Shown one piece after another: positions 1-64,000 of a stretch of DNA of 64,000 bases. Both the position numbers and the translations under genes were made by a program. Source of the stretch: Saccharobesus litoralis (GTDB lineage: Bacteria; Pseudomonadota; Gammaproteobacteria; Enterobacterales; Alteromonadaceae); assembly GCF_003063625.1 (NCBI RefSeq), contig NZ_CP026604.1, positions 2,704,065 through 2,768,064 of the forward strand, given 5' to 3'. Within the stretch, counting starts at the first letter, position 1. The number at the start of each line of letters is the position of its first letter. Under the pieces are notes generated by a model. It ran no database searches. It was not told where the DNA came from and worked only from the letters and a program-made list of their open reading frames with translations.

Positions 1-249
1 TAGTCTTCTCGCTCAGGTCTTATGGTTCATTGTCAGCGCTTACTCTCGACTTTGCTTACATGGATGTAAGTACTTAGGTTTCGTCTGGAACAGGAAACCT
101 GCGGCTCCTGCGTCGTCCTACTACCTAAATCCACTTTCTTCCATTAAGAGCGGCAGCCCCAATCACATAGTAGAGCATATGCTCATGGGGTCTCGAAGCT
201 TGCCTACATGGATGTAGGTACTTAGGTTTCGTCTGGAACTAGAAACCTG
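1..249. mobile_element. MITE-like repeat element, copy A left part. The window starts at element nt 3. It is the inverted orientation of copy B and is interrupted by the IS110-like insertion.
   Basis: About 90% identity to the reverse complement of 7632-7988. Same terminal TAGTC and hairpin modules. Similarity stops at ...gaaacctg (249). Confidence 0.8.
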
Positions 250-333
250 ATAATCCTCTAAGACAGCCTCGCAGTATCGTCTGACTTTCAGTACTAAACT
301 GAAAGGTGAAGCTAAAACTTTACCGGAGGCTGT

Positions 334-1341
334 ATGAAATATTTTAGCGCAATTGATCTACATTCGAATAATTCTTATCTGGTTATTTCTGATGAAGAGG
401 ATCGCAGTATGGTTGAAAAACGTCTAGCAAATGATCTTAAGTTGATATTAAGGGAATTGGAACCATTCAAGTCTGATATCCAAGGGATCGCTGTTGAATC
501 AACTTATAACTGGTATTGGTTAGTTGATGGGTTAATGGACGCCGGTTATACACTCAAACTTGTTAACACCTCAGCTATCCAGAGCTATTCAGGACTTAAA
601 TATACCAATGATGTCCATGATGCTCGATGGCTGGCCAAGTTACTTAGACTCGATATTTTACCAACAGGCTATATTTACCCGAAAGAGCAACGTAAAGTGC
701 GAGACATACTGCGTAAACGGGCAGGCCTTGTTCAACAACGTTCTTTAAATATTACCAGCTTCAAAAGCATGTTTGCGCGCCAGTTGGGGTTCACTATCAA
801 ATCCAATGATATCCATAAAAATATGGAGCAATTTTGTTTTGAAGATCCAATGCTAGAAGCTTGTTGTGCTCCGCACAAACAACTCTATAAAGTATTGACA
901 GAAGAAATTGATAAGCTCGAAAAGTTAGTTGGCTCACAACTCAAAGAGTCATCGATATACACCCAGCTACAAACAACACCGGGGATAGGAAAAATTCTAG
1001 CGGCTACGATTTCATTAGAAACAGGCAATATTAGTCGTTTCAATAAAGTCGGTAACTATGCTTCATATTGCCGTTGTGTTAAAAGTACAAGGGTTAGTAA
1101 TTATAAAATCAAAGGGAAAGGGAATGCCAAATGTGGCAACAAGTACTTATCTTGGGCTTTTTCCGAAGCAGCTCATTTTGCTATACGCCATTACAAGCCT
1201 ATAAAATGCTTTTACGATCGTAAGAAACGTAAAAGCAATGGCATAATTGCAATGAGAGCTGTAGCTCACAAGCTAGCGAGAGCGTGTTACTTTATTATGC
1301 GAGATAACGTAGAGTTTGATATGAAATTAGCTTTTGGTTGA
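334..1341 (+). CDS. IS110-family transposase (DEDD RuvC-like N-terminal domain)
   Basis: 335 aa. N-terminal ...AIDLHSN... (GIDxSK-like). Typical IS110 Tnp length and composition. RBS GGAGG upstream. Confidence 0.8.
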   Translation: MKYFSAIDLHSNNSYLVISDEEDRSMVEKRLANDLKLILRELEPFKSDIQGIAVESTYNWYWLVDGLMDAGYTLKLVNTSAIQSYSGLKYTNDVHDARWLAKLLRLDILPTGYIYPKEQRKVRDILRKRAGLVQQRSLNITSFKSMFARQLGFTIKSNDIHKNMEQFCFEDPMLEACCAPHKQLYKVLTEEIDKLEKLVGSQLKESSIYTQLQTTPGIGKILAATISLETGNISRFNKVGNYASYCRCVKSTRVSNYKIKGKGNAKCGNKYLSWAFSEAAHFAIRHYKPIKCFYDRKKRKSNGIIAMRAVAHKLARACYFIMRDNVEFDMKLAFG

Positions 1342-1719
1342 CGGAAAGTGGTGAGCCAGCTTTAGGGGGTGGATTTAAACCACTAAACCTGATTGGACAC
1401 CACTTTCCACTTTTTATCTAGCTTCGCCCAATAAGTAAGCCATAGAAGGGTTGGACAAAGAGCCACCAAACGCTGTGCGTTGATTGGATATTTATTGGTA
1501 CCGGAAAATTTTTGAGGCGAGAGCCAAGGCGATTACAGCAGTTAGGTAAAAGCCTAATTCAGATGGGTGACTGATGCGAAGTTTTTTCGTAATCAGCAGA
1601 GTAAAATTCGAGTCGAATAAGACTAGAGAAAAGACGGGACTTAGGTGTACTGTAAAGTTTGATAAACAAATTTATTGTGTTATTCGTCCATGAAAAACGC
1701 AATAAATTCGCTTGTGAAT

Positions 1720-1803
1720 TTGACACCGGCTGCTTAATGGGTGACACCGGCTGCTTAATGGGTGACACCGGCTGCTTAATGGGTGACACCGGCTGCTTAA
1801 TGG
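1720..1803. repeat. Four tandem copies of the 21-bp unit GTGACACCGGCTGCTTAATGG abutting the IS right end
   Basis: Period 21 seen directly. Ends 3 nt before the IS/target junction. Confidence 0.9.
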
Positions 1804-1806
1804 GTG

Positions 1807-1832
1807 CCCCTAAAACCTGATCGCTTTGACTA
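1807..1832. mobile_element. MITE copy A right arm (cccctaaaacctgatcgctttgacta), followed by TA
   Basis: Matches the other end of copy B (reverse complement). Confidence 0.75.
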
Positions 1833-1852
1833 TATATGGTTTTAAAGTTGGT

Positions 1853-2773
1853 TTAAAGTTGCTTGAGTATATTATCCAAACCCGCTTTGGATAAGGCAAC
1901 GGATTCCAATGGGGTTAAACCTTCAGGGTAGGTTTCCTGCTCAACGACAAACCATTCGGTTCCGCCGACAGCGATATTAGCTCGACTTAAATTCAACCAA
2001 TCAATCATGTCTTGACCTATTATGGCTGAGTAGTTTTGAGGATTCGATTTTGGCAATACTATTTTGTAGTGGGTGGTTTTAGTGCGCCCTGGGTAGCGTT
2101 TTACATACTCTATCGGGTCTTTACCTGCATATTGCACCCAGCCAACATCGAGTTGTAGAACTACATCATCAGTCGTATTGCGCGCTAAGTAGTCCCAATA
2201 AGTTGCTTCTTCATAGTCAGCAAACTCTTGAGCATGATTGTGATAACCAATTTGCATGCCATAGGGTTTCAGTTTTTTAGCCAGTGTGTTTAAGTCATCA
2301 GCGGCTGCTTGCCTATTTTTAGCTTGCCATACCCGTTCTTCCCAAGGGTCAATTAATGTTTTTACGCCTATGGTTTGGTAAAAATTAACGGTTTTTTCAA
2401 ACTGGCTACCTAACAATTGATCCATGCCAACATGAGCTGCACTGGCTTGTAAACCAAGTGAATCAAGAAAGGCTTTTAAACCTTGAGGATCTTGCTTAAA
2501 TCGACCAAATTCGCCAGCAAATTCAACACCTTGAAAACCCATGCTGGCTAACTGTGTTAACGTACCTTCAAAATCACGTTTAACGGCATCTTTGACTGAC
2601 CATAACTGCACACTGATTTTAGGCATAGTTGTGCTGTCATATTGTAAAGGCTTACTTGGCGTTACATGAGTTGATGATGAATGGGCAGGGTTTGAGTTAG
2701 ATTGGCAAGCACTCAGCAAGAGACCAATGCCAATTGTACAACTAGTGGCTAATAGTTTTAGAGAAGGTGACAT
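1853..2773 (-). CDS. Sugar phosphate isomerase/epimerase (xylose-isomerase-like TIM barrel) lipoprotein
   Basis: 306 aa. Lipoprotein signal ...LLLSAC. VQLWS...GFQGVEF pattern typical of the family. Confidence 0.55.
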   Translation of the reverse strand: MSPSLKLLATSCTIGIGLLLSACQSNSNPAHSSSTHVTPSKPLQYDSTTMPKISVQLWSVKDAVKRDFEGTLTQLASMGFQGVEFAGEFGRFKQDPQGLKAFLDSLGLQASAAHVGMDQLLGSQFEKTVNFYQTIGVKTLIDPWEERVWQAKNRQAAADDLNTLAKKLKPYGMQIGYHNHAQEFADYEEATYWDYLARNTTDDVVLQLDVGWVQYAGKDPIEYVKRYPGRTKTTHYKIVLPKSNPQNYSAIIGQDMIDWLNLSRANIAVGGTEWFVVEQETYPEGLTPLESVALSKAGLDNILKQL

Positions 2774-2922
2774 GTATTAATCCTTATTGGCAGCACAAGT
2801 TAATTATTAGTTGAATATAGGTTAAATATATTATGTAAAGATACGCAAGAGTGTTAAAAGTTAATCGGATCTCTATGCAATAATATCGGCGTTTATGGTT
2901 TTGGGTGTTAAATTGAAATAGC

Positions 2923-3675
2923 ATGGCTGATAATATTTTAGAGCAACAGGCAGCGCTGCTGCAGCAAGCGGGGCTAGAGCAAATTTTAGGTATGTATGAT
3001 TTGGTGCCCGATATTTTATTTTGGGTAAAAGATAATCGACATCGTTTTTTATTTGCTAACCAACTTTTACTCAGCCACGTAGGTTTAACTAGATTACAAG
3101 ACTTGTTGGGCAAAACGGATTTTGATTTTAGCCCTCACTATTTAGCTGCTCAATACGCCAAAGATGATGAAAAAGTGTTAGCAGGGCAAATCGTTAATGA
3201 GCGATTAGAAATGAATATGTGCCTAGATGGTGAGATAGCTTGGTATCTGACCTCGAAGCGGCCTATTATCAATTCTCAATCTGAAATTATCGGCTCTTAT
3301 GGCATTACACGCCATTTACAAAAAACTGCCAGTACTTTGTCAGGCATTAAAGCGGTTCAGCAGCCTGTTGATTACATACGTGAACATTTTCAATCTAATA
3401 TCACAATTGAGCAACTAGCTGAACTTGTACATGTTTCGGTTAGTGCGCTTGAGCGTCGCTTTAAAAAACATCTTAAAAAAACGCCGTGGCAGTTTTTAAC
3501 TGAAGTACGATTAGAGAATGCGCGGCGTTTGCTGGTAGAGACAGATTTACCAATCTCGCAAATTGGCTACGACAGTGGTTTTTCTGATCACAGTTATTTT
3601 GCCAAGCAATTTAAATTGTTTTTTGGTGAATTACCCTCGATATTTCGTGAGCAATACCAGAAAAAATTAGGCTAA
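2923..3675 (+). CDS. AraC-family transcriptional regulator with N-terminal sensor (PAS-like) domain
   Basis: C-terminal AraC dual HTH (…IEQLAELVHVSVSALERRFKK…LPISQIGYDSGFSDHSYFAKQFK…). Confidence 0.8.
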   Translation: MADNILEQQAALLQQAGLEQILGMYDLVPDILFWVKDNRHRFLFANQLLLSHVGLTRLQDLLGKTDFDFSPHYLAAQYAKDDEKVLAGQIVNERLEMNMCLDGEIAWYLTSKRPIINSQSEIIGSYGITRHLQKTASTLSGIKAVQQPVDYIREHFQSNITIEQLAELVHVSVSALERRFKKHLKKTPWQFLTEVRLENARRLLVETDLPISQIGYDSGFSDHSYFAKQFKLFFGELPSIFREQYQKKLG

Positions 3676-3974
3676 TCCTCTGCTGTAGGGAAACTGTATT
3701 GCCGTTTTACTTCGACAATTTGCACTTGATAACTTTCATACCATTGCTCTTGGCCATACTTTTGCGCGAGCAAGTGCATGGTATCTTGCTTCCATGCTTG
3801 TATAGATTCTTCATCTGGCCAATAAGATATGGCAATTTCTTGCGGCCCCTCAGTCGCACTCACAAAGTCCAAGCAGCCATATTGCTCAAACGCTAGCTTC
3901 CGCAGTTCGCTGGCTGCATTTAGGTAACTTTGATCTTGTTTTCCGACCTTGGCAATAAAAATAACGGCTAACAT
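3672..3974 (-). CDS. ABM (antibiotic biosynthesis monooxygenase)-like small protein
   Basis: About 100 aa, start taken at MLAVIF. Ferredoxin-like ABM pattern. Weak. Confidence 0.4.
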   Translation of the reverse strand: MLAVIFIAKVGKQDQSYLNAASELRKLAFEQYGCLDFVSATEGPQEIAISYWPDEESIQAWKQDTMHLLAQKYGQEQWYESYQVQIVEVKRQYSFPTAED

Positions 3975-4286
3975 ATTTAAACTCGTACTTTGTTTTATTG
4001 GCAGTTTACCCAATTAGCTGCATTTTTAAACATAGCTGGATAAAAATTTAAGGTTAATCTGTCATGTTCAATACCAGCTCATATGCCCAATCTTTGTAAC
4101 TTTTCGTTTAACTCGTTTAAAAAATTATAACATCACTGATATTGGTATGATTGATTAATTGAGATTAGATGCTAGTATAAGGTTTATTGGTAATATCAAT
4201 TGGTTTTATTTTTAGAGTGTATGATTAATTTTGGTAAACCAAGATTATTGATCACTCAAGTCAGATCAATAAATATAGAGAGACTT

Positions 4287-5408
4287 ATGAAGCACATAAC
4301 TCATCGTAAAACTGCACTTAGTATTTTGGTTTTAGCATCAGCCTCGCTAGCAGTTGGTTGCTCAAGTACGAGTGATAGCAAAGTCAATTCAACACCGGTA
4401 AAAAATAGTAGCGTTAGCGCATCTGTACCGGCAAGCAAGTTTGATTTAAGCCAGTGGAAGATCACTGTACCGTTAGATGAAGACAAGAATGGTAAAATTG
4501 ATGAGATTGACGTTAAAGCTATCCAATCTTACTCTCACCCAGATTATTTTTACCTAGATGATAATGGCCATATGGTATTTGCTACGCCAAACAAGGCGAC
4601 AACAACCAGCGGTTCGTCTAACACTCGTAGTGAGTTACGCCAAATGTTGCGTGGCGATAATACAAAAATTAAAACCAAAGGTCCTGGCAATAACTTTGTT
4701 TTAGCTAAGCACTCGTTAGCTAAACACTTTGCTGCCGTTGGCGGAAAAATGGAAGCCAGTTTAAAAGTTGATCATGTGGCTCGTCGCGCGGGTCATCCAG
4801 ATAAGCCACCAGCTTACTCTGTGGTTGTTGGCCAAATACACGCAGGTAAAGACAAAAACCTGTTAAAGAAAACCAACAACTTGTTTGGTTGGGGTAATGA
4901 GCCAATCAAGGTTTATTATAAAAAGTGGCCACATCACGACACAGGCTCGGTTTTTTGGAACTATGAGCGTAACTTAGCGAAAGACGATCCTAACCGTACT
5001 GATATCGCTTATCCGGTATGGGGTAATACATGGAAAAACCCAGCTGATCCAGGAGCTGAAGGTATAAAATTAGGTGAAGAATTTAGCTATGTGATCAATG
5101 TGCATGAAAATGTGATGCATTTGGAGTTTAGTGCTAAAGGTAAGCCTACCGTTAAGTATTCAATTGACCTGACCAATAATGTAGATGCATACGGTAAAGT
5201 TGATGAGTTAGACAACCCACATGGTTACACATTAGATTGGAATTACTTTAAAGCCGGTGCCTACAATCAATGTAGTACTAAAGATGCCCCTGGCGGTTGG
5301 TATACCGCTTGTCCAGGAACTGGTGACTGGCAAACAGATAAAGCCAATGGTGATTACACTCAGGTAACCTTTACTCGTTTAAAATTGAGTGAAAGTACAG
5401 CGCCTTAA
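4287..5408 (+). CDS. Polysaccharide lyase, PL7-like alginate lyase lipoprotein
   Basis: Lipoprotein signal LAVGCSS. PL7 signature blocks RSELRQM, QIHAG and YFKAGAYNQ. Confidence 0.65.
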   Translation: MKHITHRKTALSILVLASASLAVGCSSTSDSKVNSTPVKNSSVSASVPASKFDLSQWKITVPLDEDKNGKIDEIDVKAIQSYSHPDYFYLDDNGHMVFATPNKATTTSGSSNTRSELRQMLRGDNTKIKTKGPGNNFVLAKHSLAKHFAAVGGKMEASLKVDHVARRAGHPDKPPAYSVVVGQIHAGKDKNLLKKTNNLFGWGNEPIKVYYKKWPHHDTGSVFWNYERNLAKDDPNRTDIAYPVWGNTWKNPADPGAEGIKLGEEFSYVINVHENVMHLEFSAKGKPTVKYSIDLTNNVDAYGKVDELDNPHGYTLDWNYFKAGAYNQCSTKDAPGGWYTACPGTGDWQTDKANGDYTQVTFTRLKLSESTAP

Positions 5409-5468
5409 ACTAAGCTTGTAATTGGTGAGTAAGCATTCGTTTACTCGCCAATAAAAGTGCTTGAGCAC

Positions 5469-6038
5469 TTAAAAATAGTAGTAATAGCTCGCTCCAATAT
5501 GCGAACCATCAATGGTTAAATAGCCATTGCCTATTTCATATTCAATTGAGGTGTAGCGAAATGTTACGTCTTGATGATAGTCAATTGAATAAGCCCCTTC
5601 TAATACTAAACCTGTCGCTGTATCTAATCGGGTTGTTCCACCACTATGGTTAAACTCTTCTTCATATTCTGGCGATATGTGTCGTGTAAAACCAGCAAAG
5701 GCAGTCCAATTTTCATTAAATTGATAGCCAGCTAACGCATCAAAAGTAATACGGTCAAACGTGATGTCGGCATTGGTCGCTGTTGCTGAATCAAAGTGAT
5801 AAGCTAAATTGGCCTTGTAGCGAAAGCCGACTTCTTCATCGAGTTGGTTAGTTAGCGAACCGCCAAAAACAAGTAAACCACCTGCTTTTACTGTCGCGGT
5901 ATCACCATTTTCGTAACGTAATCCACCGAGATCGTCACCACCGTAGGTTAAGCCAGCGTACACGCCAAACTTTAGGTCAGCTAATGCCGGTGTTGAGAAC
6001 AAGCTTGCAGCAAGAGCGAAGCCGATTAATCTTTTCAT
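5469..6038 (-). CDS. Outer-membrane beta-barrel protein (OmpW/OmpA-like porin family)
   Basis: Signal peptide ...STPALA. Alternating beta-strand pattern. C-terminal aromatic F. Confidence 0.6.
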   Translation of the reverse strand: MKRLIGFALAASLFSTPALADLKFGVYAGLTYGGDDLGGLRYENGDTATVKAGGLLVFGGSLTNQLDEEVGFRYKANLAYHFDSATATNADITFDRITFDALAGYQFNENWTAFAGFTRHISPEYEEEFNHSGGTTRLDTATGLVLEGAYSIDYHQDVTFRYTSIEYEIGNGYLTIDGSHIGASYYYYF

Positions 6039-6121
6039 ATGCCATCCTTATGTTTTATATATTCCAGAAAAATCAGCCAGCACTGTAACAATCTTGTTAT
6101 AAGAACGCGAGCATTATCACT

Positions 6122-7588
6122 TTAAAGAATATCTAGCTCATCCCAAATATCGTCAATTTTCTGTTTAACTTCTTCAGGCATTTCAATCGGCACACCCCAT
6201 TCCCTGTCGGTTTCCCCTGGCCATTTATTGGTGGCATCCATACCCATTTTGGAGCCTAAACCTGATACTGGTGAAGCAAAGTCTAAGTAATCAATTGGCG
6301 TATTTTCAACGAAGGTAGTATCGCGGGCAGGATCCATCCGCGTGGTGATCGCCCAGATCACATCTTGCCAATCACGCGCATTGACATCGTCATCGCAGAC
6401 AATCACAAACTTGGTATACATAAACTGGCGTAGGAAAGACCAAACACCCATCATTACGCGTTTAGCATGACCCGGATATTGTTTTTTCATAGTCACCACT
6501 GCGAGACGGTATGAACAACCTTCCGGTGGTAAGTAAAAGTCGACTATTTCAGGGAATTGCTTTTGTAAAATAGGCACAAACACTTCATTTAGCGCGACAC
6601 CTAATACTGCAGGCTCATCCGGCGGACGTCCGGTATAGGTACTGTGATAAATTGGCTTTTTGCGATGAGTGATATGAGTCACGGTAAATACAGGGAAATC
6701 ATCAACTTCGTTGTAATAACCGGTATGGTCGCCATAAGGCCCTTCTGGTGCCATTTCATCCGGTGCTATATAACCCTCAAGCACAATCTCTGCACTGGCT
6801 GGTACCTGTAAATCATTACTTATCGACTTAACCACTTCGGTATTATTACCACGCAATAACCCAGCAAACGCATACTCGGATAAGGTATCTGGTACTGGCG
6901 TAACGGCGCCTAAAATAGTGGCTGGATCTGCGCCAAGCGCTACCGAGACTGGGTAATTCTCGCCCGGATTGGCTTTTTTAAACTCTTGAAAATCTAAAGC
7001 GCCACCGCGATGTGACAACCAACGCATGATGACTTTGTTTTTACCTAAGACTTGTTGACGGTATATGCCGAGATTTTGTCGCTCTTTATTTGGCCCGCGG
7101 GTTACAGTTAAGCCCCAAGTGATTAATGGTGCGGCATCGCCCGGCCAACAATGTTGGATCGGCAACTTAGTTAAATCGACTTCTTCACCTTCCAGTACCA
7201 CTTCCTGACACGGGGCTTTTTTGACTTGCTTGGGCGGCATATTTAACACCTGCTTATAAACAGGTAGTTTTTGCCAAGCGTCTTTTAAACCTTTAGGTGG
7301 TTCGGGTTCTTTCAATGTCGCTAGTAACTTACCGACTTCACGCAGTGACTCGACCGAGTTTTGCCCCATACCCATGGCGACTCGCTCAGGTGTGCCAAAT
7401 AGATTAGCCAATACTGGCATATCAAAACCTTTCGGGTTTTCAAATAGCAAGGCAGGCCCGCCAGCGCGTAGGGTGCGATCGCTGATTTCTGTCATTTCCA
7501 AATAGGTATCAATCTCTTTAGTGATACGCTTGAGTTGGCCTTGTTTTTCAAGGCCAGCGATAAAATCGCGTAAGTCTTTATATTGCAT
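6122..7588 (-). CDS. ubiD: 4-hydroxy-3-polyprenylbenzoate decarboxylase UbiD
   Basis: 488 aa. N-terminus [22 protein letters not shown]... is highly UbiD-like. Confidence 0.85.
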
Positions 7589-7631
7589 GACAAATTCTTT
7601 TCAAAATAATTGCGCGCATTATACGCCGAAA

Positions 7632-7988
7632 TATAGTCAAAGCGATCAGGTTTTAGGGGCAGGTTTCTAGTTCCAGACGAAACCTAAGTACTTACATCCA
7701 TGTAAGTAAAGCCGTCAAAGCTACCGCGTCCTGCTCTCGCCCCTCGCTTAAAGCGCCTACTTTTGGTACCTGCATCCATGCAGGCAAGCTTCGAGACCCC
7801 ATGAGCATATGCTCTACTATGTGATTGGGGCTGCCGCTCTAAATGGAAGAAAGTGGATTTAGGTAGTAGAACGACGCAGGAGCCACAGGTTTCCTGTTCC
7901 CGACGAAACCTAAGTACTTACATCCATGTAAGCAAAGTCGAGAGTAAGGGCTGACAATGAACCATAAGACTTGAGCGAGAAGACTATA
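7632..7988. mobile_element. MITE-like element copy B (357 bp, full length). TAGTC...GACTA termini flanked by TA on both sides. Contains two direct about 50-bp hairpin modules.
   Basis: Repeated at 1-249/1807-1832 (inverted, split) and 49801-49987 (short variant). Confidence 0.8.
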
Positions 7989-8006
7989 AGTGTTTTTGAT
8001 CTGAGC

Positions 8007-8891
8007 TTAGGTTATAACTTGCGCTTCTTGCCAAAAGGCATTGATTAATGGGTCAGATAGTTTCTTTTGTAAGCAACAGACACCCAAGGCAAAAGGATCG
8101 ATCTTAACTTGGGTATTAAGCAATCTGACCTTATCCCGTACTGGACTATTTTCTATTACCACTTCGGGTGCAAAGCCTATGCCTAAGCCCAATGCCACCA
8201 TAGAAACTATGGCTTCATTACCGGCCACTTTGGCATAAACATGCGGTTTAAATTGCATATGTTCAAACCACGTGTCGCTGCGGAATTTAGTTAGCCCTTG
8301 TTCGGCAACAATATAAGGTAAGTTAGGCCAGTCGATATCCGCTTGGTCAAGTTTGCCAGAAAGCTGACAACCTTTATCTGGGCCAATTAGCAAAATAGGT
8401 ACACTATCAAAATCAGCAAAGGCAACATTGCTTGGTAAATTATCTGGCCGCGCTGAAATCGCAATATCGGCTTCGCCATTACTGACTTTATGAATAGCGG
8501 AGGCCGCGTCACCAGTAGCGAGGTTAATATCTATCTCCGGATGTTTAGCCGCTAAGCGATTAAGTATAGGTGGCAAATGCGAGTAGCTAGCCGTAACCGA
8601 GCAAAATACGGTGAGTTCACCAGTTAATTTGCGCTGGTCGGTTTGTGTATCTTGTTGAAACTGTAACCAAGCATCTAAAGTTTGATTGGCAAAGGTGCGA
8701 TAGGCTCGCCCTTGTGGGGTGAGTTTTACCTTGCGGTTATCACGCTCAAACAGCGGTACCCCAGCTTCCAACTCAAGGCGCTGAATGGTGCGACTTAAAG
8801 TTGACGGGCTAACATGCATAGCCTCACTGGTTTTGCCAAAATGCAGGCTATCGGCGAGGTGTAAATATAACTGTAGAGATTTTAGTTCCAT
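8007..8891 (-). CDS. ilvY: LysR-family regulator IlvY
   Basis: Divergent from ilvC. MELKSLQLYLHLADSLHFGKTSEAMHVSPSTLSRTIQRLE matches IlvY. The upstream in-frame ATG at 8954 would read through REP sequence. Confidence 0.8.
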   Translation of the reverse strand: MELKSLQLYLHLADSLHFGKTSEAMHVSPSTLSRTIQRLELEAGVPLFERDNRKVKLTPQGRAYRTFANQTLDAWLQFQQDTQTDQRKLTGELTVFCSVTASYSHLPPILNRLAAKHPEIDINLATGDAASAIHKVSNGEADIAISARPDNLPSNVAFADFDSVPILLIGPDKGCQLSGKLDQADIDWPNLPYIVAEQGLTKFRSDTWFEHMQFKPHVYAKVAGNEAIVSMVALGLGIGFAPEVVIENSPVRDKVRLLNTQVKIDPFALGVCCLQKKLSDPLINAFWQEAQVIT

Positions 8892-8942
8892 AGTTTTTTG
8901 TGGGTGAGGCTTTAGCCTTACGTTAGATGAACTAGCTTGCAG

Positions 8943-9024
8943 GTTCGTAAGCATAAATGCTCACCTACAACAAGTAGGCGAGCCTTTAGGCTTGCTTTTG
9001 TCGAGGCAAGCCTCGACCTACAAA
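8943..9024. repeat. REP-like palindromic repeats (…ctcacctacaa…cctcgacctacaa…) in the ilvY-ilvC divergent region
   Basis: Same motifs recur at 25130-25260, 30700-30995 and 35440-35590. Confidence 0.7.
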
Positions 9025-9222
9025 AAACATTTCATAATGTGAAATACAGTCTTGCTAATATATCACTTAACGCAAAACTAAAGATAGTGTAGAGTGCCCA
9101 GCATCCCAAATTAGACTCAAATTTTTGTTTAATTTGGCTGAGTTTTTACAGAAAGATTTTATTACTGATCTGGCAGTGTGCGATATGTCGGATTAATTAA
9201 CATTACTTTGATAGGAATTATC

Positions 9223-10710
9223 ATGGGTCAAAATTATTTCAACACGCTTACTTTGCGTGAGCAGTTAGACCAATTAGGTCGTTGTCGTTTCATGGAACGT
9301 TCAGAGTTTGAAAACGGTTGTGAAGCACTTAAAGGTAAAAAAGTGGTTATCGTTGGTTGTGGTGCTCAAGGTTTAAACCAAGGTTTAAACATGCGCGACT
9401 CTGGCTTAGATATTTCTTACGCTTTACGTGGTGCGGCTATCGCTGAAAAACGTCAATCTTGGAAAAACGCAACTGACAACGGTTTCACTGTTGGTACATA
9501 CGAAGAGTTAATCCCAGAAGCTGACTTAGTTTGTAACTTAACGCCAGACAAGCAACACACAGCTGTTGTTGGTGCGGTTATGCCTCTTATGAAGCAAGGC
9601 GCAACTTTAGCTTACTCTCACGGTTTCAACATCGTTGAAGAAGGCATGCAAATTCGTGAAGACATCACTGTTATCATGTGTGCACCTAAGTGTCCTGGTT
9701 CAGAAGTACGTGAAGAATATAAGCGTGGTTTCGGTGTTCCTACCCTTATCGCTGTTCACCCAGCAAACGACCCACAAGGTCACGGTTTAGAGTGGGCTAA
9801 AGCGTACGCTTCAGCTACTGGTGGTGACCGTGCTGGTGTTCTTGAGTCTTCTTTCGTTGCTGAAGTTAAGTCTGACCTTATGGGTGAGCAAACTATCCTT
9901 TGTGGTATGTTACAAACTGGCGCGATCTTAGGTTACGAGAAAATGATCGCTGAAGGTGCTGATCCAGCTTACGCTTCAAACCTAATCCAATACGGTTGGG
10001 AAACTATCACTGAAGCCCTTAAGTACGGCGGTATCACAGGTATGATGGATCGTCTATCTAACCCTGCTAAAATCGAATGTTTCGCTCTAGCTCAAGAATT
10101 AAAAGACATCTTACGTCCTTTATTCTACAAGCACATGGACGACATCATCACTGGTCACTTCTCTAAAACTATGATGGAAGACTGGGCAAATGGCGATGCA
10201 AACTTATTAAAATGGCGTGCAGAAACTGCTGAAACTGCTTTCGAGAAATCTTCATCTGAAGGCGTTGAGATCGACGAGCAAGAATACTTCGACAACAACA
10301 TCTTATTCGTCGCTATGGTTAAGTCTGGCGTTGAATTAGCGTTCGAAGCAATGACTGAATCAGGTATCATCGATGAGTCAGCTTACTACGAGTCTCTACA
10401 CGAAACTCCATTAATTGCTAACACTATCGCACGTAAGAAGTTATACGAGATGAACGTTGTTATCTCTGACACAGCTGAATACGGTTGTTACTTATTCGCT
10501 CACGCTGCGGTTCCACTTCTTAAAGATTTCGTTAACGATTTAGATCCAGCATTCATCGGTAAGTATGTTGCTCCTAAGTCTAACTCTGTTGACAATGCTT
10601 TATTAGTTAAAGTTAACGAAGAAATCCGTAACCACCCTGTTGAGTGGGTTGGTCAAGAGCTTCGTGGCTACATGACTGATATGAAAGCTATCGTTGATTC
10701 TTCAAAATAA
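9223..10710 (+). CDS. ilvC: Ketol-acid reductoisomerase (class II)
   Basis: Near-colinear with E. coli IlvC ([24 protein letters not shown]…[25 protein letters not shown]…). Confidence 0.95.
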
Positions 10711-10736
10711 GAATTAACCGCTTTATTGCTTTGAAG

Positions 10737-10762
10737 AGCCCAGCTATATGCTGGGCTTTTTT
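10737..10762 (+). terminator. Rho-independent terminator of ilvC
   Basis: GCCCAGC-TATAT-GCTGGGC followed by TTTTTTG. Confidence 0.8.
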
Positions 10763-10763
10763 G

Positions 10764-12850
10764 TTTGCCCAGCGAAGCTGGCAAACCCGCTAGGTTGAAA
10801 GAAACCTAGATCACCCCGACTGAGGGGAAGATAATCCGAATCGCAAGGGCGTTATTGGCCAACGATAAGGTCTGAAGGAAGCGATAGGAAGTTAACAGTA
10901 CGCAATGAAAATGAACCTGTTTCGGCAGTTTAGGTGGGTAAGTTTGCAAAATAGCACGAAGCCCGATACTCAGTCAGACCTAAACTGTGTTTGAGGGTGG
11001 CATTGTTAACAGGGCGTCAGTGCAGTAACTGGGGAAGCCTGGCATCTACTCCACTTATGTGTGGAAACATCAGTTCAAGAAGTGATTCGAGAATGATGTT
11101 GGTGTGAGGTGGCAGATGAACCCGTAGTAGTGATAAAGCCTCGGCCGATGAAAGCCAGTAATGGTGTGGAGGACAAAACCAAGGCGACCATTAGCGAAGA
11201 GTCTAATGGCATTTGTCAGTATCAAAAGTACGACAAATGGCGAAGGGGGGAAGTATTCTTTAAAGGTATCGAAAGCACAATTTTTTTTTTTGCAGAGGTT
11301 CATAAGCACCCTGACGAGGGTGGACACCGCAGACTGGAACACTAGGAATAGCGTATCTGGACTGACGGGTTGAATGTGGAGTAATGGTTAACCGCTCAGG
11401 CAGATTGCCGATAGGCTAGCACCCCTGAAGTTAACATGAAGCGTCAGCTCTGCAAGAAACAAAGTGACATTAGATACCGCAAGTCATAAGGCAATAGATG
11501 AAGGTATATTACAGTCTGTATAGTCGTATACTCAACGCAGATGCGTTATACAGCGCTTTCAAAAAAGTGAATAAAAGCAAAGGCGCGGCCGGAATAGATA
11601 GGCAGAGCCTGAGTGATTATGCATCTGATTTGGATAATAACCTGAATACGTTGCTAATCGAACTGCAAACGAAAACCTACCAGCCACTACCAGTCAAACG
11701 GGTAGAAATCCCGAAAGACGATGGAGGGATCAGGCTGTTAGGTATCCCCGCAGTGAGAGACCGTATAGTCCAGCAAGCATTAAAACACGTGCTTCAACCG
11801 ATTTTCGACCCTGAATTTCATCCATCGAGTTATGGATACAGGCCGAAAAGAAGTTGCCATGATGCTATCAGCAAAGCGACGCTCTTTATCAGAGAGTACC
11901 GTCGTCAATGGGTAGTGGATATGGATTTGTCTAAATGCTTTGACCGACTCAATCATGAGTTGATATTAGCAGGCGTTAAACGCAGAGTGACAGATGGCAG
12001 TATTTTAAGGTTGATAAAGCAATTTCTAGACAGTGGCGTGATGATTGGTGACTTCTGGGAAGCGAGTGAAGAAGGCAGCCCGCAAGGCGGAGTGATAAGC
12101 CCGTTACTGGCGAACATCTACCTAGACGCATTTGACCAAGAAATGAAACGGCGAGGTCACAGGATAGTGAGATATGCCGATGATATTTTGATTTTATGCA
12201 ATAGTCAGGCAGGGGCGAAGAACGCCTTACTCAAAGCGACCTTGATACTAGAAAAGGAACTGAAATTGACCGTTAATAGAACGAAAACGCACATTGCGCA
12301 CAGTGGTGATGGTGTTAAGTTTTTAGGTGTTGAAATCGGTAGCCAATATACACGGATACAAGATAAGAAACTCAAACGGTTCAAAAGCAAAGTCAAAGAG
12401 ATCACCAAACGTAATCAAGGACGGAATATTGAGAGTGTGATTAAGGAATTAAATCCAGTGGTGAGAGGCTTTGTAAACTATTTCAGAATTGCGAACTGCA
12501 AAAGGGAATTTGATAAGCTAGCAGGATGGATAAGAAGAAGGTTAAGAGCGATCCAATTGAAACAATGGAAACGGCCAGCGAAGTTACACAGGCGACTTAA
12601 GCAATTGAAGTATAAACCGCCATTTAAGTTCATCAAGATGAACTCGTGGCGCAATTCAGCGAGCCCATTGTCGAGCTTTGCGATGCCGAATAGTTGGTTC
12701 ACAGAACTTGGCTTATTTAATCCTTCGGAAGTTAAAACGGGATGGCTTGTCTTAACCGACAAGATATGAAGAATACATGAGCCGTATACGAGGCCCGTAC
12801 GTACGGTTCTGTGAGAGGGCTGAGGTGTAAACCTCACCCTACTCGATATG
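10764..12850 (+). mobile_element. Group II intron, class C-like. It inserted just 3' of the ilvC terminator hairpin. Boundaries are approximate.
   Basis: Intron-encoded RT at 11498-12769. Canonical domain V GAGCCGTATACGAGGCCCGTACGTACGGTTC at 12778-12808. Domain VI hairpin with a bulged A near 12812-12848. The 5' end is not pinned (no clean GUGYG seen). Confidence 0.7.
11498..12769 (+). CDS. Group II intron reverse transcriptase/maturase (no endonuclease domain)
   Basis: 423 aa. RT blocks …KGAAGIDRQS…, …LGIPAVRDRIVQQAL…YGYRPKRSCHDA…, and YADD in …IVRYADDILILC…. Confidence 0.9.
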   Translation: MKVYYSLYSRILNADALYSAFKKVNKSKGAAGIDRQSLSDYASDLDNNLNTLLIELQTKTYQPLPVKRVEIPKDDGGIRLLGIPAVRDRIVQQALKHVLQPIFDPEFHPSSYGYRPKRSCHDAISKATLFIREYRRQWVVDMDLSKCFDRLNHELILAGVKRRVTDGSILRLIKQFLDSGVMIGDFWEASEEGSPQGGVISPLLANIYLDAFDQEMKRRGHRIVRYADDILILCNSQAGAKNALLKATLILEKELKLTVNRTKTHIAHSGDGVKFLGVEIGSQYTRIQDKKLKRFKSKVKEITKRNQGRNIESVIKELNPVVRGFVNYFRIANCKREFDKLAGWIRRRLRAIQLKQWKRPAKLHRRLKQLKYKPPFKFIKMNSWRNSASPLSSFAMPNSWFTELGLFNPSEVKTGWLVLTDKI

Positions 12851-13001
12851 CCTGCTTTTTGTGTACTTTTGTAAAAACCAACAATTCCATAAATAAATTG
12901 AAACAAAACCTGACCTCATAACAATTTAGTTAGTAACGGGCTGGCTATGCCTTTTTAAAATAACAATTTTTAGCCAGCTTAAATTTTGTTACGGAGGTTT
13001 T

Positions 13002-16000
13002 GTGCGCTTACTTTCTCTTATTAAACCGGTTTGGTTGCTGAGCTTAATGGCTGGTATTTTGTTGGCTGCGGCTGCTATGTTGCCATTTGATGGTCAGCCC
13101 GGTGATGGATTGGCTCGTTTTGTTGGGCGTTTCCATGTTTTGCTGCTGCATTTCCCTGTAACTCTACTTTTACTCGCGCCGTTACTGTCTTTGGCCTCGC
13201 GTTTTAATTTTCTACCTAATGCTAAACCTTTTGTGCGCTTAGTTTGGTGGTTGGGTTCTATCGCCGCTTTTTTTACGGTTGGCATGGGCATGCTGTTAGC
13301 AGCTAATGAAGGGTACGCGTTAAACGAAGTGCGCGAGCATATGCTTGGCGGTATTTGTGTTGCATTGTTGGCATTTATTGCCACAGCTTTGTATGAGAAA
13401 AATAGCCAGTCTAAGCAAGATAAAATCAGACAAAACCAAGTTACACCCAACAAGGTTTGGTTTAACACTATTTATGGTTCGGTTAGTTCTGCTTTAGTTG
13501 TCGCTATTTTTATTGCCGCGCATGCTGGCGGTAATTTGGTGCATGGTGACACTTACCTAACACGCTTTGCTCCCGAACCCTTTGGTACTTGGTTGCGGCC
13601 TGAACAGGACGGATCGGCACTACAAGCAAGTCAATTAGCGCAAATTGACGATGCGCATTTTAATCAGAAAGTTCGCCCTTTGTTGGATAAATATTGTTTT
13701 GGTTGCCATGGTGCTGATACGCAAAAAGGCGGCATTCAACTCGATAATTTAAGCCCAGACTTTGTTAATAGCCATGATGCGCCGAACTGGCATGCCGCGC
13801 TAGATATGATCAACACAGGTGAAATGCCACCCAAGAAAAAGCAGCAACCGAGTGATGCAGAGCGGCGTATTTTAGTTGATTGGCTAACCGAAGGTATTTT
13901 GCTTGCTAAAGAAGCGAAGAAGGGCGAAAGCAAGCAAGTTATTCGTCGCTTAACTAAACAACAATACTCTAATACTTTGCAAGATTTGTTGGGTATCAAT
14001 GTCGATTTTGCTGATCTGTTGCCAGATGATCCTTTATCGCATATGGGTTTTAGCAACAGTGGTGAATTACTCCAAAGTTCGACTCTGCACTTAGAAACGT
14101 TCGAACAAATCGCTAGAAATGCTTTAGACAAGGCGATCGACCCTGAACAAAAGCCCAAAGTGCATCATTACCGTATGGTGTTCGGCAAAGACCAAGGTAT
14201 CGGCGAGCCGCATAGTTTATCGCGCGGCTATATGGATGTTCCGGTATCGACAAATGATTTTTACGTTGAAGTATTAAAGCAAGATGACGCGGAAGCTGCG
14301 TCTACGCCAGATGCGATTAAAAATGTGAAAAAGTATTTTAGCGCCAGCATGCGTGGCTCTTATGCGCAGCATTTTAAAACACAACAACAGGGTATTGATC
14401 TGTATTCGGCGACCCCGCATGTTGAGATTGTTAAATCGGGTAAGTATGGCACTTGGAATACGCCGTCGCCTAACTTATCCATGCAAATAAAGGATCATTA
14501 TCCGCTCAGCGGTGATTTTATGATGCGGGTTAAAGCTAGCAAAGCGAATGCTTTTTCGGTGACATTGTCGGGTGTTGCGGCCACTCAAGCGATTCCACCT
14601 GCTATAACACTGGATAAGCACGGGCAACCTAAATTAGCTAACTCGGTTAATTTTGCGGCGCAAGTTAAAGCCAATTTCGCGGTTGAAGGTTTTAGTTTAG
14701 ATAAACACAATCCGGAACTAGCCCGTCCAGAAAAGGGTAATGGGGTTAAAACCATTCAATTGCCGCTTAAATTGGCGCAAAGTCGTACACCGAATTTTTA
14801 TCAAATAGATATGGTGCATGAAGGCGCGACTCAACCAAGCGAGTTTGAAGTCAGCCTTAATTATAAACACAGATTTAAGGTCAAATTACCAGCTGCTGCT
14901 AAAGCTCAGCAAGGCAAGCTAATGGTGTCGTCATTGGGTGTGGCATACATAGGTGGCCGTAATCATACCGTGGTGGTTAAAGGCACAGATAAAATCCCAG
15001 CGTTTACTGATGTTGTATTGACTAAGGTAGATGCAGATTCGGCTGTAGCTAAGCAAATGCCCCTAAAAACGGTTAACCATAAAATAGCACAAAACAATCA
15101 GCCTATTTTGATGCCTTACGTTGGTACGCGTACCGATGATGGGGTGGACTACAAGCACTTTGCACAAGGTCAAGTGGTTAAAGGTGAGGTTGGCGATAGC
15201 CAAGTTTATGAGTTTAAAGGCCGCTTAGAAAATCTACCCATTCCACCGCATGGCACTTTAGGTGACAACATTACTAGTAGTAGCCTTAAGCTTGGCGTTT
15301 GGAATGACGACAAGGTTAAAACCCAGCAGCAAAAAGGCTCAGTGATTAATGTGGAATATATTGAGTTTGAAGCGCCGTATTTTGAATCTTGGCCGACGGC
15401 CAGTCATCAGCAAATATTTATTGATTCTAATCTTGAACAGGGAAGCCAAGCGTATGCAGAACAAGTTATTCATGCCTTTGCTAATCGCGCATTTCGCCGT
15501 TCAGTAACCAAAGACGAATTGGCGCCTTACTTGGGTTTCTACCAAGAAATAGCTTCAGAATTCCCTCGTTTTGAAGATGGCGTAAAAGAAGCCTTGGTTG
15601 CCATATTATGCTCGCCAAACTTCTTATACTTGGCTGAACCCAACATAGAATCGCAACTAGCCGATACAACAACAGAAATGCCGAGTGCGGTTTCGCAATT
15701 CGCCGAGTTATTCGGTTTTAGTCAAGCGCAAGCGAGCAGTTCAAGCAATTCAAACAGTCAAGCGATTAGTGAATATGCGCTGGCCAGCCGCTTGTCTTAC
15801 TTTATATGGAACTCCGCGCCAGATGCGGAATTATTGAAATTAGCCAGCCAAGGTGAATTACGTCAGCAATTGCCACAACAGCTAGCGCGCATGGTTGGCG
15901 AGTCAGATAAGTTAAATCGCTTTGTGAGTGTGTTTGCCAAGGAATGGCTGCGTTTAGACCGCCAGCAAATGATGACAGTTGATGCTGAAACCTTCCCTGA

Positions 16001-16772
16001 CTACACGCGTTTTGTGAAGCAAGATATGGCTCAGGAGACGGTGCAATTTATTCAAACCCTTATTCAGCAAGACTTAACTGGCTTGAACTTAATTGAATCG
16101 GACTTTGCCGTACTTAATCAAAATCTAGCTGAGTTTTATGGCATTGAAGGGGTTAAAGGCAATACATTCCGCCAAGTGCAATTAGATGACTCACAACCGC
16201 GTGGTGGTTTATTAGCGCAAGGTGCGTTTTTAACCGGTCATGGCGATGGTGTGCATAGCCATCCAGTTAAACGCGCAGTGTGGTTAAAGTCGAAAATATT
16301 GGGTGACGAGCCTCCACCACCGCCGCCCAATGTACCTGAGTTGGATCCTGAAACCCCAGGTTTTGAAAAACTAACATTGAAACAGCAGCTTGAGTTACAC
16401 AGAGATAAAGATTCGTGTCGAGATTGCCACGCCAAGATAGATCCTTACGGTATCGTGTTTGAAAACTATGATGCAGTGGGCCGTTATCGCGCTGAATACA
16501 AAGGTGCGCCGGTCGATTCGCTATCAGTGTTGCCAGACGGTGCCGAAGTGGCCGGTTTACAAGAGATAAAAGCGTATTTGCTCAATGAGCAGGCTGATAA
16601 GGTGATGTTGTCTTTGACCAAGCACCTGTTTGCCTATGCATTAGGTAAAGATGTGAGCTTTCATGATGATGCCGAATTAGCAGCTATTTTAGCCGCCGCT
16701 AAAGATGAAAATTATCGTATGCAAAGCTTGTTATTGGCGATAGTGACAAGCCCTTCGTTTAACCAGTCTTAG
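13002..16772 (+). CDS. Large Planctomycete-type DUF1592-family protein (PSCyt/DUF1587/1592/1595/1588-like) with two CxxCH haem-binding motifs and an N-terminal multi-TM segment
   Basis: 1256 aa, GTG start after GGAGG. CFGCHGADTQKGG and DSCRDCHAKIDPYG motifs. Family assignment is from memory of the DUF1592/DUF1552 gene pairs. Confidence 0.6.
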   Translation: MRLLSLIKPVWLLSLMAGILLAAAAMLPFDGQPGDGLARFVGRFHVLLLHFPVTLLLLAPLLSLASRFNFLPNAKPFVRLVWWLGSIAAFFTVGMGMLLAANEGYALNEVREHMLGGICVALLAFIATALYEKNSQSKQDKIRQNQVTPNKVWFNTIYGSVSSALVVAIFIAAHAGGNLVHGDTYLTRFAPEPFGTWLRPEQDGSALQASQLAQIDDAHFNQKVRPLLDKYCFGCHGADTQKGGIQLDNLSPDFVNSHDAPNWHAALDMINTGEMPPKKKQQPSDAERRILVDWLTEGILLAKEAKKGESKQVIRRLTKQQYSNTLQDLLGINVDFADLLPDDPLSHMGFSNSGELLQSSTLHLETFEQIARNALDKAIDPEQKPKVHHYRMVFGKDQGIGEPHSLSRGYMDVPVSTNDFYVEVLKQDDAEAASTPDAIKNVKKYFSASMRGSYAQHFKTQQQGIDLYSATPHVEIVKSGKYGTWNTPSPNLSMQIKDHYPLSGDFMMRVKASKANAFSVTLSGVAATQAIPPAITLDKHGQPKLANSVNFAAQVKANFAVEGFSLDKHNPELARPEKGNGVKTIQLPLKLAQSRTPNFYQIDMVHEGATQPSEFEVSLNYKHRFKVKLPAAAKAQQGKLMVSSLGVAYIGGRNHTVVVKGTDKIPAFTDVVLTKVDADSAVAKQMPLKTVNHKIAQNNQPILMPYVGTRTDDGVDYKHFAQGQVVKGEVGDSQVYEFKGRLENLPIPPHGTLGDNITSSSLKLGVWNDDKVKTQQQKGSVINVEYIEFEAPYFESWPTASHQQIFIDSNLEQGSQAYAEQVIHAFANRAFRRSVTKDELAPYLGFYQEIASEFPRFEDGVKEALVAILCSPNFLYLAEPNIESQLADTTTEMPSAVSQFAELFGFSQAQASSSSNSNSQAISEYALASRLSYFIWNSAPDAELLKLASQGELRQQLPQQLARMVGESDKLNRFVSVFAKEWLRLDRQQMMTVDAETFPDYTRFVKQDMAQETVQFIQTLIQQDLTGLNLIESDFAVLNQNLAEFYGIEGVKGNTFRQVQLDDSQPRGGLLAQGAFLTGHGDGVHSHPVKRAVWLKSKILGDEPPPPPPNVPELDPETPGFEKLTLKQQLELHRDKDSCRDCHAKIDPYGIVFENYDAVGRYRAEYKGAPVDSLSVLPDGAEVAGLQEIKAYLLNEQADKVMLSLTKHLFAYALGKDVSFHDDAELAAILAAAKDENYRMQSLLLAIVTSPSFNQS

Positions 16773-16792
16773 CCAACAAAAGGAGAATTATA

Positions 16793-18157
16793 ATGAAATC
16801 GGTTCGACCATTTAGACTTAATCGTCGCAGTTTTATTCGCGGTGTCGGTGTTGCCGCCTGTTTGCCTTATTTAGAATGTATGGCTAGTTCTGGTTCGATT
16901 ACACAACCCGGACAAAGGCTAACAGCACCTAAGCGTATGGCTTATGTATATGTACCCAACGGCGTTGGCTTACCTGGCTTAGATTCACAGTACAAGCAAT
17001 GGCATTGGTTTCCCGAAGGCGAAGGCAAAGATTATCAATTTACCAATGTGTTAAGTTCACTAGAAAAACATCGCCAAGATATTTCGATTATTGGTGGCCT
17101 AAGCCATCCAAAATCACGCAAACTGCTAGGCCATATTGCCGGTGATACTTGGCTAACCGGCGGCGATGTGCGTGGCGATTATAAGAATACCATCTCGGTT
17201 GATCAATTTGCTGCCCATGTGAAGAAAGATAACACGCGCTACCCTTCATTAATTTTATCGGCTGACGGTGGGGTTGGTTTTAAATCTCGCGCATCGACTT
17301 TATCGTTTGACAGTCGTGGTCAAGCCTTACCATCAGAGCATAGTCATCGCCAGATCTTTGAGCGCTATTTCTCGGTTAATGGCCAAGGTGCTAGCCAAGA
17401 ACGTAAGCAAAGTTTGCATCGTAAACGTAAGATCGTCGACCTGATTTTAGAAGACTCAAAGCGTTTGCAACAAAAACTAGGCGCAAACGATAAACTAAAA
17501 ATCGACGAGCATTTAGCCTCACTCAATAGTTTAGAAGAACAAATTCAACGTAACGAAGCTTGGTTAGATATTCCGCTAAAAGACTTTAACGCTGATCAGT
17601 TGGATTTAATGGTGGATGCTAAGGTTGATCCGCAAGCTTATATTCGTTCAATGTTTGACCTAATGGTACTGGCCTTTCAACTCGATTTAACTGAAGTGAT
17701 TAGCTACATGATTTCGCGTGAAGACGGTATGGGCTTTGGTGAAGCTTACCCCAAACTGGCATTGGGCATTAAAAAAGGCCATCACAAGATTAGTCATGAC
17801 AAGTCGGATGGCCATTGGGTTAAGTGGGGACAATACGACCAATGGTTAGCCAGCCAGTTTGCTTATTTCATTGACCGCATGAAAAACACTGAGGACGAAT
17901 TCGGCTCGTTGTTAGATAACACGCAAATTCTCTATGGCAGCTGTTGTAGTACCACGCACAATGCGCGTAATTATCCGTTGATATTAGCCGGCGGTAAAAA
18001 TATGGGATTACAACACGGAAGTTATGTAAAGTTTACTGATAAAACACCATTATCAAATTTATTTGTTAATATGTTGCAATCTGCTGATGTGCCAACCCAT
18101 AAATTCGCCGACAGCAGTGAAGATATGAGCGGTATGGAGCGCTTATTTAAGGCTTAA
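16793..18157 (+). CDS. DUF1552-family protein with Tat signal (partner of DUF1592 proteins)
   Basis: RRSFIRGVGVAA twin-arginine motif. 20-bp spacing after the upstream gene. Strong RBS. Confidence 0.6.
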   Translation: MKSVRPFRLNRRSFIRGVGVAACLPYLECMASSGSITQPGQRLTAPKRMAYVYVPNGVGLPGLDSQYKQWHWFPEGEGKDYQFTNVLSSLEKHRQDISIIGGLSHPKSRKLLGHIAGDTWLTGGDVRGDYKNTISVDQFAAHVKKDNTRYPSLILSADGGVGFKSRASTLSFDSRGQALPSEHSHRQIFERYFSVNGQGASQERKQSLHRKRKIVDLILEDSKRLQQKLGANDKLKIDEHLASLNSLEEQIQRNEAWLDIPLKDFNADQLDLMVDAKVDPQAYIRSMFDLMVLAFQLDLTEVISYMISREDGMGFGEAYPKLALGIKKGHHKISHDKSDGHWVKWGQYDQWLASQFAYFIDRMKNTEDEFGSLLDNTQILYGSCCSTTHNARNYPLILAGGKNMGLQHGSYVKFTDKTPLSNLFVNMLQSADVPTHKFADSSEDMSGMERLFKA

Positions 18158-18897
18158 GATAATAATCGAATTACCTTCAGACTGAGCGCGAAGCAGTCGA
18201 AGTCTTGATACTCATCCAAATTCTATAGCTTCGACAAGCTCAGCTTGAAGATTTTAAATACTTTGGGATGAGATTTTTCGCAACACAACAATTTCAATAA
18301 CTAGAGAATAACAATGCAAACAGATGCAACACTACAACAAGATGAAGAGTCAACAACGTCTATAGAGACGACCCGCAGTTCAGCTAAAAAAACACCTATT
18401 ATTCAACCTGGCCTACTGGTGCCATTTGCTTTAATTACAGCTTGTTTTGCCTTATGGGGGGCAGCTAACAATATGACTGATTTGCTAGTACCTGCCTTCC
18501 AAAAGGTACTAAGTATGACGCAGTTACAGTCATCATTTATTCAGTCTGCATTTTATGGCGCTTATTTTGTCATGGCACTACCAGCGGCTTTCTTAATTCA
18601 AAAGTTTAGCTACAAGAAAGGTGTTTTAACCGGTTTAAGCATTTATGCGCTAGGTGCTTTGCTATGTTATCCCGCTAGCCAAGTAATGAGTTTTGAAATG
18701 TTCTTACTGGCATTCTATGTATTTGCTTCAGGTTGTGCGATTTTAGAAACCGTAGCGGCACCTTATATTATGTCGATGGGGCCAGAGGAAACCGGCACGC
18801 AACGGATTAACTTGGCACAAGCCTTTAACCCAATTGGCGTATTAATGGGCGTATTCTTAGGTAAAGAGGTTATCCTAAAAGGCTTAAATTCGGCAAC

Positions 18898-20558
18898 CAG
18901 CAATTATTGGTGAAGCTGTATATGCAAGCACTGATGGCCTTTTTACTGTTATTTTGCCAAGTTAAGCCATCTTAGATTGGTGGGACCCATTTAATCTCTA
19001 TGCTTCGCGCAGGGGTGAACCTATGCTTCAGCATCCTTTATTCACAATTTCTCTACTTAAGGTCGATAATAAGCTTCCTCTGTAATTTCATGGTCTGTGA
19101 GTAGATGAGTCATTAAATCTGCCCATGAATCAAACAAAACATACCGGATTGTGACTCTGAAGTTTTCCCATAAAAAACGCTTTGAACCGTACTCTTGCCG
19201 ACACTGTTGGTACGCTCCATCTGTCAATTCAAAGATTTGATGGTAGAAAAAGGCAAGCAAGGTCAGTAGGTACATGTTGTAACTTAAATTCTCGTGGCCA
19301 TGACCGTAGTTATGTTCAACTTCATACCCTTGGTTTTTAAGGCTGTTGAAGCATTCGTTTTCTATTTTCCATCGACAGCGCCCTGCTTTCGCCAACGCAA
19401 TCACATTGTCTTTATTTATCTCAATGTCACTGACCCAGCTACCAAGATATGTCTGTTTACCCTTTTTGATTTGCCGATATTCTAGATAATTGACATGGAT
19501 ACTCTTTTCGCCACCATGAAGTGGCACATCATTTTGCCAACTAAATTGGTGAGTCACGTCTTTTTCATCTGTGTATGACTGACTAGATAGTGACTCATAA
19601 GCCGCTAACCAGTCATACAGGTACTTATGGTCATCTTTCTTTGCCATAAATAGAAAGCTAAACCCTTCTGCCAATGTCGATTCGATTAAGGGTTGTTTCG
19701 ACATTAAACCGTCACCGCAAATAATAAAGGATTGACGAGGGTGAGCTTTTTTCAGCCTTTTTACAAAGCGCTTAGCCGCATTCATTTCACAGTCTTGTTT
19801 TTTCGCACCGTCTGTATTTTTTATGGCTTCAGGCATAACCGGAATAACCTGTCGCTGACTTGGATGCATAATGGCACCTTGTAATACCGCATGGTTATAG
19901 GTGATTTCGCCATTACGATGTTGCTTCGTTAGGCAGCCGTCACAGTGGACACTTTTGGAGCTGTGGTATTGAGTTCCATCAATGGCACAAAGGAGTTTAC
20001 CAGGTAGCACTTCAAAGCTTTGTAAGTGATGATGACGTCTAAGTCGTTCAAAGTAATCTTTAAAAACCGGTGCAAAGCATTCACTGTCTATGGTATCCAG
20101 AATGTCTTTCATCTGGTTGTCTTTGGGCGTCTCTTTGATACGAAATAGGGTATTTAAATTACTTCGTTGATACTTTCTCTCTAGTCTTTTTTGGAATTGA
20201 ACCAGCGAAGGGTCTTGAAAATACATACAAGCAAACGCACTCATGACTGTATCGTGAAGGGTGTACGTGCACTTGCCTTGTTGACGAGGATCATCAAAAC
20301 TTTCAATATGCGATGACATGGCTTTTCGCAACGCATCGAAACTAAGGTGCTTTTTACTTTTCGTTAAAGAATTCAAAATTATGCAAGCCAATTAATTATG
20401 GTATTAGCATGCAACACTTAAATCATTTTGTCTGTGATCTTTTTCCACACTTGTTGTGATCGATTGACCTATCTCGACAAATTTAGCGCGAAAACTTTAT
20501 TTTTTAGTCCCTTGTAAACCTTGAATTCCTTGGCGTTGTGTATTTACCAATAATTGCT
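18898..20558 (-). mobile_element. IS4-family insertion sequence (1661 bp)
   Basis: Perfect 13-bp terminal IRs CAGCAATTATTGG. 9-bp direct TSD TTCGGCAAC at 18889-18897 and 20559-20567. Confidence 0.85.
19057..20391 (-). CDS. DDE transposase, IS4 family
   Basis: 444 aa. C-terminal …RWKIENECFNSLK… (YREK-like signature). Confidence 0.75.
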   Translation of the reverse strand: MACIILNSLTKSKKHLSFDALRKAMSSHIESFDDPRQQGKCTYTLHDTVMSAFACMYFQDPSLVQFQKRLERKYQRSNLNTLFRIKETPKDNQMKDILDTIDSECFAPVFKDYFERLRRHHHLQSFEVLPGKLLCAIDGTQYHSSKSVHCDGCLTKQHRNGEITYNHAVLQGAIMHPSQRQVIPVMPEAIKNTDGAKKQDCEMNAAKRFVKRLKKAHPRQSFIICGDGLMSKQPLIESTLAEGFSFLFMAKKDDHKYLYDWLAAYESLSSQSYTDEKDVTHQFSWQNDVPLHGGEKSIHVNYLEYRQIKKGKQTYLGSWVSDIEINKDNVIALAKAGRCRWKIENECFNSLKNQGYEVEHNYGHGHENLSYNMYLLTLLAFFYHQIFELTDGAYQQCRQEYGSKRFLWENFRVTIRYVLFDSWADLMTHLLTDHEITEEAYYRP

Positions 20559-21500
20559 GTTCGGCAACCGAAGCTGAACGTGCCAGTATGGCTGCTGACC
20601 AGTTGGCCGCCATTCAAGGTCAAGAATTAGGTAATGTTGTCACCGCCTATCTGATTGTCGCTTTAGTGGCTTTAGGTTTAGCGGCTTTAATTTTGTTTAC
20701 TAAATTCCCTGCAGGTAAGTCGAGCGATAATTTTGGTGAATTAAAGCAAGCCTTTGGTCGCTTAAAGCAAAACGCTAACTGGAAGTTTGCCGTGGTCGCG
20801 CAATTTTTCTATGTCGGCTGTCAGATCGGTGTTTGGACTTACGCTATAAAGTACATTATGGACAACCACGCGGGTGTAACGACCGAAGCACAAGCCGGTG
20901 ACTATGTGTTCTATGGCTTATGTGTATATGCCGCTTTTCGTTTTATCTGTACTGGCTTAATGAGCTTTGTTAGCCCAAGCAAATTATTGTCTATTATGGC
21001 AATTATTGCGATAGCCCTTATTTCGACTGCTATTTTTATTGGTGGTGAAATCGGGACTTATGCATTACTCGGCAGTTTTACTTGTATGTCACTTATGTTC
21101 CCGACTATTTACGGCTTAGGTTTAACCGGCGTTGGCGAAGATCGTAAATTAGGTGGCTCATTTATTATTATGGCTATTCTTGGCGGTGCGATATTGGTGC
21201 CTTTACAAGGTTGGGTGATTGACGTTACCGGCAGTGTAAACGTGAGTTATTTAATTCCGTTGACTTGTTTTAGCATAGTACTAGGCTTTAGCTTATTCTC
21301 ACGTAAGTATTTAAAGCAGTAATACACCTAGTTAAAGATATATAGGGTATATGTGAAGTTAATAGACTTCACACTGAGCTTGTCGAAGTGTTTATATTCT
21401 CAAATATATAGAGGCTTCGACAGCTTCGCGCTCAGCCTGAAGTATTTGTGCTTACATAGTAATTTTAATATTTCATAGATTATTGAATTTTAAGTTTTAA

Positions 21501-22022
21501 ATGGATAAACAACACGCACTATTCGCCGCCTTTATTCGCCAATATCAAGCTGGTTTGCGAGCGTTTGTGCGTGGCTTAGGCGTGCAAAGCCATGCGGTTG
21601 ATGATATCGCCCAAGAAGCCTTTTTAGTGGCTTATCGCCAACTCGATAAATTTGATCAAGATTTAGATTTTGGTAATTGGCTGCGCGGCATTGCGCGTAA
21701 CATTGTACGGAATGAACTACGTAAAAATGCCCGGCAAAACCGCATAATGGATGAAAGCTTAAGCCACTTTCTGATCAACGAATTTGAGCTTAACTACGAG
21801 CCATCGGATTACGATGGCGACGAAGTTAAAGCCTTAACCGAATGTATAAGCGGCCTACCCGATAAGAGCCGCAGTTTGATCGTCAAAAAATACTCAGAAG
21901 AACAAAATACTCAAGCATTATCAGAACAATTTAATATGACGGCTACAGCTATACGATTAGCGCTAATGCGCATTCGTAACAAGCTTAAAGCCTGTGTTGA
22001 TTATAGGTTAGGTTATGAGTAG
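21501..22022 (+). CDS. ECF-type RNA polymerase sigma-70 factor
   Basis: Sigma-70 region 2/4 patterns (…DIAQEAFLVAYRQLDKFD…NWLRGIARN…). 8-bp overlap with the downstream gene. Confidence 0.8.
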   Translation: MDKQHALFAAFIRQYQAGLRAFVRGLGVQSHAVDDIAQEAFLVAYRQLDKFDQDLDFGNWLRGIARNIVRNELRKNARQNRIMDESLSHFLINEFELNYEPSDYDGDEVKALTECISGLPDKSRSLIVKKYSEEQNTQALSEQFNMTATAIRLALMRIRNKLKACVDYRLGYE

Positions 22023-23742
22023 TAATAACGACAGCCAAAAACGTTTTGATGAACTCCTGTGTTTAGTGGTGGAAGAGCAAGCCACCACTGAGCAAATAAC
22101 TGAGTTGTTAGATATCGCCGAGCATGATGCTGAACTTAAGCACAAGTTAAAAGCGCAACTCGAAATTGACTTTTTACTCAGTCAAGTTGAACAGACTGAG
22201 CAAAAAGCTAATGTATTTGTCGACGCGGTGTTGCAAGCTTCAGCATCGGAATCCCAAATTAAAGACTTTGAAAAACAAGTGATTGGCGCGATCCAAGCAG
22301 AAGCTGATGCCGCCAAGCAACAAGCGCTAAGACAAGAGCAACAAAATCAAACGCCAATCGACAATAAAGTCGTATATCTACCTTGGGCCATATCGGGCTT
22401 TAGTATGGCTGCTTGTGTGCTTCTGTCGGTATTGTTTTTCTTTTATGGTGGCCGGCCAATTACGGTAGCACCCATGGCGCAAGTGCCCGTTGTCGAGGTT
22501 GAAGATAACGGTGTCGCCGTTGTGGTTAACACAGTGGCGAATAAACGAGACTACCGCATAGGTCAAACCATATCACCGGGTAAACTCAAAATTGAGCAAG
22601 GCTTTATGGAATTGGAATTCTATAATGGCGCGCAACTGAAAATTGCAGGCCCTGCTGAGCTTGAAGTGATTAGCGCACAGCGCGTGAAGTTACTTAGCGG
22701 TAAAGTGATGACAGATGTACCGCATGTGGCCATTGGTTTTACCATTGATACGCCCAACTCTGAAGTGGTCGATTTAGGCACGGCGATTGGTGTATCAGTC
22801 GATGAAAATGGTCAATCGCAAGTTCACGTTTTTGATGGCTTAATTGAAGCGGTTGATAAAGACGGTAATAAGCAACAGATTGCTAAAGGTGAAGCTTTAA
22901 ATATAGATGCCCCAAAAATGAGCGAGTGGCAGCAAACTAAAGCCAAAGCCGGACAATTTTCAGAGTTTTCTGAAATTGCCGATCTCACAGTGTTTGCGAT
23001 TGATCAAAAGCATCAGCGCTGGTTAGAAATGCGAGACTTGATTATTCAAGAGCCAAGTTTGGTGGCCTATTACGATTTTGAAAAAGACAGCAGTAAACCC
23101 AGAATTTTAAAAAATGTCGCCAATACCAGTGAAGAGTTTAATGGTGCTATTGTCGGAGCAAAATGGGCTGCAGGGCCTTGGCCAGGCAAATCGTCACTGG
23201 ATTTTAAACGTTCAAGTGACAGAGTGCGGGTTGATATTGATGGACGCTTTGATGAATTTACCCTAGCGGCTTGGGTGAAAATTGATAGTCTTGATCGCAC
23301 CTTTAGCGCTTTGTTGTTAACCGATGGTTATCGCCCCGGTGATATGCATTGGCAGTTAGGCCAGTTTGGTCAATCGCGCCATGGTTTAATTGTACTCGGA
23401 TTGGCGGCTACGCTGGAACAGAAAGGGGCTTATAAAGGGCGTAACTATAATTACGCCCCATTTTTCTCGGTTGCTGATTCCGGTACTTGGTATCACTTAG
23501 CAACATCGGTCAGCCAAAACAGCAAAGAGGTAAAAACCTACATTAACGGTGAACTCGTTAAACGTCAGCCACTGCTTTATTTTTCTGATTTTTGGCGTAT
23601 CGAGAAAGCTAATATAGCCAACTGGAATAGCAAAAAAAACGCCAACCCATTGCGTAACTTAAATGGTAGTATGGCTGAAATGATGATTTTCTCGCGTGCC
23701 TTAGGTGATGATGAAGTGGCACAGATAGCGTTGAAGGATTAA
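22015..23742 (+). CDS. FecR-like anti-sigma factor with a C-terminal LamG/concanavalin-like domain
   Basis: Single TM after aa 120. FecR beta-sandwich block (…LKIEQGFMELEFYNGAQLKIAGPAELEV…). Lectin-like C-terminus. Confidence 0.6.
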   Translation: MSSNNDSQKRFDELLCLVVEEQATTEQITELLDIAEHDAELKHKLKAQLEIDFLLSQVEQTEQKANVFVDAVLQASASESQIKDFEKQVIGAIQAEADAAKQQALRQEQQNQTPIDNKVVYLPWAISGFSMAACVLLSVLFFFYGGRPITVAPMAQVPVVEVEDNGVAVVVNTVANKRDYRIGQTISPGKLKIEQGFMELEFYNGAQLKIAGPAELEVISAQRVKLLSGKVMTDVPHVAIGFTIDTPNSEVVDLGTAIGVSVDENGQSQVHVFDGLIEAVDKDGNKQQIAKGEALNIDAPKMSEWQQTKAKAGQFSEFSEIADLTVFAIDQKHQRWLEMRDLIIQEPSLVAYYDFEKDSSKPRILKNVANTSEEFNGAIVGAKWAAGPWPGKSSLDFKRSSDRVRVDIDGRFDEFTLAAWVKIDSLDRTFSALLLTDGYRPGDMHWQLGQFGQSRHGLIVLGLAATLEQKGAYKGRNYNYAPFFSVADSGTWYHLATSVSQNSKEVKTYINGELVKRQPLLYFSDFWRIEKANIANWNSKKNANPLRNLNGSMAEMMIFSRALGDDEVAQIALKD

Positions 23743-23800
23743 CCTCTAATGTTTTGGAAAATATTGGGCTTTATTCTTTAGACCAACCTTGGGTAAATAA

Positions 23801-24313
23801 ATGTCTCAACAAAACGCTATCAAATCTTGGGATGGTAAGTCCAAAGACGATATTCAAGCCATATTTGCTGAATACTCTGCCCAAGACGACTTTATCTATT
23901 CATTAATTTGTGGTTTAACAGAGCCTGAAATTCAAGATGGCGCTTCGTGGTTGCTTAAACATTTTCTTGAAGCGAAAAAGAAGCCAAAGAACAACCATTT
24001 AAACCCAGCGCAAACTCAGCAAGTTTTATCTACTTTACACCAGCTAAATACTTGGCCATCACAGCTGCATATATTGCAATGCTTACCCTATCTGACATTA
24101 GATAAAAACAGCAAACAATCACTAGCAGCCTTTATTCGTTTGACCATGCAAAGCGACAATAAAATGGTGCGCGCGTGGGCGTATAATGGTTTTTATCTAC
24201 TAGCACAAACATTTACTGAGTACCAAACTGAAATGCATGACTGCTTAACCTTAGCGCTTAACGATAAAGACGAAGCCGCGTCGGTTAAGGCTAGGATCCG
24301 TAAACTCGTTTAA
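23801..24313 (+). CDS. Hypothetical protein (helical, HEAT-like?)
   Basis: ORF only. Confidence 0.35.
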   Translation: MSQQNAIKSWDGKSKDDIQAIFAEYSAQDDFIYSLICGLTEPEIQDGASWLLKHFLEAKKKPKNNHLNPAQTQQVLSTLHQLNTWPSQLHILQCLPYLTLDKNSKQSLAAFIRLTMQSDNKMVRAWAYNGFYLLAQTFTEYQTEMHDCLTLALNDKDEAASVKARIRKLV

Positions 24314-24376
24314 ACTTGCCTAATTGATTAGCAAACGATAGGCTAAGCGTAATCACTCAGTAAATGGAATTTTATT

Positions 24377-24730
24377 ATGCGGACGTTAGTTTTTGTCTTA
24401 TTTGCTTCCACACTAATGATGCCCAACGCACACGCCAACAGCTTTCGTTCAGGAGTATTAGAAGGCTTCAAAGAAAAGTGTTTAGCCCGTTATAAAAATA
24501 AAGACATTGATGAAAATAAAGCCATAGAGATTTGCCAATGCGAAACTAAAGTACTGGATGACAACAATAGTTCTTGGGATTTTATCGTTCTAGGGGTTAA
24601 ATCCGCGATAGGCTCCGATGTTAAAAATACGGAAAAGGCGAAAGCAATACGCAAAGATATGGCGAAGTGTCGCCAACCGAAAAACAAAAAGACCGAACCT
24701 CAAGCACCAAAAAAAGATGAGCGAGTTTAA
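24377..24730 (+). CDS. Small secreted/periplasmic protein with signal peptide
   Basis: MRTLVFVLFASTLMMPNAHA signal. Lys-rich C-terminus. Confidence 0.4.
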   Translation: MRTLVFVLFASTLMMPNAHANSFRSGVLEGFKEKCLARYKNKDIDENKAIEICQCETKVLDDNNSSWDFIVLGVKSAIGSDVKNTEKAKAIRKDMAKCRQPKNKKTEPQAPKKDERV

Positions 24731-25064
24731 CCTTAGTAAATGCTCGCTAGATGGTGGTTTAGCCGACATTGAGCAGACGTGTTTAAGAAAGTTTTATTAA
24801 AGTGCCCGTTTTGTATAAAAAATAAACACAAACAGCTATTTGTTAAATGATTTTCTAACCTAGTTCATTGCAGGATAGTTGTTGTTAGTTTTCCAATACA
24901 AATTTGATCAACTTATTCAGAATTCGATTATTCGGGAATTTATAAATGTCGATAACTTCGCCTAAAGTACGAGAAATTGAATTGATAAAAATGGAAAAAT
25001 CGCCGTCTGATCTGATCAATGTCAGGTGAATGAAAAGGTGCGGACGATAATTGACCTTTGCAAA

Positions 25065-25369
25065 GTAGGTTGCCCAGAGCGCAGCGAATCGCAACACGAC
25101 CATGTTGCAGGATTAAGCCAATCAAATAGACATTACTTTTGTGGGCGAGCATTTATGCTTGCAGAGCCTGCAAACCTACGCGGGTAAAAGAGCAAGGCAA
25201 CCAAAAGTAGGGGTTGGTAAGCCAAATCTTGCCTACAATAAAAGACTGCTTTGAGCACAAAAGCGGACATAAACAGATTTGGAAAAATTACCCGTAGGTT
25301 GCCCTGAGCGCAGCGAATCGCAACACGAGCATGCTGCAGGTTAAAACCAATTTAATAGACATTACATTA
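25065..25369. repeat. Two direct copies of an about 76-bp repeat (25065-25140 and 25284-25369) with a REP-like palindrome between them
   Basis: gtaggttgccc[a/t]gagcgcagcgaatcgcaacacga… occurs twice, 219 bp apart. Confidence 0.8.
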
Positions 25370-25545
25370 TTGGGTTCTCAACAAGAACGGTGCGGTTCGT
25401 TATACTCACAGCCGCCGTCTCAAAACAATTCGCAAAAACACAGAACAAACCAATGAGGCATTGGCTTTAGAAACCAATGCCTCATTCGTAAAGGGCTGTA
25501 AGTCTATTTTTCTATTTTAGGCTGAAAAACAGCCAAGTTTTAGAC

Positions 25546-28500
25546 TTACTTATCGGCCTTTGGTGAACCCATCCAAGCTCGGCCTAAAGCACGCATCGCT
25601 TTGCCTATTTCGTTAATTGGCTCAACTAAATCTGTGCCATTACCACTAAGGTTTTTCTGAATATCACCTAAGGTTTGTGCCACGGCAGCGAGTTGATTAG
25701 CCATTTGCTGCTTAGGATCGGATTCATCACCTAAAGCTTGTTTACGGTTATAGCGGCTACAAATTAATTGCCAACGTTCCTGTTCGGTTTCGCTCATTTG
25801 TCCGCGTAACTGCGCTAGCTTTAATAGGTTTTCCTCCGCGCCCGAGGTTAGGGTTTGCGCCTCACCAACATAGTGATCACCAATTAAACGCATCAGTTCG
25901 TCATGGTTCATTACCGACGAGACTTTTTCCGCCATCTTGTTCATATTTCGGTATGAACCTTGAAGCTTAAATGGCGGCTCGGTGCGGTACTCTTCCGCGG
26001 TAGCGGCTGACTCAATATATTGCAGGTTAACTTTCAAGATCACTTCCTGAATGGCTAGCATATGTTTAAGGACAGAAACTATCTCGTTTACTTCGGCACC
26101 ACTGTAATCATGGCTTAAGTCGGTGCTGGCGATTTCCGCACCTTGTGCCATATCGACAAACTTATATACGTCATCCATATCGCGTAGCGCTAATGGCGCT
26201 AGCACAGGATTCGAGGTTAAGCTGTTTTCGATATAACTCAGGGCGAACTGCTTTTCTTTACCGCCCAATACGTCACCTAAGTTGTAGATATCGGCACGGT
26301 TGGCAAGCATGTCCGGTACTTTAAATACGTCACCCGATTCTGTGTATGGGTTACCCGCCATACAAACACAGAACTTCTTGCCACGCATATCATAGGTTTT
26401 GCTTTGGCCTTGCCAAATACCTTCAATACGGCGCGTACCGTCACACAGCGAGATAAACTTCTGCAAAAACTCTGGGTGAGTATGCTGAATATCATCTAAA
26501 TACAGCATGACATTGCTACCCATCTCTAAGCCTAGGTTAAGTTTTTCTAGCTCTTGGGCGGCAGTCGCATTTGGTGCTTGGTTTGGATCCAGTGAGGTGA
26601 CATCATGACCTAACGACGGGCAGTTTATTTTCATAAACACCAAACCAAGGCGATTAGCCACATATTCCATTAAGGTAGTTTTACCGTAACCTGGCGGTGA
26701 AATAAGTAACAACAAGCCCATTAAATCGGTACGTTTGTTATCACCTACTGTACCCATCTGCTTGGCGAGGTTGTCGCCAATAATATGCAAATAGACATCG
26801 TTGATAAGCTTGTTACGCACGAACGAACTAAGCGGATTGGCTTTAAAGGCTTCTAACTGCAGTTCAGAACGATAGCGTTCGACCAACTCGTGTCTTAGCT
26901 CATGATAGCGATTAAAGTTAGCAACGTCTTGCAGACTAAATTCGGCTAAGCGTTGGCTAAATTCATCCAGAGTTAGTGCTAAGGTGCCGCTTTCAACTCG
27001 CTTATGATCACTTAATAAGCCTTGTACCTGAGCATCAAGTTGTACCTGAGTCACGGTTCGTGGCAGTGATTGGCAGATCAAGATAGCCGCCGCTTCGGTC
27101 AAATAATGTTGGCTCGCAGCCGAACCTTCAGTTTCGCTAGTTGCTTGTTTTGTGACAAAAGCGCTGAGCCAAGACAAACATAACTGCCATTGTTCTTTAA
27201 GACCACTAATGCTGTTTGCTGTCGTTTGAACTTTTTTCGACTTTAAACGGGTTTGTTCTATTAACTCGGCAAACTGAGTCATGGCAGTGACATAGTCTTT
27301 GTGATGACCGATCTGCTGCAAATATTCAACAAACTGATTAGCCAGTTGCTGACCGGCTTGGCTTTGCTCAAGGTTTAATTCAGGCTTAGCTAGCTCTAAA
27401 CTAAGGTAATTAGCGGCATCTAAACACAGCTTTTTGTTTAAGCTGCTGTCATCGGCTAAACCGAAGGCCAAGCTAAAGGCTTGCAAGGCGCTGTTTAGCT
27501 CTGAAATTAACTGTTCAAAACCTTGGCGACTGCCAAGCGATTCTGCCAACAATGCGGCGCTTTGTGCGTGACGTTGCCAAATAGTTTGCTTGGCTTGTAC
27601 TTGTGCATCGAATTGCAAAAATAGTGCGGCTAAGGCTCGACAATCGGCATTAAAGCGCAATAGGCCTGCTTGCTGGTGAATCGGTAATAACGCAGATAAG
27701 ATCTTCACCGCATCATTGTCATGAATACCTTTTTCGTAACCTTCTTGGTAACGCGGCGCGATAAATTTACGTACCACATCGACCAATTTATCTTGCTCAG
27801 CAACCCAGCCGTACAAGTCTTTTAAGCAGTAACCATGTACTTGCTGTTCGGCATCTTGAATGATTTGATAAGCCAAATACTCGGCGCGACAGACTTTGTC
27901 GTTTTCCGATACCAGATTTTGCTGCCAGTACGGCTTTAGTTCTGTAATTTCTGGTTCGTTAACCGCTTCAAAATAGTCAGTACCCGTTAGATGCTTAACC
28001 ATTTTGCCTTCACGCGGTAATAAGGTGAGATCCAAGACTTGTGAGTTTACACTAAACTTGTGCTTACCTAGCTTGATCACCGAACCGCCATCTTCAAAGA
28101 TATCTTGCTTATCGCGCAGGCTACGAATGGCTTGTTCTTTGGCGGCTTTTACCTTGGCTTCAATATCGTCAGCTTTAACTTGATCATCTAAATCACGTAG
28201 TTGCTGAGTCAGTTCACCGAGTTTAAGCACCATAGGATCAGAGGCAAAATAGGTATTTAACTGATCGGTATCTTGGAAACTGCTAGCACGACGGTTAACC
28301 CCGCTGATAATCCGCTCGGCGGCACTTTGCAGGTTTTGAGCGCGACGCTGACGTTCTTCCAATAAGGTTTGTTTACGACTTTCAAACGCGTCGTGTAACT
28401 CTTCACGCTTGGTTAGAATATCGGATAAGAACTGATCGTACTCACTGAATTTAGATTCTAGTTCTTCTAATTGCACTAACAGGCGAGATAGCTGTTCGTC

Positions 28501-30687
28501 GGCCTTTTCTGGCGTATCCGCCATGGCTAACGCACTATTAATGCTTTGTCCGAACAAACGGAATTGTGCGGCAAACTCAGCAACAGCTTCGCCTGAACCC
28601 AAGTCTTTTTGACGATTACGGCCAAGCGCTTTAACTTGGTTAAGCTGGGCGTAGATCTCGGATATATCATCTAAGATCTGGGTGCGTACCGTGGCATCTT
28701 CGACTTTTAAGGTATTAAGGATCTCGGTTAATAGATCTAAGCCTGCGGATAATTCAGCTAGCTTGTCGTTAAGTGGTTTCAGTTCTACCACTAATTCGAC
28801 GTGTTCTATTTTGTCTTTTAGTTCGCTGATCTGCGTATCGTATGGGGCTAGCGCTTTATCACCGGCTAAAAAGGTGACCGTAGCTTGGCTAACTTCGTCA
28901 TAACGTTCGGCGACTTCATCATCAAGCTGCTGCAAACGTGTGGTATTGATATAGCGTTGTTCTTTTAAGCTAATCAAATGACCACGCTGTTGGCGCAATT
29001 CGTTTAGGCAGGCCACATATTCTTCGGGTAGTTTCCAATCTGGAATGCGAATACTGCTGATGATGGCTTGCTGTTTTTCTTCTGCTTCGCTTAAGGCTTT
29101 TTGCGCTTGGTTACGAATTTGCTCAACTTTAACAAACTCGTCGATCACTAGATCGGCATTGCCACTTATTTCGCGAACTGTATTGCCGATACCCGCCAGT
29201 TCTTCGTCATCTAACCAGTAAAACGCATCAAATAATGATTTACTGTTAGCGATTAAATCTTCATACAAGCGGCGACTTGGATTCGGATCTTGGATCATGC
29301 GATGTAAGCTGGTTAGCTCACTAATACCACGCACTAACTCTTTGTTGCCGATACGACTGTAAAAAGTATCTTTACTCGGCTGTTTAGCGGCAAACTCTTG
29401 GCTGAAGTAGGGGGTATTCCACACTTGCATTGGATGCACGCGAGTTGGCTCTTCTTCGGCACTAAAGATCAGCGCTTGGCCATCTTCATATAAACAGTAA
29501 CCATGACCGTAAATTGGGTTTTGCAGCTCTTTACGGATCAGGTTATACGAGAATAAACCGACTAAACCTTCTTCTGGCTCGTAGAATACGAACAAGACAT
29601 CTTCGCCATTTGGTGAGCGGATCGCTCGTTTAAATGCCAGCCCTTCAATTTGATCAGGGAAAGATTTGGTTTCACCATTTTGCAGGTAGTAACCACCCGG
29701 GAAAATAATACCGTGATCTTCAGGTAACGAAATACACGCGGAGCCAATTGCATCAATACGATTGACTTGATTGTTGCGGGTATTAAACACCAAATAGCGG
29801 ATCTGCTTTTCCCGATAGGGTTGGATCTTTAATAAGATCAAGCTACCGACTTCGGCGTAATGGATCTGGGCGTCGGCTAAGCTTTGGGTTTTATCTTCGA
29901 CAGGTTCACGATAAATGCCTTGGCCATCTTCGGTATTGTCTTCAACCTTGATGGTCAGGTCGCCACCCACAGTTTCAACAAATACTTTATCCAGAATACT
30001 GATATGTGGATGCTTACCGGATACATGGTCTTCACGCGATACGGCTTGCCATTCAAAGTCATGCGACGCCGACTTTTTGATTGCCCGCTCACCACGGTTA
30101 TCGATATAAGTGGCAGTACCATCTTTATTGATTTGCCACTGGAAGACGCGAATATCGGTAACTTGGCGGCCAATTTGGAAAATGGCAAATAGTTGCTCGC
30201 CTTGCACCTTTAATTGGATCAAGCGCGAGCTTTTGTAGTAGATATAAAGCTCTTGGAATTCTTGCTGGAATTTTGCATCGGCTAAAAAGGTACCGTCGAT
30301 AGGTACATCTTGAATATCCACTTTCTGTTGTTGTGAAGAGCTATCGTCGGCATTACTAAGCTTGTATAAGCTAAATACATCGCTGACTTGGGTTTCTTTT
30401 TTAAGACCAATAAAGACGTTGTAACCAAATAATAATAAGTCGCCAACTCGAACAATATCGCGTGCTACACAGTTGTTTTCGGTACGCACTCGAATACGGC
30501 TAGCCACTTCCAGTGGAGCTTGACCAAACTCGTCGATACGCGCTTGGTTTAAAGCATCAACTTGGTTTTTCAGCTGTTGCGCTTGTTCGTTAAGACGTGC
30601 GCAGATCACTTCATAAGCGCCACCTTGGGTGACAGCTGAATCTAAAACGCTTTCTTCAAGGTTTTCGATTGAATTAGGTTCTGACAT
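25546..30687 (-). CDS. Giant (1713 aa) coiled-coil protein with a C-proximal AAA+ (MoxR/AAA_5-like) ATPase domain. It is the last gene of an NfeD-flotillin operon.
   Basis: Walker A ISPPGYGKTT (nt about 26685-26711). Walker B MLYLDDIQH. Long heptad-rich central region. Confidence 0.6.
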   Translation of the reverse strand: MSEPNSIENLEESVLDSAVTQGGAYEVICARLNEQAQQLKNQVDALNQARIDEFGQAPLEVASRIRVRTENNCVARDIVRVGDLLLFGYNVFIGLKKETQVSDVFSLYKLSNADDSSSQQQKVDIQDVPIDGTFLADAKFQQEFQELYIYYKSSRLIQLKVQGEQLFAIFQIGRQVTDIRVFQWQINKDGTATYIDNRGERAIKKSASHDFEWQAVSREDHVSGKHPHISILDKVFVETVGGDLTIKVEDNTEDGQGIYREPVEDKTQSLADAQIHYAEVGSLILLKIQPYREKQIRYLVFNTRNNQVNRIDAIGSACISLPEDHGIIFPGGYYLQNGETKSFPDQIEGLAFKRAIRSPNGEDVLFVFYEPEEGLVGLFSYNLIRKELQNPIYGHGYCLYEDGQALIFSAEEEPTRVHPMQVWNTPYFSQEFAAKQPSKDTFYSRIGNKELVRGISELTSLHRMIQDPNPSRRLYEDLIANSKSLFDAFYWLDDEELAGIGNTVREISGNADLVIDEFVKVEQIRNQAQKALSEAEEKQQAIISSIRIPDWKLPEEYVACLNELRQQRGHLISLKEQRYINTTRLQQLDDEVAERYDEVSQATVTFLAGDKALAPYDTQISELKDKIEHVELVVELKPLNDKLAELSAGLDLLTEILNTLKVEDATVRTQILDDISEIYAQLNQVKALGRNRQKDLGSGEAVAEFAAQFRLFGQSINSALAMADTPEKADEQLSRLLVQLEELESKFSEYDQFLSDILTKREELHDAFESRKQTLLEERQRRAQNLQSAAERIISGVNRRASSFQDTDQLNTYFASDPMVLKLGELTQQLRDLDDQVKADDIEAKVKAAKEQAIRSLRDKQDIFEDGGSVIKLGKHKFSVNSQVLDLTLLPREGKMVKHLTGTDYFEAVNEPEITELKPYWQQNLVSENDKVCRAEYLAYQIIQDAEQQVHGYCLKDLYGWVAEQDKLVDVVRKFIAPRYQEGYEKGIHDNDAVKILSALLPIHQQAGLLRFNADCRALAALFLQFDAQVQAKQTIWQRHAQSAALLAESLGSRQGFEQLISELNSALQAFSLAFGLADDSSLNKKLCLDAANYLSLELAKPELNLEQSQAGQQLANQFVEYLQQIGHHKDYVTAMTQFAELIEQTRLKSKKVQTTANSISGLKEQWQLCLSWLSAFVTKQATSETEGSAASQHYLTEAAAILICQSLPRTVTQVQLDAQVQGLLSDHKRVESGTLALTLDEFSQRLAEFSLQDVANFNRYHELRHELVERYRSELQLEAFKANPLSSFVRNKLINDVYLHIIGDNLAKQMGTVGDNKRTDLMGLLLLISPPGYGKTTLMEYVANRLGLVFMKINCPSLGHDVTSLDPNQAPNATAAQELEKLNLGLEMGSNVMLYLDDIQHTHPEFLQKFISLCDGTRRIEGIWQGQSKTYDMRGKKFCVCMAGNPYTESGDVFKVPDMLANRADIYNLGDVLGGKEKQFALSYIENSLTSNPVLAPLALRDMDDVYKFVDMAQGAEIASTDLSHDYSGAEVNEIVSVLKHMLAIQEVILKVNLQYIESAATAEEYRTEPPFKLQGSYRNMNKMAEKVSSVMNHDELMRLIGDHYVGEAQTLTSGAEENLLKLAQLRGQMSETEQERWQLICSRYNRKQALGDESDPKQQMANQLAAVAQTLGDIQKNLSGNGTDLVEPINEIGKAMRALGRAWMGSPKADK

Positions 30688-30699
30688 AAATACAGACTC

Positions 30700-30995
30700 T
30701 TGCTAAATTCATTATGTTTGTGGGCGAGCATTGTCGAGATAAATCTCGACCTACAAGGTTATTTGTAGGTGCGTTCGACAAGGGGAGGTACCTACTAAAT
30801 CAGCTAATTAGCTTAATGGCTTGGCTGTTTATTGTAGGTTCGACGCTGGCGTCGTATTTGAAACGATGACGAAGCAGCAGCTTCGACCTACAAAGGATTT
30901 AGCAAACTATTTAATTTAAATAAGCACCCAAAGGGTTATTTATAACCCTTGTCGAGGCGCCAAAAGTAGGCGCCTTAAGCAAGCCTCGACCTACA
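30700..30995. repeat. Cluster of REP-like palindromes between the giant ATPase gene and the flotillin gene
   Basis: Multiple …tcgacctacaa / ttgtaggtcga… units. Confidence 0.75.
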
Positions 30996-30998
30996 ACT

Positions 30999-33002
30999 TT
31001 ACTTTTTACCCGCTACCGCTGATGAAATAAGGTTCATTAGCTCTGGGTTTTTATCTGCGTTTTGCAGGAATTTAGCAATTAATGCTGTGGTGGCGGTGTC
31101 TTTGATTTCACCAGAGGCACTACCAAAACCCGCGACTAGTTCTTTGGCGTCTTCCACAAAGCTGGCATCGCCGTTGAAATGGTCTTTAAAGGCTGTGGTT
31201 AAGGTATGGCTTTTATTAATGGTTCCGTCAATTGATTTACCCACAGATAACGATTTAACAAAGCTGTCGAAATAAGCGGTATCGCCACCTACAATATCGA
31301 TATTGGCTTGCTTAAGTGCTTCGGCCAGTACAACAGCTTGTTCTTTAGCAATGCCGACATTGGCTTCGATAGACTGCAATACTTGCTCATGCTGCTTGTC
31401 TAGCTTCATGCGGAATTCTTCGTGTTCACGCTGCTGCTCAGACATAGTTGCCATGGCTTCAAATTTCTTAGTCATACCTTCCGCCTCGGCAGCGGCTTTC
31501 TCAGCAAGTACCTTAGCGTTTGCTAACCCTGTTTTCTCAACTGCATCGGCTTGAGCTTCGGTTACGCGAACCTCTGCCATACCTTCTTTTTCAGAGGCAA
31601 TGGCTTTGGCTTCCATGACTTTGGCTTGCGCTAAACCTTCTGCCGCTTTAAGGGCTTCTAAACCTTCGGCTTCGCGTTTTTGGGCTAAGGCGTTTTTCTC
31701 TGCCACTTCTAGCTTAGCTTGAGCAAGCATGGTTTTCTCTTTAGCGGTGAATTCAGCTGATTTCTCGGCCGCTTGTGCTGCTTTGATTTCGCGTACTAAG
31801 TCTTGCTCGGCTTTGGCTTCTGCTTCAATGATTTGCGCTTGTTTTTGACGATCGGCTTCTGATACTACACGAAGTTCTTTAATTTCTTCTTCACGTTGTG
31901 CCACAGTCTTATCAACTTCTACGCGGCTACGCACCACTTCGGCAATCTCGCGTTTCTCGTGTTCGATCAATTTTTCGTTGGCAATTTTTTGTAGCGAGGT
32001 TTCTTTTTCGCGCTCAATTCTTTCAAGTTCGCGCGCTTTAATCACACGCTCTTCTTCAATTGCCACAGCGCGTTGTTTGTTGTTTTCAGCCACTTCAACT
32101 TCACGCTGTTTGTTTTGCTCTTGCACTTCAAGCTCTTGTTCAGCTTGTACACGAGCTTGTTCCGCTTTTAGTTTTTCTTCGTGCTTAACCCGTTCGGTTT
32201 CTGCTTGTTCACGTGCTTGAACGGTTTCAACTTCACGTTTTTGCTTAGCTTCAGCATCGGCTTGTTGACGTTCAAGTTCTAAAATAGCTTCGCGGGTTTC
32301 AACGTCTTTGCGCTTGATCTTCATTTCTTCTTCGCGCTGGAATATATTAGTTTGAATGTTTTGCTCTGCGGTTAATTCGGTGATCTTACGAATACCTTGT
32401 GAATCCAAGATATTGTCTGGATCTAGCTTGTTGATTGGAGTTTGTTCAAGGTAGTCGATGGCGGCATCTTCTAAAACATAACCGTTTAAGTCAGTACCAA
32501 TGTTATCGATAATCATGTCGCGGAAGTTATCGCGTTTGGCATAAAGGTCGATAAAGTCGAGTGATTTACCTACGGTTTTTAACGCTTCTGAGAATTTAGC
32601 GTTAAACAAATCTTCAAGCGTTGCTTGGTTAGACGCGCGTTCACAACCTATGGCTTGAGCAACTTTTAATACATCGTCGCGGTTTTTGTTAACGCGTACG
32701 AAGAATGCCACTTTAATATCGGCGCGAATATTATCTTTACAGATCAAACCATCGGTACCGTTACGGTCGATTTCGATAGTTTTTAATGAGATATCCATGA
32801 TTTCCATTTTATGGAAAACCGGCACAACCACTGAACCAGTGAAGGTTACTTTAGGTTCAGAGCGCATGGTATTAACGATCATAGCTTTACCTTGTTCAAC
32901 CTTACGGTAGAGGCTTGCTAAGAAAAAGATAATACCTAATCCAAATACAAATACACCGACTGCCAGTGCAACCCAGAATTCCCAACCGTTGCTTAATTCC
33001 AT
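30999..33002 (-). CDS. yqiK: Flotillin-like SPFH/band-7 protein (YqiK family) with long coiled-coil tail
   Basis: N-terminal TM, then SPFH domain, then E/K/A/Q-rich coiled coil. 667 aa. Confidence 0.8.
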   Translation of the reverse strand: MELSNGWEFWVALAVGVFVFGLGIIFFLASLYRKVEQGKAMIVNTMRSEPKVTFTGSVVVPVFHKMEIMDISLKTIEIDRNGTDGLICKDNIRADIKVAFFVRVNKNRDDVLKVAQAIGCERASNQATLEDLFNAKFSEALKTVGKSLDFIDLYAKRDNFRDMIIDNIGTDLNGYVLEDAAIDYLEQTPINKLDPDNILDSQGIRKITELTAEQNIQTNIFQREEEMKIKRKDVETREAILELERQQADAEAKQKREVETVQAREQAETERVKHEEKLKAEQARVQAEQELEVQEQNKQREVEVAENNKQRAVAIEEERVIKARELERIEREKETSLQKIANEKLIEHEKREIAEVVRSRVEVDKTVAQREEEIKELRVVSEADRQKQAQIIEAEAKAEQDLVREIKAAQAAEKSAEFTAKEKTMLAQAKLEVAEKNALAQKREAEGLEALKAAEGLAQAKVMEAKAIASEKEGMAEVRVTEAQADAVEKTGLANAKVLAEKAAAEAEGMTKKFEAMATMSEQQREHEEFRMKLDKQHEQVLQSIEANVGIAKEQAVVLAEALKQANIDIVGGDTAYFDSFVKSLSVGKSIDGTINKSHTLTTAFKDHFNGDASFVEDAKELVAGFGSASGEIKDTATTALIAKFLQNADKNPELMNLISSAVAGKK

Positions 33003-33226
33003 ATAAAACTCCTTCGCTTACATTAATTTTTGGTTGTTTTGTTAGTCATTGAAGCTAGAGCTTCAATCCGGTGGCTTTAAGAGGAATAAGCTGACGAGTT
33101 TGACTGTTGATAATCCGCTTATTTTAATAAAGTCACTAGATACCAGCTTTCGCTGGTATGACCATATTTTTTAATCCTTTGCGTATTAGTTGTTCAATTT
33201 TTTTCTAATACGCTTTGACTATACTT

Positions 33227-33871
33227 TTACTGATTTAATAATTGTTGTTCGGTCACAACAAGGTAGGTGTCCTTGTTGTTGTCATAACTAATTAACGCCA
33301 CGCGCTCGCCTTTGCTTATAGTGTTTGGCTCATCGGCTCTAACACTTAACACCATGGAGCCATCTTCGGTTATGGCTTGGCCAAAGCTTTCTGTCACTTT
33401 TAACGTTGTTACGGTACAAATGGTGCCTGTAATATCACATTTGCTAACCGCTTCATGGGTATGAAAGAAGCGGCGCAGTGGTTTAACACTGAGCGTGGTT
33501 AATGGTAAAGCAATTACAACTGCAGCCATGGCTAATAAGCTGCCCATAGCTGTTGCGGTTAGCATTTCATCTGCTAACGGCATTAGATACTTACGCCCCA
33601 AGTAAGCAAAAATTAAGGCGTAAAAATCGATTAGGGTTATGACTACCATCAAAGGTACGCCATCTAACCCCAACTTTTGTAACCATGAGGTTTGGCCTGA
33701 CTCAGCATCAGTATCGACTTCGATATCTGGATCAATAATTTCGATATCGACTAAACCTAAAAATGATACCAACCAAAAAAGTAGCAATATGACGAATAGG
33801 GTAGAGAAAATATTGAGAGGGAAGCTAAATACTTCGTTTAAAAACATGTCCGTCATCATAGATAAGTGCAC
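33227..33871 (-). CDS. yqiJ: NfeD-like membrane protein (YqiJ family)
   Basis: Three TM helices followed by an OB-fold-like C-terminus. Sits upstream of the flotillin gene, as in yqiJK. Confidence 0.65.
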   Translation of the reverse strand: MHLSMMTDMFLNEVFSFPLNIFSTLFVILLLFWLVSFLGLVDIEIIDPDIEVDTDAESGQTSWLQKLGLDGVPLMVVITLIDFYALIFAYLGRKYLMPLADEMLTATAMGSLLAMAAVVIALPLTTLSVKPLRRFFHTHEAVSKCDITGTICTVTTLKVTESFGQAITEDGSMVLSVRADEPNTISKGERVALISYDNNKDTYLVVTEQQLLNQ

Positions 33872-34328
33872 TCCTTTATGGGTTAGTGAATGTACCTTAT
33901 TTTTAACGCCTTGTTAACAGAGTTTCTGTTAAATGGAATTAATCTTTACCAGTGGCTAGCATAAGCACTCGTGGCAGACTAAATTATATGTAGGATGCGC
34001 TAAAGCAACCTTCTTTAATATTTAACCTACTCAAATAAGGTTATTTTTATTGACATAATATGTCAATGGTTTTTGGCCGTTATGTCGATATAACATATTC
34101 TGGCTGACAAATTTTATACCTAAAATGTGACAATTCGGTCTGTAAAAAATGTGTGAATACAATTAATGTTGTTTGCATGTAAAAAAAATGTATTTTCCCT
34201 ATTTGGGGTTAATACGATACTCAAGCCGATGCGCACTAGGGCCTTTTTGCAAGGAAGTAAGCAAAACAGTCTGGACCAAGCCCCACTACTTTACACACTA
34301 GTCGAAACTAATTTTGATTGAGAGAAAT

Positions 34329-35309
34329 ATGAAAAAACTACTCCTATTATTGGCAAGTTTGAGTTTAGTTGCCTGTATGAGCACAGGATCTGCACCTGAA
34401 GCACCAGCTAAAAAAATAAAAGCACTTATTGTTGATGGCCAGAATAACCATGGTCATTGGCCCAAAACGACCTTTATGATGAAGCAGTACTTAGAAGAGA
34501 CTGGTTTATTTGAAGTTGATATTTATCGAACGGTTAATACTTGGAAAGGTGGCAAGCTGGTTAAGCAGTTTCCACTGAACGATGGCAAAAATTATCAAGA
34601 TTTAAAGCAGCCGAAATCAGATCCTACCTTCGTACCTAATTTTGCTGAATACAAGGTTGTCGTATCAAACTTTGGTTGGAAAGCGGCCAACTGGCCTAAA
34701 GCCACCGAAAAAGCTTTTGAAGCGTATATGAGCAATGGTGGTGGTTTAGTGTCTGTGCATGCGGCAGATAACTCATTCCCTAAATGGAAAGCCTATAACA
34801 AGATGATCGGCCTTGGCGGCTGGGGTGGTCGTAATCATAAAGATGGCCCTTATGTATATTATGATGATAACGGTAAGCTAGTGCGTGATATGAGCCAAGG
34901 CGGTGGCGGTGGCCACGGTAAACAACATAAATTTGTTGTGCAAACCCGTGATGCCAGTCACCCTATTATGCAAGGTATTCCGGAAAAATGGTTACATGCC
35001 AAAGATGAGTTGTATTGTAAATTGCGTGGTCCAGCTGAAAACATGACGGTATTGGCAACCGCGTACGATAATCAAAAATCTAAGCGCCATGAGCCAGTAT
35101 TAATGGCGATTGATTATGGCAAAGGTCGTATCTTCCACTCGACTTTAGGTCATGCTGATTATTCTTTTGAAGGTGTTGGTTTTATTACTACTTTCCTACG
35201 TGGTACTGAGTGGGCAGCAACGGGTAAAGTGACTATTCCTGTACCGACTGATTTCCCAACTGAAACTCAAAGTGTTTCACGTAAATTTGCATTGAATCAA
35301 GCCAAGTAA
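34329..35309 (+). CDS. ThuA-like (class I glutamine amidotransferase-like) lipoprotein
   Basis: Lipoprotein signal LVACMS. ThuA-like IKALIVDGQNNHGHW…. Confidence 0.55.
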   Translation: MKKLLLLLASLSLVACMSTGSAPEAPAKKIKALIVDGQNNHGHWPKTTFMMKQYLEETGLFEVDIYRTVNTWKGGKLVKQFPLNDGKNYQDLKQPKSDPTFVPNFAEYKVVVSNFGWKAANWPKATEKAFEAYMSNGGGLVSVHAADNSFPKWKAYNKMIGLGGWGGRNHKDGPYVYYDDNGKLVRDMSQGGGGGHGKQHKFVVQTRDASHPIMQGIPEKWLHAKDELYCKLRGPAENMTVLATAYDNQKSKRHEPVLMAIDYGKGRIFHSTLGHADYSFEGVGFITTFLRGTEWAATGKVTIPVPTDFPTETQSVSRKFALNQAK

Positions 35310-35439
35310 ACTCTTATAGGAATGTCGATGGCTGTTGCTGATAGTTTTCGACATTCCCCCCACCTTGTAGGGTTGAATTTATTCGACCAACGCATGCTTT
35401 ATGACTAATTCTTAGTTGTCACCGCCAAATTAGGTGGGG

Positions 35440-35590
35440 AAGATGGATGAAAATGCATACTGTCAGATGGGATATTTGGCGGGTTCGCAAGCATAAATGC
35501 TCGCCTACGATATTTGGCAGGTTCGCAAGCATACAAGATTTTGTTCCCGACAAATCTTAAGTACCTGCTATCCATGCAGGCAAAGTCTCA
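35440..35590. repeat. REP-like palindromes (…gcaagcataaatgctcgcctac… x2, cctgctatccatgcagg)
   Basis: Shares modules with the other REP clusters and with the MITE core. Confidence 0.7.
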
Positions 35591-35591
35591 C

Positions 35592-36392
35592 CTACGACAT
35601 TTGATTCGCCAAACATCTACCTAGCAAAGCAAAATATTCACTAAAATACCTTCCCACTTCGACTCTATGTTCGTCTAACGGGTACAGCCCAACCTTAGCT
35701 TCATCAGACTGTTTTGTGCCTTTAACCAGAAACTCGTTACTTAATCGACTGTCTTGAATATAAGCCTCAAACGCTCTGGCACACATCTCTTCTGGTAAGG
35801 CGTAGTAAACCTGATTAAGTTGTTTATCTACTTGTGCGGCGACTTGAAAATAACGACTCGATTTATGCTTTTTACTCGCATCTAAGAAAATATGCGAGAA
35901 AGCTTTTTGCAAAGCTTGGTTTAAAGGGTGATCGATCTTTTCTTCACCTAATAACCAAGCATGCGATGCAAATTTGGATTTAGGCAACTGCAAGAACTTA
36001 CTACAGATATAGTGATCAAAAGCATGGAACCATTCATGTGCTAAAGCGCCGCCACCGGCATTTTTAGCCAAGGCTAATTCTTTGGTGCCGACATTATAGT
36101 GCGCCATATTGTGGCGTTGGCCACCAGTACCAAAAGCTAAAGACAGGGTACTGCGTAGGGAAATCACTTGCCTAGGCACTTGCAGAATTAGCGCGAGATC
36201 CGCCAAGGCATCAAAAATAAGATTGGCGGCGATTTGTTGTTCTTGTTTGGTTACCCATTTGCCTAATCGAATACAGCGAAAACCAAACTCTTGGCGAATA
36301 TCGGTAAAGCTAACATCTTGGTCTTGCCTATGATTAGGGCCTGTACGGTAATAACCGCGTTTAAGCCGGTTGGTTTTAGCAGGTTGTTGCAA
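35592..36392 (-). CDS. Hypothetical protein with an HExxH (HEWFH) zincin-like motif
   Basis: …ALAHEWFHAFDHY…. Confidence 0.4.
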   Translation of the reverse strand: MQQPAKTNRLKRGYYRTGPNHRQDQDVSFTDIRQEFGFRCIRLGKWVTKQEQQIAANLIFDALADLALILQVPRQVISLRSTLSLAFGTGGQRHNMAHYNVGTKELALAKNAGGGALAHEWFHAFDHYICSKFLQLPKSKFASHAWLLGEEKIDHPLNQALQKAFSHIFLDASKKHKSSRYFQVAAQVDKQLNQVYYALPEEMCARAFEAYIQDSRLSNEFLVKGTKQSDEAKVGLYPLDEHRVEVGRYFSEYFALLGRCLANQMS

Positions 36393-36718
36393 AGTAATCT
36401 GATTTTAGTTTGACGGGCTAACGATGGGGATAGGATAGCAGAAGTATGATGATAATGATGTAGGCCAACTTTTAATTGCGGTAGTGTAGAGTGCTTTTCA
36501 CCCTGAGCGCGCAGCAGTCGAAGGGTTCATTTTATCAAAGGTAAGCCCACTTCTTCGACTATTAGTTTATGCTGAGTTTATCGAACTATTCAGGATGAAA
36601 AATCGAATTATAAATCAAACTTTTAAACGTCAGAATGCTTATTTCTATCGAACGTTATAACCATGCTGAGAGACAGCTTGAGCAGACTTATTAGGCCTGT
36701 TCAAGCTAGATAATAAGC

Positions 36719-38251
36719 TTAAATATCCAACTTAAAAGCAAAAGCGTGTTTACCGGGTTGGTATTTAGGTACTTGGATGGTTAAACCATCAGCATCTTGG
36801 TTCCAGCTGATTTTCTCATCGCTACCCAATAAGCTAACGCTGCTAACTTTGTGCTTACCTTTGGCTAACGCTTTGATGGTGACGGGTTCGGTTGGCCAAT
36901 CTAAAACTATGGCGTAAAGGTCGCCGTCTTTGGTGGTGAAGCGAATGTCTTTTTCTGTATTGTCCTTGTTCTTAAATTCACTTAGGTGACCTTCTACGAC
37001 TTTCGCTGGCCCTTCACCATAAGTATGCCAAGTACGGGTGCCATATATGGCTTCACCGTTTTGTTCTAACCATTCGCCCATTTCCAGTAATCGAGTACGT
37101 ACCTGTTGTGGTATGACCCCTTGCGCAGTTGGCGTGATATTTAGCAAAACTGCACCATTTTTACTCACAACATCGACTAAAAAGTCGATCAAGCGATTAG
37201 TTGTTTTGTAGTTCGGGTTAGCGATATGAGTCCAAGAGTTCCAGTCGATAGAATCGTCGGTCATCCATGGAAAGTCTTTTTTCTCGCTCATGCGTGAGCG
37301 TTCTAAGTCTAATACGGCAGAGCCTTTGGCGAGATCTTCACCTTTATAGGTAACCATCACATCACGGTTTTGTTTAACACCTGCGTTATATACGTAACTA
37401 AGCATATCTAGCCTGTGCTGCTCACTAATGATGTCCATTTTGTTATCAAAGTACACTAAGTCAGGCTCATACTTGTCGACCACTTCTTTAACGCGATCTA
37501 ACCAATCATCATTAAACGCTTTATCTGGTAAAGGATTAGTCGGTTTGTTGGCTAACACAAAGGTGCCTTTTGGAACTTTAGGGCCATAAAGCTTTTCGTA
37601 TTTGGGATTTGACGCATCGGTATTTTCATCCCAAGTTGGATACCAAGCGTATTTCCATTGGTGATGGAATGTGGCGATAAACTTCATATCTTGGTCGCGG
37701 ATTGCTTTGGCCATTTCGCCTACCACATCGCGTTTGGGGCCCATATCCTTGGCATTCCAAGGTGTAATCTCGCTGTCCCACATGGCAAAACCATCGGCAT
37801 GTTCAGAAACTGGGCCAGCAAATTTGGCACCTGATTTGGCAAATAATTCCGCCCATTCTTGTGGATCAAAATGTTCGGCGGTGAACATGGGAATAAAATC
37901 TTTATAGCCAAATTTATCTAGGCTGCCGTAGGTTTCTTCATGGTATTTACGAATAGGATGGCCCTCGCGATACATCCAAATTGAGTACCATTCGGTTTTA
38001 TGGGCCGGAACTGAGTATGGCCCCCAGTGAAAATAAATACCGAACTTGGCATCTAAAAACCAGTTTGGTGTTTTGTGCGTTTTTGTCGATTGCCAAGTTG
38101 GCAAATAAACCTTGGTTGTCTGTTGGCCTGAAGTTGCATGTGCATCTGTATTTGGTGCTAGATGAGAGCAGCCTGCTATTAACCCTGCCACAGACAGACT
38201 CAATGACAAGCCTATGGATAGCTTAAGTGGCGTTAAATTGAGTTTATTCAT
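36719..38251 (-). CDS. Alpha-L-fucosidase (GH29) lipoprotein
   Basis: FGIYFHWGPYSVPA…ADGFAMWDS… GH29 blocks. Lipobox LIAGCS. Confidence 0.85.
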   Translation of the reverse strand: MNKLNLTPLKLSIGLSLSLSVAGLIAGCSHLAPNTDAHATSGQQTTKVYLPTWQSTKTHKTPNWFLDAKFGIYFHWGPYSVPAHKTEWYSIWMYREGHPIRKYHEETYGSLDKFGYKDFIPMFTAEHFDPQEWAELFAKSGAKFAGPVSEHADGFAMWDSEITPWNAKDMGPKRDVVGEMAKAIRDQDMKFIATFHHQWKYAWYPTWDENTDASNPKYEKLYGPKVPKGTFVLANKPTNPLPDKAFNDDWLDRVKEVVDKYEPDLVYFDNKMDIISEQHRLDMLSYVYNAGVKQNRDVMVTYKGEDLAKGSAVLDLERSRMSEKKDFPWMTDDSIDWNSWTHIANPNYKTTNRLIDFLVDVVSKNGAVLLNITPTAQGVIPQQVRTRLLEMGEWLEQNGEAIYGTRTWHTYGEGPAKVVEGHLSEFKNKDNTEKDIRFTTKDGDLYAIVLDWPTEPVTIKALAKGKHKVSSVSLLGSDEKISWNQDADGLTIQVPKYQPGKHAFAFKLDI

Positions 38252-38556
38252 GTTGTTTTCTATTAGTGCTATTAGTTAAGCAAAGTGTGGCAATTACCAC
38301 TTTTGTTGTCAAAATAATATTTTGTGTTTATTTGATTTTTAAATGTTGTAAAATCCTGTTTTAAAGGATTTTTGTTGTGTAAATGCGGGCTTGGCTATAT
38401 CAAAAATATTTGAACACACCCTAAATTTAACTAAATACTAGCTAAGAACAGAATTAATGAAATTGATTTCTATTTGTACCATTTTGATATGGTGGCTTGG
38501 TGTGAAGTCGACAATAGGCTCAAGCGAGCTTGAGCCTTATAATCAGAAAGTAGGCC

Positions 38557-39798
38557 TTAGTCCATATATCCGTCAGGCAAATCAATGCGACTTACACCTG
38601 TTTCTACAGCTGCGACAGCAACCGCTTTAGCGACGCGTTTAAGTAAACGCGGATCCATAGGTTTAGGGATTATATAGTCACGGCCAAACTCTAGCTTATC
38701 GGCACCACTGGCTTTGATCACTTCTTCCGGAACAGCTTGCTTGGCGATCTCGCGAATGGCATTAACCGCAGCAACCTTCATTTCATCGTTGATCACAGAT
38801 GCGCGAACATCTAAGGCGCCACGGAATACAAACGGGAAACACAGTACATTGTTGACTTGGTTAGGGTAGTCAGAGCGTCCTGTCGCCATTATTAGATCAT
38901 CGCGAGCTGCATGCGCTAGCTCTGGTTTTATTTCAGGATCAGGGTTTGAACAAGCGAATACTACAGGGTTGTTGTTCATTAATTTTAACGCTTCAGGTGG
39001 TAACACATCAGGACCTGATACCCCAACAAATACATCAGCACCTTGCAAGGCATCTTCTAATGTCCGGCGGTCGGTATTGTTGGCAAATAGCTTTTTGTGT
39101 TCGGTTAAATCTTCACGGCGAGTATGGATCACACCTTTACGGTCTAGCATATAAATGCGTTCGCGTTGGGCTCCACATTTTATTAGCAATTCCATACAGG
39201 CTACGGCTGCTGCACCGGCACCCATACACACAATGATCACATCGCGAATATCTTTACCTTGGATCTCTAATGCGTTCAGCATGCCAGCCGCTGTAACAAT
39301 AGCGGTACCGTGTTGATCGTCATGGAAAATAGGCACTTTACAGCGCTTGATAAGCTCTTGTTCTATTTCAAAACATTCTGGCGCTTTAATATCTTCTAAA
39401 TTGATACCACCAAACGTATCGGCAATATTGGCAACTGTATTGATAAACTCCTCAGTGGTGCGATGTTTGACTTCGATATCAATCGCATCCAAATGAGCAA
39501 AGCGTTTGAATAATAAGGCTTTACCTTCCATAACCGGTTTGGAGGCCAAAGCACCAAGGTTGCCTAAGCCCAAAACTGCAGTACCATTGGAAATGACTGC
39601 AACTAAGTTGCCCTTGGCCGTGTAGTTATAAGCTTCTTCTGGGTTAGCGGCTATCTCGCGGCACGGTTCTGCGACGCCTGGACTGTAGGCTAATGCTAAA
39701 TCGGCGGCGTTTTCTGCTGGTTTTGTCAGTTCTATACTGATTTTACCGGGCGTCGGTTTGGCGTGGTAATCCAATGCTTTTTGACGAAAGTCAGTCAT
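38557..39798 (-). CDS. maeB: NAD(P)-dependent malic enzyme (short form)
   Basis: …[11 protein letters not shown]…, …[15 protein letters not shown]-like…. Confidence 0.85.
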
Positions 39799-39982
39799 TT
39801 TTTATCCTATCAATCAATTCAACTAGATTGGGTAGTTGAAGTTAGTAGTTCGGTTACCACTCGCTTCTTTGCGGGTCGTAACTTTTTAAGCGTAGCAGTA
39901 AAACGTCAAGTCAGCCTGTGCGTATAAAGAAATAAATCTAAATTGACGTGTCTACAGTGATTTAATAAGTTGTTGTTTTAAA

Positions 39983-40798
39983 TTATTTTTCTTGTGGTTT
40001 AGGCAAGATTGCAAGTTCGCCGGGCATCATAATCTGATAAGGATGAGTTAAGTTTATTCGCCAGCGACCTTTATGGTGGTACGGCTTGCCTTTAACAATA
40101 GCCTTACCTCCAACCCAAGAGCGATTTAATTCGTATAATCGATGGATGTTGCGTTGGTTTTGCTTAACGCCGATATATAGAGCGCGATTCAGTACAATCC
40201 AGGTTGTATTGTCTTCATCAGTCCAAACATTGCTGATTTGGCCTATGTATTCATGATAGCGTTTTGAGTTTAATGTATGGTCAGCGACAACTTTAGGTTG
40301 CCAAAACTTATCTGTCCAAATACCGCGTTGTGCATTACGTGCTGCCGTTTCATGCTCGCGGTAGCAGCGCCAAAACTTATCATTTTTACCTATGACAATC
40401 TGCTTAGCTAAACCTTTATCCAGCATAGCGGCTTGCAAGTTTTGACCTTTTTCGTTGTGGATATGCGCCAACATACGGTTATACACATCGATTATATCTT
40501 TGTCGTATACCAGTTTTACGGTTTTGCTTGGGCCGATAAGTTGCTCTAGTTGCTGTTTGGCTTGGTGCGCAAACGGTTCTGAATTCTTTGTCGATTTATA
40601 GTCTATTTCAGGGGCATCGATACCAATAAGGCGAATTTTATTGCCATCCTGCAAGCGTATGGTGTCCCCGTCAATAACTTGTTGTACACGTTCAGTTTGT
40701 TCAAAGTTTTTCGGTTGGCATGAATGAGCCGTGGCATAGGTACTTAATAAGCTGAGGCTAAGCGCAATAAATAATGGTTTCACAACTGTCCTTGCCAT
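39983..40798 (-). CDS. Secreted staphylococcal-nuclease (SNase/thermonuclease)-like protein with C-terminal extension
   Basis: Signal peptide. …DGDTIRL…RLIGIDAPE…. Confidence 0.6.
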   Translation of the reverse strand: MARTVVKPLFIALSLSLLSTYATAHSCQPKNFEQTERVQQVIDGDTIRLQDGNKIRLIGIDAPEIDYKSTKNSEPFAHQAKQQLEQLIGPSKTVKLVYDKDIIDVYNRMLAHIHNEKGQNLQAAMLDKGLAKQIVIGKNDKFWRCYREHETAARNAQRGIWTDKFWQPKVVADHTLNSKRYHEYIGQISNVWTDEDNTTWIVLNRALYIGVKQNQRNIHRLYELNRSWVGGKAIVKGKPYHHKGRWRINLTHPYQIMMPGELAILPKPQEK

Positions 40799-41310
40799 TT
40801 GACGATATGACTAAAGTGTAGGAGATAAAGATTAAAGTTTTATTTGCTATTGCGTCAAGAGCAGCCAAGCGGTTGTGTGGGATCCGTTTTAAACATAAAT
40901 TTTCCATTAGATAAATAGAGGCCTGGAGGTCGATAATTTATTTAAATTATCGCGAAAATCCGCTTTATCGTTAAACCGGCAGGTATAGATCCGCGTTAAC
41001 GTTAAATTGGTATTCGTTTTAAAAGAGAACTGAGTCAACAGTATATAAGCTAGTTGTAGGCGAATTATTTTTAATCGTATCAGAAACTAACGAAGATTCA
41101 ATTTGAAAAATTTACAATAGATCACGTTTTAATTACTTACAGATCTAACAAGGAAAGTTTTTGTGTTGTATGTAGAAATTTGGGGGGTAGATATAAACAC
41201 CTAAAAATTCACTTCGCAACTCAGTCACGAAGTGAAATTTAGTTTAATTTTCAAGCGGTTTTTGGAAGGGGAACTACGCTAATTTGGTAAACATAAATAG
41301 TGTTTAAACA

Positions 41311-42000
41311 CTAAGCTACGGATAGTGAAAAGGACGATTGCTGAGGAGAAGAAAATGCTCTAGCAAGATTGTCGTTTGAGGCTGCCGCTGATCTTTTATT
41401 TTTTGAGAAGTTCAATTCGTATTGTTTCACCACACTTTCTAGTTTTGAAGATTTTTCGAAGATATGTAACTTCGTTGTTTGCTCATATTGGTTAGCGATA
41501 CAATCGAGGTTGTGACTCAATAAATATCGATACAAACTAGCTTTTGAATACCCTCTTTGAGCACACCATTGGTCTAATAATATATAGTGCTCATTAAACC
41601 TTTGTATGCAAATGGGGGGGTATTGTGCACTTGCTCTGTTTACTTGTATGCTCTTCCACGAAAATAGTTTCGCCATTGTTCTAATTTTCACGGGCTGAAC
41701 ACAGAAATATTTGCTCAACTCAGATATCGATAGCAAACAATTAAATTTATTCTGCTCGCTTGATTGCAGATGGCGGATTGCTTCTGATTTTTTGACATAA
41801 AAGTTCCCCAGCTTTTTAGAATGCAAAGGCTGATGGAGTTCTACACCTTTTTCGATTAGCAACTTGAAAGCATCACCAAAGCTGTATAAATATTTTTGGC
41901 TGATTGCCTCTAACTCTGTAATTGTTATCACCTCTTCACTGGAGCAAAATCGAAGTGATGGTTTGGTAAGTTTCGTTAGTAGTTGGTCTATATATTCCAA
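41311..42000 (-). CDS. Hypothetical, possibly HTH-containing regulator. Contains a G7 tract (on the + strand).
   Basis: …GYSKASLYRYL… HTH-like segment. Poly-G at 41614-41620 inside the CDS. Confidence 0.35.
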   Translation of the reverse strand: MEYIDQLLTKLTKPSLRFCSSEEVITITELEAISQKYLYSFGDAFKLLIEKGVELHQPLHSKKLGNFYVKKSEAIRHLQSSEQNKFNCLLSISELSKYFCVQPVKIRTMAKLFSWKSIQVNRASAQYPPICIQRFNEHYILLDQWCAQRGYSKASLYRYLLSHNLDCIANQYEQTTKLHIFEKSSKLESVVKQYELNFSKNKRSAAASNDNLARAFSSPQQSSFSLSVA

Positions 42001-42423
42001 AGCATATAGGGTTACCTGTTTGACTTTTTAGCTTGATAGTTTTTTTTTAACAGTGTGATAAATTAGGCTTTGTAAAGCAAACAGTGCGAAATGGGGGGCG
42101 GAAATTCAGACTCCACTGCTAGTTGCACTATTATGAATCATTTTTAGTTGTTCAGAGTGCAATCTGCAATAACCACATTGTTAAAATGCACTGAAAAACC
42201 CGTGCAAACGAAGAAAAAGCATGCAGATGAATATTTTTTGAATTTTTATTTTGAGTGAGGAGGGATCCGAGATTATAGTGGTAAATATGTTTTTGCCAAG
42301 TTGATGTGTTGATAAATTTACTTTTTATTAAATATTCATTTCAACCGTTATCTTACTGAATAAAACAATGGGAATATTAAGCTTGTATTAGAAATACATT
42401 GAAAATATCGATAGAATCGCGTC

Positions 42424-43587
42424 ATGCAGAATACTTTCCAAAAAACTTACCAAGATGATGATACTGAAGGCCTTAGTCAAAACGATTTGGATTGTCTTAG
42501 AGATAAAATCCTTCGAAGCCATCATGAATTTCGAAGCTCGGTTAAGCAGGGAGATAAAGATTACATCAGGGAATTACACAAATATTCTAAATTTAAACAA
42601 GATGAAAAAATCTTATCTCGCTTAGACACCGACTATAAAAAATTGTCAAAGTATTTTATATGCGCATCAAAATTAGAAGTGGCAAGAATAAAGCCTCGAC
42701 TGATTAATGTAGATGAAAGTAATTTATTTAAACGGCTCTTTAAACTGGTAAGACATTCTTGGTCTATGCCTTATTCAAAAGGGTATGGTCGCCGAATTAG
42801 ATTTATTGTTTGGGATGATTTTCACGACTCTGTTATTGGGATTATAGGTTTACAATCCCCCCCAGCTGATCTAAAAGCAAGAGATCAGCTTTTTGATTAC
42901 CCCGAAAATCAGAAATTACCACTTGTTAATCAAACTCTGGATGTGTACACATTAGGTGCAATCCCCCCGTATTCCAATTTATTGGGGGGGAAGTTGGTCG
43001 CTGGACTTGTAGGAGCTGATGCAATTAGGCAAGTATACTGGTCAAAATATGCTGGAAAGAGATCGCAAATCAATAATGTATTAGTGGAACAACCGCTGGT
43101 TGGTGCTACTACAACTAGTGCTTTTGGGCGTAGTTCGATATACAACAGGCTTAAATATCAAGATAGACTTTTAGCAAGACCAATAGGTTATACTCGAGGA
43201 TATGGGACAATACATTTAGAACCATATTTTGAGGAGCTTACTGGAATACTTAAGGCGCATAACATATACCACAATGGCGGCTATGGAAAAGGGCCAAAGC
43301 CTAAATGGCAAAATGCAGTTAGAGCATTGAAGATATTAGGGCTTAACTCTGAGTATCTGCAGCATGGGCTTGGAAGAGAGGTATTTCTTTTCGAGTTTTT
43401 TGACGATTTAAAAACTGGGATGTCAGGAGGTAGTTTTGGTCGAGCGCTTCTACTAGATTCTGAAGAATACTCGCAATACTGGTTAGAACGATGGGCTGAG
43501 CCTAGAGCTATAAGATACCCTGATTGGAGATGCTTTGATGTAAATGGATACTTCCTTAGTTGCTTTACCTCTAATTACTCGGCTTAG
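42424..43587 (+). CDS. Unknown 387-aa protein with several Gly-rich conserved-looking motifs. Gene 1 of the AT-rich island.
   Basis: GYGRRIRFIVWDD, LGGKLVAGLVGADAIR, GYTRGYGTIHL, NGGYGKGPKPKW. Confidence 0.5.
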   Translation: MQNTFQKTYQDDDTEGLSQNDLDCLRDKILRSHHEFRSSVKQGDKDYIRELHKYSKFKQDEKILSRLDTDYKKLSKYFICASKLEVARIKPRLINVDESNLFKRLFKLVRHSWSMPYSKGYGRRIRFIVWDDFHDSVIGIIGLQSPPADLKARDQLFDYPENQKLPLVNQTLDVYTLGAIPPYSNLLGGKLVAGLVGADAIRQVYWSKYAGKRSQINNVLVEQPLVGATTTSAFGRSSIYNRLKYQDRLLARPIGYTRGYGTIHLEPYFEELTGILKAHNIYHNGGYGKGPKPKWQNAVRALKILGLNSEYLQHGLGREVFLFEFFDDLKTGMSGGSFGRALLLDSEEYSQYWLERWAEPRAIRYPDWRCFDVNGYFLSCFTSNYSA

Positions 43588-43659
43588 GGTTAGAATTTAG
43601 TTGCATTTTAGTTTTTTTTGCGTAACTTTAAGGGGACTGTGACCAAATAGGGAAATATA

Positions 43660-46326
43660 ATGCGTATCCAAATGTCTGATCGTCTGCGGACATGGCTTAA
43701 AGACTCTCCTATCCTTCCTGAACAATTTACTTTAAAATCAGCATCAGGTAACAGTTCATCTCGATATCAGATCCAGGAAAGGGATGAAAGCGGCAAAGTT
43801 TCTAATGTATCTGGTAGAATTGGTTTTAAGGGTTTTGTTCTTAAAGTTAAAGATATCGATACTCATGCTATATATGCGGCGAAATTTACTATCCCCCAAG
43901 ACTACGATCACAGTCGTGATGAATTTCATGAATCCCGTTTAGCAACCCTACTGCAGCCTGCAAGCAATTTGTTTTCTATTCCTAAATCTTGTGGCAGGGT
44001 GAAGTTTTTTGAGGGAATGCCAAAAGAAGATTGCTTTGATGAATTTGTGTGCTTTATTTCAGATTGGGTAGAGGGAGAAACTTTGGAGTCTTTGTTAAAT
44101 AGAAGAGACGACATAGTTTCACCGTACTTTGCCAGCAAGTTGTCAATTCAATTGAACAAAGCTCTGGGTTTTCTAAATCGAGTTAATTTAAAACATGATG
44201 ACTTGCATTATGGAAATGTAATGGTGTTGACACCGGAACGTGATCTAATATTTGATGATGAAGACAGAGATCAATTAAATATAAAAGTCATAGATACTGG
44301 TAGCTTAAAGCCATATAAACAAGAAAATAGTAAGCCATATGATGATTTACTCCACTACACAAAAATACTAGTCGATATCTTCAACGTCCTTATTAAAAAT
44401 AGAAGAACGGTCTCAAATAACAGGCTTTTTTTCGAACATTTTGAAAGAGTAATAAAGTCCCTAAATTGTGATGATCCTCAGCGATTTTTCCCAAATCTAT
44501 ATGCTGATATTCAAAGTGAACTGAAAAAGCTTGAGCATTACTTGAGTTACCAAGACAGTGAGTTTGAAGAAACTTTCCATCCATTCGATGCTATTTCAGC
44601 TGAACAACTGGCAAGTGATCAAATGCTTTTGGATTTATTTGTAGATAACATCCCATGGATGGATGATGTAACATCTAAGGCTTCAATTGTACTTACCGGT
44701 CCAAGAGGATGTGGTAAATCAATGATGTTACGTTATTTGAGTGTACGTGCTCACCTACATAACCAAACTGGTAATTTAGAGCAAATTCAATCTCTTCCTT
44801 TCTTTGGCGTTTTTGTTAGTTGCGCCACAGAATTACAAAATAGCCTTTCGATTTTCTCAAGAGACAAAAGTGGAGACTTGCTTGATAAATATAGCGATGA
44901 AGTCGTAACTTTTTTTAATATAGTTGTAGCGCGAGAATTATTCAGAAGTATCGCAAGTGTCAAAAAAAATCAGGTAGCAAGTAATTATTTTTGTATTTTA
45001 GATTCGACCGAAGAGGAATTAGTCAACATAACTAAGTCTTATTTGGGAGATGATTGGCTAAGCAGAAGATTTTCAGGGACTCCATTATCTTGGCAAGCTG
45101 CGGAATCTTTAGACAAGCTAAGGCTTAAGCTAAGTGCATCTATGCTAAATGGTACCAAAACCTGTAAAAAGCTACCTGATAACTATTTAGCTGAGCTAAC
45201 ATCTTCATTAAGCAGCAGTTCGAGGTATTTTCGAGTAAATCCAGTTGCCTTTTTATTGGATGATTATACTAGTTATAGGATACCAATAGACGTTCAAAAA
45301 TTAATCAATAAAATTGTCTTTGAAAGAAGAGCTTCACACATATTTAAAATTTCTTGTGAAAAATACGGCTTTTCTCCCAAAGACAACAGCAATATCCGTA
45401 TTGAAGCAGACCGTGAATTTCATGAAATTGACGCTGGAGCACATTTACTAAGTGCGCTTGGGTTAGCTGAAACCACTTCTGCTAAACGCAGAAAAGATGC
45501 TCAACATTTTATTGAGAATCTAATTGATCGCCGTTTACGTATGGCAAAGTGGTCGGGCACAACAAAATCACTAATCGGTAAAAGTGATTATGACACATAT
45601 ATATCTGTTGCTAGGGCTATACATGCTAACAAAGGTGTCAAAAATGAAAGTATTTATCATGGGTTAGAGGTGTTGGCCGACATTTGGAGCGGTGATATTG
45701 CAACAATCTTGCAGGTAGCTAGAACGATGTTTTCTTTAGCGCAAGTCAAGAAAGTTACGACAAAACAAATTTCTAAAGCAGTACAACATCGATCCATTGT
45801 AAATATATCTAGGTCTTACTTGGAGAGAATTGAAGCTTTTCACCCTAATGGACCTGAGTTACAAGAGGTCGTAAGAAATTTTGGTGCGACTGTCACCAAC
45901 CTGCTTATTCATGGAGATCTTGTTAACAAAAAAAGCAAATCGATTAACCCAAGAATGGTTCCTAGGATTGAAATGACTTTGGACTTTGGGGATGATTTAA
46001 TGCTGCAGTTGAAAGAGCAAAACCCGTTAGCGGCGCAAGTTGCGAAGGAGTTATTGAGGAGAGCTATATTCATTGAATTAGATCATGGTAGGAGCAAAGA
46101 AAGTAATAAGAAAGGCACACTTAGATGGGAGTTTCGAAGAATATACCTTCCTGGAGCTGGAGCTGCGCTAGGGAAAAATCATTACATTGAAATAAAAACA
46201 GTTAAAGAATTGATAATGCTTCTTACAGATCAAGCTCAGTTTAAGAGCATTATGGATGGTAGGTATCTAAAAAATAAAGGAATGGACGATTTATTCTCAG
46301 AAGAATATGAAACGGAGGATGGTTAA
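43660..46326 (+). CDS. 888-aa fusion protein. N-terminal eukaryotic-like Ser/Thr protein kinase fold, then a P-loop NTPase, then an about 350-aa helical C-terminal region.
   Basis: Gly loop GRIGFKGFV. AxK (YAAK75). Catalytic loop HDDLHYGN (179-186). DTG in VIDTGS (211-216). Walker A GPRGCGKS (347-354). Candidate Walker B FLLDDY (531-536). Confidence 0.65.
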   Translation: MRIQMSDRLRTWLKDSPILPEQFTLKSASGNSSSRYQIQERDESGKVSNVSGRIGFKGFVLKVKDIDTHAIYAAKFTIPQDYDHSRDEFHESRLATLLQPASNLFSIPKSCGRVKFFEGMPKEDCFDEFVCFISDWVEGETLESLLNRRDDIVSPYFASKLSIQLNKALGFLNRVNLKHDDLHYGNVMVLTPERDLIFDDEDRDQLNIKVIDTGSLKPYKQENSKPYDDLLHYTKILVDIFNVLIKNRRTVSNNRLFFEHFERVIKSLNCDDPQRFFPNLYADIQSELKKLEHYLSYQDSEFEETFHPFDAISAEQLASDQMLLDLFVDNIPWMDDVTSKASIVLTGPRGCGKSMMLRYLSVRAHLHNQTGNLEQIQSLPFFGVFVSCATELQNSLSIFSRDKSGDLLDKYSDEVVTFFNIVVARELFRSIASVKKNQVASNYFCILDSTEEELVNITKSYLGDDWLSRRFSGTPLSWQAAESLDKLRLKLSASMLNGTKTCKKLPDNYLAELTSSLSSSSRYFRVNPVAFLLDDYTSYRIPIDVQKLINKIVFERRASHIFKISCEKYGFSPKDNSNIRIEADREFHEIDAGAHLLSALGLAETTSAKRRKDAQHFIENLIDRRLRMAKWSGTTKSLIGKSDYDTYISVARAIHANKGVKNESIYHGLEVLADIWSGDIATILQVARTMFSLAQVKKVTTKQISKAVQHRSIVNISRSYLERIEAFHPNGPELQEVVRNFGATVTNLLIHGDLVNKKSKSINPRMVPRIEMTLDFGDDLMLQLKEQNPLAAQVAKELLRRAIFIELDHGRSKESNKKGTLRWEFRRIYLPGAGAALGKNHYIEIKTVKELIMLLTDQAQFKSIMDGRYLKNKGMDDLFSEEYETEDG

Positions 46327-47508
46327 ATGGTTAGGCGACGTTCGGGTATATTAAATAAATTCTCAGTCAGTGAAGCCTGTATAGACCTTCCTGATATTAC
46401 GCTTTTCAATCATGATAAAATTAAAACCTTTGATTTAGTTATAACTACAGTTGGGTTTGAAGATAGAAGTCTTGCTTTTGTTCAAGAAAGTTGTTCTGAG
46501 TTTCAATGTGAATATGCTTTAGTTGGGAAATATAAAACAAATAAAGTAGAAAATGAGATAAACGAAGCTAGTATAACTAATTTTTTTATGTCCCACTCAA
46601 TCCATACTAGTGAAGTTTGTGCCGATAGTCCGTTAGCTATCAGTAAAAAAATCAATGAAATATTAGACAATATTAGTCAAGAAAAAAAAATCATCCGTTG
46701 TTTCTTTGACATTAGCTCAGCCTCCAATAGATTTATATTGTCCGTGTTGCAAACACTTACAAGTTCAAATCTAGAGTTAGGCTTAAGTATATTTTATGCA
46801 GAGCCGACAGACTACTTCCCCCAAAGCTCAGAATACCATTCAAACCCAGAGGCTTGTATAAGCGAAGCGTTAGCTAGTTCTTCGAAAGAGCCATTAATCG
46901 AAACTGGCGTAAGTGCGGTAAATGAGAATGAATTATACCCTGGACATTTTCCTGAAGTTGGCAAGCCTTTCCTAATATCTATTCCTTCATACCGTATGAC
47001 TAGAATGGGGAGGTGTATCCAGCAAATTGATGAGCAACTTCTTTCTTCTTCAAACAAAGATAGTTGTTTCTGGATATTTGGTGAACCCAAAAAAGAAATT
47101 TTAAAATGGCGTACGATGTACCAAAAAAGTATTGTTGAAAACTATTTGAAGAAATTCACAACCGAAGATTCAGATAGTTATCAGCCTCCCTTAACTGAAG
47201 AAAATAGTAAGCGTTGTTGTACTTTAAACTATAAGGAAATCCTGGCTGCTTTGATTGAGCTGGCAGATAGTAATTTGGGTAAAAGGATAACTATTGTTCC
47301 TATGGGATCAAAGCTTCAGGCTGTTGGGGTGGCATTGGCATTGTACGCTAGAAGCGAATGTTCTGTGCTTCATGCGTCACCAGGAGCATTTAACCCAAAC
47401 CGATACTCCAATGGAATTGGAGACAAATGGCTCTTGGAGTTTGAAAGTATTAGTAACGTTAAACGAATAGTTAGTAAAATTGGCGAGTTAGAGTTAACGC
47501 CCATATAA
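46327..47508 (+). CDS. Unknown 393-aa protein, translationally coupled to the kinase-NTPase gene
   Basis: Start codon immediately follows the upstream stop. No motif I recognise. Confidence 0.45.
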   Translation: MVRRRSGILNKFSVSEACIDLPDITLFNHDKIKTFDLVITTVGFEDRSLAFVQESCSEFQCEYALVGKYKTNKVENEINEASITNFFMSHSIHTSEVCADSPLAISKKINEILDNISQEKKIIRCFFDISSASNRFILSVLQTLTSSNLELGLSIFYAEPTDYFPQSSEYHSNPEACISEALASSSKEPLIETGVSAVNENELYPGHFPEVGKPFLISIPSYRMTRMGRCIQQIDEQLLSSSNKDSCFWIFGEPKKEILKWRTMYQKSIVENYLKKFTTEDSDSYQPPLTEENSKRCCTLNYKEILAALIELADSNLGKRITIVPMGSKLQAVGVALALYARSECSVLHASPGAFNPNRYSNGIGDKWLLEFESISNVKRIVSKIGELELTPI

Positions 47509-47563
47509 GAATAAGAGCTTTATATTAATTTAGAGACAAAAATAGTCGAATAGAGACACTTAA

Positions 47564-47977
47564 ATGGAATGCAAAAATCAAACATCGACGCCAAGTACAT
47601 TGATTGACGAAATAGACAAGTCAATTAATAAGTCACTTAAACATGCTAGAAAAAATTACTACTATTCTAGCGTACTTATAGTTACATCAATATTGGCAAG
47701 CTTTTTAACGGCAATAGCTGTTGCTGATGGAACAGAGCTGTTTAGTAAATTTCAGATGGCTTTATTTGCGGCTATTCCTGGAACCGCAATTACACTGTCT
47801 TCAAGAATGAAATTTGAAGAGAAATGTAAATGGTATTATAAGAAGTTTCATGACATAAGCGCATTAAAACGCGATATTGAATATAACAATTTCCCGAAGG
47901 AAGAAGCATCTAAAAAACTATCCTTAATACTGAGCCAAAGTGAAAAACTCTATCCTGGATTTGGCTCTAATGATTAG
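47564..47977 (+). CDS. Small two-TM membrane protein (candidate membrane effector)
   Basis: Hydrophobic helices at aa about 33-56 and 63-80. Charged C-terminal tail. Confidence 0.45.
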   Translation: MECKNQTSTPSTLIDEIDKSINKSLKHARKNYYYSSVLIVTSILASFLTAIAVADGTELFSKFQMALFAAIPGTAITLSSRMKFEEKCKWYYKKFHDISALKRDIEYNNFPKEEASKKLSLILSQSEKLYPGFGSND

Positions 47978-48081
47978 TAAACTTAACAGCCCTATTCATA
48001 ACTCTATTATCAAACAGCTATTTAGGACTGGCGGGTTATCGAGATTTCAAAAATTATTACCTTCACTACGTTTGCCGGCAC

Positions 48082-48696
48082 TTGAAGTCTTATTTTCCTA
48101 GATTATTAAGCTATACGCGGTTTATTGGGATTGCTTCTAGTGTCGTTGTTCCTATGTGTAGTTACTTAACATCTAAGCTTGGTAAACCAACCGGTATCCA
48201 ATTTGTCGATTCTACAAAAATAGAGGTTTGCCATATTATCAGAGCCAAAAGAAACAAGGTGTTTGAGGGAGTTGCTAGACATGGTAAAGGCACAATGGGA
48301 TGGTCTTTTGGTTTTAAGTTACACTTAGTTATCAATCACTTCGGTGAAATAGTTTCATTGAAACTAACAGAGGGGAACATAGATGATCGCAAACCAGTCC
48401 CTGAAATGACAGAGTCACTATTTGGTAAACTTTATGGTGACAAAGGTTATATTAGCAAAGCGCTATCGGGAGAGTTGCTTGAAAAGGGAGTTGAATTGAT
48501 AACAACAATCCGTAAAAACATGAAGAAAAAATTCATCTCATTATGGGATAGAGCCATACTTAAAAAGCGGTTCATAATAGAAACAGTGAATGACCAATTG
48601 AAAAACATTTCGTACATTGAGCACTCCAGACACCGCAGCGCACATGGCTTTATGCTGAATTTGCTTGGCGGTTTAATCGCATATAGTTTAAAATAA
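48082..48696 (+). pseudogene. IS982-family transposase, 5'-truncated remnant
   Basis: 204 aa starting at TTG. …KGTMGWSFGFKLHLVINHFGEI…GDKGYIS… resembles the IS982 Tnp C-terminal two-thirds. Confidence 0.55.
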
Positions 48697-49113
48697 GAGA
48701 AGCCATCATTAGATTTAACAGCAGAGGAACTGGAGCTATTAAATAGCAACAATTTAATGCTGGCTTAACCAGAGCTCAGGTTAATTATTGAACTAGAGTC
48801 ATGAGCAGTGCTGAACTCTTTATAACAGCTTGTTATCGGATTAAAGAGGTAAATTCTGAACTATTACCAACTTTAGAAATGACTTAATGTTCATTACTTT
48901 TAGTAAATCAAATTCTGCCAAAATGATTTTTGGTATCTAAATATATAGCTAAAACCCTCAAAAGAGCTTATTTATTCAAGTTTTGACCTATTTAGTCTTT
49001 TTGGCTACGCGGTAAATTTGTAAAAGTTTATGTGCCCTGGATTTTTTCAGAAATAAACTGAACCCGACAGATCAACAATAATTTTTTATTGAATGTTTGC
49101 GTATTTGTACAGC

Positions 49114-49129
49114 CTGTATATACTAACAG
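49114..49129 (+). promoter_or_regulatory. LexA box (CTGT-N8-ACAG) upstream of lexA
   Basis: CTGTATATACTAACAG, 28 bp before the lexA start. Confidence 0.8.
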
Positions 49130-49156
49130 GTAAGCAGCCATTACGGATCCACTAAA

Positions 49157-49780
49157 ATGAAGCCACTTACTCCTCGTCAAGCAGAGATCCTGCAACTAAT
49201 TAAAGATAATATTTCAGAAACTGGTATGCCGCCAACACGAGCTGAAATAGCTAAAACATTAGGCTTTAAATCACCTAATGCAGCGGAAGAACATTTAAAA
49301 GCGTTAGCACGTAAAGGCGCTATAGAAATAATGCCGGGCACGAGTCGTGGTATTCGTCTAATTGGCGCTGCTAATGATGAAAGTGAAAATGAAGGTTTGC
49401 CTTTAGTGGGTAAAGTGGCTGCGGGTTCACCTATTTTGGCGACAGAGCATGTAGAAAGCCGCTATCAAGTGGATCCCAACTTATTTAAGCCAAATGCTGA
49501 CTATTTATTGCGGGTTGAAGGCGAAAGCATGAAAGATATTGGTATTATGGATGGCGATTTATTGGCTGTGCATAAAACGCAATCGGTGCGTAATGGTCAG
49601 GTTGTGGTGGCTCGAGTGGAAGAGGATGTCACGGTGAAGCGTTTTGAGAAGAATGGTGGTGAAATTTTACTTCATGCTGAAAACCAAGAGTTTGCGCCTA
49701 TTAAAGTGGATTTAGCCTCAACACCTTTTGAAATAGAAGGGATTGCCGTTGGTGTTATTCGCAACACGACTTGGATGTAA
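49157..49780 (+). CDS. lexA: LexA repressor
   Basis: [17 protein letters not shown]… Ser/Lys peptidase C-domain (…EGESMKD…). Confidence 0.95.
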
Positions 49781-49800
49781 TAAAACCTGTTTGTTGATGT

Positions 49801-49987
49801 TATAGTCAAAGTGATCAGGTTTTAGGGGAAGCCGTCAAAGCTACCGCATCCGTGCTCTCGCTCCTTACCTACATCCATGTAGGCAAGCTTCGAGCCCCCA
49901 TGAGCATATGCTCTACTATGTGATTGGGGTGAGTAAGCGCTGACAATGAACCATAAGACCTGAGCGAGAAGACTATATAGCCGTGCG
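49801..49987. mobile_element. MITE-like element copy C (187-bp short variant lacking the hairpin modules). TA on both flanks.
   Basis: Colinear with the ends and core of copy B. Confidence 0.75.
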
Positions 49988-50431
49988 TATCTTACGCATG
50001 GCTTGTTAGTTTCCCTTCAGTGCTTGGCTAAATTGCTGCTTTAGGCAATTGAGTTACCATTTTCTATATTGGCATCAGTGGCCTATTATCTCTTTTCATT
50101 TTTAATATCTATTTCTAAGCTTCTTATAGTAAAAAAATCCAACTGCTAGATATTTGTTCAGATAAGTAGCGAAAACCTACGTTTTTAGCGGCTTTTAGCT
50201 CTTGTTTGCCTTTCTTAAAACCTCTTTTAATTCAATAACCTTGTTAAAAAAATGTAAGTTTATTGGACGTATATCAAATTACTGTCTAATTTTTATTTGT
50301 CGGCTGACTAAAAAAGAATCAGCCACCCAGTTTATTTATTACTAGATACTGAGCTTGTCACAATAAAAAGGTGCGAACTAGCCATAAACCATTAGAGCTA
50401 GAGCGCGATTGCCAACAAGGGGAGTTGCTTG

Positions 50432-51580
50432 GTGAAAAAGGTTATTTTATCTCTACTCGCTTTTATTTGCTGTACGGGAGCTGTGTTAGCTGCATCTCCA
50501 GAATCGGCACCTATGCCATTAAACATGACGCGAGGCGTTACCTCTATTAGCGCAGATGTGTATGACTTACACATGCGAATTTTCTACATATGCACGGCAA
50601 TTGGTGTTGTAGTGTTTGGTTTAATGTTTTGGGCGATGATTTTTCATCGTAAATCACGCGGTCATAAGGCGGCTAATTTCCACGAAAGTGTAAAAGTAGA
50701 AATAGCATGGACCGTAGTGCCGTTTATCATCTTAATTGTCATGGCAATACCGGCTACGCAGACGTTAATTGCAATGGAGGACACGTCTGAACCTGATGTC
50801 AGTATTTTGGTGACAGGCTCTCAATGGAAATGGCATTACAAGTACATGGAAAATGATATTGATTTTTACAGTGTGCTTGCAACACCTACAGAACAGATCA
50901 CGGGTAAGTGGGATAAAGGGGAAAACTACTTACTTGAGGTAGATCGACCATTAGTTATCCCAACGGGTAAGAAAGTTCGTTTTTTAATGACGTCTGATGA
51001 CGTTATCCACTCATGGTGGGTGCCAGACTTCGCAGTGAAAAAAGACGCTAATCCCGGTTTTATCAACGAAGCTTGGACAAAGGTTGATGTACCTGGAATT
51101 TACCGCGGTAAATGCGCTGAACTTTGCGGTAAAGACCATGGGTTTATGCCTGTTGTGGTTATCGCTAAATCACCAAGCGATTATCAAGCTTGGGTGGATA
51201 TGCAAGTTGAGCAACGCCGCAAAGCCAAAGAGGAAGAGCAACGTTTGTTGGCCATGAATATGTCTATGGATGAGCTAATGGCGGAAGGGAAAAAGGTTTA
51301 TCTGGCTAATTGCGCAGCCTGCCATCAGCCCAATGGTGCAGGATTACCAGGTGTATTCCCTGGGTTAGTGGGGACAGGTGTAGTGACAGGGGATATTAAT
51401 ACTCATATTAACGTTGTGGTTAATGGGGTCGGTGGAACGGCTATGCAGGCATTTGGTAAGCAATTAACTAAAAAACAAATTGCCGCAGTAGTGACTTACG
51501 AGCGTAACGCTTGGGGCAACGATACAGGCGATCTGGTTCAGGTCAAAGATGTATTCGAATTTATGAAAAATAGCTTATAG
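50432..51580 (+). CDS. coxB: Cytochrome c oxidase subunit II with C-terminal cytochrome c domain
   Basis: CuA site …HSWWVPDF…CAELCG…H. C-terminal CAACH. Confidence 0.9.
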   Translation: MKKVILSLLAFICCTGAVLAASPESAPMPLNMTRGVTSISADVYDLHMRIFYICTAIGVVVFGLMFWAMIFHRKSRGHKAANFHESVKVEIAWTVVPFIILIVMAIPATQTLIAMEDTSEPDVSILVTGSQWKWHYKYMENDIDFYSVLATPTEQITGKWDKGENYLLEVDRPLVIPTGKKVRFLMTSDDVIHSWWVPDFAVKKDANPGFINEAWTKVDVPGIYRGKCAELCGKDHGFMPVVVIAKSPSDYQAWVDMQVEQRRKAKEEEQRLLAMNMSMDELMAEGKKVYLANCAACHQPNGAGLPGVFPGLVGTGVVTGDINTHINVVVNGVGGTAMQAFGKQLTKKQIAAVVTYERNAWGNDTGDLVQVKDVFEFMKNSL

Positions 51581-51595
51581 GGACGGTGAACAATA

Positions 51596-53191
51596 ATGAC
51601 AACATTAGTCCACGACAACGAGCAACACGAAGAGCATCATCACCATGGTGCGCCAAAAGGGATTAAGCGCTGGTTACTGACAACCAACCATAAAGACATT
51701 GGTACTTTGTATTTATGGTTTGCTTTTATTATGTTTTTAATTGGCGGTGCCATGGCTATGGTGATCCGCGCAGAATTATTTCAACCTGGGCTACAAATTG
51801 TTGAGCCGCATTTCTTTAATCAAATGACCACTGTGCATGGTCTAATCATGGTATTTGGTGCGGTTATGCCTGCCTTTACTGGGCTTGCTAACTGGATGAT
51901 CCCTTTGATGATAGGTGCGCCCGATATGGCGTTGCCTCGTATGAATAACCTAAGTTTCTGGATCCTACCATTTGCTTTTTTCATTTTATTATTGTCTTTG
52001 TTTATGCCAGGTGGCGGTCCCGCATTTGGTTGGACATTCTACGCACCATTATCAACCACTTACTCCAGTGATTCGACAGCGTTGTTTGTATTCTCTGTGC
52101 ATATCATGGGTATCAGTTCAATCATGGGTGCTATTAATGTGGTGGTAACTATATGGAATATGCGCGCACCGGGAATGACATGGATGAAAATGCCTTTGTT
52201 TGTCTGGACATGGTTAATTACCGCTTTCTTATTAATTGCAGTTATGCCGGTACTGGCTGGTGTAGTCACTATGGTGTTGACTGACAAATATTTTGGCACG
52301 AGTTTTTTTGATGCCGCTGGTGGTGGTGACCCCGTTATGTTCCAGCATATTTTCTGGTTTTTTGGTCATCCAGAAGTGTACATCATGATATTACCAGCCT
52401 TTGGTGTAATATCAGCCATTGTTCCTACTTTTAGTCGCAAAAAATTATTTGGGTATTCGTCAATGGTTTATGCGACCGCTTCTATTGCTGGTTTGTCATT
52501 TATCGTATGGGCGCATCACATGTTTACTACCGGAATGCCGGTGTTTGGTGAACTGTTTTTTATGTATTGCACTATGCTGATTTCGGTTCCAACTGGGGTA
52601 AAAGTGTTTAACTGGGTGGCAACCATGTGGAAAGGCGCAATCTCGTTTGAAGTGCCCATGATGTTTGCTATCGCCTTTATTATTTTATTCACCATTGGTG
52701 GGTTTTCTGGACTGATGTTAGCGATAACGCCAGTCGATTTTCAATATCATGATACGTATTTCGTTGTTGCACATTTCCATTATGTGTTAGTGACGGGAGC
52801 AATCTTTTCTATTATTGCTGGCGCTTATTATTGGCTACCTAAATGGACTGGCGTTATGTATGACGTGGGGTTAGCAAAAACGCATTTTTGGTGCTCTCTC
52901 ATTTCGGTTAATGTGCTGTTTTTCCCTATGCATTTTGTTGGCTTAGCGGGTATGCCGAGACGTATTCCTGATTATTCAATTCAGTTTGCTGATTTTAATC
53001 AATGGATCAGTATTGGTGGCTTTGCGTTCGGATTATCGCAATTGATCTTTTTAGCTGTGTTAATCAAAGCGTGTCGTAAAAAAGGTGAACCTGTCGATGC
53101 TCAGGTTTGGGAAGGCGCAGAAGGTTTAGAGTGGCAGGTGGATTCCCCCGCGCCTTATCATACTTTCGATACACCACCTAAGATTAAGTAA
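51596..53191 (+). CDS. coxA: Cytochrome c oxidase subunit I
   Basis: Classic subunit I sequence (…GHPEVYI…). Confidence 0.95.
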   Translation: MTTLVHDNEQHEEHHHHGAPKGIKRWLLTTNHKDIGTLYLWFAFIMFLIGGAMAMVIRAELFQPGLQIVEPHFFNQMTTVHGLIMVFGAVMPAFTGLANWMIPLMIGAPDMALPRMNNLSFWILPFAFFILLLSLFMPGGGPAFGWTFYAPLSTTYSSDSTALFVFSVHIMGISSIMGAINVVVTIWNMRAPGMTWMKMPLFVWTWLITAFLLIAVMPVLAGVVTMVLTDKYFGTSFFDAAGGGDPVMFQHIFWFFGHPEVYIMILPAFGVISAIVPTFSRKKLFGYSSMVYATASIAGLSFIVWAHHMFTTGMPVFGELFFMYCTMLISVPTGVKVFNWVATMWKGAISFEVPMMFAIAFIILFTIGGFSGLMLAITPVDFQYHDTYFVVAHFHYVLVTGAIFSIIAGAYYWLPKWTGVMYDVGLAKTHFWCSLISVNVLFFPMHFVGLAGMPRRIPDYSIQFADFNQWISIGGFAFGLSQLIFLAVLIKACRKKGEPVDAQVWEGAEGLEWQVDSPAPYHTFDTPPKIK

Positions 53192-53242
53192 TTAGCGCAA
53201 GAGCCATTAACAAACACAGCTTTCATAACTGAGTACTTAGCT

Positions 53243-53854
53243 ATGAGTGAAAAAAAGCAAATCAGTGAAAACAGTAAGCAGCAGCTTGAGGCTAATAACG
53301 GCAAGTTAGTGGCTAAATTATGCTTCGCTGTGTTAGCTATGTTTGGCTTTGGATTCGCCATGGTGCCTTTATACGATGTGTTTTGTGAAGTTACGGGGAT
53401 CAATGGCCGTGTTGTGGTTAAAGCTAACAGTACGGATGTTGATCCTATTGATGAGAGCCGCATTGTCACAGTCGAGTTTATTACTCGTATAGCTAATGGT
53501 AACGACATGTCGTTTCAAGCATTAACCCAAAAAGTGCAACTGCACCCTGGGCAAATGAGTGAAGTGGCTTTTAAAGTAAAAAACCCTAGCCAGTACAAAG
53601 TGTTTGCTCAGGCTATTCCTTCTGTCTCACCAGGGCAGGCTTCTTTGTATTTAAACAAGACAGAGTGTTTCTGTTTTACTCAACAAGAACTTCAAGGTAA
53701 AGAAGAAGTGACCTATCCAATGAAGTTCTTTTTAGACCAAGACCTTCCTGAATCGATAACACTGTTAACGGTTTCTTACACGTTATACAAAGTGGGTTCA
53801 GAACAATTGGCATCTGCCGCTACGGAGGATAATCAAGATGTCGAGTCAATATGA
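53243..53854 (+). CDS. ctaG: Cytochrome c oxidase assembly protein CtaG/Cox11
   Basis: Single TM plus …CFCF… copper-binding motif. Confidence 0.8.
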   Translation: MSEKKQISENSKQQLEANNGKLVAKLCFAVLAMFGFGFAMVPLYDVFCEVTGINGRVVVKANSTDVDPIDESRIVTVEFITRIANGNDMSFQALTQKVQLHPGQMSEVAFKVKNPSQYKVFAQAIPSVSPGQASLYLNKTECFCFTQQELQGKEEVTYPMKFFLDQDLPESITLLTVSYTLYKVGSEQLASAATEDNQDVESI

Positions 53855-54719
53855 AAAATACTATGTTCCACCACAAAGCCCTTGGCCAATAGTTGGCGCC
53901 ACAGCGTTATTTCTTGTCGCTTTAGGGGCGGGGACCACGGTCTCTAAGATACATCAAACTGGCGATCCCGGTTGGGGTAAAACTGTACTGATTTTGGGGA
54001 TTGTTGTATTGCTTGTGATGATGTTTGGTTGGTTTCGCGATCAAATTAACGAATCACGTGCGGGTATGTATAGCGCGCAGCTAGGCCGCAGTTATCGTCA
54101 AGGCATGCAGTGGTTTATCTTTTCGGAAGTGATGTTTTTTGCTGCGTTTTTTGGTGCATTGTTTTACGCAAGATTGCTATCGATACCTTGGTTGGATGGC
54201 GCATCGAATAATGCTTCAACCGCTGCAATTCTGTGGCCTGAGTTTCAAGCGACTTGGCCGCTAATAAAAACGCCGGGGGGAACCGAAACCACGGCCATGG
54301 GGTGGGCGGGGCTGCCTTTAATTAACACGGTTATTTTAATTGCATCTTCGTTTACGGTTCATATAGCACATGTGGGATTAGAGAAAAATAAACGTAAGCA
54401 GCTTACTACTTGGTTAGGTATTACGGTTGTACTTGGTTGTATTTTCTTGGTACTGCAGGTCGAAGAATATATTCATGCTTATCGTGATTTAAACTTAACC
54501 TTAGAGTCAGGTATTTACGGCAATACCTTCTTTTTATTGACTGGGTTTCATGGTTTGCATGTCACCTTGGGAACGATCTTTTTAGCCGTGATGTTTTTCC
54601 GAGTTCTTGCTGGGCACTTTAGTCACGATAATCAATTTGCCTTTCAAGCTGCGAGTTGGTACTGGCACTTTGTTGATGTGGTTTGGCTGTTCTTGTTTGT
54701 ATTTGTTTATGTTCTTTAA
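53838..54719 (+). CDS. coxC: Cytochrome c oxidase subunit III
   Basis: Seven-TM subunit III pattern. Confidence 0.85.
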   Translation: MSSQYEKYYVPPQSPWPIVGATALFLVALGAGTTVSKIHQTGDPGWGKTVLILGIVVLLVMMFGWFRDQINESRAGMYSAQLGRSYRQGMQWFIFSEVMFFAAFFGALFYARLLSIPWLDGASNNASTAAILWPEFQATWPLIKTPGGTETTAMGWAGLPLINTVILIASSFTVHIAHVGLEKNKRKQLTTWLGITVVLGCIFLVLQVEEYIHAYRDLNLTLESGIYGNTFFLLTGFHGLHVTLGTIFLAVMFFRVLAGHFSHDNQFAFQAASWYWHFVDVVWLFLFVFVYVL

Positions 54720-54802
54720 ATAGTGTTTTGGGCAATCAAGCCTGCTTTTGACAGGCTTGGTTGCAATGGTGAATACCATGCTGAATATAAAGCTGAGAAG
54801 CA

Positions 54803-55009
54803 TCAGTATGGGGTTGGATTAATCTGTATCAATCCCAATGCGGCACTGAGGATGATTAGTAAAATGATTGCCGCAGAAAAAAGTAGTCGTTTACCTAAGT
54901 AGTGACTCATTGCGACTTCTTTTTCGTTTCTAACCATAATCATCATGGCACGAAATAAATTGTACAAAACGAATAGTAGAGCAATGACAATAACAAGTTT
55001 GATCAACAT
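54803..55009 (-). CDS. Twin-TM small protein (DUF2909-like)
   Basis: 68 aa, two TM helices. Conserved position in gammaproteobacterial cox clusters. Confidence 0.55.
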   Translation of the reverse strand: MLIKLVIVIALLFVLYNLFRAMMIMVRNEKEVAMSHYLGKRLLFSAAIILLIILSAALGLIQINPTPY

Positions 55010-55030
55010 AACGCATTCCTTTAATTAGAG

Positions 55031-55879
55031 GTGGTCTTGCAAATTACTTTAGGTGGCTTTTGGCCTAACGTACAAGTTTTAACCACAATATTTGTGATTA
55101 GTGTGTTTACGGCTTTAATGAGTTTAGGTTTTTGGCAGTTGGATAGAGCGGACTTTAAGCAACTGCGCATGGAACGGATTAATGCTTTACAAGGGCAGCA
55201 AGTCATAGGCATTAATCAATTACCGACTCAACCTGAGATGGCACAAGACTATATTGTTGTTGTCGAAGGACAATTTAAACCTGACTTTATGTGGTTGTTA
55301 GAAAACCAAGTTGTGAATAAAAAAGTGGGTTTTGATGTTATTGCACTTTTGGCATTAGTTAACGGCCAGCATGTTTTAGTGAATTTGGGGTGGATACCGG
55401 CAAACCAGAATATGATGCCGATGACCAACATTCAGCTGCCATTAGACAAAGTACTTTTTCAAGCTGTTGTTCATTACCCCAAAGTGAATTTGCTACAAAC
55501 GGAACTGCCGTATACGTTTAAAACGAGTGAGCGTTTACAGCAGGTTATTCCTAGTGTTTTGCAAGAGGTGCTAAATGTTGAGCTATTACCTTTTGTTTTA
55601 CTCAATCGCAATTTGCAAAGTAAAACAGCAAATGAAGTCGAGCTTTTGCAGGGTAATCCGATTCTTGCGGATAAAGTGGCGGATAAAAGTGCGGAAAAAG
55701 TAAGCCATCAACAAAAGCCATTACAACCCAGTTATTACATTAGTCATTGGCAACAAACGGTTATGCCAGCTGAAAAACATAAAGCCTATGCAGTACAGTG
55801 GTTTGCACTAGCAGCTACTTGGCTAATTCTTATCTTATGGAGGTTCACCAAGCAATGTCGAATAACGCCAAAAAATTAA
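55031..55879 (+). CDS. surf1: SURF1-family cytochrome oxidase biogenesis protein
   Basis: N- and C-terminal TMs. Syntenic position. Confidence 0.75.
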   Translation: MVLQITLGGFWPNVQVLTTIFVISVFTALMSLGFWQLDRADFKQLRMERINALQGQQVIGINQLPTQPEMAQDYIVVVEGQFKPDFMWLLENQVVNKKVGFDVIALLALVNGQHVLVNLGWIPANQNMMPMTNIQLPLDKVLFQAVVHYPKVNLLQTELPYTFKTSERLQQVIPSVLQEVLNVELLPFVLLNRNLQSKTANEVELLQGNPILADKVADKSAEKVSHQQKPLQPSYYISHWQQTVMPAEKHKAYAVQWFALAATWLILILWRFTKQCRITPKN

Positions 55880-56388
55880 ATATGTTGCTCATTTCAGCCT
55901 GCTTTTTACTACCCGTGTTGTTGGCTTATATTGTGTTAAAAATGGGATGGTTTAATCCGAGTAGTACCAATAAGGGAGAGTTGTTAAGTCCCTTGCGTTC
56001 CCATCATTTGGCTATTCATTCTACAGAGAAAAAATGGTTGGTTATGTATCAAGTACCTGAGGTATGTAACCAGCAATGTCAAAACAATTTATACGTAATG
56101 CAGCAAACGCATACCGCATTGGGTAAAAACCAAGATAGAGTCAGTACGGTTGCCATTAATGCCTCTAGCCAATTGGTTCAAGGCAGCCATTTACTAGGTA
56201 TATCAGTAGCTGACATAAGCAAATTGAGTTTTATGCATGACAGTCCGCAAGCGCTTTATATTGCCGATCCCATGGGGAATGTCATGATGCGTTATCAGAT
56301 TAGTGAAGATAAACAGCAGGCTATTATGGCCGCGAGAGATTTACTGAAAGACTTAAATAAAATGCTTAAGTTGTCTAAAGTCGGGTAG
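55855..56388 (+). CDS. Hypothetical membrane-anchored protein between surf1 and ctaA
   Basis: N-terminal TM. Conserved cox-cluster position. Confidence 0.4.
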   Translation: MSNNAKKLNMLLISACFLLPVLLAYIVLKMGWFNPSSTNKGELLSPLRSHHLAIHSTEKKWLVMYQVPEVCNQQCQNNLYVMQQTHTALGKNQDRVSTVAINASSQLVQGSHLLGISVADISKLSFMHDSPQALYIADPMGNVMMRYQISEDKQQAIMAARDLLKDLNKMLKLSKVG

Positions 56389-56396
56389 GAGGTGTC

Positions 56397-57467
56397 ATGA
56401 ATAAATTGGTTAAATTATGTCTCATCCTTACTTTAGTGGTAGTTGTACTTGGTGCCTATACTAGGCTGACGGATGCTGGACTGGGTTGTCCGGATTGGCC
56501 TGGTTGCTATGGTTTGTTAACGGTTCCGCAAGGTGACGAGGTTGCCTCAGCCCAACAACGTTTCCCTGATAGAGTGATAGAAGCTGACAAGGCTTGGAAC
56601 GAAATGGTTCACCGATATGTTGCAGGTACGTTGGGCTTGCTTGTTTTTGGCTTGATGGTTTGGGCAATTAAACGTCGCCAGTATGTAAAGCATTGTTTAG
56701 CTTTAAGTGCGGTTATTATTTTTCAAGCTGCGCTGGGTATGTGGACTGTGACACTGAATTTAATGCCAGTCGTGGTTATGGGGCACCTTGCTGGTGGCTT
56801 TAGTGTATTTTGCTTATTGCTACTGTTGGCATTGCGGCAAAGTGAGCGTCGAGTTGAGCTTTCAACAAAAGTACTGTTCAACAAGTTTGCGTTGCATAGT
56901 CGGTTTGTTTTTCGGTTAGGTGTTATTGCTACATGTGTGCTTGTTTTACAAATTTTACTTGGCGGTTGGACGTCAGCCAATTACGCAGCTTTAGTGTGTA
57001 CAAGCCTACCCGTTTGCCAAGGCGATTGGCTCAGTTTATATGAGCCGAAAGCGGCGTTTTCTTTGATTAGCCCAATGGCTGACACTTATGAATATGGCGT
57101 GTTAGATCACGCGCAAAGAGTGACAATTCATGTTACTCATCGGATTGGGGCTTTAGTTACAACCTTGGTTGTTTTGCTATTTTCCTTAGCTCTTTGGTTT
57201 ATCAGTCAGTCACCATTGGCGAAAAAAGTGGCGTTGGCAATAACCGGATTATTAACTCTTCAAGTGAGTTTAGGCGTGAGCAATATAGTATTTATGTTAC
57301 CGCTAAGCGTAGCTGTGTTGCATAACTTAGTGGCCTTGTTATTACTGGGTTGTTTAGTTATTAGTCTGACTTTGATTTATCAGCATCTAAAATTAGAGTT
57401 GTCGCAACAACAAAACTCCCGAATCTTTTGCAAACCAATTGATAAACAAACTGCGTTAGTTAACTAA
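56397..57467 (+). CDS. ctaA: Heme A synthase
   Basis: Multi-TM COX15/CtaA pattern with conserved His/Cys. Confidence 0.8.
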
Positions 57468-57496
57468 CCTATGGAACTGGCCGGAGTATTATAAAT

Positions 57497-58432
57497 ATGC
57501 AAATTAATCACGCATTGTCTTCTTTAGTTCAACAAACTGAGCAGTTGAGTAGCCGAACTAAGGACTATATCGAAATCACCAAGCCTAAAGTGGTTTTATT
57601 GATTTTATTGACCGCTTTGGTGGGTATGTTATTAGCTCTTCCACAATTTCCAGAGCCATTGTTAATCATCGCAAGTTTAACTGGTATTGGCTTATTGTCC
57701 TCGGCCGCGGCAGCAATTAATCATTTAGTTGATTATCGTATTGATGTGCAAATGGCTCGTACCAAGAACCGACCTGTTGCTAAAGGCCGAGTTACCCAAT
57801 CTCAAGCTTTTATTTTTGCAGGTGTCATCGGGTTTGTCGGGTATGCGATTTTATATTTAGCGGTTAATCCATTAACAGCACATTTAACCCTGGCTTCCTT
57901 AGTTGGTTATGCAGTGGTTTATACCTTGTATTTAAAACGCGCTACACCGCAAAATATTGTTATAGGTGGATTGGCTGGGGCTATGCCTCCGTTATTAGGT
58001 TGGACATCGGTTACCAATCAAATCGACCCCAATGCGTTATTGTTGGTTATCATCATTTTTACTTGGACACCTCCGCATTTTTGGGCGCTAGCTATTCATC
58101 GACAAAAGGATTACGCTCGTGCGAAAGTGCCTATGTTGCCTGTTACGCATGGCCTTGAGTTTACCAAAACCATGGTATTACTCTATTCAGCGTTACAAAT
58201 GATAGTCGGGCTTTTTCCATGGTTATTTGGTTTGTCTGGTGTGTTATATTTGCTTGGTTCAACAATATTAAATGGTTACTTTTTATATTTGGCTTGGCAA
58301 TTGAAGTTTAACGATTCCACCGGTTTAGCATTTAAAGTTTTTAAATTCTCTATTTTTCATTTAATGTTGTTGTTTATTGTTTTACTTGTCGATCACTCAA
58401 TAATAACTATTTATGAATCGCAGCCATATTAG
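57497..58432 (+). CDS. cyoE: Protoheme IX farnesyltransferase
   Basis: UbiA-family motifs (…[19 protein letters not shown]…). Confidence 0.85.
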
Positions 58433-59042
58433 CTTTGCCTTATTGTGCGCGCTTATTTTCGGGGTGCTATTAGGCTTTTATTTGAATAATAAGCCTATCC
58501 CTGAAGATACGTTGAGCAATGTACGTATCTATCAGCCTGAACGTAACCTTTCACCTTTTCAGCTAGTGGATCATACGGGAAAAGTATTCACAAACGCTGA
58601 GCTGCAAAATAAATGGAGCTTTGTGTTTTTAGGCTATACTTATTGCCCAGATATATGCCCGACGACTATGCAAGGCTTAGCCAGTGTTTATGCGCATCTC
58701 CAGGCTGTTGACCAGAATGTTCAAGTCGTGATGATTTCGGCTGATCCGCAGCGTGATAGTGTAGAGGTTTTAGGGCAATACGTACCGTTTTTTCACCCTC
58801 AGTTTGTAGGTGTAACGGCCGAACACAAATATTTACTTCCTTTTACCCGAGAGTTGGGGTTGGTATATTCGATGACTGAAGGGACAAGTCAGGATAATTA
58901 TTTAGTTAACCACTCTGCGTCAATCGTATTAATTAATCCGCAAGGTAAGATTGCAGCTTTAGTCAAACCAGACTTTTCTTTGACCCCACCTGTGGTTGAT
59001 TATGCGAAATTGGTCAACCTGTTAGAAATAGTGAAAGCTTAA
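58413..59042 (+). CDS. SCO1/SenC copper chaperone
   Basis: …[14 protein letters not shown]… CxxxC. Confidence 0.85.
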
Positions 59043-59162
59043 ATTCGTCATAAAAATGAGTAAGTTAAAAAAATCATGGCAATTTTTAGTAAGCATTCTA
59101 ATATTGAAATACACAGGCCGCATAATTTTATATTTAGGACAGGACATTAGGTTCTTTTTGTT

Positions 59163-59441
59163 ATGGCAGATGAAGTGATTATTGAGCTTGGCGCGACGGC
59201 AACTATTGCTCAGGCAGAAGCTCTTTTACAAGAGTTTAACGAAATCTATATTTTAGGTCGTTGTATTACAGTTGATGCAAGCAAGGTTGAAAAAGTCGAC
59301 TCTGCGGTACTGCAATTACTTGTATCATTAAAAAAATCACTAGCGGTAGATGATAATAGAATAATTTGGCGGGAACCCAGCCAAGTTTTTGTGAGTTCGG
59401 CGACAGCTGTTGGTCTCGACGAATATTTAGAATTAAATTAA
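59163..59441 (+). CDS. STAS-domain protein (anti-sigma-antagonist-like)
   Basis: 92 aa. Position and size typical of the STAS gene heading F7-type che clusters. Confidence 0.5.
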   Translation: MADEVIIELGATATIAQAEALLQEFNEIYILGRCITVDASKVEKVDSAVLQLLVSLKKSLAVDDNRIIWREPSQVFVSSATAVGLDEYLELN

Positions 59442-59460
59442 GAATAATAGGAATCGGAAA

Positions 59461-59823
59461 ATGAAAAAAATTCTTGCTGTAGACGATTCAGCTTCAATGC
59501 GTCAAATGGTGACCTTTACGTTAAAAAAAGCGGGTTTTGACGTAACGGATGCAAAAGACGGTGTTGATGCATTAGAAATTGCTAAAGGTGCAGAATTTGA
59601 TTTGATCATCTCTGATGTCAATATGCCCAACATGGATGGTATCACCCTTATTAAAGAGCTTAGGGCATTGCCTAAGTTTAAATACACGCCAATGTTGATG
59701 TTGACCACAGAATCAGGGCTAGATAAAAAAGCGGCAGGTAAAGCCGCAGGAGCCACAGGATGGATTGTTAAACCATTTAATCCAGACCAACTACTTGCGA
59801 CAATTAACAAAGTTTTGAGATAA
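59461..59823 (+). CDS. cheY: CheY-like response regulator
   Basis: DD…D…K receiver motifs. Confidence 0.9.
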   Translation: MKKILAVDDSASMRQMVTFTLKKAGFDVTDAKDGVDALEIAKGAEFDLIISDVNMPNMDGITLIKELRALPKFKYTPMLMLTTESGLDKKAAGKAAGATGWIVKPFNPDQLLATINKVLR

Positions 59824-59830
59824 CTTTATT

Positions 59831-61981
59831 ATGAGCGTTGATCTCAGTCAGTTTTATGAAGTTTTCTTTGAGGAAAGCTTTGAAGGCCTTGATGCCATGG
59901 AGTCCGAGCTGCTGGATCTGCAGCCGGGCACACCGGATAGTGAAACCATTAATACCATTTTTAGAGCTGCGCATTCGATCAAAGGCGGTAGCGGTACTTT
60001 TGGTTTTACGTCGGTATCTGAATTTACTCACGTAGTCGAAACTTTATTAGATCAAATTCGTGATGGTCAACGCCTGCTAACTCAAAATCAAATTGATTTA
60101 TTTCTACAGTCGGTAGATTGTTTACGGGATATGCTGGGTGCTTTACGTAACAGTGAAGAGCCTGATACCCAAGTGAGTGGAGAGCTCAAAGCAGCTTTTG
60201 AACAAATCCTTAATGGTGGCGAAGACAGCCAGCAAGCCTTAACGTCAGCAACAGAATCTGAACCACAGCCCGAAGCACCTGCCGGTAATGCTCATTGGTC
60301 AATATCGTTAAAGCCGGGAATTGATATATTAAAAACCGGTAATGAACCTATTTTCATGATGCAGGAGCTAGCTGAGTTAGGTAAAACCAAGCTTGCAATA
60401 GATGTATCTAAAGTACCCACATTAAATGCAATTGAAGCTGACAACTTGTACCTTAATTGGCAAATTGAATTAGAGTCGGGTTGTGATGAAGCCGCGATTA
60501 ATGAAATCTTTGATTGGATAATTGATGAATCGGATATTCAAATTCAAAAGGTGGAATCAGCTCAGTCAGCGGGGGAAGGTAATGATAGCTTTGATGTAGA
60601 AGCTGAAAGTGTTGCTGCTTCCGCTAGTACAAACGAGCAAACTCCAGAGTCAAAGCAAGAACCAGAAAAAGGCGAAGAGCCTCAAGCCGTTGAGCCACCT
60701 AGTGGCACAGATGTAAAAGCCGCTCCTGCAAAAAAAGAAACCCCGAAAGCTAGCACTGAATCCAGCTCTATTCGAGTGAGCATAGATAAAGTCGATTCCT
60801 TAATTAATATGGTGGGTGAGCTGGTTATTACCCAAGCCATGCTGAATCAATTAACAGATGGTGAGTTTGACCGCGATAAGCTTTCGAGTATTCAAGAAGG
60901 CATGGCACAACTTGCGCATAACACACGGGATTTGCAAGAAAGTGTGATGCGCATTCGAATGTTGCCTATCAGCTTTGTATTTAGTCGTTTTCCGCGTTTA
61001 GTGCGTGATACAAGTAAAAAGCTAGGTAAGCAAATTGAACTTGTGTTAAAGGGCGAAAGTACTGAGCTAGATAAAACCGTGATGGAAAAAATTTCCGATC
61101 CCATGGTTCATTTGGTACGCAATTCAATGGATCACGGGCTTGAAACGCCTCAAGACCGTTTAGCTGCTGGCAAAGATGAAACGGGAATTTTAACGCTTAA
61201 TGCCTATCACCAAGGTGGTAATGTTGTCGTTGAAATTATTGATGACGGGCGAGGTTTGAATACAGATAAAATCAAACAAAAAGCGCTTGAAAATGGTTTG
61301 ATTAAAGACACAGATGAATTGACTGAGCAACAAATTAACGAGTTAATTTTTGAGCCAGGTTTTTCAACAGCAGACGCAGTCAGTGACTTATCTGGACGAG
61401 GCGTTGGAATGGATGTTGTTCGTCGTAATATTCAAGCGTTAAATGGTTCGGTTGAATTAGAATCGCGTCGCGGTGAAGGCGCAACTTTTACCATTCGTCT
61501 ACCGCTCACCTTGGCCATACTTGACGGTCAATTAATTCGTGTTGGTGAGCATGTTTATATTATCCCGTTAATAAACATTATTGAGTCGCTGCAAATAAAC
61601 CCTGAAACGGTTAATAATGTTGGCGGTGAATACGATGTATTGCGGTTGCGAGAAGAGTACGTACCCATTATCCGTTTGCACCAAGTGTTTAATCATGAAT
61701 CAGAAAGTAAAAAATTAGCAGAAGGCTTACTGGTTGTGGTTGAAAGTGATAATGGCAAAGTGGGGATTTGGGTGGACGAGCTGCTAGGGCAACAGCAAGT
61801 TGTAATCAAGAGCTTAGAGGCTAATTACCGTAAAGTGGATGGGATCTCTGGAGCGACTATTTTAGGTGATGGTACAGTTTCTTTGATCATTGATATAGGT
61901 GGTTTAGTTAAGCTTGCTGGTTTACGAAAAGCCGTTAGAGTGAATGCATTAGCAAATAATCAGGCAGCGGAGGCCATCTAG
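59831..61981 (+). CDS. cheA: Chemotaxis histidine kinase CheA
   Basis: HPt (…AAHSIKGGSG…), dimerisation, HATPase and CheW-like domains. Confidence 0.9.
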   Translation: MSVDLSQFYEVFFEESFEGLDAMESELLDLQPGTPDSETINTIFRAAHSIKGGSGTFGFTSVSEFTHVVETLLDQIRDGQRLLTQNQIDLFLQSVDCLRDMLGALRNSEEPDTQVSGELKAAFEQILNGGEDSQQALTSATESEPQPEAPAGNAHWSISLKPGIDILKTGNEPIFMMQELAELGKTKLAIDVSKVPTLNAIEADNLYLNWQIELESGCDEAAINEIFDWIIDESDIQIQKVESAQSAGEGNDSFDVEAESVAASASTNEQTPESKQEPEKGEEPQAVEPPSGTDVKAAPAKKETPKASTESSSIRVSIDKVDSLINMVGELVITQAMLNQLTDGEFDRDKLSSIQEGMAQLAHNTRDLQESVMRIRMLPISFVFSRFPRLVRDTSKKLGKQIELVLKGESTELDKTVMEKISDPMVHLVRNSMDHGLETPQDRLAAGKDETGILTLNAYHQGGNVVVEIIDDGRGLNTDKIKQKALENGLIKDTDELTEQQINELIFEPGFSTADAVSDLSGRGVGMDVVRRNIQALNGSVELESRRGEGATFTIRLPLTLAILDGQLIRVGEHVYIIPLINIIESLQINPETVNNVGGEYDVLRLREEYVPIIRLHQVFNHESESKKLAEGLLVVVESDNGKVGIWVDELLGQQQVVIKSLEANYRKVDGISGATILGDGTVSLIIDIGGLVKLAGLRKAVRVNALANNQAAEAI

Positions 61982-61982
61982 C

Positions 61983-62477
61983 ATGAACATAGAAGAATTA
62001 AATGCTCGCTTGGTTGAGTCAAGTGAAGAGGGCGACGAGCATATTGGTGATTTACTGCAATACTTAACCTTTATCATGAATGGTGAAGAGTACGGTGTTG
62101 ATATTTTATCGGTACAAGAAATTAGAGGTTGGGAGAAATGTACATCAATTCCTAACTCACCTGACTATGTCCGTGGCGTTCTCAACTTACGAGGAACTAT
62201 CGTTCCTGTGATTGATTTAAGAGTGCGTTTTGGTTTAGCCAATGCTGAATACAGTGCGGTGACTGTGGTTATCGTACTTAAGTTAAAGCAGGACGATAAA
62301 GATAAAATTATGGGATTGGTGGTGGACGCTGTGTCAGATGTACATGCGATTAGTGAGAGCCAAATAAATGTATCCCCCGATTTGGGCGACAATCAAAATA
62401 GTGAATTTATTACGGGGTTAGGTCAGGTGGGCGATAAAATGTTAATCCTGCTCGATTTGAATAATATTCTTGATTAG
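61983..62477 (+). CDS. cheW: CheW coupling protein
   Basis: 164 aa CheW fold. Confidence 0.9.
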   Translation: MNIEELNARLVESSEEGDEHIGDLLQYLTFIMNGEEYGVDILSVQEIRGWEKCTSIPNSPDYVRGVLNLRGTIVPVIDLRVRFGLANAEYSAVTVVIVLKLKQDDKDKIMGLVVDAVSDVHAISESQINVSPDLGDNQNSEFITGLGQVGDKMLILLDLNNILD

Positions 62478-62488
62478 AACAACCCTTG

Positions 62489-62517
62489 AGTAGAAGTGAG
62501 CCTTCTACTCTTTTTTA
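62489..62517 (+). terminator. Rho-independent terminator after cheW
   Basis: AGTAGAAG-TGAGC-CTTCTACT followed by CTTTTTTATT. Confidence 0.7.
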
Positions 62518-62758
62518 TTAGTTCTATATTTGTCCTATTTTATTCGTCCGACTTACTTGGCTTTTCTAGCCATTATACTAGCTGCTTGCATCTTCCTTCA
62601 TCATTTTATTTTTTGCAATTTCACGCAATAAAACAAGCTAATCAATAAGTTAGTTATTAAATTTCATTTCTATTTTCTGGTAATTGTCATAAAGCTCGAC
62701 TAACTTTAAAAAACCAAAATTGGGAATTTAATATAGTCAAACAGAGGTGGTGATCCAC

Positions 62759-64000
62759 ATGGGATGGTTTGGTAAACAAGAATCTAAGCAAAAGTCGATT
62801 AGCGACTTAGTGCTCGCATCATTAGACAAGTCTCAAGCAGTTATTGAATTTAATCCTGATGGAACAATCATAACAGCGAATGCGAACTTTTTATCTGCAA
62901 TGGGTTATCGACTAGAAGAAATTCAAGGTCGACACCACAGTATGTTTGTTGATCCTCAATATGCCAATGGACAGGATTATCGAGACTTTTGGGCCAAATT
63001 AAATCGTTGTGAATTTCATCAAGGTGAATATAAGCGCTTTGCTAATGGTGGACGAGAAATTTGGATCCAAGCGTCGTATAACCCTGTTGTTGACGAACAA
63101 GGACGCTTAATTAAGGTTATTAAATTTGCAACTGATATTACTTCGCAAAAATTGGCTGCGGCTGATAATCAAGGCCAACTTGATGCTATATCCCGCTCGC
63201 AAGCCGTTATTGAGTTTAACCTTGATGGCACCATTATTACTGCGAATGATAACTTCTTAAAAACGGCAGGCTATAGCTTAAGTGAAGTACAAGGCCAGCA
63301 TCATAGGCTGTTTGTCGACAAAGAGTATGCACAATCAGCAGACTATCAGGCTTTTTGGCAACAACTAAGTCAAGGCCAGTTTCTTGCTGGTGAATTTAAG
63401 CGAGTCAATAAAGCAGGGCAAACGGTTTGGTTGCAAGCCTCTTATAATCCCATTTACGACATGGATGGTAAGCCGTTTAAAGTCGTTAAGTACGCCTCTG
63501 ATATTACACAGCAAAAAGCAGCGGAACAAAAAGCTAAGCAAAATGCCAATATTGCTAATGCGTTGAATGTCTGTCAAGCCAACGTCATGCTAGCAGATAA
63601 TGAGCTTAATATTGTTTTTGTTAATCACGAAAATATGAGCATGCTTAAGTCGCGTGAAGCTCAATTACGTCAAGCGCTGCCTAATTTTAATGCTGATACG
63701 CTGGTCGGGACTTGTGTCGATATATTTCATAAAAACCCAACACATCAGCGTACTATGCTCAAGGCACTTCGAGAACCCTACAAAACTAAGATTAAAGTGG
63801 TGGGCTTAACGTTTCAGTTAATTGCTACACCTTGGAATAGTATTGACGGTGAAAGACTTGGGACCATTATTGAATGGCAAGATATGACAGAAGAGTTAGC
63901 GGCCCAAGAGAAAGCGGAAGCGCTAGCTGCAGACAATGCGAGAATTAAGTCGGCGTTAGATAAATGTCAAGCTAATGTCATGATGGCTGATAATGACTTG
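62759..64000 (+). CDS. PAS-domain methyl-accepting chemotaxis protein, 5' part (runs off the window)
   Basis: Two PAS repeats (…AVIEFN(P/L)DGTII(T)AN(A/D)NFL…). Repeated …CQANVM(L/M)ADN(E/D)L… segments. Confidence 0.7.
   Translation, partial: MGWFGKQESKQKSISDLVLASLDKSQAVIEFNPDGTIITANANFLSAMGYRLEEIQGRHHSMFVDPQYANGQDYRDFWAKLNRCEFHQGEYKRFANGGREIWIQASYNPVVDEQGRLIKVIKFATDITSQKLAAADNQGQLDAISRSQAVIEFNLDGTIITANDNFLKTAGYSLSEVQGQHHRLFVDKEYAQSADYQAFWQQLSQGQFLAGEFKRVNKAGQTVWLQASYNPIYDMDGKPFKVVKYASDITQQKAAEQKAKQNANIANALNVCQANVMLADNELNIVFVNHENMSMLKSREAQLRQALPNFNADTLVGTCVDIFHKNPTHQRTMLKALREPYKTKIKVVGLTFQLIATPWNSIDGERLGTIIEWQDMTEELAAQEKAEALAADNARIKSALDKCQANVMMADNDL

What the first reader, a model, noticed from the sequence alone, without database searches (positions are those of the whole stretch)
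250..1806. IS110/IS1111-like element inserted at an exact module boundary of a MITE, with a 465-bp 3' non-coding end carrying 4x21-bp tandem repeats (candidate bridge-RNA region)
Comparison with the intact MITE copy shows the insertion lies precisely between …GAAACCTG and CCCCTAAAACC… with no evident duplication. That is the REP/hairpin-adjacent, site-specific behaviour known for IS1111-type members. The transposase is flanked by only 84 bp upstream but 465 bp downstream. In the IS1111 subgroup the recently described bridge (seekRNA/bRNA) guide is encoded at the 3' end. The perfect 21-bp x4 array GTGACACCGGCTGCTTAATGG ends 3 nt from the right junction. This is unusual and could reflect donor-end structure or repeated recombination.
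Basis: partly seen in the sequence, partly recalled or inferred. Interest (0 to 1): 0.62.

Follow-up and report, generated by a model that had tools for sequence, protein, structure and literature searches.

The report
RNA-guided insertion sequence with amplified end
This is one intact copy of an RNA-guided (IS110-family) insertion sequence sitting in a small repeat element; its 3' untranslated part encodes the guide RNA that matches the insertion site, and the odd 4x21-bp repeat is a tandem amplification of the element's own right tip, which recurs in many relatives.

Summary
Window 250-1806 is a 1,557-bp IS110-family element: a 335-aa DEDD transposase gene, 84 bp upstream and 465 bp downstream of it. 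It interrupts a MITE-like repeat exactly where an intact copy (7649-7667, minus strand) reads GAAACCTG|CCCCTAAAACC. One correction: TG flanks both junctions, so it is a shared core dinucleotide.

The 3' non-coding region encodes a structured RNA of about 240 nt (1343-1583) that is conserved in distant relatives. On an alignment of 36 elements, 35 of 46 pairs show compensatory changes.

Its first hairpin is a target-binding loop. TTTAGGGG pairs with the right flank CCCCTAAA, and AAACC-TG-AT repeats the left junction. Across relatives, loop strands covary with their flanks (0 of 10,000 permutations reached the observed score). A second domain carries AUGGG-UG-A, the right tip plus core. No guide for the left tip was found.

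The 21-bp array lies outside the RNA. Each unit runs from the TG inside a TTGACA -35 box to the terminal TG, so it holds the -35 box, the right subterminal repeat and the tip. The closest relatives have one unit. A capped metagenome scan found the same kind of array with 43 different unit sequences.

Verdict: a new member of a known kind, with a recurrent end-amplification.

The parts
1..249 (+). Left part of the interrupted MITE-like repeat (copy A; the window starts 2 nt inside it). It ends with the hairpin module GGTTTC...GAAACC followed by TG.
   Evidence: 96% match of 1-221 to 7766-7986 and 94% match of 200-249 to 7660-7709; sequence.
243..249 (+). Left target half AAACC (243-247) plus core TG (248-249).
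   Evidence: Identical to the loop strand AAACC-TG at 1385-1391. The TG maps to the same bases of the intact copy as 1805-1806.
250..1806 (+). The insertion sequence, 1,557 bp (boundaries ambiguous by the 2-nt core: 248-1804 to 250-1806).
   Evidence: Empty-site comparison. The same ends, TG|ATAATCC... and ...TTAATGGG|TG, occur in relatives L081-L090.
250..268 (+). Left tip ATAATCCTC (250-258) and left subterminal inverted repeat TAAGACAGCC (259-268). G249/1806 plus ATAAT forms the -10 half of a junction promoter.
   Evidence: Family consensus TG|ATAATCATCTAG. The two subterminal repeats covary with each other (top mutual-information pair).
263..333 (+). Leader structure in which the left repeat ACAGCCTC pairs with GAGGCTGT, covering the ribosome-binding site just before the ATG.
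   Evidence: MFE -29.6 kcal/mol, z -4.4, 0 of 200 shuffles as stable. The same complementarity is visible in relatives.
334..1341 (+). Transposase/recombinase gene, 335 aa, apparently intact.
   Evidence: Pfam and NCBIfam matches. All residues that are at least 90% conserved among 120 homologues are present, including IDLHS, VESTYNWYWLVDGL, DARWLA, PGIG, SYCRCV and S255-N. It aligns over 41-330 to IS621 transposase, PDB 8wt6.
1343..1408 (+). Target-binding hairpin of the guide RNA. Outer stem 1344-1352/1399-1407; CC 1356-1357 pairs with GG 1395-1396; inner stem 1369-1372/1380-1383.
   Evidence: A covariance model built only from relatives of at most 57% protein identity scores 52.4 bits here, E 3e-11, and this is the only strong hit in 64 kb. 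All 9 outer-stem pairs show compensatory changes.
1361..1368 (+). Right-target guide TTTAGGGG, antisense to CCCCTAAA (1807-1814).
   Evidence: 8 of 8 Watson-Crick pairs at the position fixed by homology. Family test: observed 6.32 against 5.02 for permuted pairings, 0 of 10,000.
1385..1393 (+). Left-target guide AAACC, then core UG, then AU. This is the same sense as the left junction 243-251.
   Evidence: 9 of 9 identical to AAACCTGAT. Family test: observed 4.55 against 2.92, 0 of 10,000. The core changes to CG in this strand in relatives whose junctions read CG.
1420..1583 (+). Second RNA domain closed by the long-range helix 1420-1427/1576-1583. It contains a second hairpin that resembles the target-binding one (1425-1501) and two small hairpins.
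   Evidence: Helix 4 has 6 of 7 pairs with compensatory changes and helix 5 has 10 of 12. The covariance model gives 15.1 bits, E 0.18, at 1425-1501.
1563..1571 (+). Strand ATGGG-TG-AC: the same sense as the right tip plus core, then two bases that match the usual right flank in the family.
   Evidence: ATGGGTGA is invariant at this alignment position in 35 of 35 relatives, and it is the only consistent donor k-mer match.
1669..1708 (+). Conserved hairpin (arms 1669-1679 and 1698-1708) about 12 nt upstream of the -35 box. Role unknown.
   Evidence: Present in the fold. Compensatory changes in L081 and L090.
1720..1725 (+). TTGACA, the -35 half of the promoter that forms when the ends are joined in a circle (TTGACA, 17 nt, GATAAT).
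   Evidence: TTGAC lies at a fixed distance from the tip throughout the family. The spacing was counted from the sequence. The promoter role is inferred from published IS110/IS1111 work.
1721..1806 (+). Tandem array of four identical 21-bp units TGACACCGGCTGCTTAATGGG plus the terminal TG. Each unit holds the -35 remnant, the right subterminal repeat GGCTGCTTA (1728-1736, 1749-1757, 1770-1778, 1791-1799) and the tip ATGGG.
   Evidence: Tandem Repeats Finder; pattern search. There is a single unit in L081-L090. Analogous arrays occur in metagenomes.
1807..1835 (+). Right part of the interrupted repeat. Right target half CCCCTAAA is at 1807-1814.
   Evidence: 100% match of 1805-1835 to 7631-7661.
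7631..7986 (-). Intact copy of the MITE-like repeat, with an unoccupied and identical target AAACC-TG-CCCCTAAA within 7649-7667.
49801..49977 (-). Shorter copy of the repeat. It lacks the GGTTTC...GAAACCTG module, so it has no target.

Best explanation
Window 250-1806 is a single, apparently intact copy of an unnamed IS110-family insertion sequence in Saccharobesus litoralis. Its nearest named relative is ISGsu4, and it has the IS1111-type layout. It entered a MITE-like repeat by RNA-guided, conservative site-specific recombination at the core TG of AAACC-TG-CCCCTAAA.

The 3' non-coding region encodes a guide (bridge/seek) RNA of about 240 nt. Its first hairpin holds the two target guides in one internal loop. 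The 5' strand UUUAGGGG pairs with the top strand of the right target half. The 3' strand AAACC-UG pairs with the bottom strand of the left half and the core. The next two bases (AU) match the first bases of the element, a 'handshake'-like extension. A second, multi-helix domain presents AUGGG-UG-AC, which matches the right tip plus core. How the left tip is read is not resolved.

Inferred, not shown: expression comes from a promoter that exists only in the excised circle (TTGACA in the right end, 17 nt, GATAAT across the junction). In the integrated copy no good promoter is found, and the ribosome-binding site is sequestered.

The 4x21-bp array is not part of the RNA. It is a tandem amplification of the right terminus, and its unit runs exactly from the TG inside the -35 box to the terminal core TG. 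My preferred origin (about 55:35 over plain slippage) is a one-sided event of the element's own recombination machinery. In this event the right tip plus core is joined to the nearby TG-AC of the -35 box on a sister copy, and further expansion follows by unequal exchange. Such arrays are carried along when the element moves.
For: Shown:
- Transposase domains and intactness.
- Empty-site comparison and the shared TG.
- Ends shared with relatives of 72-78% identity, found at other sites.
- RNA structure on 36 elements: 93.8% of cells paired against 33-43% when partners are slid, and 35 of 46 pairs with compensatory changes.
- A covariance model built without the window or its close relatives hits 1343-1408 at E 3e-11.
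- In the window, 8 + 2 + 5 nt of guide matches its own flanks at homologous loop positions.
- Guide and flank covary across 34-38 distinct guides, with 0 of 10,000 permutations reaching the observed score for both halves. Examples are 9-10 bp matches in elements with unusual targets (L068, L066, L031, L023).
- The core changes to CG together in the loop strand and at the junctions.
- ATGGGTGA is invariant inside the RNA and at the tip.
- The subterminal repeats covary.

Array:
- The nearest relatives have a single unit.
- A capped metagenome scan found 68 exact arrays that start at the TTGAC TG. They have 43 different unit sequences, periods of 19-22 nt and 2-5 copies.
- The same 2-unit end occurs next to 10 different flanks, of which 9 look like genomic insertion sites and one (in L142) is internal element sequence.
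- There are no exact 12-40-nt tandem duplications elsewhere in 57 element bodies (86 kb). Each 3' region nevertheless offers about 9 other 4-nt repeats at the same spacing.
- There is no enrichment for longer microhomology.
- A 2026 preprint reports tandem repeat units at IS110 loci whose boundaries keep only the LD (right-tip) donor match.
Against: - No RNA or activity data exist. Only one copy of this exact element is known, since its protein cluster has one member. An identical empty target 5.8 kb away is unused.
- No guide for the left tip (ATAATCCTC) was found, so the donor-binding part is only half assigned.
- The AUGGG strand is invariant, so it cannot be tested by covariation. The consensus fold partly pairs it (helix 8, no covariation).
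- For the array, 63 of 68 metagenome arrays are followed by AC. Their units are therefore bounded by a 4-5-nt direct repeat, TGAC(C), which is also what slippage needs.
- Other duplications at right junctions (L037, and L159-like cases) are not bounded by TG. A single recombinase model therefore does not cover everything.
- The metagenome hits were selected by the search pattern, so the true frequency of arrays is unknown.
Confidence: 0.85

Rival explanations
1. The array arose purely by replication slippage or unequal crossing-over between short direct repeats (TGAC in the -35 box and TG-AC at a former right junction), with no role for the recombinase. It was then carried to the present site, or expanded there.
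For: 93% of analogous arrays are bounded by TGAC(C) on both sides. Once two units exist, growth to four perfect copies is ordinary repeat instability. Other junction duplications (L037, L159-like) are not bounded by TG.
Against: At the present site the microhomology is only TG, because the right flank starts CCCC. There are no tandem duplications at about 9 equivalent 4-nt repeats per 3' region in 57 elements. There is no enrichment for TTGACC over TTGACA among arrays, p 0.48. Every unit boundary keeps the right tip plus core, as reported for IS110 tandem expansions.
Confidence: 0.35
2. The tandem array is itself part of, or the main determinant of, the guide RNA (four repeated guide modules).
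For: It lies in the long 3' non-coding region, where IS1111-type guides are encoded.
Against: The conserved, covarying structure ends at about 1583. The nearest relatives have one unit and the same RNA. The unit is the DNA terminus itself: -35 box, subterminal repeat and tip. The covariance model gives no hit in the array.
Confidence: 0.03
3. The element is a dead relic. The match between the loop and the flanks is just the frozen record of an old insertion, and the array is decay of a non-functional end.
For: Only a single copy is known. An identical empty target nearby is unused. No promoter was found in the integrated state.
Against: The ORF is intact with all conserved residues. The RNA scores well against the family model. 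The four units are 100% identical, so the array is recent. Arrayed ends in relatives occur at many different sites, so they are compatible with mobility. Silence of the integrated copy is the expected state for this family.
Confidence: 0.15

Closest known systems
IS1111-group insertion sequences with seekRNA (ISEc11, ISPa11, ISKpn4; Siddiquee et al. 2024, PMC11187229)
   Same: The left end is short and the non-coding region downstream of the transposase gene is long. Subterminal inverted repeats are present. The guide hairpin starts right after the stop codon. The strand that pairs the top DNA strand lies 5' of the strand that pairs the bottom strand. The target lies in a repeat element.
   Different: The transposase is only 23-25% identical to IS1111A and ISEc11. 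The conserved motif reads CRCV-S-x-x-SN instead of GL-P----S/T-G. The conserved RNA is larger (about 240 nt) and has a second loop that resembles the target-binding one.
ISGsu4 group (ISfinder IS110 family; bridge RNA predicted in the right end in Durrant et al. 2024, supplementary table)
   Same: It is the nearest named transposase: 31% identity over 334 aa, E 9e-49. It shares the SYCR(L/C)VK...KKG...GN..L.WAFSEAA signature, and its RNA is predicted on the right-end side.
   Different: Identity is low. I could not compare ISGsu4's ends, target or RNA. The window's clade has its own conserved ends, TG|ATAATCATCTAG and CTAATGGG|TG.
IS621 bridge RNA and recombinase (Durrant et al. 2024; Hiraizumi et al. 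2024; PDB 8wt6)
   Same: An internal loop reads both target halves around a 2-nt core, with the left half in the same sense and the right half antisense. A separate part of the RNA matches the donor tip plus core. Two-base extensions match the recombinant junctions. There is a junction promoter, and the proteins are alignable.
   Different: The RNA is encoded 3' rather than 5' of the gene. The order of the guide strands is reversed. The core is TG (or CG) rather than CT. The subterminal repeats are long. No guide for the second donor half was found.
Tandem repeat expansions at IS110 loci that keep only the LD donor match (bioRxiv 10.64898/2026.08.14.744561)
   Same: The repeat units lie adjacent to the element, and every boundary carries the right tip plus core but not the left tip.
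   Different: That study required units of at least 50 bp. Here the units are 19-22 bp and are defined exactly by the -35 TG and the terminal TG.

Membership tests
IS110 family (broad sense) | Transposase with an N-terminal DEDD/RuvC-like domain and the C-terminal 'Transposase_20' domain | tested here: met
   PF01548 E 1e-10 and PF02371 E 2e-13. NF033542 at 162 bits against a cut-off of 140.
IS110 family (broad sense) | Conserved serine in the C-terminal domain (the SG motif region) | tested here: met
   S255 aligns with the serine of ...YESG... in IS621. The motif is SN, not SG, and is at least 90% conserved in the clade. That this serine is catalytic rests on published IS621/Piv work, not on a test here.
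IS110 family (broad sense) | Site-specific insertion without terminal inverted repeats at the tips and without a multi-bp target duplication; a short core shared by donor and target | tested here: met
   In the empty-site comparison only TG is shared.
IS1111 group | Subterminal inverted repeats of 7-17 bp | tested here: met
   TAAGACAGCC (259-268) against GGCTGCTTA (1728-1736), 9 matches with one 1-nt indel. In the family the repeats are 11-12 bp and covary.
IS1111 group | Long non-coding region downstream of the transposase gene | tested here: met
   465 bp (402 bp with one repeat unit) against 84 bp upstream. It is 400-470 bp in most of the 46 relatives measured, with a full range of 340-618 bp.
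IS1111 group | Transposase related over its full length to IS1111, with the GL-P----S(T)G motif | tested here: not met
   23% identity to IS1111A and 25% to ISEc11, over partial length. The motif is CRCVKSTRVSN.
IS1111 group | Guide RNA with the top-strand match 5' of the bottom-strand match | tested here: met
   1361-1368 is antisense to the top strand of the right half. 1385-1391 is the same sense as the top strand of the left half.
Bridge RNA / seekRNA | Conserved structured non-coding RNA next to the recombinase gene | tested here: met
   Covariation counts and the covariance-model hit at E 3e-11. No Rfam family matches.
Bridge RNA / seekRNA | Loop strands complementary to both halves of the target around a core, changing with the target | tested here: met
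   Window: 8 + 2 + 5 nt. Family permutation tests: 0 of 10,000. Core covariation.
Bridge RNA / seekRNA | Second loop complementary to both halves of the donor (circle junction) | tested here: inconclusive
   The right tip plus core is matched (ATGGGTGA). No supported match to the left tip was found: k-mer scan and permutation p 0.08.
Bridge RNA / seekRNA | The RNA is made, binds the recombinase and is required for transposition | not testable with these tools
   Needs RNA-seq, pull-down and transposition assays.
MITE (the interrupted repeat) | Short, non-coding, multi-copy, with terminal inverted repeats | tested here: met
   Three copies of 177-356 bp in 64 kb, with ends TAGTC...GACTA flanked by TA. 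The family of the parent transposon was not determined.

The most novel reading that the evidence does not exclude
The -35 hexamer TTGAC in the right end doubles as a built-in half-site for the element's own RNA-guided recombinase: core TG plus the two 'handshake' bases AC of the conserved RNA strand AUGGG-UG-AC. One-sided strand exchange between the right tip and this half-site would then amplify the terminus in steps of exactly one promoter spacing (19-22 bp). The arrays would be a heritable, transposable scar of recombinase activity. They might also tune the strength of the junction promoter, because later units read GTGACA instead of TTGACA.
Probability: 0.3. Interest if true: 0.55.

Novelty: new member of a known kind. 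Interest (0 to 1): 0.38.

Why it matters
RNA-guided IS110/IS1111 recombinases are being developed as genome-editing tools. This locus adds three things.

1. A compact, apparently intact member of a large clade that is named in ISfinder only by the distant ISGsu4 group. The clade has clearly readable guide rules: 5 nt + TG + 5-10 nt.
2. A natural example of retargeting. The clade's usual site, AAGACC-TG-ACCCC, has become a host repeat, AAACC-TG-CCCCTAAA.
3. Evidence that the right terminus of these elements is a recurrent hot spot for short tandem amplification that travels with the element. This is relevant to how half-site reactions of such recombinases scar DNA.

For annotation of this genome, the finding is an ordinary insertion sequence in an intergenic repeat.

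Tried and rejected
- **Rfam.** A scan of 1-2400 at E <= 10 gave only chance hits to eukaryotic small RNAs.
- **Other places encoding the identical transposase.** None is on record, and the protein cluster has one member.
- **A guide for the left tip (ATAATCCTC).**
  - An exact 6-mer scan of 35 elements found only the sense ATGGGTGA and the TGATTR of the first loop. TGATTR is antisense to bases 2-7 of the left tip, but it is not compensated in the window's subgroup.
  - The single-stranded stretch GAnRRTTTT (around 1503-1511) resembles the core G plus the left tip in the same sense. It shows no significant covariation (p 0.08 with wobble, 0.49 without).
  - Part of that resemblance (CTGG changing to TTGAGG) is explained by an RNA helix.
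- **The second loop as a tracker of the left target half.** I rejected this. The apparent match is a small hairpin (AACGC-TGT-GCGTT) with a compensatory change in L081.
- **The MITE as a deletion derivative of the element, or as carrying a remnant of its right end** (TTTGACGGCTT against TTTGACACCGGCTGCTT). Local alignments are no better than shuffles, p 0.2-0.97.
- **Promoters for the integrated copy.** Only 9-of-12 matches at chance level.
- **Longer microhomology as a driver of arrays.** Not supported.
- **Literature on ISGsu4.** Nothing useful beyond the supplementary tables.
Full report
**What is there.** The window comes from Saccharobesus litoralis: the predicted protein is 100% identical to an NCBI entry from a 5.66-Mb contig. 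Positions 334-1341 (+) encode a 335-aa protein with the two domains of IS110-family transposases. It passes NCBI's curated model 'IS110 family RNA-guided transposase' at 162 bits against a cut-off of 140. The gene has 84 bp upstream and 465 bp downstream inside the element. A perfect 21-bp repeat of 4.1 copies occupies 1721-1806.

**Insertion site.** The window holds three copies of a modular, TA-flanked, MITE-like repeat:
- 1-249 plus 1807-1835, interrupted by the element;
- 7631-7986 on the minus strand, intact;
- 49801-49977 on the minus strand, shorter.

The intact copy reads ...CTAGAAACCTG|CCCCTAAAACC..., and this 19-mer occurs nowhere else in the window. Both 248-249 and 1805-1806 (TG) map to the same two bases of the intact copy. 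The element is therefore flanked by a 2-nt core, as expected for conservative IS110-type recombination, and not by a target duplication. The third copy joins other sequence directly to CCCCTAAAACC, so the insertion point is indeed a module boundary.

**Relatives.** The nearest sequences are metagenomic elements of 78% protein identity found with several different flanks (L081-L089) and a Catenovulum contig of 72% (L090). They share the ends TG|ATAATCCT(A/C)TAAGACAGCC and GGCT(G/T)CTTAATGGG|(T/C)G, but they have only one 21-bp unit.

About 590 further relatives at roughly 50% identity occur in many phyla. These relatives share the following:
- the left end TG|ATAATCATCTAG;
- the right end TTGAC, about 15 nt, then CTAATGGG|TG;
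- covarying subterminal inverted repeats of 11-12 bp;
- a preferred site close to CAAGACC-TG-ACCCC.

Among named elements the best match is ISGsu4, at 31% identity and E 9e-49. IS1111A, ISEc11 and IS621 are at 23-25%. The clade's version of the conserved 'SG' motif is SYCRCV-S-x-x-SN.

**The RNA.** Every relative has a conserved hairpin immediately after the stop codon. On an alignment of 36 right-end regions the consensus structure has 46 pairs in 8 helices. Of the cells, 93.8% form pairs, against 33-43% when partners are slid by 1-3 columns. Compensatory changes occur in 35 pairs, and none of 500 shuffles reached the observed values.

A covariance model of the first hairpin was built from 32 relatives of at most 57% protein identity, without the window or its close relatives. 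It hits 1343-1408 at 52.4 bits, E 3e-11. Its only other hit is a weak one (15 bits) at 1425-1501, and it hits nothing else in 64 kb. Rfam has no matching family. The structured part in the window spans 1343-1583.

**Guides.** In the first hairpin the 5' strand of the internal loop, TTTAGGGG (1361-1368), is the exact reverse complement of the right flank CCCCTAAA (1807-1814). The 3' strand, AAACC-TG-AT (1385-1393), repeats the left junction 243-251.

The loop positions are fixed by homology, so this can be tested across the family. With one locus per distinct guide, the loop strand fits its own flank better than permuted pairings do. For the right half the scores are 6.32 against 5.02 of 9 positions. 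For the left half they are 4.55 against 2.92 of 8. No permutation in 10,000 reached the observed score in either test.

Elements with unusual targets give the clearest cases: L068 GTGGGTTCG/CGAACCCAC (9 bp), L066 (10 bp with one wobble), L031 and L023 (8 bp each). In relatives whose junctions read CG instead of TG, the loop strand also reads CG. The order of the strands, with the top-strand match lying 5', is the IS1111-type order described by Siddiquee et al.. Compared with its 78% relative, the window element has changed both loop strands in step with its different target. This is a natural retargeting.

**Donor side.** The only part of the RNA region that consistently matches the circle junction is ATGGGTGA (window 1563-1570). 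It is invariant in 35 of 35 aligned relatives and equals the right tip ATGGG, the core TG and one further base. It has the same format as the left-target strand: five bases, then UG, then A and one more base, then UGG. It lies in a multi-helix domain closed by a well-supported long-range helix (1420-1427/1576-1583).

I found no supported guide for the left tip. The role of the second loop, which resembles the target-binding one (1425-1501), is unknown. The donor-binding part is therefore only half assigned.

**Expression (inferred).** Joining the ends gives TTGACA, 17 nt, then GATAAT across the junction. Both hexamers and their spacing are conserved in the family. Junction promoters are established for IS110/IS1111 elements. 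In the integrated state the scan finds only chance-level promoter matches. The left subterminal repeat also pairs with the ribosome-binding site (z -4.4).

**The array.** Each unit, TGACACCGGCTGCTTAATGGG, runs from the TG inside TTGACA (1720-1725) to the base before the next TG, and the array ends with the terminal core TG (1805-1806). Each unit thus carries the -35 remnant, the right subterminal repeat and the tip. The array lies about 135 nt beyond the conserved RNA and is absent from the nearest relatives.

Among these loci:
- 68 arrays are exact and start at the TG of a TTGAC box;
- they have 43 different unit sequences, periods of 19-22 nt and 2-5 copies;
- the same two-unit end (for example TGACCTGCCTGCTAATGGG x2) is followed by 10 different sequences, 9 of which look like genomic flanks, so arrayed ends are compatible with mobility;
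- at least 22 of the 62 testable matched loci (all array types) lie the expected distance downstream of a target-binding hairpin.

In an unselected set of 57 element bodies (86 kb) there is no other exact 12-40-nt tandem duplication. Each 3' region nevertheless contains about 9 other 4-nt direct repeats at the same spacing. Several right junctions in that set carry duplications (L037, L042, L045). The right end is therefore a hot spot.

Most arrays are bounded by TGAC on both sides, which slippage could use. However, arrays are not enriched for longer microhomology. The window's own right flank offers only TG. Every boundary also retains the right tip plus core, which matches a recent preprint on IS110 tandem expansions that keep 'LD-only' matches.

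I therefore favour a one-sided recombinase event for the first duplication. Plain slippage remains a serious rival. Growth from two to four perfect units needs only ordinary repeat instability.

**Verdict.** The element is a new, unnamed member of a known kind of RNA-guided insertion sequence. The right-end array is a recurrent feature of its clade rather than a local oddity.

Noticed in passing
L037:4440-4540 (relative of 49% protein identity; sister copies L029, L032, L036): An exact 2.0-copy, 21-bp tandem duplication, CTAATGGGTGACCCCTAACTC, straddles the right junction: the last 8 nt of the element (CTAATGGG), then the core TG, then 11 nt of flank. It has no microhomology at its borders. 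The three sister copies lack it. Similar 'tip plus flank' duplications occur in metagenome loci L103, L115, L126 and L159.
   Followed up: partly
L042 and L045 (two inverted copies of one element about 3 kb apart, Nitrospirales contig CBDFIV010000015): Each copy has a 12-bp tandem duplication that starts at the right core: TGACCCCGAGTC x2 and TGACCCCAGGCC x2. In L045 the joint AGGCC-TG-ACCCC is itself a perfect match to that element's guides. None of 70 left-junction windows has a duplication of 12 bp or more.
   Followed up: partly
L142 (metagenome contig Ga0209824_10007971), minus strand, about 4411-4667: A two-unit right-end array is fused to ACTGGTGCGG..., the sequence that normally follows the internal ATGGGTG of the RNA gene. 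About 165 nt further on there is a five-unit array. This looks like a duplication between the internal copy of the tip sequence and the true tip.
   Followed up: no
L082-L084, L086, L041, L080; also L003, L007, L009, L017, L019, L078: The first group has mixed cores, TG at the left junction and CG at the right. The second group has CG in the loop strand and CG at each junction that could be read (both junctions in L007, L009 and L078). Where the internal AUGGG-UG strand was found it stays UG, which would still pair by wobble.
   Followed up: partly
window 263-333: The left subterminal repeat pairs with the Shine-Dalgarno/start region of the transposase gene (z -4.4). The same pairing is possible in distant relatives. 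It probably blocks translation of read-through transcripts.
   Followed up: partly
window 1425-1501: A second loop with the same architecture as the target-binding hairpin (GAGCC, a 5' strand ending GGGT, an inner TGG...CCA stem, then ...TTGG). It is nested inside the long-range helix. Its conserved 5' strand, AAGGGGT in most relatives, would pair with ACCCCTT. Its partner is unknown.
   Followed up: partly
L052, L081, L088 (left flanks): Several relatives sit in the terminal inverted repeat of short palindromic elements (for example GGGGTCAGGCTTGCA...TGCAAGCCTG|ACCCC). This may explain why the site CAAGACC-TG-ACCCC is shared across phyla.
   Followed up: no
window 1-249, 1807-1835, 7631-7986, 49801-49977: The host repeat is modular. 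The module ACATGGATGTAAGTACTTAGGTTTCGTCTGGAAC(A/T)(G/A)GAAACCTG occurs twice in two copies and is absent from the third. Copy A also lacks about 84 nt that copy B has. The ends TAGTC...GACTA are flanked by TA.
   Followed up: partly
window 1669-1708: A conserved hairpin lies about 12 nt upstream of the -35 box, with compensatory changes in L081 and L090. It has no U-tract and the scan does not call it a terminator.
   Followed up: no
window 1853-2773 (-) and 2923-3675 (+): The neighbouring genes are a 306-aa secreted-looking protein whose 3' end faces the element's right end and, further on, a 250-aa AraC-type regulator. The element does not interrupt either gene.
   Followed up: no

Follow-up and report, generated by a model that had tools for sequence, protein, structure and literature searches.

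A DruA, kinase-ATPase and CARF cassette in Saccharobesus litoralis as a candidate self-marking defence system

A stretch of 64,000 nucleotides from the Saccharobesus litoralis genome (hereafter the window; RefSeq GCF_003063625.1, contig NZ_CP026604.1, positions 2,704,065 to 2,768,064) carries four genes which a sequence-only reading, made without database searches, had taken for an anti-phage or abortive-infection island. What do these genes encode, and do they act together in defence? Our analysis favours, at a probability of about 0.5, a self-marking anti-phage or anti-plasmid system composed of DruA, a fusion of a kinase with an ORC/Cdc6-type AAA+ ATPase, and a CARF6 protein. The identity of this cassette is held with high confidence; judged from sequence and context a defence function is likely, and a modification-based mechanism would be a little short of an even bet. 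The features concerned, numbered from the first letter of the window, are as follows.

41311-42000, minus strand: ORF0, 229 aa, divergent from ORF1, inside the low-GC zone
42001-42423, no strand: divergent intergenic region upstream of ORF1, with promoter-like hexamers on both strands (consensus scan)
42424-47977, plus strand: four-ORF island, all ORFs co-oriented
42424-43587, plus strand: ORF1, DruA/DUF4338 family, 387 aa, GNAT fold (Pfam 1e-58; PADLOC 1e-76)
43660-46326, plus strand: ORF2, fusion protein, 888 aa (PADLOC CARF6--CARF_STK_AAA, 1.5e-38)
43822-44559, plus strand: eukaryotic-type protein kinase domain of ORF2, about residues 55-300 (Pkinase 1.7e-06, under the gathering score)
44581-45594, plus strand: ORC/Cdc6-like AAA+ ATPase of ORF2, residues 308-645 (Pfam ORC-CDC6-like 6.8e-39)
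45595-46326, plus strand: uncharacterised C-terminal region of ORF2
46327-47508, plus strand: ORF3, 393 aa, CARF6-group protein with tandem CARF domains (SAVED-like pseudo-dimer); domain 1 at about residues 30-200 and domain 2 at about 210-393, boundaries approximate
47564-47977, plus strand: ORF4, 137 aa, with hydrophobic helices at roughly residues 32-54 and 63-80 (hydropathy)
48082-48696, plus strand: truncated IS982-type DDE transposase at the right island edge (Pfam DDE_Tnp_1_3 9.7e-76; GC 37.1%)

The outline drawn by the sequence-only reading was confirmed in most respects. All four plus-strand ORFs were found where it had placed them, with lengths of 387, 888, 393 and 137 aa, and the island is AT-rich as claimed, with a GC content of 36.5% where the remainder of the window has 42.0%; 227 other 5.5-kb windows all lay above this value, the lowest at 39.6%. 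The low-GC zone spans about 41.0-48.8 kb and thus includes ORF0 (37.2%) and the IS fragment. Third-position codon GC was about 0.29-0.30 in the island genes, and the malic-enzyme, fucosidase and cox1 genes reached 0.40-0.43; with lexA also low (0.31), however, the measure is no clean separator of the island. The flanking genes scanned encode malic enzyme, fucosidase, SNase and cox subunits. The right boundary, an IS982-type remnant followed by a gene with a LexA-like translation, is as had been described, and the homopolymeric tract reported for the left neighbour is a G7/C7 run inside ORF0 near 41613. ORF0 itself, earlier described as HTH-like, matched no family in Pfam, NCBIfam or PADLOC at E <0.01 and has no homologue in any other locus of the census described below. 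Neither direct or inverted repeats around the island nor a tRNA gene were found. In the intergenic region one minus-strand site (42299-42272) scored 11/12 and several plus-strand sites 9/12, and promoter-like sites were not in excess of those in shuffled sequence. Horizontal acquisition of an island with the usual defence-domain repertoire is supported.

ORF1 had been called unknown and any match to Druantia denied, which its strong DruA/DUF4338 match contradicts. The glycine-rich 'LLGGKL' loop of the GNAT fold is intact, and ORF1 is predicted to be a nucleic-acid modifying enzyme, perhaps acting on adenine N6. It shares only 29-31% identity with four canonical DruA proteins, and kinase-linked DruAs form no clade apart from the canonical ones. 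As in type I Druantia, the DruA/DUF4338 protein is full-length and heads the operon. In contrast to that system, DruB, DruC, DruD and DruE (an MrfA/DUF1998-type helicase) were absent from the 64-kb window by tblastn, and in profile comparisons DruB, DruC and DruD did not resemble ORF2 or ORF3; the cassette as Druantia was therefore rejected. Of the statement that the island matches no known system, one part stands, in that no named validated system of PADLOC v2 corresponds to it, and the other falls with the recognition of ORF1 as DruA.

The 888-aa protein, as had been proposed, is a kinase-NTPase fusion with invariant catalytic motifs. Its family profile matches hundreds of solved protein kinases (best E 9e-10), and in 15 homologues K75, H179/D181/N186, D212, the Walker A motif GPRGCGKS (K353) and the Walker B residues D534/D535 do not vary; K75, D181 and K353, put forward earlier as targets for mutation, are among them. 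ORF3, also listed as unknown, is a tandem CARF protein of a group already present in the PADLOC profiles, eleven CARF6 profiles of which match it. ORF2 (1.5e-38) and ORF3 (2.3e-09) match consecutive parts of one fused profile of 1187 positions, 'CARF6--CARF_STK_AAA'. The ORF3 ATG does abut the ORF2 TAA in the same frame, and a broken fusion was rejected because ORF2 homologues are also 840-900 aa long with a separate CARF gene next. The two proteins thus belong to the CARF_STK_AAA family, until now catalogued as sequence profiles only, with the difference that the CARF protein here is encoded by a separate, translationally coupled gene. The corresponding PADLOC-DB profiles (PDLC01910-01925: CARF6, 'CARF_STK_AAA') presumably go back to Makarova et al. 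2020 NAR, and our literature search found no phenotype or mechanism for the family.

We then asked the wider question of which genes belong together. The census covered 44 non-redundant kinase-ATPase loci from many bacterial phyla (including Pseudomonadota, Acidobacteriota, Gemmatimonadota, Bacteroidota, Actinomycetota, Planctomycetota and Chloroflexota) and two archaeal MAGs. In 43 loci the kinase-ATPase gene is followed by the CARF gene and in 39 DruA is adjacent, with junctions that overlap or leave a few bases, and neighbours beyond these three vary. Pairwise identities covary between kinase-ATPase and CARF (r=0.92) and between kinase-ATPase and DruA (r=0.83; Mantel p<=5e-4). ORF4, for which hydropathy bears out the earlier two-TM description, has no homologue in any other census locus; the conserved unit is therefore three genes, not the four that had been claimed. 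Whether the genes are scattered or co-conserved, a check raised earlier, accordingly has a divided answer, the trio being co-conserved and ORF4 unique to this locus. ORF4 begins 56 bp past the CARF gene and appears weakly SLATT-like: it matched NCBIfam SLATT_1 at 1.7e-4 (21.5 bits, cutoff 41) and Pfam SLATT_1 at 0.051, at most 11 of 55 scanned members of its family (173 representatives) touch SLATT_1, SLATT_5, DUF4231 or CyanoTRADDas_TM, and hhalign gave a probability of 34% against the 4TM/SLATT-like protein of locus L013. It is lineage-specific, a possible membrane effector, and does not belong to the conserved core. An additional gene for a membrane protein or a nuclease does occur in about half of the loci, the remainder being flanked by housekeeping genes. 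Tightly linked extras include CBASS-type 4TM/SLATT-like proteins (L005, 1.8e-14; L013, 8.3e-15) and, in at least 14 loci, a C-terminal 2TM family termed 'F4'. Nucleases of NOV_C/PD-T4-1-like, NurA and DpnII-like type also occur among them, but the conserved core contains no nuclease.

The surroundings of the relatives bear on function. They comprise toxin-antitoxin and restriction-modification genes, Druantia, Tn7 cargo and prophage DNA: a Pseudomonas aeruginosa relative lies with HigBA and barstar beside a Pf-type prophage, some relatives are themselves Tn7-like cargo, some adjoin type I Druantia-like genes and Dcm/Vsr, and others adjoin PDC-S36/NOV_C, NurA or DpnII-like nucleases. The domain set and these surroundings are typical of defence genes, in agreement with the original typing as a defence island, and the low GC and IS fragment of the present island fit such a context. 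The cassette might instead serve regulation, DNA maintenance or a mobile element in variable regions, or be a decayed type I Druantia remnant. Such a non-defence role would fit the lack of any PADLOC system definition covering the cassette, the loci with housekeeping flanks only, and the fact that ORC/Cdc6 ATPases also act in replication and transposition (PMC10853773). It is nevertheless unlikely given the patchy bacterial and archaeal spread, the Tn7 cargo, the prophage, toxin-antitoxin and restriction-modification neighbours, and the combination of DruA, CARF, kinase and AAA+ domains. The decayed remnant was rejected outright, as the trio occurs in 39 loci without DruB-E, co-evolves, and has intact ORFs and invariant catalytic residues.

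The loci without DruA are informative on mechanism. In the three complete ones (L046, L047 and L048), a DNA methyltransferase of Dam-like D12 or N6_N4 type takes the DruA position and abuts the kinase-ATPase gene, the distances between the two being 34, 2 and -10 bp. A similar arrangement was found in 15 kinase-less sister operons (loci L055-L073), all of which encode a Dcm C5-methylase, an HD-CE protein, an ORC/Cdc6 ATPase and CARF6, and 14 of which keep this order; seven also have a gene of a family whose scanned member is Vsr. They share with the cassette a homologous ATPase (PF24389, 1e-97), CARF6 (PDLC01917, 6e-84), a DNA-modifying enzyme in first place and the same four-function layout, and differ in having a C5-cytosine methylase instead of DruA and a separate HD-domain protein instead of the fused kinase. 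Ojima et al. reported a new motif called as 'm6A' in E. coli equipped with type I Druantia, a system without a methylase domain, and did not tie the motif to one gene (bioRxiv 10.1101/2024.04.14.589459). The replacement of DruA by DNA methyltransferases argues for a modification-based mechanism rather than abortive infection, for which nothing specific was found although the island had first been read that way.

An abortive-infection circuit deserves consideration all the same. Here the kinase-ATPase would sense a phage product in STAND-like fashion, the CARF protein would bind a nucleotide messenger or infection-derived nucleotide, growth arrest or death would follow through the kinase and an exchangeable effector (the 2TM protein ORF4 in this locus), and DruA would be an accessory or regulatory acyltransferase. 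The closest structures to ORF3 are the cyclic-oligoadenylate sensors Can1, Csm6, Can2, Card1 and Cam1 together with SAVED domains, its pocket-type residues are conserved, and the linked extra genes, among them weakly SLATT-like ORF4, resemble swapped effectors. ORF3 shares its fold with these effectors of type III CRISPR and CBASS systems, and its two CARF-like domains per chain with Can1 and SAVED, but it has no fused effector domain, and no ligand-making Cas10 or CD-NTase and no CRISPR-cas genes lie nearby. Neither a nucleotide cyclase nor another messenger synthase was found in the window or the conserved neighbourhood, about half of the loci have housekeeping neighbours and no extra effector, the SLATT match of locus-specific ORF4 is under every curated threshold, and the methyltransferases in the place of DruA are left unexplained. 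We regard this circuit as doubtful, at roughly half the weight of the main reading.

DruA could also be the toxic effector, after the model of GNAT toxins, which acetylate aminoacyl-tRNA or some other essential target, with the kinase-ATPase and CARF proteins as the sensor releasing or activating it; type I Druantia would then have DruA as its effector too. Its GNAT loop would suit such a role, as would its 45-62% identity to the closest homologues aligned, above the 30-42% of the kinase-ATPase and 32-37% of the CARF protein, as expected of an enzyme with an invariant target. However, DNA methyltransferases, which are not toxins, occupy the equivalent position, and host DNA modification was reported with type I Druantia (bioRxiv 10.1101/2024.04.14.589459). 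In related loci, moreover, DruA is often on the strand opposite to the kinase-ATPase and CARF genes and therefore transcribed separately, as would sooner be expected of a modification gene that is always active. A toxic DruA is thus improbable.

Self-marking by DruA is favoured because of the methyltransferases in DruA-less loci, the Dcm sister operons and the adenine mark reported for type I Druantia. We propose that DruA would attach a covalent mark to the DNA of the host, with adenine N6 as the likeliest site. The AAA+ module, bound to its CARF6 partner, would assemble on DNA or nucleic-acid intermediates and distinguish invader DNA, which lacks the mark, from the marked DNA of the host; this would activate the kinase domain, which would phosphorylate phage and/or host proteins and halt replication. 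CARF6 would be an allosteric regulator binding a nucleotide, and ORF4 may supply a membrane-damaging back-up in its own lineage. Several points count against this proposal. CARF domains as a rule point to a nucleotide second messenger, yet no cyclase or other signal synthase is present; the core has no nuclease, and a kinase as executor is unusual in a restriction-like system. The extra genes in about half of the loci fit effector-swapping signalling at least as well, and the methyltransferases at the three DruA-less loci could be orphans or restriction-modification remnants within defence islands.

Other kinase-bearing systems resemble the cassette in parts. BREX type 2/Pgl combines the PglW kinase, PglX methyltransferase, PglY/BrxC ATPase of the ORC/Cdc6 clade and PglZ, and in PglW a kinase is joined to a STAND/ORC-Cdc6-like domain (PMC12839542). 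The PglZ phosphatase, a PglX/BrxX-type methyltransferase and BrxA/B/L are all absent from the cassette, whose ATPase is predicted to be active and is much shorter than BrxC, and whose CARF partner is absent from BREX. ORF2 gave weak domain-level PADLOC matches to mad6 (kinase) and mad8 (ATPase) of MADS. At E values of only 1e-3, the BREX and MADS similarity is thematic, without orthology. With Stk2-type defence the cassette shares a eukaryotic-type kinase as the likely enzymatic output, but Stk2 consists of one gene and has no AAA+, CARF or DruA partner, and the generic Pkinase and PD-T4-6 matches at 1e-3 to 1e-2 indicate no specific sequence relation. What is new here is the constant partnership of the CARF_STK_AAA family with DruA or a DNA methyltransferase, joined by a variable fourth gene, and we infer that in type I Druantia and in this cassette alike DruA probably serves to mark host DNA.

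The AT-rich four-gene island proposed by the sequence-only reading was borne out by composition, with a GC content of 36.5% against 42.0% in the remaining window and 39.6% in the lowest other 5.5-kb stretch, and all four ORFs lie where that reading had placed them:

42424-43587, + strand: ORF1, 387 aa, DruA (DUF4338)
43660-46326, + strand: ORF2, 888 aa, kinase domain with ORC/Cdc6-like ATPase
46327-47508, + strand: ORF3, 393 aa, tandem-CARF protein (CARF6)
47564-47977, + strand: ORF4, 137 aa, protein with two hydrophobic helices

ORF2 is identical to C2869_09675, a hypothetical protein of Saccharobesus litoralis. The TAA of ORF2 is followed directly, with no spacer and in the same frame, by the ATG of ORF3. 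A fusion broken by a nonsense mutation was considered for this single intervening stop and was ruled out, because more than 100 homologue clusters contain proteins of 840-900 aa with a separate downstream CARF gene. GC3 was about 0.29-0.30 in the island genes versus 0.40-0.43 in the malic-enzyme, fucosidase and cox1 genes, with lexA, at 0.31, close to the island values, and the low-GC stretch extends over about 41.0-48.8 kb. On the right, the expected border of an IS982 remnant and lexA was found, as a truncated IS982-type DDE transposase (DDE_Tnp_1_3, 1e-75) and then a gene reading as LexA in translation. On the left lies a 229-aa ORF (ORF0, 41311-42000, - strand), which contains a G7/C7 tract and matches no family, followed further left by an SNase-family nuclease gene (39983-40798, - strand), malic enzyme and fucosidase. 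An SNase gene (13097-13582) is also found directly beside the DruA gene of a related Thiohalomonas locus. No flanking repeats, tRNA or Rfam elements were detected at the island.

Elsewhere in the window, a group II intron was found at 10852-12847 (+ strand), with matches to Rfam RF02001 (60.1 bits, 10852-11021) and RF00029 (49.6 bits, 12777-12847); the 423-aa ORF inside it (11498-12769) presumably encodes a reverse transcriptase/maturase. At 25546-33871 (- strand), a 1713-aa protein combines DUF3686 ('ATPase involved in DNA repair') and DUF7902 with an AAA domain; its gene clusters on one strand with those of a YqiJ_N membrane protein and of a 667-aa protein that Pfam does not recognise. This large and uncharacterised ATPase gene cluster has no relation to the cassette. 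A 266-aa protein at 35592-36392 (- strand) carries the large polyvalent protein-associated domain 1 (LPD1), typical of mobile elements, which hints that more of the region is foreign.

We then examined the island proteins one at a time. In ORF2, the kinase residues K75, H179/D181/N186 and D212 were invariant in 15 homologues of 30-42% identity. The ATPase part matched PF24389 (ORC/Cdc6-like AAA+) at 6.8e-39, and its Walker A (GPRGCGKS, K353) and Walker B (FLLDD, D534/D535) motifs were invariant in the same number of homologues. With these catalytic residues retained, both domains look active. As a single sequence ORF2 scored 28.1 bits with Pfam Pkinase, below the gathering score of 31.7; its family profile matched hundreds of solved kinases, with E values down to 9e-10. 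A score of 33.8 bits with NCBIfam Sll1717 (cutoff 75) places it outside that subfamily. No ORF2 relatives were found in phage genomes, and one, remote, was found among plasmids; E. coli genomes yielded none of the enterobacterial variant. Proteins of about 1180 aa at four loci (L065, L067, L072 and L075), first read as kinase-AAA-CARF fusions, were set aside as unrelated to the question; L065, the only one of them scanned, is a kinase/AAA_16/TPR STAND protein.

ORF3 had no Pfam match. In PADLOC, eleven CARF6 profiles matched it, the strongest (3.1e-11) over the first domain only, and its confident structural model (pLDDT 90.7) has a Rossmann-like CARF fold, which makes ORF3 a tandem-CARF protein with a SAVED-like pseudo-dimer arrangement. 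Residues E45, R47, D128, S/T130, R226 and K329 are conserved in the family (57 sequences), and D128-x-S/T130 with K329, E45, R47 and R226 forms what we take to be a candidate ligand pocket, built on a [DN]x[ST]...[RK]-type CARF motif. ORF2 and ORF3 match successive stretches of a single PADLOC profile of fused type, 'CARF6--CARF_STK_AAA', which argues for a physical complex of the two proteins. The kinase-AAA/CARF6 pairing is already in PADLOC-DB in the form of profiles, which stem from the 2020 CARF classification. Read as a modification-associated defence with an ATPase and a kinase, the cassette is nearest in theme to Pgl/BREX type 2 and Druantia. No BREX or Pgl profile was among the PADLOC matches of the island proteins, and in the scanned ORFs of the 25.5-53.2 kb stretch Pfam showed neither PglZ nor a methyltransferase.

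ORF1 and ORF3 had been taken for unknowns, in a set of genes matching neither Druantia nor the other systems which that reading listed. Both belong to known families: ORF3 to CARF6, and ORF1 to DruA itself (PF14236, 1e-58; PADLOC DruA, 1.2e-76). No solved structure matched either protein by sequence. The AlphaFold model of ORF1, built with 24 homologues, has a GNAT core (pLDDT 85.8), in agreement with a published description of DUF4338 as a GNAT domain (PMC10853773). In structural comparison, the DruA model came closest to Mom, an adenine-modifying enzyme according to its PDB title and GenBank note, and one short DruA scored 26.0 bits with Pfam Mom (threshold 27.1). A Mom-like relationship, with DNA as the substrate, is only suggestive, because direct profile comparison of DruA with Mu Mom was not significant. 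That DruA might instead be a GNAT toxin is a weaker rival; it fits the same GNAT core, but the DNA methyltransferases that occupy the position of DruA in other loci, as described below, speak against it. In BFVD, the ORF1 model also matched uncharacterised proteins of giant viruses (Faunusvirus, Yasminevirus and Dasosvirus; Foldseek E 7e-14 to 1e-9) and a protein fragment of an uncultured Caudovirales (6e-8), so DUF4338-like proteins occur in viruses too. A third context for DUF4338 was seen on Roseivivax plasmid pTHAF40_c (956-7182), where a 662-aa long-form DruA lies downstream of two HATPase_c_3/MzaB-like ATPases.

In order to define the unit, we combined a one-genome-per-species scan (68 loci) with the contigs of exact homologues, and retained the 44 non-redundant loci whose kinase-ATPase is full-length; there, neighbouring ORFs were called, turned into HMMs and clustered. 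The CARF gene was immediately downstream of the kinase-ATPase gene in 43 of the 44 loci, mostly with an overlap of a few bases, and DruA was adjacent in 39, including three short versions confirmed by Pfam. DruA took one of two positions. As in the window, it was upstream and on the same strand in Gallionella, Acidobacteriota, Gemmatimonadota, Bacteroidota, Planctomycetota and a Methanosarcinales MAG; in Pseudomonas and the Xanthomonadales it was downstream, with the strand reversed. Pairwise identities of the kinase-ATPase correlated with those of CARF (r=0.92) and of DruA (r=0.83; Mantel p<=5e-4). Apart from this trio and the family F4 (a soluble domain with two C-terminal TM helices), no other family recurred in more than three loci. 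Homologues of ORF4 and ORF0 were absent from every other census locus. The conserved system thus consists of three genes, not of the four first proposed. In one acidobacterial MAG, a gene for ThyX, a flavin-dependent thymidylate synthase (9039-9860), lies between DruA and the kinase-ATPase, a curious find for a system suspected of handling DNA modification.

Three complete loci lacked DruA, in planctomycete, acidobacterial and enterobacterial MAGs. In all three, the kinase-ATPase gene was abutted by a DNA methyltransferase of the Dam-like D12 or N6_N4 type, at distances of 34, 2 and -10 bp. A kinase-less sister operon, which came from the same scan and mostly from MAGs of Planctomycetota, Acidobacteriota and Nitrospirota, encodes a Dcm C5-methylase, an HD-CE protein (PF24391), an ORC/Cdc6-like ATPase and CARF6 in 15 of 15 loci, with the order kept in 14, and has the HD protein in the position of the kinase domain. 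A Vsr-family gene, Vsr in the member scanned, is present in 7 of the 15. The CARF6 protein of this operon matched the CARF6 profile over its full length (6e-84); the gene set lies at the heart of the CARF6 profiles in PADLOC and appears uncharacterised. Taken together, the methylases in the DruA-less and sister loci indicate that the position of DruA is filled elsewhere by DNA-modifying enzymes. A comparable exchange is reported for Druantia itself (Doron et al. 2018): in type II, the methylase DruM takes the place that DruA has in type I.

DruA is common to the window and type I Druantia, whose canonical form (four plasmids) consists of DruA, DruB/C, DruD and then a 1850-aa DruE helicase. Tblastn of the window with three canonical-plasmid DruE queries gave no match at E<=1e-2 to this MrfA/DUF1998-type helicase, which is present in all Druantia types; the sole window ORF above 1500 aa is the DUF3686/AAA protein. 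The same search for DruB, DruC and DruD returned nothing save a 48-aa match at E 0.01, and HMM searches were also empty for the idea of a cryptic Druantia, with ORF2 and ORF3 as remote homologues of DruB/C/D. By its gene content, the cassette is thus distinct from Druantia. ORF1 shares 29-31% identity with canonical DruAs, and the non-proteobacterial kinase-linked DruAs are equally close to canonical DruA and to ORF1. No clade split between kinase-linked and canonical DruAs was seen, and a separate kinase-linked clade was dropped at a neighbour-joining support of 1/100. Since the partner sets differ while the DruAs mix, DruA looks like a module serving two different partner sets. Both systems lie side by side in Variovorax, and one metagenome contig carries a Druantia-like gene set beside a kinase-ATPase/CARF pair. 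Published data also point towards modification: a 2024 preprint reports that type I Druantia in E. coli gives rise to a new motif called as 'm6A', though it has no methylase domain (10.1101/2024.04.14.589459, cited in 10.64898/2026.05.12.722862).

About half of the census loci carry an extra gene near the cassette; those without one are flanked by housekeeping genes. At least 14 loci have F4, two have a CBASS-type 4TM/SLATT-like protein, and others have NOV_C/PDC-S36, NurA or DpnII-like nucleases. ORF4 follows the CARF gene directly, as F4 does in most F4 loci, and the two are not related. ORF4 scored 21.5 bits with NCBIfam SLATT_1 (cutoff 41) and gave a sub-threshold Pfam value of 0.051; in its wider family of 173 representatives, at most 11 of the 55 scanned touch SLATT-type families (SLATT_1, SLATT_5, DUF4231, CyanoTRADDas_TM). 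The main rival reading, a signalling circuit for abortive infection whose effectors can be swapped, explains both the CARF protein and these variable membrane and nuclease genes. However, it lacks a signal synthase, as neither Pfam nor PADLOC found a CD-NTase or Cas10 in the island, and it leaves the methyltransferases in DruA's place out of account. Abortive infection, as the sequence-only reading had it, is not the best-supported mechanism.

A defence role in itself is likely, on the strength of context. The P. aeruginosa loci contain kinase-ATPase, CARF, the F4 2TM protein and an opposite-strand DruA; this four-gene version adjoins genes of a Pf-like filamentous prophage (Zot, coat B, DUF5447, DUF2523), with HigB/HigA and a barstar gene next to it, and two IMG/VR viral contigs carry these four genes as well. 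Besides HigBA and barstar with the Pf-type prophage, this context includes Tn7 cargo, Druantia, R-M and nuclease neighbours, the patchy occurrence in both archaea and bacteria, and the IS fragment that accompanies the low-GC island. A role outside defence is a weaker rival to this reading. In the literature available to our search, we found no description or test of the trio, nor any link of it to DruA, and the Tn7-cargo paper is silent as well.

We favour a defence based on epigenetic self-marking. DruA would mark host DNA, the AAA+/CARF6 complex would tell unmarked DNA, or a nucleic-acid signal derived from it, apart, and the kinase would carry out the response, with ORF4 as an optional membrane effector. 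Self-marking accounts for the exchange of DruA with methyltransferases, for the separate DruA strand in many loci, and for the higher conservation of DruA than of its partners among the window's relatives. It leaves unexplained the CARF ligand and the route from kinase to DNA restriction. A more specific version, to which we give about three chances in ten, holds that a Mom-like DruA puts a non-methyl acyl or carbamoyl-type adduct on host adenine N6 and is the missing modifier of methylase-less type I Druantia, the kinase/ATPase/CARF6 pair being a new kind of reader-executor, exchangeable with DruB-E, that would restrict unmarked DNA by phosphorylation and not by cleavage.

In summary, our results describe a compact three-gene candidate immune system, whose conservation extends from Pseudomonas aeruginosa as far as methanogen MAGs and which none of the current defence-finders reports as a system; if the cassette were not defensive, it would still be a widespread, unexplained operon. 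The pairing of a CARF sensor with a eukaryotic-type kinase, without CRISPR or a cyclase, raises the question of what such CARFs sense. Importantly, DruA would gain a concrete function: type I Druantia, among the strongest E. coli defences, has been reported with an adenine mark but no recognisable methylase, and DruA is the obvious candidate for that mark, because DNA methyltransferases can stand in its place and its GNAT fold is Mom-like.

Follow-up and report, generated by a model that had tools for sequence, protein, structure and literature searches.

A kinase-AAA+ ATPase protein with a CARF-fold partner and a DruA homologue as a candidate defence module in Saccharobesus litoralis

The closest described counterpart of the locus that was analysed in this study is the PADLOC entry PDLC01925, CARF6--CARF_STK_AAA, which has no assigned function and whose name suggests an origin in the CARF census that was reportedly made by Makarova et al. 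in 2020. Our literature search found no paper describing the module and no text that linked CARF6--CARF_STK_AAA to DruA or to a methyltransferase. Among the characterised systems, Pgl/BREX type 2 consists of the kinase PglW, the methylase PglX, the ORC-like ATPase PglY/BrxC and the phosphatase PglZ. PglW combines a kinase, a STAND/ORC-like domain and winged helices, while BrxC is an AAA+ ATPase of the ORC/Cdc6 type (PMC12839542). A kinase and a methylase are also part of MADS, in which methylation serves to tell self from non-self (bioRxiv 10.1101/2023.03.30.534895). Druantia is organised around the DruE helicase (bioRxiv 10.64898/2026.05.12.722862). CARF folds are coupled to effector enzymes in type III CRISPR systems (Csm6, Can1, Cam1 and Cad1) and to an AAA+ ATPase in RtcR, and the single-gene systems Stk2 and PD-T4-6 are Hanks-type defence kinases.

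In the window, i.e., the whole 64,000-nucleotide stretch of S. litoralis DNA that was analysed, the gene order is a DruA homologue, a kinase-AAA+-winged-helix protein and a partner of the tandem-CARF-fold type. We propose, with a probability of roughly 45%, that the second of these proteins, which is 888 aa long, is the centre of a three-gene, horizontally mobile, candidate anti-phage or anti-plasmid module with self-marking by DruA and a kinase output. The 888-aa protein aligns to positions 128-719 of the CARF6--CARF_STK_AAA model (1.5e-38), while positions 867-1002 are matched by the partner gene (2.3e-9). The protein family is the same, and the kinase, AAA and CARF segments follow each other as in the model, with the CARF part as a separate gene here, which is the split form of proteins that are naturally fused elsewhere. 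As in Pgl/BREX type 2, a Ser/Thr kinase and an ATPase of the ORC/Cdc6 clade occur together with an enzyme that putatively modifies DNA. However, the ATPase-like domain of PglW is degenerate, whereas the ATPase motifs in S. litoralis appear intact and are fused directly to the kinase; moreover, a CARF-fold partner is present, and in most loci the position of PglX is filled by DruA. PglZ, BrxA, BrxB and BrxL were not seen, and the ORFs at 36.7-49.8, 13-18 and 25.5-36.4 kb had no match to the Brx or Pgl models of PADLOC beyond weak kinase matches. The resemblance to Pgl/BREX type 2 is functional only. The similarity to MADS is at the level of motifs: the 888-aa protein weakly matched the PADLOC models of mad6 (kinase, 0.0038) and mad8 (P-loop, 0.0017), but MADS has eight genes (mad1-8), including a specificity subunit, and neither CARF nor DruA. 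The model of the partner matches the CARF structures of the type III CRISPR effectors, but in comparison with these and with RtcR, the AAA+ ATPase is of the ORC/Cdc6 rather than the sigma-54 type, the window has no cas genes or CRISPR array, there is no cyclase, and the likely output enzyme is a Hanks-type protein kinase. This kinase is shared with Stk2 and PD-T4-6 (weak PADLOC match, 6.5e-4), which lack an AAA+ ATPase, a CARF partner and DruA. As stated in the preliminary description, Stk2, PglW and TerY-P have other partner genes, and the defence role that it had considered is plausible.

The kinase-ATPase gene lies at 43660..46326 on the forward strand, begins with ATG and encodes a product that is 100% identical to S. 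litoralis C2869_09675. Its Hanks-type kinase domain (43807..44547, forward strand; aa ~50-296) contains the glycine-rich loop G52-R-I-G55-F-K-G58-F-V60, the A73-A-K75 motif with the VAIK-type lysine, the alphaC glutamate E91, the catalytic loop H179-D-D181-L-H-Y-G-N186 and D212-T-G214 as the counterpart of DFG. All of the kinase and P-loop motifs named in the preliminary description were found at the positions given there. In 34 full-length homologues with 31-42% identity, G55, A73, K75, H179, D181, N186, D212 and G214 were invariant, as were the entire Walker A motif and D534/D535. In a set of 75 homologues taken from genome loci, with identity down to ~23%, K75, E91, H179, D181, N186, D212, K353, D534 and D535 were retained in 74-75 of the 75 sequences; G55 was conserved to the same extent, and the conservation of G55, K75, E91, D181, N186 and D212 extends to all clades. 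Judged by the sequences, the kinase and ATPase motifs exceed chance, and both the kinase and the P-loop NTPase look catalytically competent. The single sequence missed the Pfam gathering score for Pkinase (PF00069; 28.1 vs 31.7 bits, E 1.7e-6), but its family profile matched more than 1,000 kinases in the PDB (best 4e-9), and many homologues carry precomputed PF00069 matches. The N-terminal domain has a bilobal kinase fold, and fold searches with the full-length protein were dominated by kinases, with a single AAA+ match. The activation segment is short, with ~15 residues between the DTG (212-214) and the invariant alphaF aspartate D229, and neither an APE motif nor a long activation loop was recognisable in this domain. 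Overall, the N-terminal domain has the complete structure of a Hanks-type kinase, and its catalytic residues are strongly conserved.

The fusion of this kinase to a P-loop NTPase is real, as had been claimed. The second half of the protein has an ORC/Cdc6-like AAA+ core (44620..45459, forward strand; aa ~321-600), and residues 308-645 matched PF24389 with 134.5 bits against a curated cut-off of 27 (E 6.8e-39). The Walker A motif G347-PRGCGK-S354 is encoded at nt 44698-44721 and the Walker B motif at nt 45250-45264; in the structure model, Walker A and the invariant DD534/535 of the Walker B motif FLLDDY (531-536) both lie at predicted strand ends. FLLDDY proved to be the right one of the two Walker B motifs put forward earlier, while FCILDSTEE (~445) falls within a variable helical insertion. 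This all-helical insertion of ~140 aa (aa 388-526; 44821..45237, forward strand; DSSP of the model) separates strand 2 from the strand that carries Walker B, was poorly conserved in two family alignments and explains the wide Walker A-B spacing. In addition to Walker A and the Walker B DD, R585 and R625 were invariant in 75/75 homologues; in the model, the former precedes strand 5 and the latter is in a lid helix, and by their positions they would be a candidate arginine finger and a candidate sensor-2, respectively. The AAA+ lid helices and a C-terminal winged-helix-like region follow (45478..46269, forward strand; aa ~607-870). Two traits of ORC/Cdc6-like AAA+ ATPases, an insert of helices following strand 2 and a lid plus winged helix at the C-terminus, are thus present, and this half of the protein is an ATPase of that class whose Walker A and B motifs are both intact.

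The preliminary description had placed this ATPase closer to the ABC/OLD type and had suggested a sensor domain in a further helical region of about 350 aa. We consider it very improbable that the gene encodes a stand-alone protein in which a kinase is fused to an ABC/OLD-type NTPase and a separate helical sensor domain. Such a reading is prompted by the Walker A-B spacing of ~180 aa, which is unusual for AAA+ proteins, and by a weak match to ABC_tran (E 0.095). However, that match reached 13.7 bits against a cut-off of 25 and covered only residues 339-372, while PDB profile searches with the ATPase half returned P-loops only, with the ABC matches spanning ~25 residues of Walker A. The PF24389 score, the insertion that accounts for the spacing and the obligate partner gene all stand against this reading, and the supposed sensor domain corresponds to the AAA+ lid and the winged-helix-like part. 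An identity as a STAND/NACHT NTPase was rejected as well, since the scores for NACHT (E 0.098, 12.9 vs 26.7 bits) and AAA_16 (17.9 vs 32.6 bits) were below the Pfam cut-offs.

The genes that flank the kinase-ATPase gene are a key point that was absent from the preliminary description: a DruA homologue is encoded upstream, and downstream there is an abutting CARF-fold partner, which some genomes encode as a fusion with the kinase-ATPase.

The partner gene (46327..47508, forward strand) encodes 393 aa of the tandem Rossmann-like CARF-fold type, and its ATG abuts the stop codon of the kinase gene. A partner of ~370-400 aa was found downstream on the same strand in all 78 loci with enough downstream DNA; the two genes overlap in 47 loci and are separated by at most 25 bp in 24. 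Natural fusions of the kinase-ATPase and the partner (~1220-1244 aa) occur in three proteins (P0244, P0270 and P0284); in P0244, the C-terminus can be aligned to the partner (1e-16). On a Bradyrhizobium plasmid, the module is split into kinase, ATPase and partner. The CARF-fold protein is an obligate companion: most genomes show translational coupling, some have a fusion, and in others the split is a different one. PADLOC CARF6 models matched the partner down to 3e-11. Its AlphaFold model (pLDDT 92.3) gave Csm6, Cam1, Cad1, Can1, Csa3, Can2, Card1 and ring nucleases as the best Foldseek matches; for Csm6, Cam1, Csa3, Can2, Card1 and the ring nucleases, the probabilities were 0.97-1.00 and the E-values were modest (3e-4 to 1e-2). 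Together, the PADLOC profiles and these fold matches of modest E-value predict that the partner has a CARF fold.

The third slot is more variable. In S. litoralis, the operon begins with a DruA homologue of 387 aa (42424..43587, forward strand; DUF4338, GNAT-like) that matched Pfam PF14236 at 1e-58 and PADLOC DruA at 1.2e-76; DUF4338 has been termed a GNAT domain by Aravind's group (PMC10853773). Of the 83 loci, 52 have a DruA gene no more than ~5 kb from the kinase gene, with a varying position and orientation; it is frequently encoded on the other strand or separated by a few kb, so that DruA is not strictly operonic. One clade has a short DruA/Mom-like protein instead (10 loci), which matched the Pfam models of DruA (5e-20 to 5e-27) and Mom (6e-5) and aligned to DruA with 92% probability in hhalign. 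Another clade has an SPPY amino-methyltransferase with conserved DPFxGxGT and TSPPYM motifs (14 loci), immediately upstream of the kinase-ATPase gene on the same strand. ThyX adjoins the module in five loci, and in 7/75 full-length loci all three modification-type genes were missing from the surrounding 6 kb. PDB profile searches returned no match for DruA or for the family F3, and F3 was rejected as a paralogue of either DruA or the partner (hhalign probability of at most 0.2%).

DruA is also what the locus has in common with Druantia type I. Neither DruE nor DruB, DruC or DruD was detected in the window, where two ORFs of more than 1000 aa had no PADLOC match, and a DEAD/MZB helicase was encoded beside DruA in only one of the 83 loci (Variovorax, L004). 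A Druantia variant with DruE was rejected, since the large neighbouring proteins were one TmtA, one methylase-helicase and others without matches. Druantia type II is said to carry the methylase DruM where type I carries DruA-D (Doron et al. 2018), and by analogy this swap may parallel the exchange of DruA for a methyltransferase here. Automated tools would report only an "incomplete Druantia" at this locus, and therefore such loci have probably been overlooked.

According to the defence reading that we favour, DruA, or the methyltransferase in its place, would chemically mark the host's own DNA. The AAA+/winged-helix part and the CARF-fold partner would form an ATP-dependent switch, whose assembly would be triggered either by nucleic acid that is foreign or lacks the mark or by a nucleotide-type signal of infection to which the CARF fold binds. 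The kinase domains would thereby be gathered and activated, and the resulting phosphorylation of host or phage proteins would block the infection. By analogy, this mechanism would follow the logic of the sets of kinase, ORC-like ATPase and methylase in Pgl/BREX type 2 and MADS. Several points stand against this reading: the core module contains neither a nuclease nor a phosphatase, no enzyme that could produce a CARF ligand is conserved in the vicinity, DruA is not strictly operonic and some loci have no modification-type gene nearby, the fold matches behind the CARF assignment have modest E-values, and the kinase has no recognisable APE motif or long activation loop. It is also conceivable, but rather doubtful, that DruA is a Mom-like DNA-base acyltransferase that marks host DNA and is interchangeable with the amino-methyltransferase, and that the kinase-AAA+/CARF complex is a new reader of this mark that signals by protein phosphorylation and not by cutting DNA. 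If this were true, epigenetic immunity would gain a fourth class in addition to R-M, BREX/Pgl and DISARM, and DruA of Druantia type I would gain its first function. The module is of interest because it compactly unites three parts that are known singly from immunity, i.e., a Hanks kinase, an ORC/Cdc6-type AAA+ ATPase and a CARF fold. It is also tied to DruA, and the interchange of DruA with a methyltransferase offers a concrete hypothesis for the role of DruA; a CARF domain that is coupled to a kinase outside CRISPR would widen the view of CARF signalling.

The same components could instead form a CARF-gated abortive-infection kinase without epigenetic self-marking, which we regard as a somewhat unlikely contender. 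The partner would then bind a small nucleotide or an RNA-end infection signal, as the CARF domain of RtcR does, the AAA+ part would oligomerise and the kinase would be switched on and phosphorylate many host proteins, which would arrest the cell in the manner of Stk2; DruA or the methyltransferase would regulate the system, restrain it like an antitoxin or simply be an independent neighbour. The CARF-fold partner and its fusion to the kinase-ATPase in some genomes fit this scheme, as do two enzymes that both look active, a core without a nuclease, the frequent placement of DruA in its own transcription unit and the occasional adjoining membrane proteins, such as a SLATT-like ORF in S. litoralis and a 4TM 'Effector' in two other loci (L005 and L011). 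However, no cyclase or other enzyme family that makes a CARF ligand recurs among the neighbouring genes of the loci, the transmembrane proteins are sporadic, and the third slot is filled by three different enzymes of the nucleic-acid-modification type and not by random neighbours. Membrane effectors were rejected as a core part because they were found beside few loci only.

A role outside immunity, in mobile-element maintenance, replication control or signalling, or as a housekeeping regulator, seems improbable. ATPases of the ORC/Cdc6 type with winged helices are replication initiators in archaea, and a DNA-binding ATPase of this kind could control initiation or partition while the kinase relays its state; the module is, moreover, carried by islands and is cargo of Tn7-like elements in three loci (L005, L008 and L011). 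Nevertheless, a search of 72,556 plasmids yielded a single relative, which is distant and split, and 50,697 phages yielded none. DruA, methyltransferases and CARF, to which the module is linked, are each a hallmark of defence loci, which argues for the candidate defence module that we propose, as does the presence of R-M enzymes, BrxD, AbiEii, SoFic and TmtA among the neighbours (a plain listing without a genomic background). The patchy distribution also speaks against a role outside immunity: relatives were found in 124 of 185,579 species genomes (~0.07%) and in 406 clusters (E<=1e-30) among 1.84 billion representatives, which agrees with the earlier remark that the layout is rare. They are scattered over at least a dozen bacterial phyla as well as methanogenic and Bathyarchaeota archaea, and Pseudomonas aeruginosa is among the carriers.

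In S. litoralis, the module is located in a low-GC island, with a GC content of 0.35-0.37 at ~40.5-49 kb compared with 0.42-0.44 outside. The window had no CRISPR array-like tandem repeats and no cas genes, the island had no Rfam family, and a PADLOC scan of the DUF3686 block and the other large ORFs of the window gave no match. A 229-aa ORF without family matches (41311..42000, reverse strand) lies within the island, divergent from the operon, and none of the other loci had a homologue of it. At its right edge, the island has the remnant of an IS982 transposase (48082..48696, forward strand; NCBIfam 3.6e-70), which is truncated at its N-terminus and covers profile positions 34-241 of 243. The island and this remnant, like the Tn7-like cargo and the patchy spread, support the view that the module is mobile. 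Neither the 229-aa ORF, the SLATT-like ORF nor an SNase is conserved in other loci, and all three were rejected as parts of the system. The SLATT-like ORF (47564..47977, forward strand), which had no homologue in the 86 other loci, encodes 137 aa with two hydrophobic helices (NCBIfam SLATT_1, 1.7e-4; Pfam, 0.05) and may be a local add-on effector outside the conserved module.

The open reading frame at 43660-46326 (+) is genuine and encodes an 888-aa protein, hereafter the kinase-ATPase, which is identical to the hypothetical protein C2869_09675 of Saccharobesus litoralis. All of the motifs listed in the preliminary description were located at the residues named, and their arising by chance can be excluded because of their conservation. 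In 34 full-length homologues (31-42% identity), the kinase residues G55, A73, K75, H179, D181, N186, D212 and G214 were invariant, as were the entire Walker A motif (347-354) and D534/D535. Among 75 homologues taken from genome loci, with identities down to approximately 23%, 74-75 retained K75, E91, H179, D181, N186, D212 and D229 of the kinase and K353, S354, D534, D535, R585 and R625 of the ATPase. The Pfam Pkinase profile matched residues 55-224 (E 1.7e-6), but at 28.1 bits the match was below the gathering score of 31.7. The kinase fold itself was supported by a family profile, which matched more than 1,000 PDB kinases (best 4e-9), and the AlphaFold model built from the family alignment was confident (pLDDT 85.9, pTM 0.82). 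The activation segment, which spans DTG (212-214) to alphaF Asp229 (itself invariant), is short, and an APE motif was not seen in it. Judged from its sequence and predicted structure, the domain is a compact Hanks-type kinase.

The P-loop part was previously compared with ABC/OLD-type ATPases, which was not borne out. Residues 308-645 match the Pfam ORC-CDC6-like family PF24389 (6.8e-39, 134.5 bits, cut-off 27), while the scores of ABC_tran, NACHT and other P-loop families were confined to Walker A, and both an ABC/OLD and a NACHT protein were rejected. In the AlphaFold model, a strand at 343-346 leads into Walker A and is followed by a strand at 382-387, an all-helical stretch (388-526) and a strand at 529-534. 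Of the two proposed Walker B candidates, FCILDSTEE and FLLDDY, it is the latter that stands, its invariant DD closing this strand. Further strands lie at 560-565 and 588-591, the second immediately preceded by the invariant R585; the lid helices (607-693) contain the invariant R625, and a helix/strand region resembling a winged helix extends from the lid to approximately residue 845. The wide Walker A-B spacing of approximately 180 residues that had been pointed out is thus real and is due to the helical insertion of approximately 140 aa after strand 2. The insertion site coincides with that of the ORC/Cdc6 clade, which bears a helical insert at the same position (PMC12839542).

To place the protein in its genomic context, 80 loci were taken from a collection of genomes at species level (124 species with a relative) and compared together with six found by exact protein look-up; all ORFs lying up to 6 kb from the kinase gene were clustered. 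In 78 of the 83 non-redundant loci, a homologue (approximately 350-430 aa) of the window gene at 46327-47508 (+), here called the partner, was found downstream of the kinase-ATPase on the same strand; in the other five, the sequence stops less than 1 kb beyond the kinase-ATPase gene. Overlap between the two genes was seen in 47 loci and a spacing of at most 25 bp in 24; in the window, the partner ATG abuts the kinase-ATPase stop codon. Long representatives of approximately 1220-1244 aa also exist, and the C-terminus of the fused protein P0244 (residues 888-1211) aligns to the window partner (1e-16). The PADLOC model "CARF6--CARF_STK_AAA" (1187 positions) likewise matches the kinase-ATPase at positions 128-719 (1.5e-38) and the partner at positions 867-1002 (2.3e-9). 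Conversely, on a Bradyrhizobium plasmid (L087, NZ_CP088025.1, 3939-8954), a methyltransferase, a kinase (246 aa), an ATPase (652 aa) and the partner (366 aa) are four overlapping genes, followed by ThyX. Such fusion and fission is strong evidence that the kinase-ATPase and its partner operate as one unit.

The partner had no Pfam match, but it matched PADLOC CARF6 models (down to 3e-11), and its very confident AlphaFold model (pLDDT 92.3, pTM 0.93) consists of two Rossmann-like halves. The top Foldseek matches in the PDB were almost all CARF proteins (Csm6, Cam1, SiRe_0806, Cad1, Can1, Csa3, ring nucleases, Can2 and Card1), with probabilities near 1 and modest E-values of 3e-4 to 1e-2. No effector domain was recognisable. 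Each half has one invariant loop after a strand, FDISxxS (127-133) and MGSKxQ (326-331), at what we take to be the positions of the ligand-binding loops of CARF domains.

The third position of the module is variable. In the window it is occupied by DruA (42424-43587 (+); Pfam 1e-58, PADLOC 1.2e-76), which accompanies the kinase-ATPase and partner in 52 loci, on either side of the pair and in either orientation. In 10 DruA-less loci, a protein of approximately 325 aa is encoded directly upstream; it matches Pfam DruA (5e-20 to 5e-27), aligns with DruA by hhalign (92% probability) and also matches the family of Mom (6e-5), the DNA-adenine modification enzyme of phage Mu. In 14 other loci, the upstream gene is translationally coupled and encodes an amino-methyltransferase in which DPFxGxGT and TSPPYM motifs are conserved. 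ThyX-type thymidylate synthase genes adjoin the module in five unrelated loci (L021, L026, L036, L058 and L087, 9037-9960), a recurrence that gives a hint of chemistry modifying nucleotides or bases. In the Pseudomonas/Xanthomonadales clade (P. aeruginosa locus L001, 11758-12933, and 16 other loci), a family of approximately 390 aa separates the partner from DruA; it had no match in Pfam, PADLOC or the PDB and may be a fourth component there. DUF4338 was described as a GNAT-like domain by Aravind's group (PMC10853773).

From its conserved parts, we propose that the module is a switch driven by ATP. On meeting foreign nucleic acid or a signal of nucleotide type, the AAA+/winged-helix part would oligomerise together with the CARF-fold partner, which would switch on the fused kinase domains; the output would be phosphorylated host or phage proteins, with self marked by the product of the third gene, DruA or the methyltransferase. 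The chief competing reading is an abortive-infection kinase gated by CARF alone, where DruA would be no DNA marker. The occurrence of three different nucleic-acid-modification-type enzymes in one slot is the main reason why we favour a modification arm. We regard a function outside immunity, on mobile elements, as less likely. Tn7-like elements carry the module as cargo in L005, L008 and L011, and its neighbours in P. aeruginosa are genes for HigB-type toxins and a filamentous prophage; no family member was present in 50,697 phage records, and the family was nearly absent among 72,556 plasmids. A random sample of 145 ORFs from the neighbourhood included R-M enzymes, BrxD, AbiEii, SoFic and PDC candidates (presence only), and TmtA adjoins the module in L038. 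Multi-TM proteins of 275-315 aa matching the PADLOC CBASS-type '4TM Effector' (1.8e-14) are encoded immediately before the kinase gene in L005 (7153-7980) and L011 (315-aa ORF), both within Tn7-like elements.

Known systems resemble the module in part. Druantia is organised around the DruE helicase (bioRxiv 10.64898/2026.05.12.722862). Pfam and PADLOC searches found no DruE, B, C or D in the window locus, and Druantia was rejected. Among the loci compared, a DEAD/MZB helicase next to DruA occurred only in Variovorax sp. MHTC-1 (L004, 750-7549), where a DruE-like protein of 1859 aa (DEAD/YjiV_N/Helicase_C/MZB) adjoins DruA and the module. Doron et al. 2018 reportedly found a methylase in type II Druantia where type I has DruA-D, a swap that parallels the third slot. 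BREX/Pgl was rejected, as the ORFs scanned included neither PglZ nor any Brx protein. Pgl/BREX type 2 shares the logic of a kinase, an ORC-like ATPase and a methylase: in PglW, a kinase is linked with a STAND/ORC-like domain that is degenerate, and the AAA+ ATPase BrxC belongs to the ORC/Cdc6 type (PMC12839542). MADS also shares this logic; it combines a kinase with a methylase and relies on methylation to recognise self (bioRxiv 10.1101/2023.03.30.534895).

The kinase-ATPase is not new as a sequence family, being catalogued as Pfam PF24389, NCBI "ORC-CDC6 family AAA ATPase" and the PADLOC CARF6 model. In our literature search, neither the three-gene module, nor its link to DruA, nor the interchange of DruA with a methyltransferase was described, and no experiment on a family member came to light. 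We consider the interest of the module fairly high because it lends itself to direct tests and is relevant to the role of DruA.

In the window, the module lies in a low-GC island (0.35-0.37 at approximately 40.5-49 kb vs 0.42-0.44 outside), together with a 229-aa ORF, a 137-aa SLATT-like ORF and, at its right end, an IS982 transposase lacking its N-terminus (48082-48696 (+)). No tRNA was found in the window context, no array-like tandem repeats in the window and no Rfam family in the island. The two-TM SLATT-like ORF (47564-47977 (+); NCBIfam 1.7e-4), directly after the partner, could be a locally acquired membrane effector. Just outside the island is an SNase-like gene (39983-40798 (-); SNase 2.6e-20, PADLOC C3a212 'SNc+LTD' 4e-15). 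Since these two and the 229-aa ORF had no counterpart in any other locus compared, the conserved module does not include them. An SNase gene also adjoins the module in L005; BLAST and jackhmmer gave no link to that of the window. Elsewhere in the window, a block of three genes (25546-33871 (-)) encodes a DUF3686 protein of 1713 aa ('ATPase involved in DNA repair', 2e-202) with DUF7902 and AAA domains, followed by ORFs of 667 and 214 aa, neither with a Pfam or PADLOC match. A 266-aa protein encoded at 35592-36392 (-) carries large polyvalent-protein-associated domain 1 (LPD1, 2e-25), which is typical of the polyvalent proteins of mobile elements.
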